From Mobula hypostoma (lineage: Eukaryota): a stretch of 64,000 bases of DNA. The stretch spans positions 15,748,001 to 15,812,000 of the forward strand of contig NC_086108.1 of assembly GCF_963921235.1 (NCBI RefSeq). The letters run 5' to 3'. Of this stretch, positions 1 through 64,000 are shown piece after piece. A model generated the notes under the pieces. It searched no databases and was not told where the DNA came from. It saw only the letters and a program-made list of their open reading frames with translations. Made by a program: the position numbers and the translations under genes. The first letter of the stretch is position 1, and each line of letters starts with the position of its first letter.

Positions 1-2780
1 CCTGCCTTCTCCTTGTATCCATTCATGCCCTGACTAGTCAACCACTACCTTAAATATACCTAATGACTTGGCCTTCACATCTGCCTGTGGCAATGAATTC
101 CATGGATTCACCACTCTGGCTAAAGAAATTCCTCCTCGTCTCTGTTCCAAATGGATGTTCCTCTAAGGCATCTTCTGGCCTTGGATTCCCCCACAATAGG
201 ACACATCTTCTCCACATCTTTCAAACCTGGAACATTTTTCAGAACTTCCTTTGAAGTCTATCCGAATAATGTCAGCACATCCTTCCTTAGATAATGGGCT
301 CAAAACTGCTCACAATACTCCAACTGAGGCCTCACCAGTGCCTTATAACAGCTCAACATGCTTTTATATTCTAGTCCTCTCAAAATGGATGCTAACATTG
401 CATTTGTCTTCCTTACCACCAATTTAACCTCCCTACTTAGAAAATAGTCTACGCTTTAATTTCTTTTACCAAAGTACATGACCAGACACTTCCTGACACT
501 ATATTTCATCTGCCACTTCTTTTCCCATTCTCCTAATCTGTCTATGTCCTTCAGGAGCCTCTCTACTTCCTCAACAGTATCTGCCCCTCCATCTATTTTT
601 GTATTGTCCACAAACTTGGCCACAAAATTCCCGTCATCCAAATTATTGACGTATATCATAAAAAGAAGCGCCTCAAACACAGACCCCTGTGGAACGCCAC
701 TAGTCACTGACAGTAACTAGGCTCCCTGTATTCCCACTCTTTGCCTCCTGCTAATCAGCCAATACTCTATCCATGCTAGTATCTTTCCTGTAATGCTATG
801 TGCTCTCAACTTGTTAAGCAGCCTCATATGTGGCACTTTGTCAAAGGCCTCCAAAAAATCCAAGGGCACAACATTTACCAATTCTCCTTTGTCTATCCTG
901 CTTGCTATTTTTTCAAAGAATTCCCACAGATTCGTCAGGCAAGATTTTCACTAAAGGAAACCATGCTGATTTCGGCCTGTTTTATCATGTACCTCCAAGT
1001 ACCCCAAAAGTGCATCCTTGACAATCAGCACTAACATTATCTCAATCACTGAGGTCAGACTAGCTGGCCTATAATTTCCTTTATTCTGCCTCTCTCCTTC
1101 TTGAAGAGTGGAATGACATTTACAATTTTTCAGTCCTCGGGAACCATGCCAGAATCCATTGATTCTTGAAAGATAATTACTAATGCCTCCACAATCTTCA
1201 GCCACGTCTTTCAGAACCTTGGTGTGTAGACCATCTGGTCCAGGTGACTTATCTACCTTCAGACCTTTCAATTTCCCAAGCACTTTTGCTGCCTGATGGT
1301 CTTGAACTTCCAGCATACTGCTAGTATCTTCCACAATGAAGACCGATGCAAAATACTTATTCAATTCATCCGCCATTTCCTTGTCCCCCATTACTATCTC
1401 TCCAGCATCATTTTCCAGTGGTCTGATAGCTACTCTCACCTTTCTTTTACACTTCATGTATCAGAAGAAAGTTTTTGTTTCCACTTCATTATTAGTTTAC
1501 TTTCATATTCCAACTTTTCTTTCTTTATGATATATTTTAGTTGCCTTCTGTTGGTTTTTAAAAGCTTCCAATTGTCCAACTTCCTATTAATTTTTCCTCA
1601 ATTATATGCCCTCACTTTGGCTTTGACTTCTCTTGTCAGCCACAGTTGCATCATCTTGTCTTTAGAATACTGCTTCTTTAGGATGCATCTATCCTGCGCC
1701 TTCGGAATTGTTCCCAGAAACTCCAGCCATTGCTGCTCTGCTGTTATCCCTGCTAGTGTTTCCTTCCAATCAACTTTGGCTAGCTCCTCTCTCATGCCTC
1801 TGTAATTCCCTTTACTCCTCTGTAATGCTAATACATCTTACTTTAGCTTCTCCTCAAATTGCAGGGTGAATTCAATCATATTATGATCACTTCCCCTAAG
1901 GGCTCCTTTACGTTAAGCTCTCTAAACAATTCTAGTTCATTGCACAACACTCAATCTAGAATAGCTGATCCCTCGGTTGGCTCAACCATAAGCTGTTCTA
2001 AAAAAAATACCATCTCATAAGCATTCTATAAATTCCCCCTCTTGGGATCTAGCAGCAGTTTGATTTTCCCAATCTACCTGCATATTGAAATCCCCATAAG
2101 TACACATCTTTGCTACTGTTCTGTACGTAACTCCCATCAGGGTTTTTTTACACTTGCAGTTTCTTAGCTCCCTCCAGAGTTATTCTACATCTTCATCTAC
2201 ATCAATGTCACCTCTTTTTATGGATTTAATTTCATTTTTTTTACCAACAGAGCCACCCCACCACCCCTGCTCACCTGCCTGTCCTTATGATACTATCTGT
2301 ATACTTGTAGGTAAGCTCTCAGCCTTCAGCCACGATTCAGTCATACCGACAATGTCACACATGCCAATCTGTAACTGCTGCAAGTTCATCTACCTTATTC
2401 CGTATAGTGCGCACATTCAAATATAACACCTTTAGTCCTGTATTCATCACCCTTTTTGATTTTGTCCTTTTAGATTTCAACTCATCACATTGACTGCAAT
2501 TTTGCCCTGTCATCAGCCTCTGCTTGCTAACAGTCTCACTACACAATGCCTCTGTTTGTAAACCAACTACCCCATCCGGTCCTATCACTCCAGTTCCCTT
2601 CCCCTTGCCAAATTAGTTTAAGCCCCCTTGACCAGCTGTAGCAAACCTGCCTGTCAGGATATTGGCTCCCTTCAGGTTCAAGTGTAACCCAATGCTTTTG
2701 TACAGGTCATACCCTACCAGAAGAGATCCCAATGATCCAGAAATCTGAACCCCTGCCCCCTGCACCAGTTCCTCAGCCAG
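1..2780 (-). mobile_element. Degenerate CR1-clade LINE (ORF2 endonuclease + RT fragments, 3' end of ORF1)
   Basis: Minus ORF fragments VLYLNVRTIRNKVDELA (APE N-term), [19 protein letters not shown]...KFVDNTK; many frameshifts/deletions. Confidence 0.9.
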
Positions 2781-2794
2781 TTAATCTGCCAGCA

Positions 2795-2935
2795 TACTAC
2801 TGGAGGAAACCTGCATACCCCAGGGAAACCACACACAATGGCAGAAAGAGCATGCAAATTCCACTCAGACAGCATCAGAGGTCAGATTTAACCCAAGTCT
2901 CTGGAGCTGAGCAGCAGTAGTACTAATGGCTGTGT
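2795..2935 (-). mobile_element. Decayed tRNA-derived SINE fragment (V-SINE-like)
   Basis: ggaggaaacc...gggaaaccac...caaattccac..agacagc...gatttaacccaagtctctggagctg resembles the antisense of fish/shark SINE head and core; degenerate B-box on minus strand. Confidence 0.55.
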
Positions 2936-3619
2936 TACTGAGAATGGCTAGAATTTGGAGAAGACCTGCTGATAGAGATTCAGTCAGAGTCCTCGTAAGC
3001 AGAATGAAGGAAAACTTAATGGAGACAATATTGCCGACGTTTAGGGAAAGGACAGAGGTAGTGAAAATAATTGAATCTTCCAAAGAGCATTGCCTCTTCT
3101 CAACACTTGAGAATTCAGTTTCTCTGTTCGTGTAGATGGCATTAAGCTGCATACAGTGCTGCAGTGTAGGATAAGCAGAAAGGAGAATGGAATTAGACCA
3201 CAACTGAGCTATTTAAAAGCATGGGAAAAGAACAAGATTGTGCAGTAGTGTATGTGGAATATTAAGGAATACAAGGAATAAACAGGAAAGTGGGATTAAT
3301 TTGGGGATGTTACAGCTAGCAGGAGAGTAATATCAGTCTAGGGTGATTACCAAACAGTGTAGGTGACAATGGTGAGGTGGGATTTTAATATTTATTAGGA
3401 TTAAGCACGAGAGTGGGATTTTAATGGACGTTGGGAGTGAACCACAGTGCAATATTATACTCCATAAGATATTAAAATGGTTCAGGAATGAGCAAATAAG
3501 TGTTTTGGGTGACAGGGGATATCTAAGCATATTGAGATTAAAGGAGTAGGGTTGGACCACATAGAAAATGGAGAATCCCTGTTCTCCAACATTAAATTTA
3601 TCTTTTGAAGGGGAGGGGA

Positions 3620-4180
3620 GGAGTGGCAATGAATTCCACAGATTCACCATCCTCTGGCTAAAGAAATTTCTCCTTATCTCTTTTCTAAATGGCTGTCCTT
3701 TTTTGAGGTTGTGCCCTCTGGTCCTAAACTCTCTCATGATTGGAAACATCCTCTCCTCGTCCACTCTATCTAGGCCTTTCAATACTTTGTAGGTTTCAAT
3801 AAAATCCCCCCTCATTCTTTTAAACACCAGTAAGTACAGGCCCAGAGCTATCAAATACTCTTCATACATTAACCCATCACTCCCACAATCACTCTCATAA
3901 ACCTCCTCTGACCCCTCTCCAATACCAGCACTTCCTTCCTTAGATATGGGGCCCAAAATTGCTCACAATACTCCAAATGTGGTCTACTCAGTGCTTTATA
4001 ATGCCTCAGCATTACATCCTTGCTTCTATATTCTAGTCCTATTTGCTTTTTTTTTACTACTGTCTCAACCTGCAAGTTCAGGGACTTGGACTAGGACTGC
4101 ATTAGGACTCCCAAGTCCCTTTGCACCAATGATTTTGGAATTAGCTCCCTAGTTAGTAAAATGGTCTGCACCTTTACTTG
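3620..4180 (-). mobile_element. CR1 LINE 3' fragment
   Basis: RPHLEYCEQFWAPYLRK and RMRGDFIETYK...RTRGHN motifs. Confidence 0.88.
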
Positions 4181-4385
4181 AGCGAGCTTGGGCTTTTTTC
4201 TTTGGAATGGAGGAGGATGTGGGGTGATTTGATAAAGGTGTACAAGTTGATAAAAGGTATAGATCAAGTGGACTGCCAGAGTGTTTTTTTCTAGGGCAGA
4301 AATTATGGGTACATGGTCATACGGATATATAAATATCCACTGTATATTTAAAGTGGAAGTTGATAAGTTCTTGATTAGAAAATGG
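4180..4385 (+). mobile_element. CR1 LINE 3' fragment, decayed
   Basis: gagcttgggctttttt...ggaggaggatgtggggtgatttgataaaggtgtacaag corresponds to LGLFSLE.RR.RGDLIEVYK. Confidence 0.7.
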
Positions 4386-5599
4386 AATTAGACATGGTTA
4401 TTACTGCGTGTTGGTAGAGTAGGAGAGCATGGAGGTGGAATATTGCTGGTGCTGTGGAAAGTAGTGTGAGTTATTAAACAGAATAAGGCATGAATGGGAA
4501 GATGTTACTGTGAAGGTGAGGAATTAAAGGGTAATTATTTAAAAGGATGAATAAGAGCTCAGTAAAGCTGCAGATTAAACAAGAGAATGGGTTTGGATGA
4601 CAGGATAGGAAAGAACATGCAGGAGAGTATGCTAATATGATTAAAATATATTATTAAAGGAGTGGGAAGGGAGAAGGATGGGTTACTAGGATGTTAAGGA
4701 AATGAGAAGAGAGCAAGATTTTGGGGTGAAATATTACAACCAATAGGGACCTTTGCAGCCTTTCTCATCCAGGCAAACTCTCAGATTGAGACTTGTACCT
4801 AGTGGGATGGATTTGGAGCATCAGGTGGGGTAATTTGCTACAGATTCCACTAATGTGCTCTTGTACGCTCAGTATTTATATATTTAGTCCACTGAATTTC
4901 TGATTGATGGTGTTTGTAGGGACTCAGTTATTCTCAGTCTATAGTAGGAAATGGAGTCTGAGCAGTAAGTGGCATTAGAGTGTGTTATTGAAAAAAATCA
5001 GGAGAGCAAAGGTTGTCTGAGATTTTAACAGTTATGCAGCAAAGAAGAGTGTAGGATAAGATTGAATGGAATCTGAATAAGGTAGGGAGTGAATGGGCAG
5101 TTAAAAGAATGAACAGTGGCTAGAGAAAGTACTAAGATTGGAACAGAACAGGCATAGAGTAAACAAGAAGGTTGGAGGGAATTGGGCTGTTTACAAAAGA
5201 GTGAGAAATCTATAATGGAAGTGATATTGAACAAGACAATGTATCAGAGGTTATTTTAGTAAAGTGGATTGTGGAATCTTGACAAACATCATGAGCCAGA
5301 AATCTGTACCAAAGAGTTACAGGGAGTTCCCCAGTAGTTTGTGTCCTAGAATGAGGGATGCCCTTCCCAGTGCCAGAAACCATTTTATATCTAACCCAAG
5401 CTGCAATGAAGTTGAATTAATTGCCTAACCTATGTTTAGTTTGGCCCCAAACATTGATATCAGGTGTACACAATTAAGCTGGATATCTGAACTATTAATG
5501 ATGCATTTAATATATTTGATGGAAAGCAACTGTTAGAGGTAAGGTCTTCAATTACTGCTACTGCTTTTAAATTGTTGTGGTTTGAGTGGAGAAGTTGTG

Positions 5600-5950
5600 A
5601 ATGCAGAGGGAGTACCAGTGATAGAACAGTGAAACATTTCCATGCTAAGTGATAGAGTTGAGTTTTTAGGGTGGTGTTATCAAGTACCTGCTGAATATAT
5701 GCTTCTCATTGGTAGAGGCTTTGGGAGAAGCTACCTAAGAGGCCTTGGCAAGTTGCTGTAGAGCATTTTGCAGAGACTGCATGCTTCAGTTGTGGTGAAG
5801 GATGGAGTGAAGGTTTAGAGTAGTGGGTGGAGTGCCAGTCAGGCTAGTTATTTTGTCATTGATGGTGTTTAAGCATTTTGTATGTTGAAGACACTCTTAT
5901 CAAGGCCAGAGAAGAATATTCCATACTTCCTTCAATTTGCCCTGCAACTA
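5600..5950 (-). mobile_element. Ancient CR1/L2-group LINE 3' remnant
   Basis: Reverse complement resembles the 8400-8750 segment of the plus-strand ancient LINE in this window. Confidence 0.5.
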
Positions 5951-6129
5951 ATGCTTTGGCTTTGGTGAATATACTCTGAACTTCATTCCTTACATTGAGA
6001 ATGGGTGTATCAATATATTGCTTTGGAATACAGTACAGCAACATGTGGAATCATCTGGTTCCATTCCAAAAACATAGGCTATCCCACAATAGGAGATGAG
6101 GCAGAATTGTTTCCCCTTTGTAGTACTAT

Positions 6130-6900
6130 AATGCTTGCTAACCAAATGGACACTTCAGATCTATTTGGAGAAACCATGAGCAAAGTGGGCAACCTTTTTG
6201 CAGAACACCTATGCTCAGTCCTTAGTGGCCTTCCTGAGCTCTCAGTTGCAGACCGTTTCAGTTCCCCTATCCATTACCACACTGACCTGCCCATTTCAGT
6301 CGTCTTTACTGCCAGGATGAAGCCCAGCAACACTTGGGTAGACTATGACCCAGTGACATGAGTATTAAGTTTTCTAATTTTAGGTAATCCTTTTCTAACC
6401 CCCCCCCCCCCCAATCTTCCTCCAGTCCTCTAATTTTGTCCCCTTTTTCCACACCAGTCCCCATTTACCATTCACCCATATTTGTCACTCTCCCCCTCCA
6501 GGTTCCCATCCACTTCACACATAATTTCCTCCCATCCACACAGTCTAAGCATATGTCTGTGATAATATTCTGATTCCCATTCTCACCTTCTTTACTTATC
6601 AAAATCCAACACTGATAACACTTTATGCTCCTGCTTATCTGCCTCCAGCAGCTGTCTCCCATCTTTACAATCTTTCCCCTCATTTGCTCCATTTATTCCT
6701 TTTCCCTATTCCTCTGTCTCTTTATCTGCCTCCATCTAACACTCACCTAGCATTGTTTCCCAACACCACCCCCGCTCACCTCCCCTAACAGTCACCACCT
6801 GCCTGTCCTCTTACACCTCCACTCTACCCACCAATTGCCTTACAATCCTTTTTCACTATTTTCCTTTTCTTTATACTGGCCTTCTCACCTCTCCACTCTC
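6130..6900 (+). mobile_element. Decayed Penelope-like 3' fragment (GIY-YIG region + CT-rich tail)
   Basis: LFGET.SKVGNLFAEHLCSV...LSVADRFSS..H.HTD aligns by eye with YIGETRRRLGDRFAEHLRSV...LPVATHFNS.SHSHSD of the 33913 element; followed by pyrimidine-rich tail. Confidence 0.7.
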
Positions 6901-6902
6901 AT

Positions 6903-7640
6903 GTCATAGAGAAGCACAGCCTAGAAACAGGCTCTTCATCCCATTGAGTCTATGGTGAAACCATTTAAACTGCCTAATCCCATCAACCTGCACCAGGACT
7001 ATAGCCTTCCGTATCCCTACTATCCATGTATCTATCCAAACTTCTCTTAAACGTTGAAATTGAGCTCACATGCTCCACTTGTGTTCGCAACTCATTCCAC
7101 ATTCTCATGACACTCTGAATGAAGAAATTTCCCCTCATGTTCCCCTTAAACTTTTCACCTTTCACCCTTAACCCATGTCCTCTGGTTGTAGTCCTACCCA
7201 AACTCATTGGAATAGTCCTGCTTGCATTTATCCTGTCAATACCCCTCATGATTTTGTATACCTCTATTAAATCACCTCTAAATTTTCTATGTTCTAAGGA
7301 ATAAAGTCCTTACTTATTCAGTCTTTCCTTATAGCTCAGGTTCTCCACCCAGAAACATCCTTGTAAATTTTCTCTATACTCTTCCAATCTTATTCATATT
7401 TTCTCTGTAGGTAGGTGACTAAAACTGCACACAAAACTCCAAATCAGACCTCACCAATGTTTTATACAACTTCAACATAACATCCCATCTCCTGTACTCA
7501 ATACATTGCCAATGTGAAAGCCAATGTGCTTTACGACCCTATCTACCTGTGACACCACATTCAACAAATTGTGGACCTGTACTCCCAGATCCCTTTGTTC
7601 TACCACACTCCTCAGTGCCCTACCATTCACTATGTAAGCC
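6903..7640 (-). mobile_element. 5'-truncated CR1 LINE, apparently inserted in the Penelope tail
   Basis: MRGIDRINASR...TRGHGLRVKG...; CR1 3' UTR at 6903; degenerate Penelope tail resumes ~7645-7770. Confidence 0.85.
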
Positions 7641-7929
7641 TTCCACTGATCTTGATGCAGGTTCCAAAATGAAACATCAACAGTTCCTTCCCCCCTCCCA
7701 TCCTCCCTCAGATGCTGCTCAACTCTCCCAGCTCCAGATTGCAGCATCTGTAATCCTTTGTGTCCCCTCAAATCTGTTTTCCTATCCTGTTCATATTCTC
7801 TTCTGTCTTTCTACTGTGATACCAAATGAGAAGCAAGTTCTACTACTCCAGGTCTTCATTGTGTGTTAGAAAAGTAGGCTGGGATGGTTAGCAGTGTTTG
7901 ATGAAGCAGTGTTTCTTATAGTGACCACT

Positions 7930-8820
7930 TTGTGTTTTGTTTGAAACACTTGGCTCCAAACCTCACCACGAATGAGCTCAAAGAACTGCATTCCAGAGGT
8001 GAGGTGAGAGAAATTACCCTTGACTACCCAGTATTTGACTGGGTGTGACACCAATGGTTGGAGGCAAACCATGCACAAGAAAGATGCTTGACTGTCTGGC
8101 TACTGATCACAACTCCATAACATCTCTGCAGCAGATCCTCAGAGCAGTGACATTGGCTCAGCCACCTTCAGCTGCTTCATAAGGTCACAAAGGGGAAGTT
8201 TGCTGATGATTACATAATGTACTGATTTGAAACCCTTCAGTCAGTGAAGTAACCAATGAGCACGTTCTGCAGAACTCAGGCTACATTCAACAATGTACTG
8301 ATGAATAGCAAGTAACATCCACACCACATAGATATCAGGCAATACTTGTCTTCACTGCCTATTCTATACACTCAATTACATTATCATCACTCTCCCTCTA
8401 ATGACCGGAAACTCAGCTGGAGCAGCCACATAAAACACCATGGCCACTTGAGCAGGTCAGAGGATGGGTGTCCTGCAGTGAGTGATTATTCTCCTGACAC
8501 TTCCAAGGCTTTTCCAGCATCTCCAAACCACGTCAGAAGTGTAATAGAATTTTTTACACTTCTTTGCAGTTCCAAAACATTCAGGAGATTGACACCATCT
8601 CAGAAAAGCTTGTTTGACACTCCATCACCCACCCTGAAGGTTCATTCCTGCAACCTACAAAATGGCAACAGCTACTCTCCTGGGCTAGTCCAACAGCACC
8701 TCCCAACCCCACAAGGTTTCCACCACTATTAGTCCTTCAACACCACTGGGTCAAAGTCCTGGAACTCCAACACCACCACCCTCCCAACATTGCCATCCAA
8801 GCACCTCTCCCAGAAGGATT
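7930..8820 (+). mobile_element. Ancient CR1/L2-group LINE (RT and 3' part); 3' end resumes ~9998-10090
   Basis: gaagtttgctgatgat (KFADD), DRKLSWSSHI; terminal gggatgggcaataaatg segment after the nested CR1. Confidence 0.6.
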
Positions 8821-8824
8821 ATTT

Positions 8825-9997
8825 TAGAAACATAGAAAACCTACAGCACAATACAGGCCCTTCAGCCCACAAAGCTGTGCCGAACATGTCCTTACCTGAG
8901 AAATTACCTAGGGTTAGCCCATAGCCCTCTATTTTTCTGGGCTCCATATACCTGTACAGGAGTCTCTTAAAAGACCCTATCATATCCACCTCCACCACCG
9001 TCACCGGTAGCCCATTCCACGCACTCACCACTCTCTGCATAAAAAAACTTACCCCTGATATCTCCTCTGTACTTATTTCCAAGCACCTTAAAACTGGGCC
9101 CTCTCGTGCTAGCCATTTCAGCCCTGGGGAAAAGCATCTGACTATCCACACGATCAATGCCTCTCATCATCTTATACACCTCTGTCAGGTCACCTCTCAT
9201 CCTCTGTTGCTCCAAGAAAAAAAGGCCAAGTTCACATAACCTATTCTCATAAGGCATGCTTCCCAATCCAGGCAACCTCCTTATAAATCTCCTATGTACC
9301 TTTTCTGTGGTTTCCACATCCTTCCTATAGTGAGGTGACCAGAACTGAGCACAGTACTCCAAGTGGGGTCTGACCAGGGTCTTATATAGCTACAACATTA
9401 CCTCTTGGCTCCTAAACTCAATTCCACGATTGATGAAGGCCAATGCACTGTATGCTTTCTTAACCCGAGTCAACCTGCACAGCAGCTTTGAGTGTCCTAT
9501 GGACTCAGACCCCAAGATCCCTCTGATCCTCCACATTGCCAAGAGTCTTACCGTTAATACTATATTCTGCCATCATATTTGACCTACCAAAATGAACCAC
9601 CTCACACTAATCTGGGTTGAACTCCATCTGCCACTTCTCAGCCCAGTACTGCATCTTATCAATGTCCCGCTGTAACCTCTGATAGCCCGCCACACTATCC
9701 ACAACACCTCCAACCTTTGTGTCATCAGCAAATTTACTAACCCATCCCTCCACTTCTTAATCCAGGTCATTTATAAAAATCACAAAGAGTAGGGGTCCCA
9801 GAACAGAGCCCTGAGGCACACCACTGGTGGCCGACCTCCATGCAGAAGATGATCTGTCTACAACCACTCTTTGCCTTCTGTGGGCAAGCCAGTTCTGGAT
9901 CCACAGAGCAATGTCCCCTTGGATCCCATGCCTCCTTACTTTCTCAATAAGCCTTGCATGGGGTACCTTGTCAAATGCCTTGCTGAAATCCATATAC
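8825..9997 (-). mobile_element. 5'-truncated CR1 LINE
   Basis: [13 protein letters not shown]...[28 protein letters not shown]; (ttctatgt)-type tail at 8825. Confidence 0.92.
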
Positions 9998-10254
9998 ACT
10001 GCATAGTTCAAGAAAAAAAAACACAATCCCTTCTCCTCAAGGCAATTAGGGATGGGCAATAAATGTTGACCTTGCTTGTGATGCCTTTGCTAGGAAAATG
10101 GGCAAAGTGTTAACTGAGTTCACTAAGAGATATGAAGAGATGATGGGTTATATTTAAATTGCTGACCCCAGTGTCATCAGTGGGTATGTAATGGGTTGAA
10201 AGGGACGGAGTGAGGAGTAAATCTTCAATGTGAGTGAAAACAAGAGAATGCTAC

Positions 10255-10440
10255 TGTGAACACTACCTCATTATTTTAATTTATATTATTTCTGTTTTTG
10301 CATAATTTTTAATCTGTTCAATATACATATACTGTAATTTTTTCTTTATTCTATATTATTTATTGCATTTACTGCTGCTGCTAAGTTAAAAATTTCATGA
10401 CACATGCCAGTGATAATAAACCTGATTCTGATTCTGATGC
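10255..10440 (+). mobile_element. LINE 3' end, Rex/Babar-like, with (GATTCT)n tail
   Basis: AT-rich 3' UTR ending aataaacctgattctgattctga. Confidence 0.55.
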
Positions 10441-10454
10441 AGGGTTGCACATCT

Positions 10455-10770
10455 AGTCATAGAGTAAAATTTCACAGAAACAGGCCCTTCAGCCCAATTG
10501 GTTCTTGTCAGCCAAGGTACCTCCTATCCATGTACTTAACCAAATGTCTTCTGAATGTTACCTGTCTCAACCACTTCCTCTAGTAGCTCATTCTAAATAT
10601 GGATTACCCTCTGCACAAAGACATTGCCCCTGAAATCCCTTTTAAATCTTGCACCTCTTGCCTTAAACCCATGCCTTCTAGTTTGTTTGGTTTCCTAGCC
10701 CTGGGGGAAAAAAGTATGTGCACCTTAAGTAAGAGTACCTTAATTATGCCCCTCATGATTTTTTACCCTG
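10455..10770 (-). mobile_element. Decayed CR1 3' end
   Basis: gtcatagag...acagaaacaggcccttcagccc terminus as in the 55617 copy. Confidence 0.7.
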
Positions 10771-10799
10771 TTTGGGTCACATGTCAAGAGCACATAAAC

Positions 10800-11552
10800 T
10801 GATTCTGTATGTTGGGAAGTGACGGTACTCATAGAGGGGACTGCCATTTAAAAAAAACATGTCATTGCGACAAATGAATTTTAAACAAACAGCCACCACA
10901 CAAGTCGTTAGGGATAAGTCTGAATCAAAATGTCACATTTGCTGAAAGAACAAAGATTAAGGAGAGCACAGCATAAGGCAGGCTGGACTACTGAACAATG
11001 TGTGTCGTGCTAAGGATGTGCATCGCAGCCAGCTGTCTGCAGGGGAAGGGAGGGGTTGGGGGCAGCATGTCAAAATACTGAGCCAGCTGGTAACCAAGGT
11101 GTCTCACACAGATTCCCCCTCCTCCCACCCCCATTGGCAAGCCGCTCCCATGAGACGTGGGCTTGCAGGCTGGTTCCCTCATTACACATTCACATCAGTG
11201 CTGAGAACAGCAGCCGTCACGTTTCCAGCCAGGGGCGATGAGCTCACCGACTACATTAGCAAGAGCAACTCTGCCTGGGTTTCTCGGCGCGGACTGCAGG
11301 CAGTCTCAAACGTGCTGTCGCTTTTCCATGGACTACACAATGCTAACAAGCCTGTGCTCAGCAACGACACGGTCCTAAGAGTGAGGTTCATTACCCTGCT
11401 TTCTCCTGCACATTCCCGACTTCCGAGCCAGCAAGCTGGATCCATCCTGCTTCCTCCTGACTGAAGAGGGGCTTCCCTGTTCCGCCCCTTCCCTCTCAGC
11501 TGTGCAGAACCCCCGTTCCAAAGCCCAGGAAGCACAGGACGATGGCCACAAG
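10800..11552 (+). promoter_or_regulatory. Putative internal promoter / 5' UTR of a short RABGAP1L isoform
   Basis: Island with no recognisable TE and more GC/CpG than the flanks, directly upstream of a Kozak ATG and splice donor; transcription start not determinable. Confidence 0.45.
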
Positions 11553-11630
11553 ATGGTGAATGAGTATGCCTGCCGGCTGCTGGAATTGCTGGGGATGGGC
11601 CATCGACTGTTCGTGCCTCGGCTGCTGCCG
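11553..11630 (+). CDS. RABGAP1L: Putative alternative first coding exon of RABGAP1L (MVNEYACRLLELLGMGHRLFVPRLLP)
   Basis: aagATGG strong Kozak; 26 codons ending at donor CCG|GTGAGC, phase 0, matching the phase-0 acceptor at 60602; upstream in-frame TGA at 11382; peptide recalled (unverified) as resembling vertebrate short-isoform N-termini. Confidence 0.7.
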
Positions 11631-11772
11631 GTGAGCATCTTTTCTCTGAGAGATTGAGGCTGAGGGCTGGGGGAGGGGGATGCAGCGGCAGCAGGTGGAA
11701 CAGGCCTGGAGTATGTAATTAATGACGCTCGCCGGGAATCAGTGAGCTGTTGATGGCTGACTCCCTGACTCT

Positions 11773-11820
11773 TGTATTTGTGTATGTGTATGTGTGTATG
11801 TGTATGTATGTATGTATGTG
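11773..11820 (+). repeat. (TGTATG/TATG)n microsatellite
   Basis: Direct reading. Confidence 0.85.
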
Positions 11821-12389
11821 GAGCTCTCGAATCATTAAAAGCCGTGTTGGCAATTCAGAAGCCCACGACAGAGCGTGCAGATTGGTTACTGTTCCCCTGC
11901 TATCGCTGGGCTGGTTTAAATAGAGGGAGTTGTCTCAAAATTGGGACCACTTATTTGACAGTATATCTGCCCATATAAAAGAAGCTGGTGACATCATTGG
12001 CTTTCCTGAAATGCTGCACTGGACTGTTCCTTCAACCAGTTCCCAAACGATGGAAGTTGTTTGTCTGTGGGAACGTGCTGGGGCACGCGATGGTTCACAT
12101 GCAGGAGATTAACTCCCTGCAGAGAAGAGGAGCCAGGACACTTGATGCTTCCATCCATTAGTCTTAGTCTCAGTGACCTGTAGGAGGGGCATTCTGCTGT
12201 TCACTGGCGGGATGCAAGTCTGTCACGAAGAGGTTGTGGGTCTGTCACTGGGTGTGTGTCACTGATGGGGTGTGATACTGTCACTGCATGTTGTACTGTT
12301 ACTGGGCGTGGTATTGTGATTGAAAGGGTGTGTGTCTGCCACTGATAGGGTATGGTATTGTCACTGACAGGGTGTGGGTTTAGCAGGTC

Positions 12390-13690
12390 ATGGAAGGGTT
12401 GACTGATGAATTCCTCAGGGCCCTCCGGGACGCTTTGGAGGTGAGTCCACAGGGGTCATGCAGGAGAGCCTGGCAACCAGGGAGGTCCCCCTTGTGTGTC
12501 CCCCTTGTGTGTCAGGCAGTGGTAATCCTGCTGCCCAAGAAGGCTGATCTCCACTGTTTGAGAAATTGGCGTCTGGTCTCTCTCCTTAGCATGGAGAACA
12601 AGATCTTTGCCCAGGTGACAGCCAATCATCTGTACTCTGTTTTGACCCTTACCAGTTCTCCATGGCCTTGGGCTGATGCATTCAGGGCAGCATCCACCTA
12701 GTTTGGAAGGTGCTCCACCTCTCCCAGAGAGCTAGTCTGTTCAGTGCCTTCCTCGCTCTCAATCAGGAGAAGGTGTTTGACAGGGTGATTCACAAATATC
12801 TCTTCAAAACTCTGTACAATTTGTGACCTGTAAGTGCTATCAGGTCTTCTCAGCTGTGTTCTCTGACAGGATCAACTGGGAGAAGTGTTCTAGTCTCTTG
12901 GTGTTGCAATTGCATGTCAGTGGCTCTACCGCAGATGATGAGACCATTTACATGGAGTTCCACTGAGAAAACCTAGCTAACGAGCTGGTGGAACGTGGAG
13001 ACGGAAGTCACTACCTGATTAGGGCACTGGTCAGGAAGAGTTAGTGCGATTTCTTACTGGGACAGAGTGTTGGTCATAAACCAACTGACTGGTTTCTAGT
13101 TGGTCACTTAGTTCCCCTCACTGTTTTAGTTGCCATGCCCTAAAAGAAGTTGGAAGATGTCTTCAAGGGCAATAGGAAACACTTTGTCTCTGCTGTGGTC
13201 CTGTTCTCCTGACAGCAGAAGTTGGTCATTTACTGGTGTACACACATACTTAGCTGGTGGGTCTTCACCCAAGGACCATGTAGAAACGGCCATACACTGA
13301 GCACACTCCTAGATGGAATGTGCTGGGAATGTATTTTTTCCTTCCAGGACATTGCATGCAGCTCTCCTTGCAGAGAGCATTACCCACACTGCTCTTTGGG
13401 AGTTTCCCAGCTTTTATCAGAAGTTATTAAGAGTCTGGAACATGGCTGCCACCAGTCAGAGTGCTCCTCTGCTGGTAGAAAGTGCTGCTTTGGCTCTGAG
13501 AGCAACTGGTCCCCAACCTGTCGCAATAGGTGTTGAGGAGGCTCAAGAGCACGGAGTAATCCTGACTGTGTTAACTTCTTGCTCATCCAGAATTACTCAT
13601 TGGACCCAAGGCCTGAAGTATTTCTCAGGAGCTGATCCCACACAACATGAGCACCCTTGCAGAGATACTCACTGTGCTGTTTCATGAATG
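12390..13690 (+). mobile_element. Degenerate Tx1-clade (L1 group) LINE ORF2
   Basis: ILLPKKADLHCLRNWRLVSLLSMENKIFA and LNQEKVFDRV resemble Tx1 LLPKKGDL..LKNWRPVSLL..DYKI / LDQEKAFDRV. Confidence 0.75.
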
Positions 13691-13895
13691 TGAGCAGTTT
13701 TGGTCCCATATCTAAAAAGTGTGTGCTGGCATTGAAGAGGATCCAGAGCAGATTCACAAGAATAATCCTGGGAATGGAAGAGTTAATGTATGAGGATCGT
13801 TTGATGGCTCTGAGCCTGTACTTGCTGGAGTTTAGAAGAATTAGGGGGTCCCCATTGAAACCTATTCGATACTGAAAGGCCTAGATAGAGTGGAC
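13690..13895 (+). mobile_element. CR1 fragment
   Basis: LALKRIQSRFTRII.GMEELMYEDRLMALSLYLLEFRRIRG. Confidence 0.8.
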
Positions 13896-13899
13896 CCCA

Positions 13900-14298
13900 T
13901 GTGATTTAACTTTCAATAGCAGCTTATCATATCTAACCGTATCAAAGACCTTACTGAAGTCCACATAGACTTTGTCCACTGCTGTGCCCTCATTGATCAT
14001 CCTGTTTGCTTCTTCAAAAAAATTATCAAATTCGTGGGACATAGTCTTACATGTACAAATGTTTGTACAAAGCCTAATTAACTCCTGCCATCTGAATGCT
14101 TGTATACCTTATAGAACATAGAACACTATAACACTGTGTAGGTCCTTTGGCCTATGATGTTGTCCCAACCTTTTAACCTGCTCTAATGTTGTGCCTATCG
14201 AAGAGATTCTTAAGTGTCCCTAATGTATCTGCTTCTAGTACCACTCCTTGTAGGGTGTTCCACACACACACCACTCTGTAAAAAATAATTACCTCTGA
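13900..14298 (-). mobile_element. Older CR1 fragments; the 3' end at 14110-14298 continues at ~17130-17420
   Basis: CR1 tail atagaacatagaaca at ~14111; sequence after 17130 continues the same 3' region by comparison with 9040-9350. Confidence 0.75.
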
Positions 14299-17130
14299 TA
14301 TAGAAACATAGAAAATAGGTGCAGGAGTAGGCCATTCGGCCCTTCGAGCCTGCACCGCCATTTATTATGATCATGGCTGATCATCCAACTCAGAACCCAG
14401 CCTTCCCTCCATACCCCCTGACCCCTGTAGCCACAAGGGCCATATCTAACTTCCTTTTAAACATAGCTAATGAACTGGCCTCAACAGTTTGCTGTGGCAG
14501 AGAATTCCACAGATTCACCACTCTCTGTGTGAAGAAGTTTTTCCTAACCTCGGTCCTAAAAGGCTTCCCCTCTATCCTCAAACTGTGACCCCTCGTTCTA
14601 GACCTCCCCAACATCGGGAACAATCTTCCCGCATCTAGCCTGTCCAATCCCTTTAGGATCTTATACGTTTCAATCAGATCCCCCCTCAATCTTCTAAATT
14701 CCAACGAGTACAAGCCCAGTTCATCCAGTCTTTCTTCATATGAAAGACCTGCCATCCCAGGAATCAATCTGGTGAACCTTCTTTGTACTCCCTCTATGGC
14801 AAAGATGTCTTTCCTCAGATTAGGGGACCAAAACTGCACACAATACTCCAGGTGTGGTCTCACCAAGGCCTTGTACAACTGCAGTAGTACCTCCCTGCTC
14901 CTGTACTCGAATCCTCTCGCTATAAATGCCAGCATACCATTCGCCTTTTTCACCGCCTGCTGTACCTGCATGCCCACTTTCAATGACTGGTGTATAATGA
15001 CACCCAGGTCTCGTTGCACCTCCCCTTTTCCTAATCGGCCACCATTCAGATAATAATCTGTTTTCCTATTTTTGCCACCAAAGTGGATAACTTCACATTT
15101 ATCCACATTAAATTGCATCTGCCATGAGTTTGCCCACTCACCCAACCTATCCAAGTCACCCTGCATCCTCTTAGCATCCTCCTCACTGCTAACACTGCCA
15201 CCCAGCTTTGTGTCATCCGCAAACTTGGAGATGCTGCATTTAATTCCCTCATCCAAGTCATTAATATATATTGTAAACAACTGGGGTCCCAGCACTGAGC
15301 CTTGCGGTACCCCACTAGTCACCGCCTGCCATTCTGAAAAGGTCCCGTTTATTCCCACTCTTTGCTTCCTGTCTGCTAACCAATTCTCCACCCACACCAA
15401 TACCTTACCCCCAATACCGTGTGCTTTAAGTTTGCACACTAATCTCCTGTGTGGGACCTTGTCAAAAGCCTTTTGAAAATCCAAATATACCACATCCACT
15501 GGTTCTCCCCTATCCACTCTACTAGTTACATCCTCAAAAAATTCTATGAGATTCGTCAGACATGATTTTCCTTTCACAAATCCATGCTGACTTTGTCCGA
15601 TCATTTCACCGCTTTCCAAATGTGCTGTTATCACATCCTTGATAACTGACTCCAGCAGTTTCCCCACCACCGACGTTAGGCTAACCGGCCTATAATTCCC
15701 TGGTTTCTCTCTCCCTCCTTTTTTAAAAAGTGGGGTTACATTAGCCACCCTCCAATCCTCAGGAACTAGTCCAGAATCTAACGAGTTTTGAAAAATTATC
15801 ACTAATGCATCCACTATTTCTTGGGCCACTTCCTTAAGCACTCTGGGATGCAGACCATCTGGCCCTGGGGATTTATCTGCCTTCAATCCCTTCAATTTAC
15901 CTAACACCACTTCCCTACTAACATGTATTTCGCTCAGTTCCTCCATCTCACTGGACCCTCTGTCCCTTACTATTTCTGGAAGATTATTTATGTCCTCCTT
16001 AGTGAAGACAGAACCAAAGTAATTATTCAATTGGTCTGCCATGTCCTTGCTCCCCATAATCAATTCACCTGTTTCTGTTTGCAGGGGACCTACATTTGTC
16101 TTTATCAGTCTTTTCCTTTTTACATATCTATAAAAGCTTTTACAGTCCGTTTTTATGTTCTCTGCCAGTTTTCTCTCATAATCTTTTTTCCCCTTCCTAA
16201 TTAAGCCCTTTGTCCTCCTCTGCTGAACTCTGAATTTCTCCCAGTCCTCAGGTGAGCCACTTTCTCTGGCTAATTTGTATGCTACTTCTTTGGAATTGAT
16301 ACTATCCCTAATTTCTCTTGTCAGCCACGGGTGCACTACCTTCCTTGATTTATTCTTTTGCCAAACTGGGATGAACAATTGTTGTAGTTCATCCATGCAA
16401 CCTTTAAATGCCTGCCATTGCATATCCACCGTCAATCCTTGAAGTGTCATTTGCCAGTCTATCTTAGCTAATTCACGTCTCATACCTTCAAAGTTACCCC
16501 TCTTTAAGTTCAGAACCTTTGTTTCTGAATTAACTACGTCACTCTCCATGTTAATGAAGAATTCCACCATATTATGGTCACTCTTACCCAAGGGGCCTCT
16601 CACAACAAGATCGCTAATTAACCCTTCCTCATTGCTCAAAACCCAGTCCAGAATAGCCTGCTCTCTAGTCGGTTCCTCGACATGTTGGTTCAAAAAACCA
16701 TCCCGCATACATTCCAAGAAATCCTCTTCCTCAGCACCTTTACCAATTTGGTTCACCCAGTCTACATGTAGATTGAAGTCACCCATTATAACTGCTGTTC
16801 CTTTATTGCACACATTTCTAATTTCCTGTTTAATACCATCTCCGACCTCACTACTACTGTTAGGTGGCCTGTACACAACTCCCACCAGCGTCTTCTGCCC
16901 CTTAGTGTTACGCAGCTCTACCCATATCGATTCCACATCTTCCCGGCTTATGTCCTTCCTTTCTATTGCGTTAATCTCTTTTTTAACCAGCAACGCCACC
17001 CCACCTCCCCTTCCTTCATGTCTATCCCTCCTGAATATTGAATATCCCTGAACGTTGAGCTCCCATCCCTGGTCACCCTGGAGCCATGTCTCTGTGATCC
17101 CAACTATATCATAATCATTAATAACAATCT
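14299..17130 (-). mobile_element. Young 5'-truncated CR1 LINE
   Basis: Uninterrupted ORF2 plus complete 3' UTR with ttctatgtttcta tail. Confidence 0.96.
14390..17128 (-). CDS. CR1 ORF2 (APE endonuclease + reverse transcriptase), open frame truncated at the N-terminus
   Basis: 869-aa ORF plus 43 further open codons (IVINDYDIVGITETWL...); [27 protein letters not shown] intact; no own start. Confidence 0.93.
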   Translation of the reverse strand: MVINDYDIVGITETWLQGDQGWELNVQGYSIFRRDRHEGRGGGVALLVKKEINAIERKDISREDVESIWVELRNTKGQKTLVGVVYRPPNSSSEVGDGIKQEIRNVCNKGTAVIMGDFNLHVDWVNQIGKGAEEEDFLECMRDGFLNQHVEEPTREQAILDWVLSNEEGLISDLVVRGPLGKSDHNMVEFFINMESDVVNSETKVLNLKRGNFEGMRRELAKIDWQMTLQGLTVDMQWQAFKGCMDELQQLFIPVWQKNKSRKVVHPWLTREIRDSINSKEVAYKLARESGSPEDWEKFRVQQRRTKGLIRKGKKDYERKLAENIKTDCKSFYRYVKRKRLIKTNVGPLQTETGELIMGSKDMADQLNNYFGSVFTKEDINNLPEIVRDRGSSEMEELSEIHVSREVVLGKLKGLKADKSPGPDGLHPRVLKEVAQEIVDALVIIFQNSLDSGLVPEDWRVANVTPLFKKGGREKPGNYRPVSLTSVVGKLLESVIKDVITAHLESGEMIGQSQHGFVKGKSCLTNLIEFFEDVTSRVDRGEPVDVVYLDFQKAFDKVPHRRLVCKLKAHGIGGKVLVWVENWLADRKQRVGINGTFSEWQAVTSGVPQGSVLGPQLFTIYINDLDEGIKCSISKFADDTKLGGSVSSEEDAKRMQGDLDRLGEWANSWQMQFNVDKCEVIHFGGKNRKTDYYLNGGRLGKGEVQRDLGVIIHQSLKVGMQVQQAVKKANGMLAFIARGFEYRSREVLLQLYKALVRPHLEYCVQFWSPNLRKDIFAIEGVQRRFTRLIPGMAGLSYEERLDELGLYSLEFRRLRGDLIETYKILKGLDRLDAGRLFPMLGRSRTRGHSLRIEGKPFRTEVRKNFFTQRVVNLWNSLPQQTVEASSLAMFKRKLDMALVATGVRGYGGKAGF

Positions 17131-17424
17131 CTATACTTTCCTCTGATCACCTTAAAATTCTGCCCCCTCATATTAGCCATTTCCACCCTGTGAAAAGGTC
17201 TCTGGCTCTCCAGCTGATCTGTATCACTTTTCATCTTGTACACCTTTATCAAGTTGCCTCTCATCCTCCTTCACTCCAAAGAGAAAAGCCCTAGTTCCTC
17301 AACCTATCCTCAAAAGATATGCCCTCTAATCCAGGCAGCTTTCTGGTAAATCTCCTCTGCACCCTTTCTAAAGCTTCTTCACCACCTTTCTAATGAGGCG
17401 ACCAGAACTGAACACAGTATTGAT

Positions 17425-17865
17425 GATAGATGCTGCTTTCTTGCAACAGCACTCCTTGCAGATGTGCTCAGTGGTGGGAAGTGCTTTACCCATGATATTC
17501 GAGGGAATTGATGTTTCCCTATCAAGCTATGATGCAACTAGTCAGTATTCTCTCCACCATGCATCCAGAGAAGTTTGTCGAAGTTTTAGATGACATGTGA
17601 ATCCCCACAAACTTCTAAGAAAGAAGAAGTGTGGTTGTGTCTTCTTTGTAATGGCATTTATGTGCTGCACCCAGGACAAATCCTCTGAAATGATAATATT
17701 GAGGAATTTAAAGTTGCTGACCAGCTCCAACTCTGAAGACTAGCTATGGACCTCTGGTTTCCTCCTCCTGAAGTCAATAATCAGTTCTTTGGTTATGCCA
17801 ACATTGAGTGAGAGGTTGTTGTTGTGGCACCACTCAGCCATATTTTCAATCTCCCTCCTATCTGG
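17425..17865 (-). mobile_element. Rex/Babar-like LINE fragment
   Basis: ELVSNFKFLNIIISEDLSWVQHINAITKK...FFLRSL. Confidence 0.75.
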
Positions 17866-18039
17866 CGTCAGAATTTCTATTCAGGATTCATTGAAGCTAT
17901 AATTGCCAAAAGATAGAAAAATTGAAAGGCATGGGTGGGAGCAGGAAGAAATTGCTGATATAGATTATCGACTCTGGTTGACTCTGTAAAGGGACTAATA
18001 TAGTGCAGATTTGCAGGGAGAAATTTTCCTCTTACATTC

Positions 18040-19014
18040 TCAAATTGAGAGGAAAAATTGGATCCAAAATTGGCTTGGAAATGGGGGACATGGGATGATT
18101 GGGAGCCTTTTACCAGTAGTAGCTTTTAGTGTTTGTGATATTCATTGATGATTTAGATTTCGATGTAGAAAGTATGATTAGCAAGTTTGCAGAGGACACA
18201 AAAATTAATCGTCTTATGGATAAGGAGGAGAGTAATTTTTGACTACAAAAAGATAATAACGGTTTGGTAAGTTAGCAAACTAATGGCAAAAGAAATTTTA
18301 AATTTATAAGTGCAAAATGATGCATTTTGAGAATTCAAATTAGAGTGGGAAGTACACAATGAAATGTAGGGTCCCGAGGAGTACTGAGGAATAAAGGGAC
18401 CTTGATATAAAATCCAAAGATCCCTGAAGGTGACAACATAGGTTAAAAAAAGGTGTAGTAAAGAAGGCATACAAATGCTAACCATTATATGGGAAATGGA
18501 ATATAAGAACAAGTGTAGTTATGCTACAGCTTTATAAAACACTAGTAAGGTCACATCTGGAATATTGGGTGCAATTTTGGTTTCCTTAACAAGTGTCATG
18601 CTCTGGAGAGGGTGCAGAGGAGGTTCACCGGGATGGAGTGTCTCAGTTACAAGGAGAAAGTGGAGAGGCTGGGATTGTTTTCCTTGGAATAGAGAAAGCT
18701 GAAGGGATATACAAAATTGTTAGTGACAAGGATAGGATAGGATAGACCCCATATCAGAGATGGCTTTAACCAGAGGGCATAGGTTTGAAGTTTAGATGGC
18801 ACCTTATGGAAACTTTTCCCCTCAGATGGTTGTTGGAATTGGGAATCTGGAACACATTGGCTGAGGGTTACTCTCATAACATATAAGAAGTTTCCAGACA
18901 AGCACTTGAATTGGCAAAATGAAGAATCTTATCTCTGGTTAGGCCACATCTAGAGTATTGCATTTGATTCCAGTCACCCCATTATGGGAAGGATTGTGGA
19001 GGCTATGTAGAGTG
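18040..19014 (+). mobile_element. Old decayed CR1 fragments (last one resumes at 24459-24600)
   Basis: gcaagtttgcagaggacac (SKFAEDT), RSHLEYWVQFW; GAGTG duplication flanking the nested insert. Confidence 0.75.
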
Positions 19015-22000
19015 GCATGTCGCAAAGGTAATTCTACGGTTGTTATGGGGGATTTCAACATGCAGGTGGACTGGGAAAAACAGGTTGATAATGGACCCCA
19101 AGAAAGGGAGTTTGTGGAATGCCTCAGCGATGGATTCTTAGAGCAGCTTGTATTAGAGCCTACCAGGGAGAAGGCAATTCTGGATTTAGTGTTGTGTAAA
19201 GAGCCAGATTTGATAAGGGAACTCGAGGTAAAGGATCCATTAGGAGGTAGTGACCATAATATGATAAGTTGTAATCTACAATTTGAGAGGGAGAAGGGAA
19301 GATCGGAAGTGTCAGTATTACAGTTGAACAAAGGGGACCATGGACCCCAGTGTGGCTGGGGTGAAAATAAATGATGTTAAAAGTTCAAGCAAATCCGCTA
19401 ATAGAAAGGTTGTGAGTGGTGGTAAAAATCTTCTGAGGTGTATATATTTCAATGCGAGGAGTATTGCGGGGAAGGCAGATGAGTTGAGGGCGTGGATTGA
19501 CACGTGGAATTATGACGTTATAGCAATTAGTGAAACTTGGCTACAGGAGGGGCAGGACTGGCAGCTTAATATTCCAGGGTTCCAATGTTTCAGATGTGAT
19601 CGAGGCAGAGGAATGAAAGGTGAGGGAGTAGCATTGCTTGTTAGGGAAAATATTACAACAGTTCTCAGGCAGGACAGATTAGAGGGCTTGTCTACTGAGT
19701 CCTTATGGGTGGAGCTGAGAAACAGGAAAAGTATGGCCACATTAGTGGGATTGTATTACAGACCACCTAATAGTCAACGAGAATTGGAAGAGCAAATCTG
19801 CAGAGAGATAGAAGGCAACTGCAGGAAACATAAAGTTGTGGTGGTAGGGGATTTTAATTTTCCATATATTGATTGGGACTCCCATACTGTTAGGGGGTCT
19901 AGATGGTTTAGAGTTTGTAAAATGTGTTCAGGGAAGTTTTCTAAATCAATGTATAGAGGGACCAACTAGAGGGGATGCAATATTGGATCTCCTGTTAGGA
20001 AACGAGTTAGGACAAGTGACAGAAGTCTGTGTAGGGGAGCACTTTGGTTCCAGTGATCATAACACCATTAGTTTCAACTTGATCATGGACAAGGATAGAT
20101 CTGGTCCTAGGGTTGAGGTTCTTAACTGGAAAGGATCTAAAAAGCGTGGATTGGGACAGGTTGTTCTCTGGCAAGGATGTGATCGGTAGGTGGGAAGCCT
20201 TCAAAGGAGAAATTTTGAGAGTGCAGAATTTGTATGTTCCTGTCAGGATTAAAGGCAAAGTGAATAGGAATAAGGAACCTTGGTTCTCAAGGGATATTGC
20301 AACTCTGATAAAGAAGAAGAGGGAGTTGTATGACAGGTATAGGAAGCAGGGAGTAAATAACGTACTTGAGTATAAGAAGTGCAAGAAAATACTTAAGAAA
20401 GAAATCAGGAGGGCTAAAAGAAGACATGAGGTTGCATTGGCAGGCAAAGTGAAGGATAATCCAAAGAGCTTTTACAGGTATATTAAGAGCAAAAGAATTG
20501 TAAGGGATAAAATTGGTCCTCTTGAAGATCAGAGTGGTCGACTATGTGCGGAACCAAAGGAAATGGGGGAGATCTTAAATAGGTTTTTTGCGTCTGTATT
20601 TACTAAGGAAACCGGCATGAAGTCTATGGAATTAAGGGAAACAAGTAGTGAGATCATGGAAACTGTACAGATCGAAAAGGAGGAGGTCCTTGCTGTCTTG
20701 AGGAAAATTAAAGTGGATAAATCCCCGGGACCTGACAGGGTGTTCCCTCGGACCTTGAAGGAGACTAGTGTTGAAATTGCAGGGGCCCTGGCAGAAATAT
20801 TTAAAATGTCGCTGTCTACAGGTGAGGTGCTGGAGGATTGGAGAGTGGCTCATGTTGTCCCGTTGTTTAAAAAAGGATCAAAAAGTAATCCGGGAAATTA
20901 TAAGCCAGTAAATTTAACGTCAGTAGTAAGTAAGTTATTGGAGGGAGTGCTAAGAGACAGAATCTACAAGCATTTGGATACACAGGGACTTATTAGGGAG
21001 AGTCAACATGGCTTTGTGCATGGTAGGTCATGTTTGACCAATCTATTGGAGTTTTTCGAGGAAGTTACCAGGAAAGTGGATGAAGGGAAGGCAGTGGATA
21101 TTGTCTACATGGACTTCAGTAAGGCCTTTGACAAGGTCCCGCATGGGAGGTTAGTTAGGAAAATTCAGTCGCTAGGTATACGTGGAGAGGTGGTAAATTG
21201 GATTAGACGTTGGCTCAATGGAAGAAGCCAAAGAGTGGTAGTAGAGAATTGCTTCTCCAAGTGGAGGCCTGAGACTAGTGGTGTGCCACAGGGATCAGTG
21301 CTAGGTCCATTGTTATTTGTCATCTATATCAATGATTTGGATGATAATGTGGTAAATTGGATCAGCAAATTTGCTGATGATACAAAGATTGGAGGTGTAG
21401 TAGACAGTGAGGAAGGTTTTCAGAGCCTGCAGAGGAACTTGGACCAGCTGGAAAAATGGGCTGATAAATGGCAGATGGAGTTTAATACAGACAAGTGTGA
21501 GGTATTGCACGTTGGAAGGACAAACCAAAGTAGAACATACAGGGTTAATGGTAAGGCACTGAGGAGTGCAGCGTAACAGAGGAATCTGGGAATACAGATA
21601 CAAAATTCCCTAAAAGTAGCGTCACAGGTAGATAGGGTCGTAAAGAGAGCTTTTGGTACATTGGCCTTTATTAATCAAAGTATTGAGTATAAGAGCTGGA
21701 ATGTTATGATGAGGTTGTATAAGGCATTGGTGAGGCCGAATCTGGAGTATTGTGTTCAGTTTTGGTCACCAAATTACAGGAAGGATATAAATAAGATTGA
21801 AAGAGTGCAGAGAAGGTTTACAAGGATGTTGCCGGGACTTGAGAAACTCAGTTATAGAGAAAGGTTGAATAGGTTAGGACTTTATTCCCTGGAGTGTAGA
21901 AGAATGAGGGGAGATTTGATAGAGGTATATAAAATTATGATGGGTATAGATAGAGTGAATGCAAGCAGGCTTTTTCCACTGAGGCAAGGGGAGAAAAAAA

Positions 22001-24458
22001 CCAGAGGACATGGGTTAAGGGTGAGGGGGGAAAAGTGTAAAGGGAACATTGGGGGGGCTACTTCACACAGAGAATGGTGGGAGTATGGAATGAGCTGCCA
22101 GACGAGGTGGTAAATGCGGGTTCTTTTTTAACATTTAAGAATAAATTGGACAGATACATGGATGGGAGGTGTATGGAGAGTTATGGTCCGTGTGCAGGTC
22201 AGTGGGACTAGGCAGAAAATGGTTCGGCACAGCCAAGAAGGGCCAAAAGGCCTGTTTCTGTACTGTAGTTTCTATGGTTTCTATGACCCATGATGGAGGA
22301 GCTGGCCAAAGTTGACTGGAAAGATACCCTAGCAGGGATGACAGTGGAACAACAATGGCAGGTATTTCTGGGAATAATACAGAGGGTGCAGGATCAGTTC
22401 ATTCCAAAGAGGAAGAAAGATTCTAAGGGGAGTAAGGGGCGACCATGGAGGACAAGGGATGTCAAGGACAGAATAAAAATAAAAAAGAGGAAGTACAACA
22501 TAGCAAGGATGTGTGGGAAGCCAGGGGATTGGTAGACTTTTAAGGAGCAACAGAAGATAACTAAAAAGGCAATACGGCGGGGGGGGGGGTGGAAATGAGG
22601 TACGAAGGTAAGCTAGCCAAGAATATAAAGGAGGATAGTAAAAGCTTCTTTAGGTATGTGAAGAGGGAAAAATTAGTTAAGACCAAAGTTGGGCCCTTGA
22701 AGACAGAAATGGGTGAAATTATTATGGGGAACAAGGAAATGGCAGACGAGCTGAACAGGTACTTTGGATCTGTCTTCACTAGGGAAGACACAAACAATCT
22801 CCTAGATGTAATAGTGGCCAGAGGACCTAGGGTAACAGAGGAACTGAAGGAAATTTGCATCAAGCAGAAAATGGTATTGGGACTGAAGGCTGATAAATCC
22901 CCAGGGCCTGATGGTCTGCATCCCAGGGTACTTAAGGAGGTGGCTCAAGAAATCGTGGACGCATTGGTAATCATTTTCCATGTTCTATAGATTCAGGATC
23001 AGTTCCTGTGGATTGGAGGGTAGCTAATGTTATCCCACTTTTTAAAAAAGGAGGGAGAGAGAAAACAGGCAGTTAGTCTGACATCAGTGGTGGGGAAGAT
23101 GCTGGAATCAATTATAAAAGATGAAATAGCGGCATATTTGGATAGCAGTAGCAGGATAGGTCTGAGTCACAAAGGGGAAATCATGCTTGACTAATCTTCT
23201 GGAATTTTTTGAGAATGTAACTATGAAAATGGACATGGGAAAGCCAGTAGATGTAGTGTACCTGGACTTTCAGAAAGCCTTTGATAAGGTCCCACATAGG
23301 AGGTTAGTGGGCAAAATTAGAGCAAATGGTATTGGGGGTAGGGTACTGACATGGATAGAAAATTGGTTGGCAGACAGGAAACAAAGAGTAGGGATTAGTG
23401 GGTCCTTTTCAGAATGGCAGGCAGTGACTAGTGGGGTACCACAAGGCTTGGTGCTGGGACCGCAGCTATTTACAATACACATTAATGATTTAGATGAAGG
23501 GATTAAAAGTAACATTAGCAAATTTGCAGATGACACAGAGCTGGGTGGCAGTGTGAAATGTGAGGAGGATGTTATGAGAATGCAGGGTGACTTGGACAGG
23601 TTGGGTGAGTGGGCAGATGCAGTTTAATGTGGATAAATGTGAGGTTATCCACTTTGGTGGCAAGAACAGGAAGGCAGATGACTATCTCAATGGTGTCAAG
23701 TTAGGAAATGGGGAAATACAACAAGATCTAGGTGTCCTTGTTCATCAGTCACTGAAAGTAAGCATGCAGGTACAGCAGGCAGTGAAGAAAGCTAATGACA
23801 TGTTGGCCTTCATAACAAGGAAAGTTGAGTATAGGAGCAAAGAGGTCCTTCTGCAGTTGTATAGGGCCCTGGTGAGACCACACCTGGAGTATTGTGTACA
23901 GTTTTGGTCTCCAAATTTGAGGAAGGACATTCTAGCTATTGAGGGAGTGCAGCATAGGTTCACGAGGTTAATTCCCAGGATGGCGGGACTGTCATATGTT
24001 GAACGATTGGAGCGACTGGGCTTGTATACACTGGAATTTAGAAGGATGAGAGGGGATCTGATTGAAACATATAAGATTATTAAGGGATTGGACACGCTAG
24101 AGGCAGGAAGCATGTTCCCCGATGTTGGGGGAGTCCAGAACCAGAGGCCACAGTTTAAGAATAAGGGGTAGACTATTTAGAACAGAATTGAGGAAAAACT
24201 TTTTCACACAGGGGGGTTGTGGTCCTGTGGAATGCTCTGCTTCAGAAGGCAGAGGAGGCCAATTCTCTGGATTCTTTCAAGAAAGAGTTAGATAGAGCTC
24301 TTAAAGATAGCAGAGTCAAGGGATATGGGGAGAAGGCAGGAAAAGGGTACTGATTGTGGATGATCAGCCATGATCACAGTGAATGGCGGTGCTGGCTCGA
24401 AGGGCTGAATGGCCTACTCCTGAACCTATCGTCTATCGTCTATCGTCTATTGTCTATT
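19015..24458 (+). mobile_element. CR1 LINE (segments 19015-19347 and 22285-24458) split by a nested CR1
   Basis: EN motifs GDFN/SDH, reading continues LNKGD..|MEELAKVDW; (TATCGTC/TATTGTC)n tail; candidate TSD GAGTG 19010-19014/24459-24463. Confidence 0.92.
19348..22284 (+). mobile_element. CR1 LINE with near-complete ORF2 (few lesions)
   Basis: CIYFNARSI...SETWL, 487-aa RT fragment with FADD; ttctatggtttctat tail; candidate TSD GACCC 19343-19347/22285-22289. Confidence 0.95.
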
Positions 24459-24994
24459 GAGTGTGCAGAAGAGGTTTATCAGGATACTGCCTGTTTTAAA
24501 GGGAATGTGCTATGAAGTGAGGTTATACAAATGCGTAGTTTTCTGTGGAGCAGTAGAGGCTCCACTGAGATTATGACAGGTATGCATAGGGTAGACAGAG
24601 CACAGCATAGGAGCAGGCCCTTTGGCCCACAATGTTGTGCTGAACCGATTAAATTAGTAATTGAATGGCCAACTAAAGTAATCTCCTCTTCCCACACAAT
24701 GTCCATAGCATTCCATTTTTCTTACATTCATGTGCCTATCTAAATGTCTCTTAAAAGTCCCTAATGTATCTGCCTCTACCACCACCCCAGGCAGCAGATT
24801 TCAGTGTTCCACTCTCTGTGTAAAAAAAAACTTGCCCCTCATATCTCCTTTGAAATAACCCCCTCACCTTAAATGTATAACCACTGGTATTAGACATGAC
24901 AACTCTTTCTATCTATACCTCATAATCCTATAAACCTCCATCAGATCTCACCTCAGGCTCTGCCACTCCACAGAAAACGACCTAAGTTTGTCCA

Positions 24995-25705
24995 ACTTCA
25001 CCTGTGAGTCGGCTGGGGTGATATACTGCGTCCGGTGCTCCCGATGCAGCCTTCTATATATTGGCAAGACCCAACGCAGGCTGGGAGACCATTTTGCTGA
25101 ACACCTAAGCTCTGTCCGCCAGAGAAAGCAGGATCTCCCAGTGGCCACACATTTTAATTCCACGTCCTATTCCCATTCTGATATGTCTATCCACGGCCTC
25201 CTCTACTGTCAAGATGAAGCCACACTCAGGCTGGAGGAACAACACCTTATATTCCACCTGGGTAGCCTCCAACCTGATGGCATGAACATTGACTTCTCAA
25301 ACTTCCGCTAGTGCCTCACCTCCCCCTCGTACCCCATCCGTTATTTATTTATATACACACATTCTTTCTCTCTCCCTCCTTTTTCTCCCTCTGTCCCTCT
25401 CACTATACCCCTTGCCCATCCTCTGGGTTCCCCCCCCCCTCCCTTTTCTTTCTCCCTAGGCCTCCTGTCCCATGATCCTCTCATATCCCTTTTGCCAATC
25501 ACCTGTCCAGCTCTTGGCTCCATCCCTCCCCCTCCTGTCTTCTCGTATCATTTCAGATCTCCCCTCCCCCTCTCACTTTCAAATCTCTTACTAGCTCTTC
25601 TTTCAGTTAGTCCTGACGAAGGGTCTCAGCCAGAAACGTTGACTGTACCTCTTCCTAGAGATGTTGCCTGGCCTGCTGCGTTCACCAGCAACCTCTATGT
25701 GTGTT
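24995..25705 (+). mobile_element. 5'-truncated Penelope-like element (GIY-YIG C-terminus + 3' tail)
   Basis: GVIYCVRCSRCSLLYIGKT...GMNIDFSNFR*, near-identical to 34942-35650. Confidence 0.93.
25604..25645 (+). ncRNA. Hammerhead ribozyme motif (type I, minimal) in Penelope tail
   Basis: agtc-CTGACGA-a-gg..cc-a-GAAA-cg-TT-gact; stem II imperfect in this copy. Confidence 0.65.
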
Positions 25706-26610
25706 TCTTATTATAGCACTTAGCTTCAAATCCAGTCAACATCTTGGTTAACCTCTTCTGTGCCCTCTGCAATGCCTCAGCACCCTTCCTATGATGGGAC
25801 AACCAGAACTGTATGTAATACCAAATGACCTAGCTAGAGCTTTATAAAGCTACAACATAAATTCCTGACTTGTGTACTCATTGTCTGAACTAATAAAGGC
25901 AGGTATGCCATATGCCTTCTTAACCACCCGATCAGCCTCTGTAGCCACTTTCAAGGGGCTATGAACTTGGTCCCCAAGATCCCTCTGCTTATTAACACTG
26001 TTAAGGGGCTTGCCGTTAACTGTGTATTGTCTCTTTACATTTGATTTACCAAGGTGCAACTTTATGTTTGGTCAGGCTAAGCTCCATCTGCATTTCTCCA
26101 CCTGTATCTGCAACTGATCTATAACCCACTGTATTCTTTGCCAGTTATTCATATACATCACAAACAGAAGAGGTCCCAGTACAGATCCCTGCAGAGCACC
26201 ACTAATCGCAGATCTCCAGCTAGAATAAGTACCTTCAACCACTAACCTCTGTCTTTGATGGGCAAGCCAGTTCTGAATCCAAATGGCCAATTCACCATGG
26301 ATCGCATGCATCATAATCTCCTGGATAAGACTCCTATGAGGGATCTTGTCAAATGCCTTACCAAAATCTCCATAGATATCGACAGCTCTACCTTCAGTCA
26401 CCCTTGTCATCTCATCAAAAAACTCAGTAAAGTTAGTAAGACATGGCTTGCCCCGTACTAAGCCGAGCTGGTTCTACTTAATTAGGCCATGTCTTTCCAA
26501 ATGCTCATAAAGTCCTAACCCTGAGAATTCTCTCCAGTAACTTTCCTACCACTGGCGTGAGACTTAGCAGTCTGTAGTTTCCAGAATTATGCCTGTTCCT
26601 TCCTAAGTAA

Positions 26611-28773
26611 CTGGCCAAAGTTGACTGGAAAGGGACACTGGTGGGAAAAACAGCAGAGCAGCAGTGGCTGGAGTTTATGCGAGAAATGAGGAATGTGCAA
26701 GACAGGTATATTCCAAAAAAGAAGAAATTTTTGAGTGGAAAAAGGATGCAACCATGGTTGACAAGAGAAGTCAAAGCCAAAGCAAAGGAGAGGGCATACA
26801 AGGAAGCAAAAATTAGTGGGAAGACAGAGGATTGGGAAGTTTTTAAAACCTTACAAAAGGAAACCAAGAAGGTCATTAAGAGAGAAAAGATTAACTATGA
26901 AAGGAAGCTAGCAAATAATATCAAAGAGGATACTAAAAGCTTTTTCAAGTATATAAAGAGTAAAAGACAGGTGAGAGTAGATATAGGACTGATAGAAAAT
27001 GATGCTGGAGAAATTGTAATGGGAGATAAGGAGATGGCAGAGGAACTGAACGAGTATTTTGCATCAGTCTTCACTGAGGAAGACATCAGCAGTATACCGG
27101 ACACTCTAGGGTGGCAGGGAAGAGAAGTGTGCGCAGTCACAATTACGACAGAGAAAGTACTCAGGAAGCTGAATAGTCTAAAGGTAGATAAATCTCCTGG
27201 ACCAGATGGAATGCACCCTCGTGTGCTGAAGGAAGTAGCTGTGGAGATTGCGGCAGCATTAGCGATGATCTTTCAAAAGTCGATAGATTCTGGCATGGTT
27301 CCAGAAGACTGGAAGATTGCAAATGTCACTCTGCTATTTAAGAAGGGGGCAAGGAAGCAAAAAGGAAATTATAGACCTGTTAGCTTGACATCGGTGGTTG
27401 GGAAGTTGTTGGAGTTGATTGTCAAGGATGAGGTTACAGAGTACCTGGAGGCATATGACAAGATAGGCAGAACTCAGCATGGATTCCTTAAAGGAAAATC
27501 CTGCCTGACAAACCTATTACAATTTTTTGAGGAAATTACCGGTAAGCTAGACAAGGGAGATGAAGTGGATGTTGTATATTTGGATTTTCAGAAGGCCTTT
27601 GACAAGGTGACACACATGATGCTACTTAACAAGATAAGAGCCCATGGAATTACGGGAAAGTTACATACGTGGATAGAGCGTTGGCTGATTGGCAGGAAAC
27701 AGAGAGTGGGAATAAAGGGATCCTATTCTGGTTGGCTGTCGGTTACCAGTGGTGTTCCACAGGGATCAGTGTTGGGGCCGCTTCTTTTTACATTGTACAT
27801 CAACGATTTGGATTATGGAATAGATGGCTTTGTGGCTAAGTTTGCTGACGATACGAAGATAGGTGGAGGGGCCAGTAGTGCTGAGGAAATGGAGAGTCTG
27901 CAGAGAGACTTGGATAGATTGGAAGAATGGGCAGAGAAGTAGCAAATGACGTACAATGTTGGAAAGTGTATGGTTATGCACTTTGGTAGAAAAAATAAAC
28001 GGGCAGTCTATTATTTAAATGGGGAAAGAATTCAAAGTTCTGAGATGCAATGGGACTTGGGAGTCCTCGGACAGGATACCCTTAAAGCTAACCTCCAGGT
28101 TGAGTCAGTAGTGAAGAAGGCGAATGCAATGTTGGCATTCATTTCTATAGGAATAGAGTATAGGAGCAGGGATGTGATGTTGAGGCTCTATAAGGCACTG
28201 GTGAGACCTCACTTGGAGTACTGTGGGCAGTTTTGGTCTCCTTATTTAAGAAAGGATGTGCTGATATTGGAGGGGGTACAGGGAAGATTCACTAGAATGA
28301 TTCCGGGAATGAGAGGGTTAACATATGAGGAACGTTTGTCCGCTCTTGGACTGTATTCCTTGGAGTTTAGAAGAATGAGGGGAGACCTCATAGAAACATT
28401 TTGAATGTTAAAAGGCATGGACAGAGTGGATGTGGCAAAGTTGTTTCCCATGATGGGGGAGTCTAGTACGAGAGGGCATGACTTAAGGATTGAAGGGCGC
28501 CCATTCAGAACAGAAATGTGAAGAAATATTTTTAGTCAGAGGGTGGTGAATCTATGGAATTTGTTGCCATGGGCAGCAGTGGAGGCCAAGTCATTGGGTG
28601 TATTGAAGGCAGAGATTGATAGGTATCTGAGTAGCCAGGGCATCAAAGGTTATGGTGAGAAGGCGGGGGAGTGGGACTAAATAGGAGAATGGATCAGCTC
28701 ATGATAAAATGGCGGAGCAGACTCAATGGGCCGAATGGCCTACTTCTGCTCCTTTGTCTTATGGTCTTATGGT
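26611..28773 (+). mobile_element. 5'-truncated CR1 LINE
   Basis: 433-aa RT fragment; (TTATGGTC)n tail; 8-bp TSD CTAAGTAA 26603-26610/28774-28781. Confidence 0.96.
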
Positions 28774-30014
28774 CTAAGTAATGGAACAACATTAGCCACT
28801 CGCCAGTCCTCTGGGACCTTGCTTGTGGTTAGTGAGGATGCTAATATAATAGTTGAGGCCCCAACAATCTCTTCTCTTGTCTCTCTCATTAATGTGGGGT
28901 ATATCCCATCAGGCCCTGGGACTTATCTACCTTGACACTACCTCCTTCTTTACCTAGCAGATCAATGACAAAAGAGTATAAGACATAGGAGCAGAATTAG
29001 GCTATTCAGCAAATCGAGGGAGCTCATCCATTCCATCAAGGCTGATATCCCATCAACCCCATTCTCTTGCCTTATCCACATACCCTTTGACGCCATATCA
29101 CCCTCCACTTTAAATATACCCAGTGACTTGGCCTCCACAGCTATCTGTGGCACAGATTGACTGCCCTGTATCTAAAGAAATTCCTCTTCATCACTGTTCT
29201 AAATGAACGGACCTCTAATCTGAGGCTGTGCCCAAAAGTCCTAGATTCCTCCACGATAGGAATCAACCTGTCCACATACACTTTATCCAGGCCTTTCAAT
29301 ATTCAGTAGGTTTCAATGAGATCTTACCCATAACCATTCCTGTAAACTCCAGTAAGTACACAACCAAAGCCATCAAACATAAAGCAGAATCATTGTTGTG
29401 AACCTCTTCTGGACCCTCTCCAATGTCAGCACAGCTTTTCTTAGATAAGAGGTCCAGAACTACTCATAATACTCTTAAGTGCGGTCTGACCAATACTTTA
29501 TAAAGCCGCAGCATTACATCCGTGTTTTGAGATTCTAGTTCTCTCAAAATGACTACTAGTATTGCATTTGCCTTTCTTACTACTGACTCAACCTGTAAAT
29601 TAACCTTCACGAAGACTCCCAAGTCCCTTTTCTCCTCGGGTTTGTGAATTTTCTCCCTGTTCACAAAATAGTCTACACTTTTATTGCTTCAAACAATGTG
29701 CACAACCATACAATTCGCTACACTGCATTCCATCTGCCACTTCATGGCCCATTCTCCCAATCTGTCTAAGTCCTTTTACAGACTCCCTGCTTCCTCAGCA
29801 CTATCTGCCCCTCTACCACTTCGTATCGTCTGCAGATTTAGCCACAAAACTCTCAATTTCATCATCCAAATCTTTGACATAGGATGTGAAAAGAAGCGGT
29901 TCCAACACCAACTCCTGTGGAAAACCACTTGGCACCAGCAACCAACCAGAAAAGGCCCCCTTTTTTTCCCATTCTTTGCTTCCTGCCGCTCAGCCAACCT
30001 TCTATCCATGCTAG

Positions 30015-33000
30015 AAGGAGGAGGTCCTGCAAAGAGAATTCAGGAAGTTAGGTGCAAAGTTGAAGGACAGGACCTCCAGGGTTGCAATCTCAGGATTGCT
30101 ACCCATGCCACATGCGAGTGAGGCTAGAAATAAGAAGATAATGCAGCTAAGTACATGGCTAAGGAGTTGGTACAGGAGGGAGGGCTTCATGTTTCTGGAC
30201 AATTGGGCCTTGTTCCAGGGAAGATGGGTCCTATTCCAACGGGATGGGTTGCACCTGAACTGGAGGGGGACTAACATCCTTGCGGGAAAGTTTGCTAGTG
30301 CTGCTCCGGGGGTTTAAACTAGATTTGGAGGGGGAGGGGAATCAGAGTGTTAGAGCAGATAGTGAGGTGGAGGAGGATAAAGGTCATGTGAGAACTGCAA
30401 GTATAGTGCATGGAGTAAAGCCAGATCTAACATATAAAGAGGCTTTGAGGAAAGAGAAACAGAATAAAGGGTGTAAAGGTAGTAAGGTAGAAAGGCTAAA
30501 GTGCGTCTACTTCAATGCAAGAAGCATCAGGAACAAAGGTGATGAACTGAGAGCTTGGATACGTACATGGAATTATGATGTAGTGGCAATTACAGAGACT
30601 TGGCTGGCACAAGGGCAGGAATGGATTCTCAATATTCCTGGATTTCAGTGCTTTAAAAGGGATAAGGGAGGGGGAAGGGGAGGAGGGGAGGCGTTACTGG
30701 TCAGGGATACTATTACAGCTACAGAAAGGGTGGATAATGTAGCAGGATCCTCTTTGAGTCAGTATGGGTGGAAGTCAGGAATAGGAAGGAAGCATTTACT
30801 CTATTGGGAGGCAGATTTTGGAAAGGTGCAAAAATAACAGGGTTGTTATAATGGGTGACTTTTGACTTCCCTAATATTGACTGGCACCTGATTAATTCCA
30901 GTGGTTTAGACGGGGCAGAGTTTGTTAAGTGTGTCCAGGACGGATTCCTGTCACAGTATGTTGACAGGCCGACTAGGGCGAATGCCATACTAGATCTAGT
31001 ATTAGTAATGAATCGGGTCAGGTCACAGATCTCTCAGTGGGTGAGCATCTGGGGGACAGTGACCACTGCTCCCTGGCCTTTAACATTATTATGGAAAAGA
31101 ATAGGATCAGAGAGGACAGGAAAATTTTTAATTGGGGAAGGGCAAATTGTGAGGCCATAAGGTTAGAAATTGCGGGTGTGAATTGGGATGATGTTTTTGT
31201 AGGGAAATGTACTTTGCAGATGTGGTCGATGTTTAGGGATTTCTTGCAGGATGTTGGGGATAAATTTGTCCTGGTGAAGAAGATAAAGGATGGTAGGGTG
31301 AAGGAACCATGGGTGACAAGTGAGGTGGAGAATCTAGTCAGGTGGAAGAAGGCAGATACATGAGGTTTAGGAAGCAAGGATCAGATAGGTCTATTGAGGA
31401 ATATAGGGTAGCAAGAAAGGAGCTTAAGAAGGGGCTGAAGAGAGCAAGAAGGGGGCATGAGAAGGCCTTGGTGAGTAGGGTAAAGGAAAACCCCAAGGCA
31501 TTCTTCAATTATGTGAAGAAAAAAAGGATGACAGGAGTGAAGGTAGGACCGATTAGAGATAAAGATGGAAAGATGTGCCTGGAGGCTGTGGAAGTGAGCG
31601 AGGTCCTCAATGAATACTTCTCTTCGGTATTCACCAATGAGAGGGAACGTGATGGTGAGGACAATATGAGTGAGGTTGATGTTCTGGAATATATTGATAT
31701 TAAGGGAGAGGAGGTGTTGGAGTTGTTAAAATACATTAGGACGGATAAGTGACCAGGGCCTGACGGAATATTCCCCAGGCTGCTCCACGAGGTGAGGGAA
31801 GAGAGTGCTGAGCCTCTGGGTAGGATCTTTATGTCCTGGTTGTCCACGGGAATGGTACCGGAGGATTGGAGAGAGGTGAATGTTGTCCCCTTGTTCAAAA
31901 AAGGTAGTAGGGATAGTCCGGGTAATTATAGACCAGTGGGCCTTATGTCTGTGGTGGGAAAGCTGTTGGAAAAGATCCTTAGAGATGGGATCTGTGGGCA
32001 TTTAGAGAATCATGGTCTGATCAGGGACAGTCAGCATGGCTTTGTGAAGGGCAGATCGTGTCTAACAAGCCTGATAGAGTTCTTTGAGGAGGCGACCAGG
32101 CATATAGATGAAGGTAGTGCAGTGGATATGATCTGCATGGATTTTAGTAAGGCATTTGACAAGGTTCCACACAGTAGGCTTATTCAGAAGCCGGAAGGCA
32201 TGGGATCCAGGGATGTTTGGCCAGGTGGATTCAGAATTGGCTTGCCTGCAGAAAGCCGAGGGTCGTGGTGGAGGGAGTACATTCTGATTGGAGGGTTGTG
32301 ACTAGTGGTGTCCCACAAGGATCAGTTCTGGGACCTCTACTTTTCATGATTTTTATTAACGTCCTGGATGTGGGGATAGAAGGGTGGGTTGGCAAGTTTG
32401 CAGACGACAGAAAGGTTGGTGGTGTTGTGGATAGTGTAGAGGATTGTCGAAGATTGCAGAGAGACATTGATAAGATGCAGAAATGGGCTGAGAAGTGGCA
32501 GATGGAGTTCAACCCAGAGAAGTGTGAGGTGATACACTTTGGAAGGACAAACTTCAAGGCAGAGTACAAAGTCAATGGCAGGATACTTGGTAGTGTGGAG
32601 GAGCAGAGGGATCTGGGGGTACATGTTCACAGATCCCTGAAAGTTGCCTCACAGGTAGATAGGGTAGTTAAGAAAACTTATGGGGTGTTAGCTTTCATAA
32701 GTCGAGGGACAGAGTTTAAGAGTCGCGGGGTAATGATGCAGCTCTATAAAACTCTGGTTAGGCCACACTGGAGTACTGTGTCCAGTTCTAGTCGCCTCAC
32801 TATAGGAAGGATGTGGAAGCATTGGAAAGGGTATAGAGGAGATTTACCAGGATGCTGCCTGGTTTAGAGAGTATGCATTATGATCAGAGATTAAAGGAGC
32901 TAGGGCTTTACTCTCTGGAGAGAAGAAGGATGAGAGGAGACATGATAGAGGTATACAAGATATTAAGAGGAATAGATAGAGTGGACAGCCAGCGCCTCTT

Positions 33001-33198
33001 TCCCAGTGGTTGGTACGTGGAATGCACTGCCTGAGTTAGTGGTGGAGGCAGATACACTAGTGAAATTTAAGAGACTACTAGACAGGCATATGGAGCAATT
33101 TAAGGTGGGGGGTTATATGGGAGGCAGGGTTCAAGGGTCAGCACTGCATTGTGGGCTGAAGGGCCTATAATGTGCTGTACTGTTCTATGTTCTATGTT
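30015..33198 (+). mobile_element. CR1 LINE including 3' half of ORF1 (SGNH esterase-like) and disrupted ORF2
   Basis: SRVAISGLLP...DGLHLN (esterase), CVYFNARSIRNK, RT motifs; (TTCTATG)n tail; candidate TSD CTAG 30011-30014/33199-33202. Confidence 0.94.
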
Positions 33199-33912
33199 CT
33201 AGTATCTTTCCCGTAATATCATGGGCTCTTAAACAGACTCATGTGCAGTATCTTGTCAAAGGCCTTCTGAAAATTCTGCTTATTATTTCCTTAAAGAATT
33301 CAAGCAGTTTTGTGAGGCAAGATATCGCCGTAAGGAAACTGTACTGTCTTTGGCCTATTTTATCGTGTGTCTCCAAATACCCCGAAATCTCATCCTTAAT
33401 AATGCAATCCAACATCAACTGAAGTCAGACTAACTGGCATATAATTTTCTTTTCTTTGGCCTCCCACCTTTTCAAAGATATTTGTGATTTTCCAGTCCTC
33501 CAGAACCATTCCAGAATCTTGTGATACTTGAAAAATCATTACTAATGCCTCAAGCAATTTCTTCAACTACTCTTTCAGAACCTTGGGGTGTAGTCCATCT
33601 GGTTCATGTGACTTACCTACCTTCAGACCTTTCAGCTTCCCGAGCACATTCTCCTTCGTAATAGAAACTACATTTACTTCATCTCCCTGACGCTCACGAA
33701 TTTCTGGCATACTGCTAGTGTCTTCCACAGTGAAGACTGATACAAACTACTTATTTAATTCATTCATCTTTTCTGTAGTCCCCTATTACTACTTGTCCAG
33801 CATCATTTTCCAGCAGTCCAATAGCCACTTTCTCCTCTCTTTTGCTCTTAATATATCAGAAAAAACTTCTGGTATCCTTTTTTCATATTATTGGCTAGCC
33901 TACCTTCATATT

Positions 33913-35258
33913 CCTTATATACTTCCATCCCCCATCAGGAAGGTCTCAAAGCTCTACGCTTCTTTTTGGATTCCAGACCTAATCAGTTCCCCTCTACCAC
34001 CACTCTGCTCCGTCTAGCGGAATTAGTCCTTACTCTTAATAATTTCTCCTTTTGCTCCTCCCATTTCCTCCAAACTAAAGGTGTAGCTATGGGCACCCGT
34101 ATGGGTCCTAGCTATGCCTGCCTTTTTGTTGGGTTTGTGGAACAATCTATGTTCCGTGCCTATTCTGGTATCTGTCCCCTACTTATCCTTCGCTACATCG
34201 ACGACTGCATTGGCGCTGCTTCCTGCACGCATGCAGAACTCGTTGACTTTATTAACTTTGCCTCCAACTTTCACCCTGCCCTCAAGTTTACCTGGTCCAT
34301 TTCCGACACCTCCCTCCCCTTTCTAGATCTTTCTGTCTCTGTCTCTGGAGACAGCTTATCCACTGATGTCTACTATAAGCCTACTGACTCTCACAGCTAT
34401 CTGGACTATTCCTCTTCTCACCCTGTCTCTTTCAAAAACGCCATCCCCTTCTCGCAATTCCTCCGTCTCCGCCGCATCTGCTCTCAGGATGAGGCTTTTC
34501 ATTCTAGGACGAGGGAGATGTCTTCATTTTTTAAAGAAAGGGGCTTCCCTTCCTCCACTATCAACTCTGCTCTTAAACGCATCTCCCCCATTTCACGTAC
34601 ATCTGCTCTTACTCCATCCTCCCATCACCCCACTAGGAATAGGGTTCCCCTGGTCCTCACCTACCACCCCACCAGCCTCCGGGTCCAACATATTATTCTC
34701 CGTAACTTCCGCCACCTCCAACGGGATCCCACCACTAAGCACATCTTTCCCTCCCCCCTCTCTGCATTCCGCAGGGATCGCTCCCTACACAACTCCCTTG
34801 TCCATTCGTCCCCCCCATCCCTCCCCACTGATCTCCCTCCTGGCACTTATCCGTGTAAGCGGAACAAGTGCTACACATGCCCTTACGCTTCCTCCCTTAC
34901 CACCATTCAGGGCCCCAAACAGTCCTTCCAGGTGAGGCATCACTTCACCTGTGAGTTGACTGGGGTGATATACTGCGTCCGGTGCTCCCGATGTGGCCTT
35001 TTATATATTGGTGAGACCCGACGCAGACTGGGAGACCGCTTTGCTGAACATCTACGCTCTGTCCGCCAGAGAAAGCAGGATCTCCCAGTGGCCACACATT
35101 TTAATTCCACATCCCATTCCCATTCTGACATGTCTATCCACGGCCTCCTCTACTGTAAAGGTGAAGCCACACTCAGGTTGGAGGAACAACACCTTATATT
35201 CCGTCTGGGTAGCCTCCAACCTGATGGCATGAACATTGACTTCTCTAACTTCCGCTAG
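33913..35258 (+). CDS. Penelope-like RT + GIY-YIG endonuclease, open frame without native start
   Basis: SLYTSIP, QTKGVAMGT, RYIDD, LPFLD, YYKPT, Cys motifs, GVIY...YIGET; first codons of the called ORF (33891) lie in flanking CR1/TSD. Confidence 0.92.
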
Positions 35259-35545
35259 GCCCCACCTCCCCCTCGTACCCCATCTGTTACTCATTTTTAT
35301 GCACACATTCTTTCTCTCACTCTCCTTTTTCTCCCTCTGTCCCTCTGAATATACCTCTTGCCCATTCTCTGGGTCACCCCCCCCCGTCTTTCTTCCCGGA
35401 CCTCCTGTCCCATGATCCTCTCGTATCCCCTTTTGCCTATCACCTGTCCAGCTCTCGGCTCTATCCCTCCCCCTCCTGTCTTCTCCTATCATTTTGCATC
35501 TCCCCCTCCCCCTCCAGCTTTCAAATCCCTTACTCACTCTTCCTT

Positions 35546-35587
35546 CAGTTAGTCCTGACGAAGGGTCTCGGCCTGAAATGTCGACTG
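35546..35587 (+). ncRNA. Hammerhead ribozyme motif (type I, minimal)
   Basis: agtc-CTGACGA-agg(gtctcgg)cct-GAAA-tg-TC-gact: catalytic boxes, stem I agtc/gact, stem II agg/cct. Confidence 0.72.
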
Positions 35588-36719
35588 CGCCTCTTCCTAT
35601 AGATGCTGCTTGGCCTGCTGCGTTCACCAGCAACTTTGATGTGTGTTGCTTGAATTTCCAGCATCTGCAGAATTCCTGTTGTCTACCTTCATATTTAATC
35701 TTTTCTCAACTTATGCCTTATTTTAGTACCCTTTTGATAGTTTTTAAAAGCTTCCCACTAATTTTTGCTATATGATATGTCCTTTTTGCTTTTATGCTGT
35801 CTTTGACTTCTCTTATCAGCCTCAGTTGCTTCATCCTTCCTCTAGAATACTTTTTCATCTTTCGGATGAACCTATCCTTCACCTTCAAGCCATTCTGGTT
35901 TGCCGTCGTCCCAGCTAGTTGGTCCTTCATCAATTTTGGCTTCCTCCTCTTCATGTCTCTGTAATTCCAGTTGCCCCACTGCAATATTGATGCATCTGAT
36001 TTTTGCTTCTCCCTCTCAAATTGCAGGATGAAACTATCATATTATGATCACTGTCTCCTTGAGGTTCCTTTGCCTTATGTTCCCTAATGAAATCTGGTTC
36101 ATTCCACAACACCCAATCCAGGATTGCCTTTGCCCCTAGTCTGCTCAACCACAAATTACTCTAAGTAGTCATCTCGTAGGGATTCTACAAATTCCATCTC
36201 TTGTGGATCTAGCACCAGCCTAATTTTCCCAATCTACCTGCATATTGAAGTCTCCCATGACTATCGTAACATTGCCTTTTTTACATGCCTTTTCTATCAT
36301 TGTAATTTGTATTCTACGTCCTGGCTACTTTTCAGAGGCCTCTGTGTAACTCCTGTCAGGGTCTTTTTACTCTTACAGTTTCTTAACAAGGATTCTACAT
36401 CTTCTAATTCTATATCACCTCTTTCTAAGGATTTGAGTTCACTTTTTACCAACAGTGCCACATCCCTCTGCCTACCTGCCTGTCCTTTTGATACAATATG
36501 TATGCTTGGATATTAAGCTCCCAACTGTAATCTTCTGTCAGCCACAACTCGTGCCCACAACAGCATACCAGCCAATCTCTAACTGTGCTACAAGATTATC
36601 TAGCTTATTCTGTATACTGCGTGCATTCAGATATAACACCTTCAGTCCTGTATTCATCACCCTTTTTGATTTTGCTCCCATGTTATACTTCAACTCATCC
36701 CACTGAGTGCAATTTTGCC

Positions 36720-37100
36720 TGGCACTGATCTCTCTATCCTCCATGCCCCCCTCCTTGGTAAATATTGATGTGAAGTACTTATTAAGGACTTCACCTTCAT
36801 TCTTCACATGCAATGTTCTCCACCACCATCCCCCCATCCTTGCGTCACCCTACCTGCTCCTTACTCTCTTGCTCTCGATGTACAGTATGTATAAGGTTCT
36901 CTTTATCCTACTTGCCAAAAAATTTTCATAGCCCCTCCTGCCTTTCCTAATTCCCTTCATGAGTTTTTTTTTCTGGCTACTTTATAATTCTCAAGTGCTC
37001 TGTTCGATTCTGGCTTCCTAAGCTTTAAATACTTTTCCTATTTCTTCTTGACTAACTTCGTCACCTCTCTCAGCATCCAAGGTTCTCTTACCTTGCCATA
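36720..37100 (-). mobile_element. CR1 fragment
   Basis: GEVLNKYFTSIFTKE. Confidence 0.75.
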
Positions 37101-37104
37101 TGCT

Positions 37105-39780
37105 GTGAAAGTTCTTGTTTTGCAGCAGCAGTATAGTGTAAAACCATAAGATTATTATAAATTACAATATAATAAATAGTGCATTAAGAGGAATAACAAG
37201 GTCATATTCATAGGTCCAGGGACTGTTCAAAAATCGGATGGCAGAGGAGGGCATGTCCTAAATGGTGAGGGGACTTAGTGATGCATGCCATCTTCTTGAT
37301 GCACCACCTCTTGAAGGTGTCCTCAGTAGTGAAGAAGGTTGTGCCTATGGTGTTCCTGGCTGAGTCTACAACCATCTGCAGCCTCTTGGGATCCTGAGCA
37401 ATGGAGCCTCCATACCAGGCTGTGATGTAACCAGGCAGAATATTCTGCACTATACATTATAGAAATCTGCAAGAGTCTTTCTGAAAAATTTGCTCACACT
37501 CCTAATGAGCTGACCTTCTTTATGATTACACCAGTGTGCTGGGTTCAGTATAGATCCACCAGGATGTTGACACCAGGAACATAAAGCTGCTCACCCTTTC
37601 CACCACTGATCCCTCAAGGACTGGTGGTGCGTTCTACCAACCTCCCTTTTCTGAAGTCCACAGTCAATTCCTTGGTGTTGCTGATATTGAGTGCGGGGTT
37701 GTTATTGGGACAACACTCAATCAGCCGATCTATGTCACTCCTGCACGCCCCTTTGTTGCTATCTAAGATTCTGCCAGCAACAGTTGTATCATCTGCAAAT
37801 TTATAAATGGCATTTGAGCTGAGGCTAGTAACACACTCATAAGTGTAGAGAGAGTAGAACAGTGGACAAACGTGCATCCTTAAGGTGTGCCTGCATTGAT
37901 TGTCAGTGAGGAGGAGATGTTATTACTGATCAGTGCTGACTGTGGTCTATGGATTAGGAAGTCAAGGATCCAGTTGTAGAGAGGCCCAAGTTTGGAAGAT
38001 TGGTGGTTAATACTGAGAGGGTGATGGCATGCAACACTAAGCTATAATAAACAGCAGCTTTATGTATATTTTGCTATTGTTCAGGTGCCCAGAGACTCAT
38101 TCCACCGAGATGCAACACAGAGCGTCATAGGAAGTCATCAAACTTTACAACTCCTCCCTTGGAGAGTCAGACACCCTGAGCTAATAGGCTGGTCCTGGAC
38201 TTATTTCCTGGCATAATTTACATATTACTATTTAACTATTTATGGTTTTATTACTATTTATTATTTATGGTGCAACTGTAACGAAAATCAATAAAGTATG
38301 ACTATGACAATAGCTGAATAGAAAGCCGGTGAGACTGTGTCCGCTAAAGACCTGTTGTGGCAGTTAGCAAGTTGCAGCGGGTCCAGGCATTTGCTCAGAC
38401 AGGAGTTAAATCCAGCCATGATGAACTTCTCAATGCAATTCATTGCAGTAGATTTGGGTGCTTGTCATTGAGGCAGCTCACCCTGCTCTTTTTGGACACT
38501 GATATGTTTGTAGCCATTTTGAGGCAGGTGGAATCAGTCCTGTCAATGCTCCTCCATCTTCCTTGACAAGACTTTATCTGTCCTCACCATTCGTGCTGTA
38601 GTCCTCAGTCTCTGCATATATGGTGGAAGTAGACATGCAGTCAAGGACTTGCCAAAGTGCAGGTGTGACAGTAAGTGATCCTGATGGTGGTGTAACAGTG
38701 ATTGGGTGTATTGACTCTTCTGGTGAAATATTGTTAGTAGTAAGGCAGCTTCCCTCAGTCACAGGACTCTGCAGAGAGTGGTGTGGACAGCCCAATGTAT
38801 CTGTAGAGGTGAACTTCCCACTATTCAGGACATTTACAAGGACAGGTGTATAAAAAGGATCATTGGGAACCCGAGTCACCCCAACAACAAATTGTTCCAG
38901 CTGCTACCATCTGGGAAATGGTACCGCAGCGTAAAAGCCAGAACCAACAGGCTCTGGAACAGCTTCTTCACCAGGCCATCAGACTGATTATTTCGTACTG
39001 ATACAATTGTATTTCTATGTCATATTGACTGTCCTGTTGTAGATACTATTATTATAAATTACTATAAATTGCACATTGCACATTTAGATGGAGACATAAC
39101 AAAGAATTTTACTCCTCATGTGTGAAGGATGTAAGTAATAAAGTCAATTCAATAGTTGTCATCCCCATGATAATTTGGAAGGTGTCAGGGTACATTGCCG
39201 TATGTCTGCTGTTCATGGTGCTCAGCTCCTCCAGTCCAGCCTGATGTTTGCTAATGGTGGAATGTACACTGCAACCAGGATAATGACAGAAAACTCCCTT
39301 GGTGGATAGAAAGTTGGAGACTTGATCGCTGGATGTTCTGAGTCAGGGGAGGAGGACTGAAACAAAACATTACATCTGTGCAATGTAATGAGTTCATCAT
39401 GAAGCAAATGCCACTGCCTCTACTTTTACTTGATGCTACCATCCAGACCATGTGGTTGACAGTGAAGACCCTCAGGCTGGAGTGCTGGAGTTGAGTCACC
39501 CCTCTGTAAAGCAGAATGCACAGCAATCCCTGATGTCTCTCTGGTATTAGTGACTTGCTCAAGTCATGGGGTCTTCAACTTTATTTTTCTTGAGAATATA
39601 CACTTGTTAGGAGGATGTAGGGGTGGGGAGGTGACCTTAAGGACCTGTATTTCAGTTTTACTTGTGGGGTCCTGTCCAGCAGCCTTGTTTTCTGAGACAA
39701 TGGTGATGCTCCCTAAGCTTCCAACTGCTGCACTTGGACTGGAGTTCTGAGTCCTAATAATCATTAGTTCTTTTAAATAG
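37105..39780 (-). mobile_element. Decayed Rex/Babar-like LINE with two plus-strand LINE 3' ends nested (~38093-38310, ~38760-39153)
   Basis: PLFYSLYTYECV...YKFADDTTVAGRI, LNISNTKELTVDFRK, ILPGYITAWYG, FYPPREFSVIILVAVYIPP; nested ends aataaagtatgactatgac and aataaagtcaattcaa. Confidence 0.8.
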
Positions 39781-41025
39781 CTTTAAATTCTAACAGATTG
39801 TAACGGATGATAAGTAGTAGCCAATGATCAGTTTGAGTGATCAGTTTGGTATTCTGGTAACAACAGGAAAGTAAGGTCAAAATTGTACATTCACAGAGCA
39901 ACAATTATGTTAAAAGACACAGTTCAGAGCAGAAGGTGAGACTTGATATGCCTAAAGCTTGCTTGGGCAAGCGCTACATTGGAGTTAACAGTGCCTGGGA
40001 GTGGATATAAAGTACAGCTTACAATGAAGAGTTCAATGAACAAAGCAACCAAAGGATTCATTGAATTTCTAGTTAGTTAAAGTTTACATCTGATATTAAT
40101 GTAAATAGTTAACCAACTGCATGGCTTTATGCAGGTATGTTGATGATTGTGTATAAGGGATTAATATTTTTTAAAGATGTTAAATGTACCTATTGAACAA
40201 TGTATTATAGGTATACCTTTAAAAAATGTACCGTGTGGTATGACCTTTGATACATTTTTGTACAAATATTACCATTAGTTGAGAGCGGTTGCCTTCAATA
40301 AAGGATATTCATTGAACATTTCTACTTCTCTAACTTGCCTTGTCATGCAGCAACATTTTTAAAAGAACTGCCATGGAAGAAGACTAGAGAAACCTTGGAT
40401 TTTATAACCTTGGACATATGACTCACAGACTACCACAATATCCTAAGTTCCCTCACAGCTAATGAATGACCTATTAGTACTAAACATGGCTCAGTAATCT
40501 GTCAATGGTTAATCTGTTTTGCTGGACTCAGCTAGGAATGAATGTTACAAAATCTAAAAGATCTCCTCCTCAGCAATAAGCTGCTGATCAATCTTTGCTT
40601 TGTTGAGCAGTTTGTTTTCAAGCTTGTTTAATGGTTCAACATACCACAGCTAGCCTAAAAGATAAAACAATATCGCGCTGTGGTTATGCTGCTGGACAAA
40701 GGCAATTTAGAGTGGTCAATAGATATTATCAAGAATAGATAAGAAGTACTGTCAGTCTGAAATATTTGAAGGAGTATTTAGCAGTGATATCAGAAAGCAA
40801 ATGATGCTGTTGAAGAGGATATCAACAAGTTTTATGAAGATCTCAACAGTGCTTATGACCAATGTAAATCTCAGGATATAAAACTAGTCATGGGAGATTT
40901 TAACACCAAAGTTGGACAGGAAAGGGTTGATCGCCTAATAGGACCCTTTGAATTAGGAGAGAGAAAATGAAAATGGAGAAAGGTTTACTGATTGGTGTGT
41001 CAGAAACAACCAAGTGATCACCAAT

Positions 41026-42780
41026 TATGTGAAGAACCAAAGGATGAAAGAAGCGAAGGTAGGACCAATTAGAGATAAAGGTGGGAAGATGTGCTTGGAG
41101 GCTGTGGAAGTGAGCGAGGTCTTCAATGAATACTTCTCTTTGGTATTCACCAATGAGAGGGAACTTGATGACGGTGAGGACAATATGAGTGAGGTTGATA
41201 TTCTGGAACATGTTGATATTAAGGGAGAGGAGGTGTTGGAGTTGTTAAAATACATTAGGACGGATAAGTCCCCGGGGCCTGACGGAATATTCCCCAGGCT
41301 GATCCACGAGGCGAGGGAAGAGATTGCTGAGCCTCTGGCAAGGATCTTTATGTTCTTTGATGTTCATGGGAATGGTACCGGAGGATTGGAGGGAGGCGAA
41401 TGTTGTTGCATTGTTCAAAAAAGGTAATAGGGATAGTCCGGGTAATTATAGACCAGTGAGCCTTACGTCTGTGGTGGGAAAGCTGTTGGAAAAGATTCTT
41501 AGAGATAGGATCTATGAGCATTTAGAGAATCATGGTCTGATCAGGGACAGTCAGCATGGCTTTGTGAAGGGCAGATTGTGTCTAACAAGCCTGATAGAGT
41601 TCTTTGAGGAGGTGACCAGGCATATAGATGAGGGTGGTGTAGTGGATGTGATCTACATGGATTTTAGTAAGGCATTTGACAAGGTTCCACACGGTAGGCT
41701 TATTCAGAAAATCGGAAGGCATGGGATCCAGGGAAGTTTGGCCAGGTGGATTCAGAAATTGGCTTGCCTGCAAAAGGCAGAGGGTTGTGGTGGAGGGAGT
41801 ACATTCAGATTGGAGGGTCGTGACTAGTGGTGTCCCACAAGGATCTGTTCTGGGGCCCCTACTTTTCGTGATTTTTATTGACGACCTGGATGTAGGGGTA
41901 GAAGGGTGGGTTGGCAAGTTTGCAGACGACAGAAAGGTTGGTGGTGTGTGGATAGTGTAGAGGATTGTCGAAGATTGCTGAGAGACATTGATAAGATGCA
42001 GAAGTGGGCTGAGAAGTGGCAGATGGAGTTCAACCCAGAGAAGTGTGAGGTGATACACTTTGGAAGGACAAACTTCAAGGCAGAGTACAAAGTAAATGGC
42101 AGGATACTTGGTAGTGTGGAGGAGCAGAGGGATCTGGGGGTACATGTCCACAGATCCCTGAAAGTTGCCTCACAGGTAGATAGGGTAGTTAAGAAAGCTT
42201 ATGGGGTGTTAGCTTTCATAAGTCGAGGGATAGAGTTTAAGAGTCGCGATGTAATGATGCAGCTCTATAAAACTCTGGTTAGGGCACACTTGGAGTACTG
42301 TGTCCAGTTCTGGTCGCCTCACTATAGGAAGGATGTGGAAGCATTGGAAAGGGTACAGAGGAGACCTGGTTTAGAGAGTATGGATTATGATCAGAGATTA
42401 AGGGAGCTCGGGCTTTACTCTTTGGAGAGAAGGATGATGAGAGGAGACATGATAGAGGTATACAAGATATTAAGAGGAATAGATAGAGTGGATAGCCAGC
42501 ACCTCTTCCCCAGGGCACCACTGCTCAATACAAGAGGACGTGGCTTTAAGGTAAGGGGTGGGAAGTTCAAGGGGGATATTAGGGGAAGGTTTTTTACTCA
42601 GAGTGGTTGATGCCTGAGTCAGTGGCGGAGGCAGATACATTAGTGAAACTTAAGAGACTACTAGACAGGTATATGGAGGAATTTAAGGTGGGGGGTTATA
42701 TGGGAGGCAGGGTTTGAAGGTCAGCACAACATTGTGGGCTGAAGGGCCTGTACTGTGCTGTACTATTCTATGTTCTATGT
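41026..42780 (+). mobile_element. 5'-truncated CR1, same subfamily as 30015-33198
   Basis: Near-identical to 31507-33198; ttctatgttctatgt tail. Confidence 0.95.
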
Positions 42781-45700
42781 AATACTTGATATAAAAACCA
42801 TCCATGTAGATTGTGTACTTGGATTGGCCCTGGAGATAGAACAAGGAATCAAATAGATTTCATTACCATCAATGAACGCTTTGGAAATAATATCACGAAT
42901 TCTAAAGCTTACCCAGGAGCAGACTGTGGTTCAGATCACCATCCAGTAATAGCTACCATTAAAGCAAAATTAAAGAAACTGAAACGTGGAAAAAAGAGAA
43001 AGAAATATATGTTCGACACTAGACACTAGAATACTACAGCATAGTACAGGCCCTTTGGCCCGCAATGTTGTGCCAACCCATATATTCCTTAAAAAAAAGT
43101 ACAAACCCACACTACCCCGTAACCCTCTATTTTTCTTTCATCCATGTGCCTGTCCAAGAGACTCTTAAATACCCCTAATGTTTTAGTCTCCACAACCATC
43201 CTTGGCAAGTCATTCCAGGCACGTACAACTGTCTGTGTAAAAAAACTTACCCCTTACCCCTGATGTCTCCCCTAAACATCCCTCCCTTAACTTTGTACAT
43301 ATGCCCTCTGCTGTTTTCTATTCGTGCCCTGGGAAACAGGTACTGGCTATCCATCCTATCTATGCCTCTCATAATCTTGTAGACCTCTATCAAGTCCCCT
43401 CTCATCCTTCTACGCTCCAAAGAGAAAAGTCCCAGCTCTGCTAACCTTGCCTCATAAGACTTATTTTCCAATGCAGGCAACATCCTGATAAATTTCCACT
43501 GTACCCTCTCCATAGCTTCCACATCCTTCCTATAATGAGGTGACCAGAACTGAACACAATACTCGAAGTGTGGTCTCCCCAGAGATTTGTAGAGTTGCAA
43601 CATGACCTCTCTACTCTTGAACTCAGTCCCCCTATTAATGAAGCCTAGCATCCATAGGCCTTCTTAACTATCCTATCAGCCTGTGCAGTGACCTTGAGGG
43701 ATGTATGGATTTGAACCTCAAGGTCCCTCTGTTCATCCACACCCTTAAGTAACCAACCATTAACCCTGTACTCAGCCTTCTGGTTTGTCCTTCCAAAATG
43801 CATCACCTTACACTTATCCAGATTGAACTCCATCTGCCACTTTTCTGCCCAACTCTGCATCCTGTCTATATCCTCTTGTAACCTTCGACAACCTACAGCT
43901 CCATCCACAACTCCTCCAATCTTCGTGTCATCTGCAAACTTACTCACCCATCCTTCCACCTCTTCATCCACGTCATTCATAAAAATCACAAAGAGCAGGG
44001 ATCCCAGAACAGATCCTTGTCGCACTTCACTAGTCACTGACCTCCAGGCAGAATACTTTCCTTCCACTACTACCCTCTGCTTTCTTCCTGTAAGCCAATT
44101 TTTTATCCAAACAGCCAAGGTTCCACTGATACCATGTCTCATGACTTTCTGGATGAGTCTCTCATGGGGGACCTTGTCAAGTGCCTTGCTAAAATCCATG
44201 TAGAGCACATCTACCGCCCTACCCTCATCAATTTCTTTTGTTACCTCTTCAAAAAACTCAATTAGGCTCGTGAGGCCCAACCTACCCTTCATAAAGCCAT
44301 GTTGACTATCCTTGAGTAGACTGTACTTGCAGACCACTGACGTAAGACTCACCAGCCTAAAGTTCCCAGGATTCTCGCTATTACCTTTTTTAAACAAGGG
44401 AACTACATTTGCCATTTTCCAGTCCTCCGGCACCTCCCCTGCAACCAAAGAGGATTCAAAGATCATAGCTGCTGCTCCAGTGATCTCTCATTTCCCACAG
44501 CAACCTGGGGTATATCACGTCTGGCCTTGGGGACTGATCAATCTTGATGTTTTTAAGAAGATCCAACACTTCTTCTTCCTTAATCTCCACATTGTCCAGC
44601 ACACAGACCAGTTCTGTTTCGACCTCACCCTGATCAAGGTCTTTTTCACTTGTGAATACTGAAGCAAAGTATTAATTTAGGACCTCCTCAACCTCCTCCG
44701 CCTCCAGGCCATGTTGCCTTCTTTATCCTTTAGCGGCCCCACCTTCATTCTTGTCATCCTTCTGTTCTTCACATACGCATAGAACACCTTGGGGTTTTCC
44801 TTAATCCTACATGCCAAGGCCTTCTCATGTCCCCTTCGAGCTCTCCTAAGTCCTTTCGTAAGCTCCTTCCTGGCTACCCTATATTTCTCATGAGCCCCTC
44901 CTGCTCCCTGCTTCTTAAATCTAACATATGCTTCCTTCTTCCTCTTGGCGAGATGCCTCACATGTTTTGTCAGCCACAGTTCTCTTTTCCTACCATTTTT
45001 CCTTGTCTCAGTGGGACAAACCTATCCTAAACCCAGCACAAGTGGTCCCTAAACTTCCTCCACATTACTTCTTTGCTTTCACCCTTGAACATCTGTTTCC
45101 AATTTACTGTCACTAGTTCCTGCCTCATCCCTTCATAGTTAGCCCTTCCCCAGTTAAGCACTTTCCCATTTTTTCTGTTTTTATCCTTTTCCATAGCTAT
45201 GCTGAAGCTAAGGGAGTTGTGGTCATTCTCACCAAAATGCTCCCCCACCAAGAGGTCTGCCACCTGACCAGGTTCATTACCCAGAACTAGATCCAGTATG
45301 GCCTCTCCTCTCATCGGCCAGTCCACATCAGGAATCCTTCTTGAACACACCTGACAAATTCAGCCCCATCTATCCCCCTTGAAGTCAGGAGGTGCCAGTC
45401 ATTATGAGGGAAGTTGAAATCACCCATAACTACAACCCTGTATTTCCTGCACCATTCTAAAATCTGCCTGCTTATCTGCTCCTCGGTGTCCCGAGGGCTA
45501 TTTGGGGGCCTATAGACTACTCCCAGCACAGTGATTGATCCTTTCCTATATCTGACTTCCACCCACACCGACTCAGTGGACACTCCCTCTGCAGCTTCCT
45601 CCCTTTCTATAGGCGTGATACTATCCCTGACCAGTAATGCTACTCCCCCCGCCTTTTCTACCTCTCATTCTATTCCTTTTAAAACACCTAAACCCCGGTA

Positions 45701-46926
45701 CCTGCATCAGCCAATCCTGCCCTTCCTCCAGCCAAGTTTCAGTGACGGCCATAATATCATAGTTCCACGTACTGATCCATGCTCTAAGTGCATCCCCTTT
45801 ATTCCTAATACTCCTAGCATTGAAATAGACACATTTCAACCACTCTAACTGGCTACATTTATGTTTCGTCCCCTACCTGTCCTTTGTCACCAACTCAGAA
45901 CACATAGCATCATGCCCTTGTCCTTCTACCCTAATCTCTGCACTCAAATTCTGATTCCCACCCCCCTGCCAAACTACAAACGTAGTTTAAACCCTCCCTA
46001 AAGGCTCTAGCAAACCTGCCCGCCAGGATATTGGACCCTTTCCAGTTGATGTGCAGCCCATCCTTTTTGTACAGGTCAGACCTTCCCCAGAAGAGATCCC
46101 AATGATCCAGAAATCTGAACCCCTGCCCCCTGCATCAACTCTTCAGCCACGCATTCATCTGCCATAACTTCCTGTTCCTACCCTCTCTGTCTCATGGCAC
46201 AGGCAGCACTCCCGAGATTACCACCCTTGACGTCCTGCTTTTTAACTTCTTTCCTAACTCCCTATATTCCTTCTTCAGGGCCTCATCCTTACTCCTATCT
46301 ATGTCATTGGTCCCCACGTGGACTGCGACATCTGGCTGCTCTCCCTCTCTCCTGAGAATACTGAGAACTCGATCCGAGATATCGTGGGCCCTGGCACCAG
46401 GGAGGCAACAGACCATCCGGGATTCTCAATCTCTCCAACAGAACCTCTTATCTGTCCCCCTAACTATCGAATCCCCTATCATTATGCTCTCCTTTTTTTC
46501 CTCCTTCCTTTCTGAGCTGAGGGTCCAGTCTCGGTGCCAGAGACGCGACCACTACAACTAGTCACTGGTAGGTGATCCCCACCAACAGTATCCAAAACTG
46601 TGTACTTATTATTGATGGGAACGGCCACAGGGGTGCTCTGCTCTTTCTGTCTATTACCCTACCCTCTCCTGACAGTCACCCAGTTACCTGTCTCCTGACT
46701 TTTAGGGGTGACTGTCTCCCTGAAACTCTGATCTATTACTGCCTCTGCCTCCCAAATGATCCAAAGTTCATCCAGCTCCAGCTCCCTAACTCGGTTTAAC
46801 AGGAACTGCAGCTGGATGCACCTTTTGCAGGTGTAGTCATCAGAGGCAATTGTGCTGTCCCTGACTTCCCACATTTTACAGTCGGAGCACTGGACTTCCC
46901 CATCTGCTGCCTCCATTACCAACTCC

Positions 46927-49900
46927 TTTCTTTCTTTCTCAACCTTTTTTACGTTTTGAATTGATAAACATCACAATGATAATGATACAAAGGGATCGGG
47001 ATTACATTAATAACGGTTAACATATGCAGATACAGACTCCAAGTAACATATGTAATTTAAGCCTCCCAATCTCTTAATAACTGAACATGAAAAAGATTCA
47101 AAAAATTTTATACAAAGAAAAAGTCCCCCTACACTAAAAAAAAACAAAAAAAAACAAAACAAAACAAAGGCTGGGCTGCCATGTTTCATCGGTTAAAATC
47201 ATTATCTGTCATTAACTCCACTCCTCTGCACAAACAAAAAGTTATTGAAAAGGATTCGGAAAAGGTCAGCTTACATCATATGAAAATATTGAATAAATGG
47301 CCTCCAAGTTTCTTCAAATTTAATCGAAGGATTGATAGTACCACTCCTAATTTTTTCCAAGTTTAAACATGTTATAGTTTGGGAAAACCATTGAAATGTA
47401 GTAGGGGGATTAGAATCTTTGTATTTAAATAAAATGGATCTTCTGACTATTAATGTAACAAATGCAATCAAACGGCAAGCTGAAGGGGATAAATGATCCG
47501 AGTCTATCACTGGTAATCCAAAAATTGCAGTAGTAGGATGAGGTTGTAAATCAATATGCAAAACTACTGAAATAATATCAAAAATGTCTTTCCAATATTT
47601 TTCCAAAAGAGGGCAAGACCAGAACATATGTGTCAAGGAAGCTACCTCAGAATTACAGTACATCTGTCACAGACAGGATTTGTATGGCAATAAAAACGAG
47701 CTAACTTATCCTTAGACCTATGGGCCCTATGAGCCACCTTAAACTGTATCAAAGCAAATCTAGCACACATTGAAGAAGTGTTAACTAGTTGGAGAATTTT
47801 CTCCCATTTCTCTATAGGTAAAGATATCTGAAGTTCTCTTTCCCATTCATTCTTAATTTTATCAGATGTACCTAGACATATATTTGTAATTAACTCATAA
47901 ATAATTGCTATTAAACTCTTCTGATGGGGGTTTAAACCTAAAATTTTTTCTGTAATTTCAGTTTGATGTGATGTCGGAAAAGTAGGTAAAATAACATTCA
48001 AAAGGTTTCTAATCTGTAAATATCTGAAAAAAAATGTGATCTGGGCAAATTATATTTGTTAGACAACTGTTCAAAAGACGAGACAATTATTCATGAATAA
48101 ATTACAAAAACATGTTATTCCCTTCGTTTTTCCATTAAAGAAAAGCTTGATCAGTTCTAGACAGTTGGAAGAAAAAATGGATATAATAGGACTTGATAGG
48201 ATAAATTTATTCAATCCAAAAAATTTAGGAAATTGAAACCATATTCATATTGTATGTTTAGTTATTGGATTAATCGTTTGTTTATTCAGTTTAGTAAGTG
48301 CAAAGGGAAGCGAAGCCCCTAAGATAGAAGCCAATGAGAACACCTGTACAGACTCACACTCAAGGTTCACCCATCGTGGACATTGAATTTCATCCAAATC
48401 TTGTGTCCAGGATGTTAGATATCGAATATTAATTGCCCAATAATAGAATCTAAAGTTCGGCAATGCCAAACCGCCATCCTTTTTTGATTTCTGTAAATAT
48501 TTCTTACTTAACCTAGGATTTTTATTCTGCCATATATATGAAGAAATTTTAGAATCAATAATATCAAAAAAGGATTTAGAGATGAAGATTGGTACCGCCT
48601 GAATTAGATACAGAAATTTAGGTAAAATAATCATCTTAATAGCATTAATTTGACCAATCAATGATAAGGACAATGGGGACCATTTAGTAAGCAGTTGTTT
48701 AACATGATCAATTAAGGGTAAAAAGTTAACTTTATCCTTATGCTTCTTAGTAATTTAGTAATTTTAACACCCAATCATTAATATTTCAGGAAAAAAAAAT
48801 CAATCACCAAATCAGATTCTTAATTATTTTCAAAAACGAACAATTGAAAATAATAAAATAAAATAACAAAGGGAAAAAAAGGAACTTTAACATAAAAGCA
48901 TGATCAACACCCATACTCCAAAACAAAGTACGAGTATTATCAAACTAAGGGCAAAATTCTTCAAACCTTAGAAGTCCAGATCTATGAAATGAGTACAGAC
49001 ATGAAAAAACAGTAAATTGACAGCTGAGATTGAACGTTGATCCTCAAGGAATTGATGAGCTTCGTCCACGGATTTAAACTATTTACGTGATTTATCAGGC
49101 AGGACAACCCTTAGGTGAGCTGGAAATAGCAGAGCTACTTAGAACTTTCTTTGCTAGAGCTCAGACATCACCAGTTTAAAAAGCGATCTTTCTCGCATTA
49201 CCTCAGGACGAAACTTGAGGTCTCCATGTTCAATAACTCCTTTCCGATGGGCAATACGGATTAAATGCTCCTTGCTATGCACATAGTGGAATCGGAGTGT
49301 AACAGGTCGAGGCTTCCACTATTTAGGAGGTTTTGCTCTTAAAGCCCGGTGAACACGATCAAGTATAAGGGGAGTAGAAAAAACTTCAGAGCTGAACACG
49401 TCCATTAAAAATTGAGAAAAGAATTTAGTAAAGTCACCAATCTCAATGTCTTCACAGAGTCCTATTATTCGCAAATTCTGTCTACAACTGCGACTTTCCA
49501 GGTCAATAATCTTGACTTTATGCTGTTCCGGTGTTTGAGTGGTCAAAGTTAATTTCTTTTCCAACAGATTCAGTCGACGATCTCTCTGTCTACCAGCTTC
49601 ATCGAGTTCAGAAATTTGCCGCTGTTGTTTTTCACTCTCCCGCTTAAGTGCTCCCAGTCTACCTTCAATCTCCTTTAACAGTACTTCCAAAGTAGAAAAT
49701 CTTCTATCGAATTTATCATTCAGGAGCTTCTACATAGCCTCCAAAGTGAGTTGAAGCTGTTTAGGATCACCTTCTCTCCTTCCATTTCCATTACCGGCTT
49801 CCTTGTCTTCGGCTGATGCCTTTTTCCCTCTGGTATCCATTTCCAGCAATTAAAAATCAAAGTTCAAGCATATAAAAGTGTTATAAACACTTTAATATAG

Positions 49901-49988
49901 ATAGTAAAAGGGTGGTAAAAAGATTGAAAAATGAACGGAGCAAAGCCAAAATGCAGCTTACTCCATCTAGTGCCCCAAGAGAACTCTC
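46927..49988 (-). mobile_element. Internally deleted L1-clade LINE (5' UTR + ORF1 + C-terminal ORF2 + 3' UTR)
   Basis: ORF1 DLESRSCRQNLRIIGL..DRVHR; ORF2 LSLIGQINAIKMIILPKFLYL, GGLALPNF, CDRC..HMFWSC; 14-bp TSD CCATTACCAACTCC 46913-46926/49989-50002. Confidence 0.93.
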
Positions 49989-50085
49989 CCATTACCAACT
50001 CCGAAGTTAATTAAATTAATTAAAGAAACTTACCTGGCCTTACCTGACTGGGAGTAAGCTTGTCCTCAGCCTCTGGTCGCTGAAG

Positions 50086-50332
50086 CCTCTCGAGCCAAAG
50101 CCTCAAAGCTCCACCCCTTCACTGGCTCACTCACTCACTGGCCGCCCTGCTTGAGCTACCCCTCTTTTTATTTGTTCGAGCTTTTCAATTTTCGATTGCC
50201 CAATCAACTGCTTTCTGCTGAGTCTGAGCTATTCAAATCTTGATTGACTTGATTACACAATCCAACTTCCAAAACCTCTCGAGCCAAAGCCTCAAAGCTC
50301 CACTCCTTCACTGGCCCACTCACTCACTGGCC
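50086..50332. repeat. ~58-bp direct repeat in CR1 5' UTR (50086-50143, 50275-50332)
   Basis: cctctcgagccaaagcctcaaagctccac.ccttcactggc.cactcactcactggcc twice. Confidence 0.9.
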
Positions 50333-50469
50333 ACTCTGCACTGGCAGAGAACTTGGGAGAACTTAAAAAAGATAGCATACTTAAGCAATAATTCAAGACA
50401 GCTGTAGAAGAACACCTCAACGAAAACGTAACAATACCTATTTGGGACAGATTTAAATATGCTATACAG

Positions 50470-50784
50470 CAGTGGTCCCCAACCTCCGGGCCGCGAAGAA
50501 TGCAGCGGTGCAGCGGTAGCCGGAATGCACCCAGCACATCTTTAAGAAAAAAAGCCAAAATAAACTAGCTAATTGATTAAGTGCTGCCCGGCACGTAAAT
50601 GTCAGCCCAGATTAGAGGCGATTGCCGATTGCATCGCCTCTGATCTGGGCGGACATTTATGTGCTGGGCGGCACCTAATTAATTAGCTTGTTTATTTCAG
50701 CTTTTTTCTTAAAGATGTGCTGGGTGCACTCTGGTTACCGCTGCACCCCTGCATTCTTTGCGGCCCGGAGGTTGGGGACCACTG
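50470..50784. mobile_element. Palindromic hAT (Charlie-like) MITE, 315 bp
   Basis: TIR CAGTGGTCCCCAACCTCCGGGCCGC; arms complementary almost to the centre; 8-bp TSD CTATACAG/CTATACAA. Confidence 0.93.
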
Positions 50785-52090
50785 CTATACAACAATCAGC
50801 AGAGGAGATAATCCCAGTACAAGAAATCCAACACACCAACAAAGGGTGGATAACCCAAGAAATTCTAGATCTGATGGAACAAAGAAGGTTAGTGAAGAAT
50901 AATGAAGTACAACACAGAGAGCTAGACAGACAGATGAGACAATTGTGCAATATTGCAAAGGAAGAATGGCTGAATTAAAAATGCAATGAAGTAGAAGGCC
51001 ATATTAACAACAGCAAAGAAATGCACAAGAAAATTAAAGGAATTACTGGAATTAAGAAAACCTCCTCTACAGGATGCATAAGATCAGCAGACAGATCCAT
51101 ACTAACAGATCCAGATAAAGTATGTGAGAGGTGGATTCAGTATATACAGCAGCTGTTTGAGGATAATAGAGGGGAACCCCCAGATATTAAACACCCTAAT
51201 TCTGGCCCACCTATTACCAAAGAAGAAATAACTAAAGCAATGAAAAGCATGAAACATGGTAAAGCCACTGGACCTGATGAAATTTCAGTGGAAATGATAT
51301 AAGCCCTAGAAGATCTAGGCATAGATATTCTTTTTGAACTGTTTAATGGCATATATGAGTCTGGTGTATTGCCTGATGATCTCTTGAAATCAGTATTTAT
51401 AACTCTGCTAAAAATTCCTAGAACTATTGACTGCGAAAATTATAGAACAATCAGTGTTATGAGTCACATACTAAAGATTTTGTTGAGAATTGTTCTGAGT
51501 CGAATTAAAAACAAGTTAAGGCCAGAAACTTCTAAACTGCAATATGGGTTTATTGAGGATAGAGGAACTAGGAACACAATTTTCATACTACGAATGCTTT
51601 CAGAAAGGGCAATTGAATATCAGAATGATGACTGTCTATGTTTTATTGATTTCACTAAAGCATTCGACAAAGTGCAACATGAAAAGTTATTTCAAATTTT
51701 CGCTAAACTAAACATTGAAGGAAGGGACCAACAACTGCTTCAAAATTTATATTGAACCAAACAGCGGCGGTTAAAATTGATGATAATATAAGCAGTTGGA
51801 CTAAAATTCAAAGAGGAGTTAGACAGGGATGCGTTGCCTCACCAGAATTGTTTAATATCTATAGTGAAATGATTCTCAGAGAAATGGAAGACCTAGATGG
51901 GATAAAAATTGGAGGTGTTAACATCAATAATATAAGATATGCAGACAATACCACCCTAATAGCATGTGCTGCAGAAGACCTACAAATCCTCCTAGACAAA
52001 GTCGTACAAACAAGCGCAGATTTTGGTCTAACCCTCAACTGTAAAAGAACCAAATGTATGGTAATATCAAAACGGCAGGATATTCCCAAC

Positions 52091-53420
52091 CTATGTTCCC
52101 TCCAAGCTGTGTGCGTGTGCAGACGCACACACGTTTTTCAACCAGCACACAAAGGAAATGTGCGCACAAAAAGTTAGTTACCTAAAATAATGTAGTAATT
52201 AATAATTATACTTATTGAAAATAATCTTTTAGCTAAATGTTTCTGTTAACTAGTTAGTCGGTTTTTCGAATACCACAATGCACGTCACTAATTTACGTCA
52301 CGTCACCTCACCTTTCCTGTTCCAGTTTGTACAGCTGCATCACGGCGGCAGCCATCTTTGGCGGACAGTTTACAAAGATCTGTTTCAAATCCTGTAGATA
52401 GCTTACTAAGTTTTTATTGATAAAGATCAGTCAAATGACCCTGTGGCTAAATACTGTCACAAGAAATTGATAAACATCACATAAAATGTAGCTTTACAGG
52501 CTTTAAGTGATGCCTTTGATGAACTGGCTGTACTGTGCAAGATTCTGCAAAAGAGTGGCCTGACACCGATTGATTCACTTCATTTTACGCAAGGCAAAAT
52601 TAACAAGATAAGAAAGCAGTACCTGGGGGACAATGTTTCGTGGAGTGACAAAGTTAAAGTTTTGCTAAGCTAACAACGTGAAGAAAACGTCACAGTAGAT
52701 ACAAGTTCGCTGCTGACTTTTATAAATAGTCTTTGAGTTCATTTAGAAGAAAGGTTTCCTGAAGATGGGGTACAAGAATGGTCAGCTTTTGATTTCTCCG
52801 CAATTGCAGATTGTGACTTCACATTTGGCGATAAACAAGTTAGTGCCTTATGTCTAAAATATCATGATTTTCTAGCTGAAGATACTGTAATAGTTAGTTT
52901 AATGATTTCAAATTTTCTGTGCAAGGAAAAATTAAATCCAAACTGATTTCAAACTTTGCTTAAATGGTGGCATTTGTACTTTAAAATGAACAGTTTTGCG
53001 ACCTTGCACAGTTGATGAACATTGGGGGAACCTCTCTTGTGTCTAGTACGGACTGTGAGTGAGGTTTTAGCCTAATGAATCAACTCAAAAACAAGCTGAG
53101 AAACCATTTAGGTGAATGTCATTTGGATATGTTAATGAGAATCAAAAGCTATCAATTGGATTGAAGTTCTATTAGTCTAGACAGAGTTTACAAAGAATGG
53201 GTAAATGCCAAAGACAGGAGAGAGAGAAAATAACTGAGTGACTTAAATATGTATGTTATTTCGTTGTTATTCCGTGCAGTTTTATGTCAAATATTTTGTA
53301 AACCTACATAAACTGTGCCATGTGTGCCTTCAGTACGCACATATTTTTGTCACAGGAAAAAAATTTGCACAACATAAGATTTTTGCGCACACTAACTACA
53401 AAAAATTAGAGGGAACATTG
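52091..53420 (+). mobile_element. Internally deleted hAT (Tip100-like) DNA transposon with transposase C-terminal remnant
   Basis: TIRs CTATGTTCCCTC / GAGGGAACATTG; 8-bp TSD TTCCCAAC/CTCCCAAC; SSTDCE*GFSLMNQLKNKLRNHL...LDMLMRI hAT dimerisation motif ~53040-53150. Confidence 0.9.
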
Positions 53421-55039
53421 CTCCCAACTGCCAATTGTACATAGGTAACCAAGAGATTGAACAAAATCTTTAATCAAGCTTTAATTACCTTGGTAGCTTT
53501 ATATCACAAGATACTAGAAGTAAAGTAGAAAGGAAAAGAAGAATTGCCATTGCCAAAACCAACTTCCAAAAAATGAAACCCATTTTTACCAATGGACACA
53601 TTTCTATGACAACAAGGCTTAGGCTACTAAAATGTTACATCTGGTCAATCTTGCTGTATACTTCCAAAACATGGACTATAACACCAGAACTCCAAAGAAA
53701 CTTAGCAGCAACAGAAATGTGGTTTCTTAGAAGAATTCTGAAAATATCATAGGGTAACTAATGAGATAGTACTCCAATGTGCCCACACAAAAAGATCTTT
53801 AATGAGAACATTAAATGAGAGGAAACTTAAATACCTGGGCCATGTCATCAGAAAGGGAGAAATAAAATGCCTTACATTACAAGGCCGTATGCCTGGGAAA
53901 CACGGAAGAGGAAGGCAAAGAAGAAAATATATGGACACTGTGAAAGAACTAACAGATCATTGACGCTGCGAGGGATCGTTCGATGTGGAGAGCCATGATT
54001 GCCCAAGCGTGTAACACGCAAGGCACATGAAGAAGAAGATCAGAAAGCAAGTTTCTGCAGAGCGGTGACTCATAGTTTGGGTGGGTTGGCGAGGCAGATT
54101 GGATATGATGATGGTCTGACTGGTGGGCAATGTAACCTCACTTCATCTAAGCTACTTTCTCAACAGTTCTACTGCTCTTTCTGTTGATCCTTTGTGCTAA
54201 TTTATTCTGTGTTCTATTACCTTTATCTGAGGATACTTTATCAAGTGAGTACTTTGTTTTTGCACTAGTCTAGTCATTTCCCTTGGTCACTTCAAACAGA
54301 CATGCTGAGCCCCCGAGTTCCACCCTTCAGTGTGGTAGCAACCTCCATAACAACCTTGCTGATTAACTCTGACCAATGCTGCCTCAGTTATCAGCAAAAT
54401 TTCTTTAGCTGTGTACAGTTTCTCCCCAGGTTATGAACATCCAACTTATGTACAGTCCATATATTTGAATGAGTGTTCAGGAGATTGGTGGGATAGATTT
54501 GCCAGCTGCTGTGGAGTTGTAGGCATATTCTGCTGTGTGTAAACTCAGTTTGTGGCAATCTGATTGCATATTGCAGAGAAATCTGAATGCTGAGTTGGAA
54601 CACCCTAATTTAACAACACATTGGCCTTGACTGGCTTATGTTTTTATTTAAATATATTGCCACTGATCCGTATTTACAACTTCCAAAGTGTTGCAGGTAC
54701 AAACTGTTCTCAGGAACAGACCCTTATAGTAATCTAAGTAGCATCTGTACATCGGCTCTCTGCTCATGCAAGACATTACTTGGCTGCTGAATTCCATCTG
54801 ACATTAGGCTGGAGATACCCTTTATTTTCCGTTAAAACTCCCAGAATCTTTTTGTATACTATTCAACATAGGTTTCTTCTTTGTTTCTGTGGCTTGATTT
54901 TACACCAAGGAATCAGCCTCACTTGTAGTGTAAACTCCAACAGTCCTGATTTTTAAAAAACTTATATATATATTGAATCATCCTCTCTCCGCCCTCGCCT
55001 TCCTTTCCCCTCATCCCCTCCACCAGCTTCTCCATATGA

Positions 55040-55080
55040 GTGTGTATATATATATATATGTATGTAAAAAACACACACAA
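55040..55080 (+). repeat. (TA)n/(CA)n microsatellite
   Basis: Direct reading. Confidence 0.8.
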
Positions 55081-56125
55081 AATGACGATGGCCCACATGA
55101 ACTCTGGGCTGCAGGGTCTATTTCCTTGCTGTATGCCTCTATGATTCTGACAAAGCTCAGTACTACCCAAAACCAAATCTATCTGTTGATAGAGCTTTAG
55201 GTTTTTGAATTAGTTACTGGCAGATCACATCATTTTTATGTCCACTGCATTTATTTGCCAATCAAAATAACCCGGTGCATATTAATACCAGCCTATGAAA
55301 ACCAGCATGTTGCCCTTTGAAGTATCACTCTTCATCGAAAATGTCTGGTGAACATATTGTAAAATTTAGGCCACCAATGTGGCTTTACAGGAGCATTTCA
55401 AGGCTTTTGTGTATGATGTATCTGACACATGTTGTCCAACACATGTGGCAAGCCTCAAACAATCAAGAATAGCATCTTTCATATGATAACAGGTCCCAAA
55501 CTGCTCACATAAGAATCAAGAGCATACATTTAAGAAGGGAGAGATTTAATAGGAACTTGAGAGGCAAATTTTTTTACACAAAGAGTAAAAGGTATGTATG
55601 TGAAGTGAGTTGCAAGAGTCATAGAGAAGTACAGCACAGAAACAGGCCCTTCAGCCCATCTAGTCCATGCCAAAATCATTTAAGCAGCCTACTCCATCGA
55701 CCTGCACCAGGACCATAGCCCTCCATATCCCTACTATCCATGAACCTCTCCAAACTTCTCTTAAAAGTTAAAATTAAGCTTGCATGCACCACATACTGGC
55801 AACTCATTCCACACAAGTTAAAAGTTCCCCTTAAACTTTTCACTTTTCACCTTAACCCATGACCTCTGGTTGTAGTCCCACCCAACCTCAGTGGAAAAAG
55901 CCTGCTTACATTTAACCTATCACTTACATTCTAAATAATAAAATCCTAATCTATTCAGTCTTTCCTTATAACTCAAGTCCCCCAGACCCGGCAACAACTT
56001 TGTAAATTTTCTCAACACTCTCTCAACCTTGTTTACATCTTTCCTGTAGGTAGGTCACCAAACTGCACACCAATTAGGCCTCACCAATGTCTTATACAAT
56101 TTCAACATAACATCCCATCTCCTGT

Positions 56126-56306
56126 CACAAACAAGAGAAAATGTGAAGATGCTAGAAATCTGAGCAACACACATAAAAACACGGGGGAATTCAGCAGTTT
56201 TTTCTCCAGTCCTGCCGAAGGGTTTCAGCCTGACACATCGACTGTACAGCTTTTTCCATAGATGCTGCCTGGCCTGCTGATTTCCTCCAGCATTTTGTGT
56301 GTGTTG
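56126..56306 (+). mobile_element. Penelope-tail insertion with inverted 5' segment; hammerhead core mutated
   Basis: 14-bp TSD ATCCCATCTCCTGT 56112-56125/56307-56320; 56126-56195 is antisense tail end, remainder sense. Confidence 0.88.
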
Positions 56307-57250
56307 ATCCCATCTCCTGTACTCAATACATTGATTTATGAAAGCCAATGTGCCAAAAGTTTTCTTTTTTGACCCCATCTACCTGTGATGCCACTTTCAA
56401 CTAATTATGGACCTGTATTCCCAGATCCCTTTGATTTACCACACTCCTCAGTGCCCTAGCATTCACTGTAGAAGACCTACTCTGGTAAAACACTGTAAAA
56501 CCTTGCACTAATAAATTCCATCTGCCATTTTTCACCCCATTTTTCCAGCTGATGCAGATCCCTCTGCAAGCCATGACAGCCTTCCTCATTGTTATCTACA
56601 CCCCCAATCTAGGTGTCATCAGCAAATTTGCTGATCCAGTTAACCACATTATCATTCAGATCATTGATATAGATGACAAACAACAAAGGACCCAGCACCG
56701 ATCTCTGTGGCACAGCACTAGTCACGGGCCTCCAGTTAGAGAGGCAATCTTCTGTTACCACTCTCTAGTTCTCCCACAAAGCCAATGTCTAATCCAATTT
56801 ACAATCTCATCCTGAATGCCAAGTGTCTGAACTTTCTTGACTAGCACTCGGGACCTTGTCAAATGCTTTACTAAAGTCCATGTTGACAACATCCACTGCC
56901 TTGTCTTCATCCACTTTCCTGGTAACTTCCTTTAAGATTGGTTATACGTGACCTACCACTCGCAAAGCCATGTTGACTATCCTTAATCAGTCCATGTCTA
57001 TCCAAATACTTATATGTCTGGTCCCTTAGAATACCTTCCAATAACTTTCCCACAACTGATGTCATACTCACTGGCCTATAATTTCCTGGTTTATGTTTAC
57101 ACCCATTTTTAAACAGCAGAACAGCATTGGCTATCATCCAATCCTCCAGTACCTCTCCTGTCACAAAGGATGTTTTAGATATCTATTCAAGGGTCCCAGC
57201 AATTCCTGCACTTGCCTCCCGTAGGGTCCAAGGAACCACATTGTCAGGTC

Positions 57251-57427
57251 AAAAAAAAACGCAAACAACAGGAATTCTGCAGATGCTGGAAATTCAAGCA
57301 ACACACATAAAAGTTGCTGGTGAACGCAGTAGGCCAGGCAGCATCTCTAGGAAGAGGTGCAGTTGACGTTTCAGGCCGAGACCCTTCGTCAGGACTAACT
57401 GAAAGAAGAGTGAGTAAGGGATTTGAA
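57251..57427 (-). mobile_element. Penelope-tail insertion with intact hammerhead core
   Basis: 11-bp TSD ATTGTCAGGTC 57240-57250/57428-57438; minus strand agtc-CTGACGA-agggtctcggcct-GAAA-cg-TC-aact. Confidence 0.92.
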
Positions 57428-57648
57428 ATTGTCAGGTCCTAGGGATTTATCCACCCTGAAATGCTGCCAGGTAGCAAATACCTCCTCCTCTATTATCTCT
57501 GCAAGCTCCATGAAATTGATGCTGCTTTGCCTCACTTCTATAGATTCCATATCCATCTCCTGGGTAAATACAGATTCAAAGAATTCATTTAAGATCTCCC
57601 TTATCCATTTTGGCTTCACATATGGATTACCATTCTGGTCTTCCAGAG

Positions 57649-58426
57649 CAGGGGTCCCCAACCTTTTTTGCACCGCGGACCGGTTTAATATTGACAATAT
57701 TCTTGCGGACTGGCTGACCTGGGGGGAGGGGGTGTTCAAGTAGGGTTAAAATCACCTCAACATGTCTTTTACAGTTAGGGTTGCCAACTTTCTCACTCCC
57801 AAATAAGGGACAAAAGTAGCAGTCAAATCCTGGGACACTTGTATTTACCCCGAGAAAGACTACCATGACCATGAAGCCTTGCACGGGCACCTGTGTGTGC
57901 ATGCATGACGTGCGCATGTGTGTATGTGCCGATTTCACCCCCCCCAATCGCTTTTGCCTTCATCTTCCTGACTATACTGTACATACATTGTTTCTACTTT
58001 ATATAGGCTGTGTATTTATCATATCATTCCTGCTTTTACTATTTTTATTTATTTTTATTTTTATTTATTTTCAGTTTTATGTGTTATTTGGTATGATTTG
58101 TTAGGTTATTTCTTGGGTCTGGGAACACTCAAAAAATTTTCCCATATAAATTAATGGTAATTGTTTCTTTGCTTCACGCCATTTCGGCACGAAAGCTTTC
58201 ATAGGAATGCTGTACCTTAGCGGGGGAAATACGGACAATCCAATTTAGCCCAATACATGGGATGTCCCGGCAAATACGGGATGTCCCGCAAATACAGGAC
58301 AGTTGGTAACCCTATGTTCAAGTTCAACAGTGCGTGACAGGGGATGAGGAAAGGTGCAGCTGACTCATATCGTTCCCTCACGGCCTGGTAGCACATGCTT
58401 TGCGGCCCAGTAGTTGGGGACCGCTG
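57649..58426. mobile_element. hAT (Charlie-like) non-autonomous element containing a second hAT-like element
   Basis: Ends CAGGGGTCCCCAAC / GTTGGGGACCGCTG; 8-bp TSD TTCCAGAG 57641-57648/58427-58434. Confidence 0.92.
57741..58314. mobile_element. Nested hAT-like element with TAGGGTT termini (Blackjack-like)
   Basis: TAGGGTT.../...AACCCTA; 8-bp TSD TGTTCAAG 57733-57740/58315-58322; subterminal GGGA(C/T) repeats. Confidence 0.8.
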
Positions 58427-58560
58427 TTCCAGAGGACCAATTTTGCCCTGCAATCCTTTTGCTCTTAACATATCTGCAGAATCCCTTAGGATTCTCCTTT
58501 ACCTTGGCTGCTAGGATAACTTCATGCCTTATTTTAGCCCTCCTGATTTCTTTCTTAAGT

Positions 58561-58672
58561 AACAAACACAAAATGCTGGAGGAACTCAGCTGGCTAGGCA
58601 GCATCTATGGAAAAGAGTACAGTCGACATCTCGGGCAGAGACCCTTCATCAGGACTGAAGGGTCCTGGCCTA
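58561..58672 (-). mobile_element. Penelope-tail insertion with short inverted segment
   Basis: Minus agtcCTGATGAagggtctctgcccGAGAtgtcgact; plus-strand tgaagggtcctggcct stub; candidate TSD TAAGT 58556-58560/58673-58677. Confidence 0.82.
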
Positions 58673-59164
58673 TAAGTGTTCTCTTGCTTTACTTGTACTC
58701 CATAAACATATTATTGTTCCTACTTGCCTATAACTGCTGTGCCCCTCCTTTTTTCTCTTAACCAGGGCTTCAATATCTCTTGAAAGCCAATGTTTTCTAC
58801 ACTTTTATCTTTATCTTTTATTCTGACAGGCACATATAAGCTTTGTACTCTCAAAATTCATTTTTGAAGGCCTCCCACTTTTCAAATATACCTTTGCCTC
58901 ACTAGTTGAGTTCTCCAGTCTGTCCTGATGGAGCACTGCATTATATTTTCCCTGACCACTGATGCCACCCCTCCTCCTTTAATCCCTCACGTTCTGTCAC
59001 GTATGAAACAATGGAACCCCAGTATAATGAGCTGCCAGTCCTGCCGTCATGCAACCAAGCCCATCATAATTCCAGGTGTTGATTCATGCCCTGACCTCAT
59101 TCGCCTTTCCTCCGACACTTCTTACATGACATAAACACGGCTCAGGACACTAGTCGCACCATGA

Positions 59165-59299
59165 CCTGACGAAGGGTCTCGGCCCGAAACGTCGACTCTA
59201 CCTCTTCCTAGAGATGCTGCCTGGCCTGCTGCGTTCACCAGCAACTTTTATGTGTGTTGCTTGAAATCCCAGCATCTGCAGATTTCCTCGTGTTTGCGT
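59165..59299 (+). mobile_element. Penelope-tail insertion beginning at the hammerhead core
   Basis: cCTGACGAagggtctcggcccGAAAcgTCgact ... gtttgcgt; no TSD seen. Confidence 0.88.
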
Positions 59300-59754
59300 A
59301 ATCCTCCTAGTACTGGCCTTACTGGCACGTGGCAAGAGTAGCAATCTGAAAATCACAACCCTGTAGGCCCTGCCCTTTAACTGAGCACTTAACTCCCTGA
59401 ACTCCCCATGCAGAACCTCGTTACTTGTCCAACCCATGTCATTATTACCTACATGGACCACAACCTCTGCCTGTTCACCTTCCCAGAAGAATGCTGAGGA
59501 TTCGATCCGAGATGACCCAGACTCTGGCAGCCAGGAGACAACATACCATCGGGAAATCTCGTTCTCACCCACAACTTCCTGTCCATTCCCCTACCAACAA
59601 ATCTCCTAACCCCACAGCGCGCCTCTTCTCCCCCCTTCCCTTTGGAGTCACAGAGCCAGATTCAGTGCCAGAGACCCAACCATTGTGACATTCCTCTGTT
59701 AGGTTATCCCTCCCCCAGCAGTACCCATAGTGGTATACCTGTTGTTCAGGGGGA

Positions 59755-59950
59755 TTTATTTGCAGAGGAAGTATTTGAGACAAGTACAATAACAATTTTT
59801 AAAAGACAGTTGGACAGGTGCATGGATTGGAAAGGTTCTGATCCAAACAATAACAAATGGGCCTAGCTTTGATGGGTCATCGTTGCTGGCATAGGCCATT
59901 TGAGCCAAAGGGCCTGTTTCTGTGCTGTACAACTGTAAGAACTCTATGAA
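59755..59950 (+). mobile_element. Decayed CR1 3' end
   Basis: TIFKRQLDRCMD; gggcctgtttctgtgctgtac terminus. Confidence 0.75.
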
Positions 59951-60601
59951 GAAGTCTTACCAGATGTTCCAGTGAGCAAGGTTAGGATAGGGGGCTAACG
60001 AATGGGCTAAAAATTCACATAGAAGAGTAATTCTATATCCTTATTAACTCTTTATTCTATTCTTTGTAATTGTTGAATGTTTTTGTGACATGTTGCACCA
60101 ACACACCACAGCAAATTCCTGATATTTGTAAATCTATATGGCAAGTAAAGTTGATTCTTGATCCTTGATGTGGTAGGATTGAAGTATGTGGAGAGGCAGA
60201 GGAGCTCAAAGGAAATATTTTCAGAAATTAGGCATATAGGTAGTGAAGGGGAGCAACTGTAAAGGATGGAAGATCTTTAAGAGGCCAAATATGAAAGAAC
60301 ATCATGATTGTGGTGGGTTGTACATGCCAGAGGTGGTTACAGATCTAGGCAGTGTAGTGAATTGAAAAAACTAATAGTTTCAGCTTAACCACTTCCAGCT
60401 GCAGGTATTTAAGATGAACATCCTTGTGACTGTGGTTAACTGAGGCTAGCTTAGTGGAATTATTAGTGACGTAGAGAATGGAAAGTTCCTGTCTATAGCA
60501 TTGTTCTTTCCTCCTTTTTGTCATGAGTTGTGCTGTGTTGGTTAACTGCTTCACATATCTCATTTCCAAGAGGAAGCTCATTGTTGGTTTCACCTTCGCA
60601 G

Positions 60602-60730
60602 ACCTCAAAGGAGGACTTGCTGCAGGCCGACTTTGAAGGGGCTTTAAAGTTCTTCCGTGTCCAGTTGCCAAAGCGCTACAGAGCCGAGGAAAATGCCAGG
60701 AGATTAATGGAGCAAGCCTGCAATATAAAG
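60602..60730 (+). CDS. RABGAP1L: Internal coding exon of Rab GTPase-activating protein 1-like (end of TBC region)
   Basis: TSKEDLLQADFEGALKFFRVQLPKRYRAEENARRLMEQACNIK; acceptor ttcaccttcgcAG, donor AAG|GTAAGC; 129 nt, phase 0/0. Confidence 0.93.
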
Positions 60731-61291
60731 GTAAGCCAACAAGTAGCTGGGGTGTGGAAAAAAGAACGTAACTGGTCAAATCTGGATTTAATGCTCAATA
60801 CATGACTCTGACCTGATGTGAGGACAAGTTGATTGGTTCAGTAGGTGCAGTTAATCAGAAGAAATCCAGCTCAGCCTCAGATTTGTATACAGCAAGTACA
60901 AACACCGAAGCAATAGTTATGTCTGTCTGTAGGCTCAAAGTAGTTTAATTAACACCATTTGCTACAAGATAAGTGAGGAAAGCAATCTGGCCCACTGTGG
61001 TTGATCCATCTAAAATTTTTAAAAAAACACCACAGAAGATAAGGCTCCCAAAATGCTCCAGTGGTAGGGGTTTTCCTGGCCTGAAGTCTGTAAACTCGCT
61101 GATGGAGCTTAATTGTTGTGATAACTTAATACTGTATTTACAGCAGGCAATCTAGGGAGAGTTTAGTCTTGTGTCTAGCAGGATCTCAGTTACATTCAAG
61201 AATTTTTTTCCATAAATAACCTCAGTTACACTATCAGAAATATTGTGTATTGTATTCTGATGGGTCTAAAGTTTATTCATCACCACATCTT

Positions 61292-64000
61292 AAATGTTCC
61301 TTAAATGCATCTATTTTAATGCTAGGAGCATTGTAAGAAAGGTGGATGAGCTTAGAGCATTGATTGACACCTGGAAATATGATGTTGTAGCTATTAGTGA
61401 AACATGGTTGCAGGAGGGGTGTGATTGGCAACTAAATATTCCTGAATTTCATTGCTTCAGGTGTGATAGAATCGGAGGGGCAAGAGGAGGAGGTGTTGCA
61501 TTGCTTGTCAGAGAAAATATTACAGCGGTGCTTTGGCAGGATAGATTAGAGGGCTTGTCTAGGGGGGTTATTTGGGTGGGATTGAGGAATGGGAAAGGTG
61601 TAGTTACACTTATAGGGGTGTATTATAGACCACCTAATGGGGAGTGAGAATTGGAGGAGCAAATTTGTAAGGAGATAACAGATATTTGTAGTAAGCACAA
61701 GGTTGTGATTGTGGGAGATTTTAATTTTCCACACATAGACTGGGAAGCCCATTCTGTAAAAGGGCTGGATAGTTTGGAGTTTGTAAAATGTGTGCAGGAT
61801 AGTTTTTTGCAGCAATACATAGAGGTACCAACTAGAGAAGGGGCAGTGTTGGATCTCCTGTTAGGGAATGAGATAGGTCAGGTGATGGAGGTATGTGTTG
61901 GGGAGCACTTCGGGTCCAGTGATCACAATGCCATTAGATTCAGTATAATTATGGAGAAGGATAGGACTGGACCCAGGGTTGAGATTTTTGATTGGAGAAA
62001 GGCTAACTTTGAGGAGATGCAAAAGGATTTCGAAGGAGTGGATTGGGACAATTTGTTTTATGGGAAGGATATAATAGAGGAATGGAGGTCATTTAAAGGT
62101 GAAATTTGAGGTTACAGAATCTTTATGTTCTTGTTAGGTTGAAAGGAAAGGTTAAAAGTTTGAGAGGGGCATGGTTTTCAAGGGATATTGGAAACTTGGT
62201 TCGGAAAAGGAGAGAGATCTACAATAAATATAGGATGCATGGAGTAAGTAAGGTGCTCGAGGAATATAAAGAATGTAAAAAGAATCTTAAGAAAGAAATT
62301 AGAAAAGCTAAAAGAAGATGAGGTTGCTTTGGCAAGTAAGGTGAAAATAAATCCAAAGGGTTTCTACAATTATATTAATATCAAAAGGATAGTGAGGGAT
62401 AAAATTGGTCCCTTAGAGAATCAGAGTGGACAGCTATGTGTGGAGCCAAAAGAGAATGGGGGAGATTTTGAACAATTTCTTTTCTTCGGTATTCACTAAG
62501 GAGAAGGATATTGAATTGTGTAAGGGAAACAAGTAGGGTAGTTATGGAAACTATGGTGATTAAAGAAGAGGAAGTATTGGCGCTTTTAAGGAATATAAAA
62601 GTGGATAAATCTCTGGGTCCTGACAGGATAGTCCCTAGGACCTCGAGGGAAGTTAGTGTGGAAATAGCAGGGGCTCTGACAGAAATATTTCAAATATCAT
62701 TAGAAACGGGGATGGTGCCGGAGGATTGGCGTATTGCTCACGTGGTTCCATTGTTTAAAAAGGGTTCTAACAGTAAACCTAGTAATTATCAGCCTGTAAG
62801 TTTGACATCAGTGGTGGGTAAATTAATAGAAAGTATTTTTAGAGATGGTATATATAGTTATCTGGATAGACAGGGCCTGATTAGGAACAGTCAACATGGA
62901 TTTGTGCGTAGCAGGTCATGTTTGACAAATCTTATTGAATTTTTTGAAGAGGTTACTAGGAAAATTGACGAGGGTAAAGTGGTGGATGTTGTCTATATGG
63001 ACTTCAGTAAGGCCTTTGACAAGGTTCCACACGGAAGGTTAGTTAGGAAGGTTCAATTGTTAGGCATTAATATCGAAGTAGTAAAATGGATTCAACAGTG
63101 GCTGGATGGGGGATGCCAGAGAGTGGTGGTGGATAACTGCTTGTCAGTTTGGAGGCCGGTGACTAGTGGTGTGCCTCAGAGATCTGTTCTGGGTCCATTG
63201 TTGTTTGTCATATACATTAATGATCTGGATGATGGGGTGGTAAATTGGATAAGTAAGTATGCAGATGATACTAAGATAGGTGGCGTTGTGGATAATGAAG
63301 TAGGTTTCAAAGCTTGCAGAGAGATTTGGGCCAGTTCGCAGAGTGGGCTGAAAGATGGCAGATGGAGTTTAATGCTGATAAGTGTGAGGTGCTACATTTT
63401 GGTAGGACTAATCAAAATAGGACATACATGGTAAATGGTAGGGCAATGAGGAATGCAGTAGAACAGAGGGATCTAGGAATAATGGTGCATAGTTCCCTGA
63501 AGGTGGAATCTCATGTGGATAGGGTGGTGAAGAAAGCTTTTGGTATGCTGGCCTTTATAAATCAGAGCATTGAGTACAGTAGTTGGAATGTAATGTTAAC
63601 ATTGTACAAGGCATTGGTAAGTCCAGATTTGGAGTATTGTGTACAGTTCTGGTCACCGAATTATTGGAAAGATGTCAACAAAATAGAAAGAGTACAGAGG
63701 AGATTTACTAGAATGTTACCTGGGTTTCGGCACCTAAGTTACAGAGAAAGGTTGAACAAGTTAGGTCTTTATTCTTTGGAGCGTAGAAGGTTGAGGGGGG
63801 ACTTGACAGAGGTATTTAAAATTATGAGGGGGATAGATAGAGTTGATGTGGATAGGCTTTTTCCATTGAGAGTAGAGGGGATTCAAACAAGAGGACATGA
63901 GTTGAGAGTTAAAGGGCAAAAGTTTAGGGTAACATGAGGGGGAACTTCTTTACTCATAGAGTGGTAGCCTTGTGGAACGAGCTTCCAGTAGAAGTGGTAG
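61292..64000 (+). mobile_element. CR1 LINE, near-complete disrupted ORF2, running off window
   Basis: [33 protein letters not shown]; stops and frameshifts. Confidence 0.95.

Follow-up and report, generated by a model that had tools for sequence, protein, structure and literature searches.

The window analysed here, a 64,000-nucleotide stretch of the Mobula hypostoma genome, contains a 5'-truncated Penelope-like element (PLE) that splits a LINE fragment, the two sides of which match 895-1511 and 1495-1838. As listed in Table 1, the remaining coding sequence, an untranslated stretch, a hammerhead motif and a tail follow one another on the plus strand between the two copies of a target-site duplication. 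The stop-to-stop frame runs from 33852 to 35258, its start at 33852 lying in the flank of the element. The motifs YIDD, LYIGET and CxxC..H..H were found in the frame (P0001 and its alignment), and the linker cysteines C335-x4-C340-x2-C343 were invariant or nearly so in 27 aligned proteins. The Pfam GIY-YIG model matched the frame with an E value of 0.00068 and a score of 20.3, below the cut-off of 22.6. The frame has 973 homologs, the best named of which come from rays (77-93% identity), with sharks also represented. The RT and GIY-YIG motifs, the homologs and the linker and CCHH residues together bear out the preliminary description of this DNA, in which the host of the motif was taken to be a Penelope-like element. 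The element likely belongs to the Neptune clade, an assignment made by motif with a linker that fits Neptune or Nematis; the accessible part of a preprint lists Neptune and Poseidon, not Nematis, in the animals sampled.

Several ray gene models among the homologs contain PLE pieces, and two of the proteins, P0013 and P0023, have C-terminal extensions past the usual stop that, judged from their letters, seem to translate their own hammerhead sequence. The window is also rich in LINE-type RT/endonuclease frames (14390-17146 (-), 19328-22113, 26611-28404, 30259-32867, 41303-42610, 43645-44487 (-), 51303-52177 and 61648-63434), which we take to be CR1-like and one of which is uninterrupted by stops over 917 aa. 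Neither a full-length nor a tandem copy of the element was found in the window, and none of the window frames scanned was recognised as part of a host gene.

Table 1. Coordinates of the focal element, its hammerhead motif and related insertions in the window
Feature	Position	Strand	Remarks
13-bp target-site duplication, left copy	33900..33912	+	
5'-truncated Penelope-like element, Neptune-type by motif	33913..35682	+	inside LINE fragment
Open frame: RT C-terminal part (YIDD), linker C-x4-CxxC, GIY-YIG with CCHH	33913..35258	+	
C/T-rich untranslated stretch	35259..35550	+	stop codon to hammerhead
Stem I, 5' strand AGTC	35551-35554	+	direct reading
Core box CTGACGA	35555-35561	+	direct reading
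Extra A	35562	+	direct reading
Stem II, GGGT / GCCT	35563-35566 / 35571-35574	+	4 bp, loop CTCG; direct reading
GAAA, then TG, T and C17	35575-35578; C17 = 35582	+	direct reading
Stem I, 3' strand GACT	35583-35586	+	direct reading
Optional tail at 3' end, ~31-37 nt	35652..35682	+	in 3 of 6 copies; tail concept as given in the accessible text of PMC11167929
13-bp target-site duplication, right copy	35683..35695	+	
Second truncated copy: GIY-YIG end, UTR, hammerhead	24995..25709	+	hammerhead 25609-25644; no tail
pLTR-only copy with tail	57258..57428	-	11-bp target duplication; hammerhead 57396-57361
pLTR-only copy with tail	59165..59293	+	start inside stem I
pLTR-only copy, second subfamily	58555..58658	-	no tail
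Single insertion: inverted tail piece, then tail-less pLTR copy	56126..56306	+	tail piece 56131-56197 (minus strand); pLTR copy 56208-56306
Older PLE remnant: GIY-YIG end, C-rich UTR, intervening piece, hammerhead trace	6167..7760	+	GIY-YIG end 6167-6385; intervening piece ~6904-7635; trace ~7650

Direct reading of the sequence places a minimal type-I hammerhead, which has no helix III, at 35551..35586 (+), ~290 nt 3' of the stop codon of the RT/GIY-YIG frame and on the sense strand. Helix I is closed in type-I fashion by AGTC/GACT, and cleavage is predicted after C35582. The focal copy has a G10.1-U11.1 wobble, and its palindrome ACGT has decayed to ATGT. The two boxes alone were not enriched, with 10 matches in the window versus 6.77 expected and counts as high in 15 of 100 shuffles. 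The whole 36-letter pattern gave 4 window matches versus 0 expected, these copies being one repeat family and hence not independent. The Rfam hammerhead models had no match at E<=1 anywhere in the window, and no relative was seen among 34 pattern matches in viral contigs. Because box counts, Rfam and fold energies (see below) are all unremarkable, the case for the motif rests on its context and on covariation.

Alignment identified six copies in the window, with C3 at 25613(+), 35555(+), 57392(-), 59166(+), 58652(-) and 56212(+), and a covariance model trained on 19 motifs, including four from the window, returned six window matches at E<0.001, which were exactly the six aligned copies. Alignment and model thus confirm the claim of at least six hammerhead copies. 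The boxes and stems of the pattern from which that claim was drawn also stand, but the pattern omitted one base before GAAA, namely position 11.1, which is T in three of the six copies, A in one and C in two. G10.1-C11.1 is present in two of the six, and G-U in the focal copy. The palindrome ACGT, said to stand in place of stem III, is retained in three of the six copies (25613, 57392 and 59166) but not in the focal one. In copy 59166, which had been offered as the example of a cut site, C17 was correctly placed at 59193, but the 5' strand of stem I is mostly lost (TGAC for AGTC), the copy beginning inside stem I; its core and stem II are canonical (G-C). For the very decayed trace reported near 7650, the covariance model gave no match, although the trace does sit after an old, decayed GIY-YIG remnant (6167-6385, 46% identity), the UTR of which is interrupted by a piece of ~730 bp. 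We infer that the pieces at 6167..7760 belong to one element, and the trace is likely the pLTR of an older PLE family because it follows a decayed GIY-YIG end and a C-rich stretch.

Damage was found somewhere in every one of the six window copies. The core (CUGANGA, GAAA and NN-UH) is intact in four, including the focal copy, and altered in copy 58652 (A14 to G, giving GAGA for GAAA) and copy 56212 (A6 and A14 to C, giving CTGCCGA and GACA). Stem I is broken in copies 57392, where its first pair is mismatched, and 59166, and copy 25613 has a G-A mismatch at 10.1/11.1 and a U at position 17. A strict descriptor matched only one of the six window copies since the other five are damaged. Core changes of such kinds abolish hammerhead cleavage, and no intact partner hammerhead lies near any copy in the window; the six copies are likely inert insertion fossils.

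We compared the motif across related elements, using metagenome loci that were chosen solely for their protein similarity (the best 80 of 528). Forty-nine of these 80 were eligible, in that they reached the end of the ORF and at least 300 nt beyond, and 31 were dropped (25 without the C-terminus and 6 with short downstream DNA). A search of the 800 nt that follow the ORF with the strict descriptor gave sense-strand matches in 10 of the 49 eligible loci, no match on the antisense strand and none in 50 shuffles. With core boxes and position as the only filter, 14 loci were retained, which together with the focal copy gave 11 distinct motifs. Of the 88 stem cells in these 11 motifs, 82 are paired, compared with a mean of 52.7 and a maximum of 67 over 5000 shuffles, and two of the motifs have a U3-A8 core swap. 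The extra unpaired A was present in 15 of 15 motifs, and G10.1-C11.1 in 14 of 14 related motifs.

Further, in a 19-row motif alignment picked by eye from the related-locus matches, 88.8% of the cells are paired (96% in helix II), and all four helix I pairs have two-sided changes across the 19 motifs. The covariation score of 0.838, compared with 0.229 for shuffled alignments, was reached in none of 500 shuffles, and slid controls gave 0.168 or less. Stems I and II therefore covary across related families (0.838 versus 0.229). In 23 of the 49 eligible loci (from the best 80 of 528; counted by hand), the covariance model placed the motif no more than 450 nt past the ORF match, with none on the antisense strand there. 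Eleven of these 23 lie outside the training set, and two loci, L013 and L015, look like duplicates. In the remaining 26 of the 49 related loci, mostly in the group at 29-35% identity, the model found no motif near the ORF end. Comparison of these sequences indicates that the hammerhead motif is under selection between lineages.

A different picture is presented by the copies within the family. We aligned contigs to 35440-35700, using 97,952 pieces from run X1, from which the window itself may derive, and 7,686 from run X9; the latter is a presumed RNA run that was used as contigs and shows neither transcription nor RNA ends. Among the variable sites listed for X1, which do not count every difference, all nine that lie within the motif are at CpGs. 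At the catalytic G8, A makes up 6.1% of X1 depth, compared with 7.1-10.5% for four other G's in CpG context; at C17, T makes up 7.9% of depth. The inserted copies thus look to be decaying about neutrally, by CpG loss. An excess of core conservation among genomic copies was proposed in the preliminary description as a test of the motif; the signal is present between lineages only, and because inserted copies decay about neutrally, core conservation among them is unfit as a test. The core boxes and ACGU are nevertheless the majority letters in the family, and the palindrome ACGT is its majority form (C at 35579 in 79% of X1 and 94% of X9). Position 11.1 (35574) is U in 79% (X1) and 82% (X9) of depth, shares that may lean towards the query's letter. 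Since no matching G>A is listed at the base next to 11.1, U11.1 looks like a change fixed in the parent lineage rather than CpG decay. G10.1-U11.1 still pairs, and U11.1 might alternatively pair with the extra A.

Next we examined the ends of the insertions. Target duplications flank three of the six copies and measure 13 bp (focal), 11 bp (57392) and 14 bp (56212); the last flanks the insertion at 56126..56306 (window 56112-56320). When random position pairs were used as a control, 0 of 300 reached 13 bp and 5 of 300 reached 10 bp. No target duplication of at least 7 bp was found at copies 25613, 58652 and 59166 or at the piece inside the old remnant, and no microsatellite target preference was evident at the three target duplications. 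ATT, the triplet preferred in vitro by the endonuclease of an Anolis PLE according to the accessible text of PMC11167929, occurs at one end of two of the three target duplications (33900-33912 and 57240-57250), too few to test.

The preliminary description had also held that self-cleavage defines the transcript ends of this family, which is unsupported for the inserted DNA. All six window copies span the predicted cut and end either ~69 nt past it (25709, 58555 and 56306) or ~100-106 nt past it (35682, 57258 and 59293), and the cut is the starting point of none of the seven tail matches in the window. When ten copies from a distant family were sorted by eye, they fell into two similar groups: five end ~60-65 nt and five ~105-118 nt past the cut. 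At the other end, the start of four of the six window copies (59165, 58658, 56208 and 57428) lies upstream of the core box by no more than ~40 nt, and in three cases by no more than ~10 nt. Loose contig ends cluster at 35551-35552 and 35587, which are the borders of stem I; a second subfamily diverges at these borders, and 215 X1 contigs that match from 35552 onwards have long, dissimilar flanks before it.

One related locus, L040, is a near full-length young PLE with its ORF split over two frames. It carries two direct 376-bp pLTRs (1207-1581 and 4630-5005) that are 98.7% identical and 3.4 kb apart; each pLTR has a hammerhead with the U3-A8 core and extends past the cut on both sides.

Folding calculations did not discriminate. 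Monomer folding energies of four copies were unremarkable (z -0.04 to -1.02), in three of the four monomers the predicted fold, which would be inactive, pairs the core-box letters GACG with the strand that holds the cut site, and predicted homodimers did not clearly form the catalytic arrangement. The hammerhead core is given no score in such energy models, and folding energy and homodimer co-folding were set aside as evidence. Published work, as far as the accessible text of each source extends, has addressed cleavage in such elements. The motif of a schistosome PLE gave no monomer cleavage and low dimer cleavage (PMC4209133), a review gives a dimer model of PLE hammerhead cleavage (PMC6765202), and Xenopus dimers were cleaved in one of nine cases (bioRxiv 10.64898/2026.07.22.740005). 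In the Anolis PLE PAc, hammerhead cleavage needed the element's protein, hammerhead mutants were without effect on insertion, the cut coincided with neither the start nor the end of any RNA-seq read, and uncut RNA was the main substrate (accessible text of PMC11167929). The PAc tail, to which the two end classes of the window copies correspond, was traced to two internal reverse-transcription start sites (Frangieh et al. 2024, PMC11167929, same portion).

Taken together, the results make it highly probable that the pLTR of a Penelope-like element, likely of the Neptune clade, here carries a minimal type-I hammerhead, one that would cut only with help in the active parent and whose window copies are likely inert fossils. 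In the active parent element, the RNA would be cut after GUC only together with a second copy, by pairing of the ACGU palindromes, or with the element's protein. That protein would nick DNA and then prime reverse transcription of uncut (or re-joined) RNA from one or other of two internal sites, both lying 3' of the hammerhead. Reverse transcription would pass through the hammerhead and usually stop early, and such early stops would leave short copies with or without the tail, which later decay by CpG loss. Cleavage would then be a side or late step in the handling of tandem precursor RNA and would not set the insertion ends. DNA nicking, two-site internal priming and the early stop are steps that we infer.

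That cleavage instead defines the mobile RNA, with tandem transcripts cut at successive hammerheads into unit-length RNAs that are maybe circularised and serve as template, was proposed in PMC4209133 (accessible text) and seems to us doubtful for this family. None of the six window copies starts or ends at the cut, and linear cut RNA is excluded as the template for them; among the best 12 of 580 loose ends, none lies at the cut, and the Anolis element mainly uses uncut RNA, with no reads ending there (see above). A re-joined circle, however, would also yield copies that span the cut, and both the conservation of stems and core across families and the two direct pLTRs of L040, with a hammerhead in each, agree with this proposal. 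The hammerhead could also be vestigial as a catalyst in the ray lineage, weakened by G-U at 10.1/11.1 and by a fold that hides the core, its sequence being kept as a promoter, protein-binding or structural signal. The high depth share of U11.1, which looks like a parent-lineage change, the predicted folds that bury the core and the PLE clades that still multiply without hammerheads (accessible text of PMC8557442) are consistent with such a loss. We nonetheless consider it unlikely: the G-U still pairs or may be replaced by pairing with the extra A, the majority letters still spell the core boxes and ACGU, two of the six window copies are G-C, and the depth shares of U11.1 may lean towards the query. 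A further reading, distinctly improbable in our view, is that of a hugely amplified ray Penelope lineage with a switched-off hammerhead, in which G-U is fixed and the core would pair over the cut site until protein or a partner RNA opens it; the many dispersed copies, which bear the palindrome, could then pair in trans in host pre-mRNAs and cut them, and the starts of short copies would mark the start of the element RNA. If this were true, the lineage would serve as a natural experiment on why PLEs retain a ribozyme unneeded for insertion.

It is very improbable that the copies represent a non-LTR retrozyme or satellite, that is, tandem hammerhead repeats making circular RNAs. The pLTRs of PLEs gave rise to retrozymes, which were detected in the sole chondrichthyan sampled (bioRxiv 10.64898/2026.07.22.740005, accessible part), and four of the six window copies consist of the pLTR only. 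However, the copies are dispersed and single, three have target duplications, two are joined to ORF sequence, and self-comparison of the window revealed no tandem array; we rejected this reading for the window on the grounds of dispersed single insertions and no array. The probability that a very common repeat resembles a hammerhead by chance here is practically negligible. Boxes that are not enriched, silent Rfam models and ordinary fold energies would suit chance, whereas the same position, strand and architecture, together with compensatory changes, recur in elements ~35-52% identical in protein. The chance reading was rejected because the strict descriptor matched 10 of 49 loci versus none in shuffles and because stem pairing and covariation exceeded all shuffles. 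Overall, a hammerhead that would be cut only with help in the parent element, and that would not set the ends of its insertions, remains the preferred reading.

The hammerhead class itself is already published, Neptune elements of fishes included: min-HHRs in pLTRs of metazoan PLEs, among them Xena, Poseidon and Neptune of fishes, were described in 2014 (Cervera and De la Pena 2014, PMC4209133; accessible text). No cartilaginous fish is named in the accessible text of that paper, five shark or skate terms had no match in two of its three supplementary files, and a literature search found no description of the ray family, some supplements being beyond its reach. The value of the family is modest and lies in the material it offers for the question of what the PLE hammerhead is for. 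Because its copy number is very high, ends can be mapped relative to the cut, and the naturally occurring variants with U11.1 and with C11.1 lend themselves to comparison in cleavage assays on a Neptune-type element; judged from the accessible text of PMC11167929, PLE hammerhead biochemistry so far covers only a Poseidon element.

Compared with the min-HHR of PLEs as set out in the accessible parts of PMC4209133, the ray motif is alike in its type-I topology, core boxes, helix I of 4-5 bp, unpaired base between 9 and 10.1, lack of helix III, palindromic 15.2-16.2, place in the pLTR and occurrence mostly as single dispersed copies from truncated elements. The ray family differs in that helix II is only 4 bp and in that its majority form is G10.1-U11.1, whereas G-C is highly conserved in that paper, as a typical trait outside the descriptor used there. 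Animal non-LTR retrozymes, according to the accessible part of bioRxiv 10.64898/2026.07.22.740005, likewise have a type-I hammerhead in sequence derived from a PLE pLTR, but they form tandem arrays, unlike the dispersed single insertions in the window. The likeness to Anolis carolinensis Poseidon PAc (PMC11167929, as accessible) lies in a pLTR hammerhead upstream of two end points 30-40 nt apart and in insertions that span the cut. PAc, however, belongs to the Penelope/Poseidon clade and has its ORF start within the hammerhead, whereas the ray element has the Neptune/Nematis linker and an ORF start outside the window; further, cleavage of PAc was measured and needs protein, whereas the ray family is known here from its sequence. 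Finally, in the portion of Craig et al. 2021 (PMC8557442) that describes the clades, Neptune shares with the ray element an RT, a CX2-5CxxC linker that is also found in Nematis, a GIY-YIG domain with CCHH, a hammerhead near the 3' end, an optional tail of 30-40 nt and inverted truncated pieces at the 5' side, represented here by the piece at 56131-56197.

Follow-up and report, generated by a model that had tools for sequence, protein, structure and literature searches.

Four short hammerhead-bearing inserts in a decayed CR1 copy of Mobula hypostoma as probable extreme truncations of an abundant Penelope-like element

Introduction

Within little more than 3 kb of a decayed CR1 retrotransposon of Mobula hypostoma lie four short non-coding inserts, each holding the hammerhead motif and the tail of a Penelope-like element (PLE). 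This raises the question of whether such units form a mobile family of their own, mark places where the reverse transcriptase (RT) stops at a folded ribozyme, or are simply very short insertions of a larger element, and whether the CR1 copy in some way attracts them. The initial annotation of this DNA had offered a SINE-like or retrozyme-like family and RT stalling as explanations, and had suggested a local insertion hotspot. In this study, these proposals were followed up in the window, that is, the whole stretch of 64,000 nucleotides analysed (contig NC_086108.1, positions 15,748,001 to 15,812,000, forward strand), and all coordinates below are counted from its first letter.

Solo minimal hammerheads have previously been interpreted as probably truncated PLEs (PMC4209133), and canonical PLEs show heavy 5' truncation together with an adjacent inverted copy that bears a tail at one end only (PMC8557442, PMC3846280). 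A retrozyme, by definition, is a tandem repeat in which every unit contains a hammerhead (PMC7229834; bioRxiv 10.64898/2026.07.22.740005). For a lizard element, PMC11167929 describes RT starting at two internal sites, the optional tail of 30-40 bp being the interval between them, with both target strands cut and extended and with hammerhead cleavage dispensable. Among the studies listed by our literature search, none dealt with this Penelope-like family in cartilaginous fish, and none with Penelope 5' breakpoints in relation to the hammerhead; the supplementary figures of PMC11167929 and the bioRxiv supplements, which were outside the scope of the search, may bear on the latter point.

Results

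The longest copy of the parent element considered here, L35, is a 5'-truncated PLE at 33913..35682 on the forward strand, which retains the C-terminal half of the RT, a CX4CxxC linker and a GIY-YIG endonuclease, and served as the reference. Its open frame runs to a stop codon at 35256-35258 (the translation was taken from 33852-35258) and is followed by a pyrimidine-rich UTR, the hammerhead core from 35555 (position C3) and a long 3' end, the whole copy being flanked by a target duplication of 13 bp. A second long copy, L25 (24995..25709, forward strand), preserves part of the GIY-YIG domain, the UTR, the hammerhead and a short 3' end, with no clear duplication. The GIY-YIG Pfam matches, at E 7e-4 and 3e-4, fall just short of Pfam's cut-off. 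When longer proteins were searched with the ORF, 173 relatives emerged from 5,929 candidates, the best with 54% identity over 99% of the query; these relatives measure 798-955 aa among the top ten hits and have RT Pfam matches, many also GIY-YIG. The parent element therefore agrees with the single-ORF organisation of RT plus C-terminal GIY-YIG.

Both the CX4CxxC linker and a CCHH motif are visible in the 33852-35258 translation, and these are features of the Neptune/Nematis clades, which are recognised by a CX2-5CxxC linker between RT and endonuclease plus a CCHH motif (PMC8557442). The parent is thus of the Neptune/Nematis type, since Penelope and Poseidon elements are without the linker. No full-length copy, in the sense of a partial tandem with an upstream pseudo-LTR and a full ORF, was found within the 64-kb window. 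When contigs of four runs were aligned at 85% likeness to the 900 bp reference 34784-35683, two DNA runs yielded 250,087 and 218,417 aligning contigs, and these totals show a very high copy number of the element, though depth as such is not equal to copy number. Pattern scans of viral contigs and metagenome contigs returned 0 loci.

A profile search of the window detected seven hammerhead-tail segments at six loci with E < 1e-4, namely the two long copies and the four inserts (A to D), with A contributing two segments; four more hits appeared only at E 1.6 or worse. Each insert matches the hammerhead-tail end of L35 and L25, so the four units stand where they had been annotated, and the flanking duplications of 14, 11 and 5 bp reported for three of them are all exact. 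Insert A is an inverted pair. Behind the left copy of its 14 bp duplication (56112..56125, forward strand; right copy 56307-56320), a left-facing arm without hammerhead, whose tail of about 72 nt reaches the long 3' site (56126..56197, reverse strand), is joined head-to-head with a right-facing arm of 109 nt that comprises the hammerhead and the tail to the short 3' site (56198..56306, forward strand); the two arms overlap by 33 nt, of which 26 are identical. Insert B (57251..57427, reverse strand) consists of 35 nt of upstream sequence, an intact hammerhead core and a tail that reaches the long 3' site and is followed by nine T, and is enclosed by an exact 11 bp duplication (57240-57250/57428-57438). 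Insert C (58561..58672, reverse strand) holds the hammerhead and the tail to the short 3' site within a 5 bp duplication (58556-58560/58673-58677), and its 5' junction carries a fold-back of about 14-16 nt, an inverted piece of helix II (about 58659-58672). Insert D (59165..59299, forward strand) has an intact core without the 5' arm of helix I and a tail to the long 3' site, with no duplication at either edge. No target motif common to four duplications was found. The picture of simple tail-around-hammerhead units accordingly holds for the content of the inserts but has to be given up for their structure, as A is an inverted pair, C has a fold-back and two subfamilies are involved.

In a comparison of 92 shared columns, B and D show 90-92% identity to L35 and L25 and 95% to each other; A and C share 85% identity with each other and 74-79% with B, D, L35 and L25. 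Compared with 35520-35682, B reaches 95%. In a tree of these six rows, A and C split from the other four with support of 100/99, the remaining forks being poorly resolved. Judged by these comparisons, the four inserts are two subfamilies, not one family, with B and D in subfamily 1 and C and both arms of A in subfamily 2. A short-only grouping, the kind of clade for which a test was proposed with the initial annotation, is not rejected at six rows (AU p = 0.066).

The hammerhead belongs to the minimal type I motifs, with core boxes, an extra A before helix II, helices I and II of 4 bp and a palindromic helix III, and in L35 the predicted cut falls after 35582 (+27/+28). Across the six rows, 55 of 60 helix cells are paired, with no compensatory change and with pair counts not above those of shuffles, and an Rfam search for the hammerhead gave 0 matches at E up to 1. 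Motif and pairing together agree with a hammerhead in the terminal repeat of an endonuclease-bearing (EN+) PLE. The likeness to the minimal type I hammerheads of metazoan PLEs described in PMC4209133 extends to the core boxes, the extra base between positions 9 and 10.1, the G10.1-C11.1 pair, the helix I of 4-5 bp, the palindromic helix III and the predominance of solo motifs. Unlike those motifs, the cores of A and C are mutated (A6 and A14 in the direct arm of A, A14 in C) and in D the 5' arm of helix I is absent; the Schistosoma families of the same source have a helix II of 7-8 bp, while that of the present element measures 4 bp. B and D have kept an intact core; among the inserts, only B retains it together with most of helix I. 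A working hammerhead dimer between neighbouring inserts was also considered and was rejected on account of the mixed strands, the mutated cores and the incomplete helix I of D.

Two 3' sites, 34-40 nt apart, account for the ends of all seven segments. The short site (L35 position 35648) is used by L25, C and the direct arm of A, and the long site by L35, B, D and the inverted arm of A. The long end is also found among the top-listed contig loose ends in two organisms (450 and 378 records behind 35677), where the letters beyond it are T-rich, and an opposite-strand joint 35552-35640, resembling that of A, occurs in 3 contigs each in runs X1 and X5. The optional tail of 30-40 bp that characterises such elements is thus seen in all seven segments, and the adjacent inverted truncated copy in A and, weakly, in C.

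The host of the inserts is a decayed CR1 LINE on the reverse strand (55618..59727) with ORF2 and part of ORF1, in which 8 stops occur in 432 aligned residues. This rate of 1.85 stops per 100 residues is the third highest of 14 CR1 copies, which were grouped by hand, and CR1 ORF2 matches cover 30,820 of the 64,000 bases of the window. A paralogue at 19.4-22.3 kb follows the host collinearly through A, B and C as far as the left edge of D; about 335 bp of host CR1 are absent across D in comparison with a paralogue at 30.1-30.5 kb, and the right flank of D could be a second CR1 piece. The earlier view that all four inserts sit inside one CR1 copy is therefore secure for A, B, C and the left edge of D, but possibly not for the right flank of D. 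The host also carries a deletion of about 470 bp at 58898/58900. A DNA-transposon-like element (57649..58426, strand unassigned), unrelated to the Penelope inserts, lies in the host as well; it has an 8 bp duplication in addition to terminal inverted repeats, and we take it to be hAT-like.

Discussion

The observation is of a known kind: a Penelope-like element of high abundance has left very short insertions. We consider it probable that each insert arose independently as an extremely 5'-truncated insertion, through the endonuclease and RT of an autonomous Neptune/Nematis-type element with at least two subfamilies, and that the inserts are not a separate short element. Mobilisation by the Penelope RT and GIY-YIG nuclease, already suggested in the initial annotation, is supported by the common 3' ends, the duplications and the identity of 90-92% that links B and D to the ORF-bearing copies. 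In such a course of events, the GIY-YIG nuclease would make a staggered cut, giving the duplications of 5-14 bp that are observed, and the RT, by analogy with the internal start described in PMC11167929, would begin inside the element RNA about 93 or 127-133 nt downstream of the hammerhead core. Synthesis of cDNA would halt after about 70-170 nt, and the product would then be joined to the other target end. At A, both cut ends apparently acted as primers, which would leave a head-to-head inverted pair with a tail at one end only; at C, a short fold-back would have arisen; and at D, either the joining or a later deletion would have lost the missing stretch of target. The hammerhead would be a passenger that is copied uncut, and the copies would have decayed after insertion.

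Truncated insertions of EN+ PLEs (PMC8557442, PMC3846280) resemble the inserts in their heavy 5' truncation, inverted copy, one-ended tail of 30-40 bp, variable duplication length and occasional junctions without duplication; the units here differ from them in being only 70-170 nt long and without ORF sequence, A being a miniature inverted pair. A second likeness is to PAc, the Poseidon element of Anolis carolinensis (PMC11167929), whose two fixed 3' ends are separated by about 35-40 nt and lie about 90-130 nt past the hammerhead; PAc also copies an uncut hammerhead and shows in vitro an extension of both strands that fits A. Unlike PAc, the element studied here has the CX4CxxC linker and so is of the Neptune/Nematis type; that internal initiation was demonstrated for a Poseidon element, in another clade, counts against the explanation by truncated insertion.

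Relative to C3, the hammerhead-bearing segments begin at about -1 (D), -5 (C), -14 (direct arm of A) and -35 (B), and the other 5' ends lie at about +60 (inverted arm of A) and at -618 and -1642 (long copies). The statement that all inserts begin within about 40 nt upstream of the core thus survives for the hammerhead-bearing segments and fails for the inverted arm of A. Under assumed log-uniform or exponential lengths, the probability that any 34 nt window holds four of the seven ends is 0.011-0.015; the same test gives 0.13 if a short-heavy mixture is assumed, and 0.06-0.31 after removal of D, whose 5' end may not be an RT end because of the host CR1 missing across it. The ends are more bunched than simple smooth models predict, which also counts against the preferred reading, and their gathering just upstream of the core may be a modest lead, drawn from the sequence.

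Contig depth touches on the same point. The median summed depth of the hammerhead-tail relative to the ORF is 2.1 and 2.0 in the two DNA runs and is flat for about 750 bp upstream, with the step located at 35534-35563. Loose ends pile up before 35551/35552 in X1 and X17 with low agreement (0.40-0.41), among the best 24 of about 3,400 loose-end rows, whose counts seem to plateau near 470-480. This roughly twofold rise, like the lack of a long subfamily 2 copy in the window, counts against simple truncation. The conserved GIY-YIG end, however, shows an equal depth peak (ratio 2.1-2.25), so that cross-family alignment alone can create such steps. Contig depth and loose ends are hence confounded, since copies from other subfamilies match the reference in its conserved parts only; an excess of 5' ends there is neither shown nor excluded by these data.

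A tentative refinement of the truncation reading, which starts from these sequence patterns, is that many of the short copies could be run-off products, the transcript beginning just upstream of the hammerhead, and the RT binding the nearby tail and copying to the RNA 5' end in a strong-stop-like manner; in that case, the 5' ends may correspond to the start of transcription or to a helix I splice junction. The four ends upstream of the core, none of them at the cut site, agree with this, as do the depth step and the loose-end pile, and a weak pyrimidine+CAG motif, initiator-like or acceptor-like, is found in subfamily 1 at -8 and in A at the edge of helix I. In vitro, shortening of the RNA 5' end shortened the product, and the main substrate was uncut RNA (PMC11167929). 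The D. virilis element has its start site within the pseudo-LTR, and 46 nt further on begins a 75 nt intron (PMC2377424) whose end falls at helix I (PMC4209133). Set against run-off are the spread of the four ends over 34 nt, with D compromised by the deletion and C by the fold-back, and the position of the loose-end pile, which coincides with the point at which alignment of subfamily 2 to the subfamily 1 reference breaks off and whose consensus ends in a pyrimidine string like the upstream letters of A; moreover, the equal peak at the GIY-YIG end shows that a step of this kind can come from cross-family alignment alone. Provided that the excess of 5' ends is genuine, it is better explained by run-off at the template 5' end than by stalling. 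It is then conceivable, though we hold it to be doubtful, that an RT start about 90-130 nt downstream and transcripts starting just upstream would together yield a programmed run-off cDNA that integrates by itself.

The hotspot suggested in the initial annotation draws on the clustering of four of the six loci within 3039 bp, which is nominally unlikely under uniform placement in the window (p = 0.005) and on the host-only distance (0.001). However, the cluster was picked after the fact, and at assumed rates of 6, 10, 15 and 20 copies per 64 kb the chance of such a cluster per window is 0.015, 0.09, 0.30 and 0.58, respectively. The host, besides, is among the three most decayed of the 14 CR1 copies and has received an unrelated DNA transposon too, and the inserts belong to two subfamilies, lie on both strands and have no common target motif in their duplications. 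The three CR1 hosts of Penelope elements have 1.0-2.0 stops per 100 aa, and none of the eight copies below 1.0, among the same 14, carries one. A true insertion hotspot for the element in this CR1 copy therefore seems improbable to us, and the inserts probably cluster mainly because an old CR1 was long exposed to a very high-copy family; host age and post hoc choice account for the cluster adequately.

We find it quite improbable that A and C, or all four inserts, constitute an independently propagating non-autonomous family, SINE-like or a monomeric retrozyme, mobilised in trans. No long copy in the window is as close to A or C as these two are to one another, the short-only clade is not rejected, one X5 joint (35661/35551) could be a tandem unit, and PLE-derived retrozymes with monomers have been described in vertebrates, including one chondrichthyan (bioRxiv 10.64898/2026.07.22.740005). 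The absence of a long subfamily 2 copy from the window leaves a small chance that this subfamily propagates as a short element, but the loose ends that follow the stop codon and those that precede the hammerhead have a defined consensus, which suggests that other subfamilies have long copies. Against a separate family, the inserts fall into two subfamilies and have four different 5' ends; only single motifs were found by the profile search, and no tandem unit of hammerheads in 55000-60500; and of the Pol III boxes, no B box was found on either strand of any insert and the only two A-box matches had two mismatches each, so that retrozyme or SINE status is unsupported. Non-LTR retrozymes (PMC7229834 and the bioRxiv report) share with the inserts the type I hammerhead, the relatedness to PLE pseudo-LTRs and the lack of coding sequence; unlike them, the inserts are single, differently truncated copies.

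Very improbable is stalling of the RT at the folded ribozyme, or its dropping off at a self-cleaved 5' end: the fold-back of C does join at the helix I 5' arm and copy helix II, and the intact cores of B and D and the paired helix cells would allow a fold, but an RT, which travels from 3' to 5', would be expected to halt at the fold's 3' foot or at +27/+28, and all four hammerhead-bearing segments cross the whole core to begin 1-35 nt upstream of it, none of the seven segments ending at the foot or the cut site, which argues against both variants. Likewise, the folds of B and D are no more stable than shuffles (z -1.08 and -0.80), no pile appears at 35583 among the loose ends listed (best 24 of about 3,400), and a minimal motif with palindromic helix III needs a dimer, the one single motif assayed in PMC4209133 having shown no cleavage.

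Conclusions

Read as truncated insertions, these units are ordinary Penelope-like debris, yet they provide a genomic match, in a different clade, to the two internal RT starts and the both-strand priming seen in vitro. If the run-off refinement were true, solo hammerhead-tail units would be a regular by-product of the Penelope cycle that records the template 5' end in the genome, and the abundance of single minimal hammerheads in animal genomes would be explained with neither a separate SINE nor cleavage. The finding would gain weight if the excess at the upstream edge held genome-wide; at issue are the template used and what the hammerhead does in the Penelope cycle. A family this abundant would allow the RNA 5' end, cleavage and splicing to be tested from genomic junctions alone.

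The CR1 copy at 14390-17146 (- strand), whose ORF2 runs to 918 residues with no stop and contains endonuclease and RT domains, is a young one set among decayed copies. In the CR1 that hosts the short hammerhead-tail inserts, approximately 470 bp of ORF2 are deleted at 58898-58900, the junction carrying no insert. An insert resembling a DNA transposon was observed at 57649-58426; it has terminal inverted repeats and is flanked by a duplication of 8 bp, and a second element with inverted ends of its own appears to lie inside it, at about 57776-58315.

The frame at 5999-6361 (+ strand) is similar to part of a Penelope-like RT of a different kind; a Pfam search of this frame gave no match, and a short match to L25, a longer Penelope-like copy, was found near 6186-6221 within it. 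Two further decayed frames, at 47271-49729 (- strand) and 50979-52177 (+ strand), are, by their resemblance, candidate LINEs of the L1/Tx1 and RTE types, respectively.

Insert B carries a run of 9 A (57251-57259) outside the tail, on its first-synthesised end, possibly reflecting slippage or untemplated addition when the RT starts. T-rich letters were also found behind the tail where contigs of sequencing runs stop matching the longer copy L35.

In both subfamilies, helix I of the hammerhead is immediately preceded by a pyrimidine tract ending in CAG, at 35535-35548 (+ strand) in L35 for subfamily 1 and at 56198-56209 (+ strand) in insert A for subfamily 2. This arrangement, a weak motif, resembles a splice acceptor or an initiator. 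In Penelope of D. virilis, the intron ends at the helix I edge (PMC4209133), which is also the position of the CAG-ending tract in the Mobula hypostoma element.
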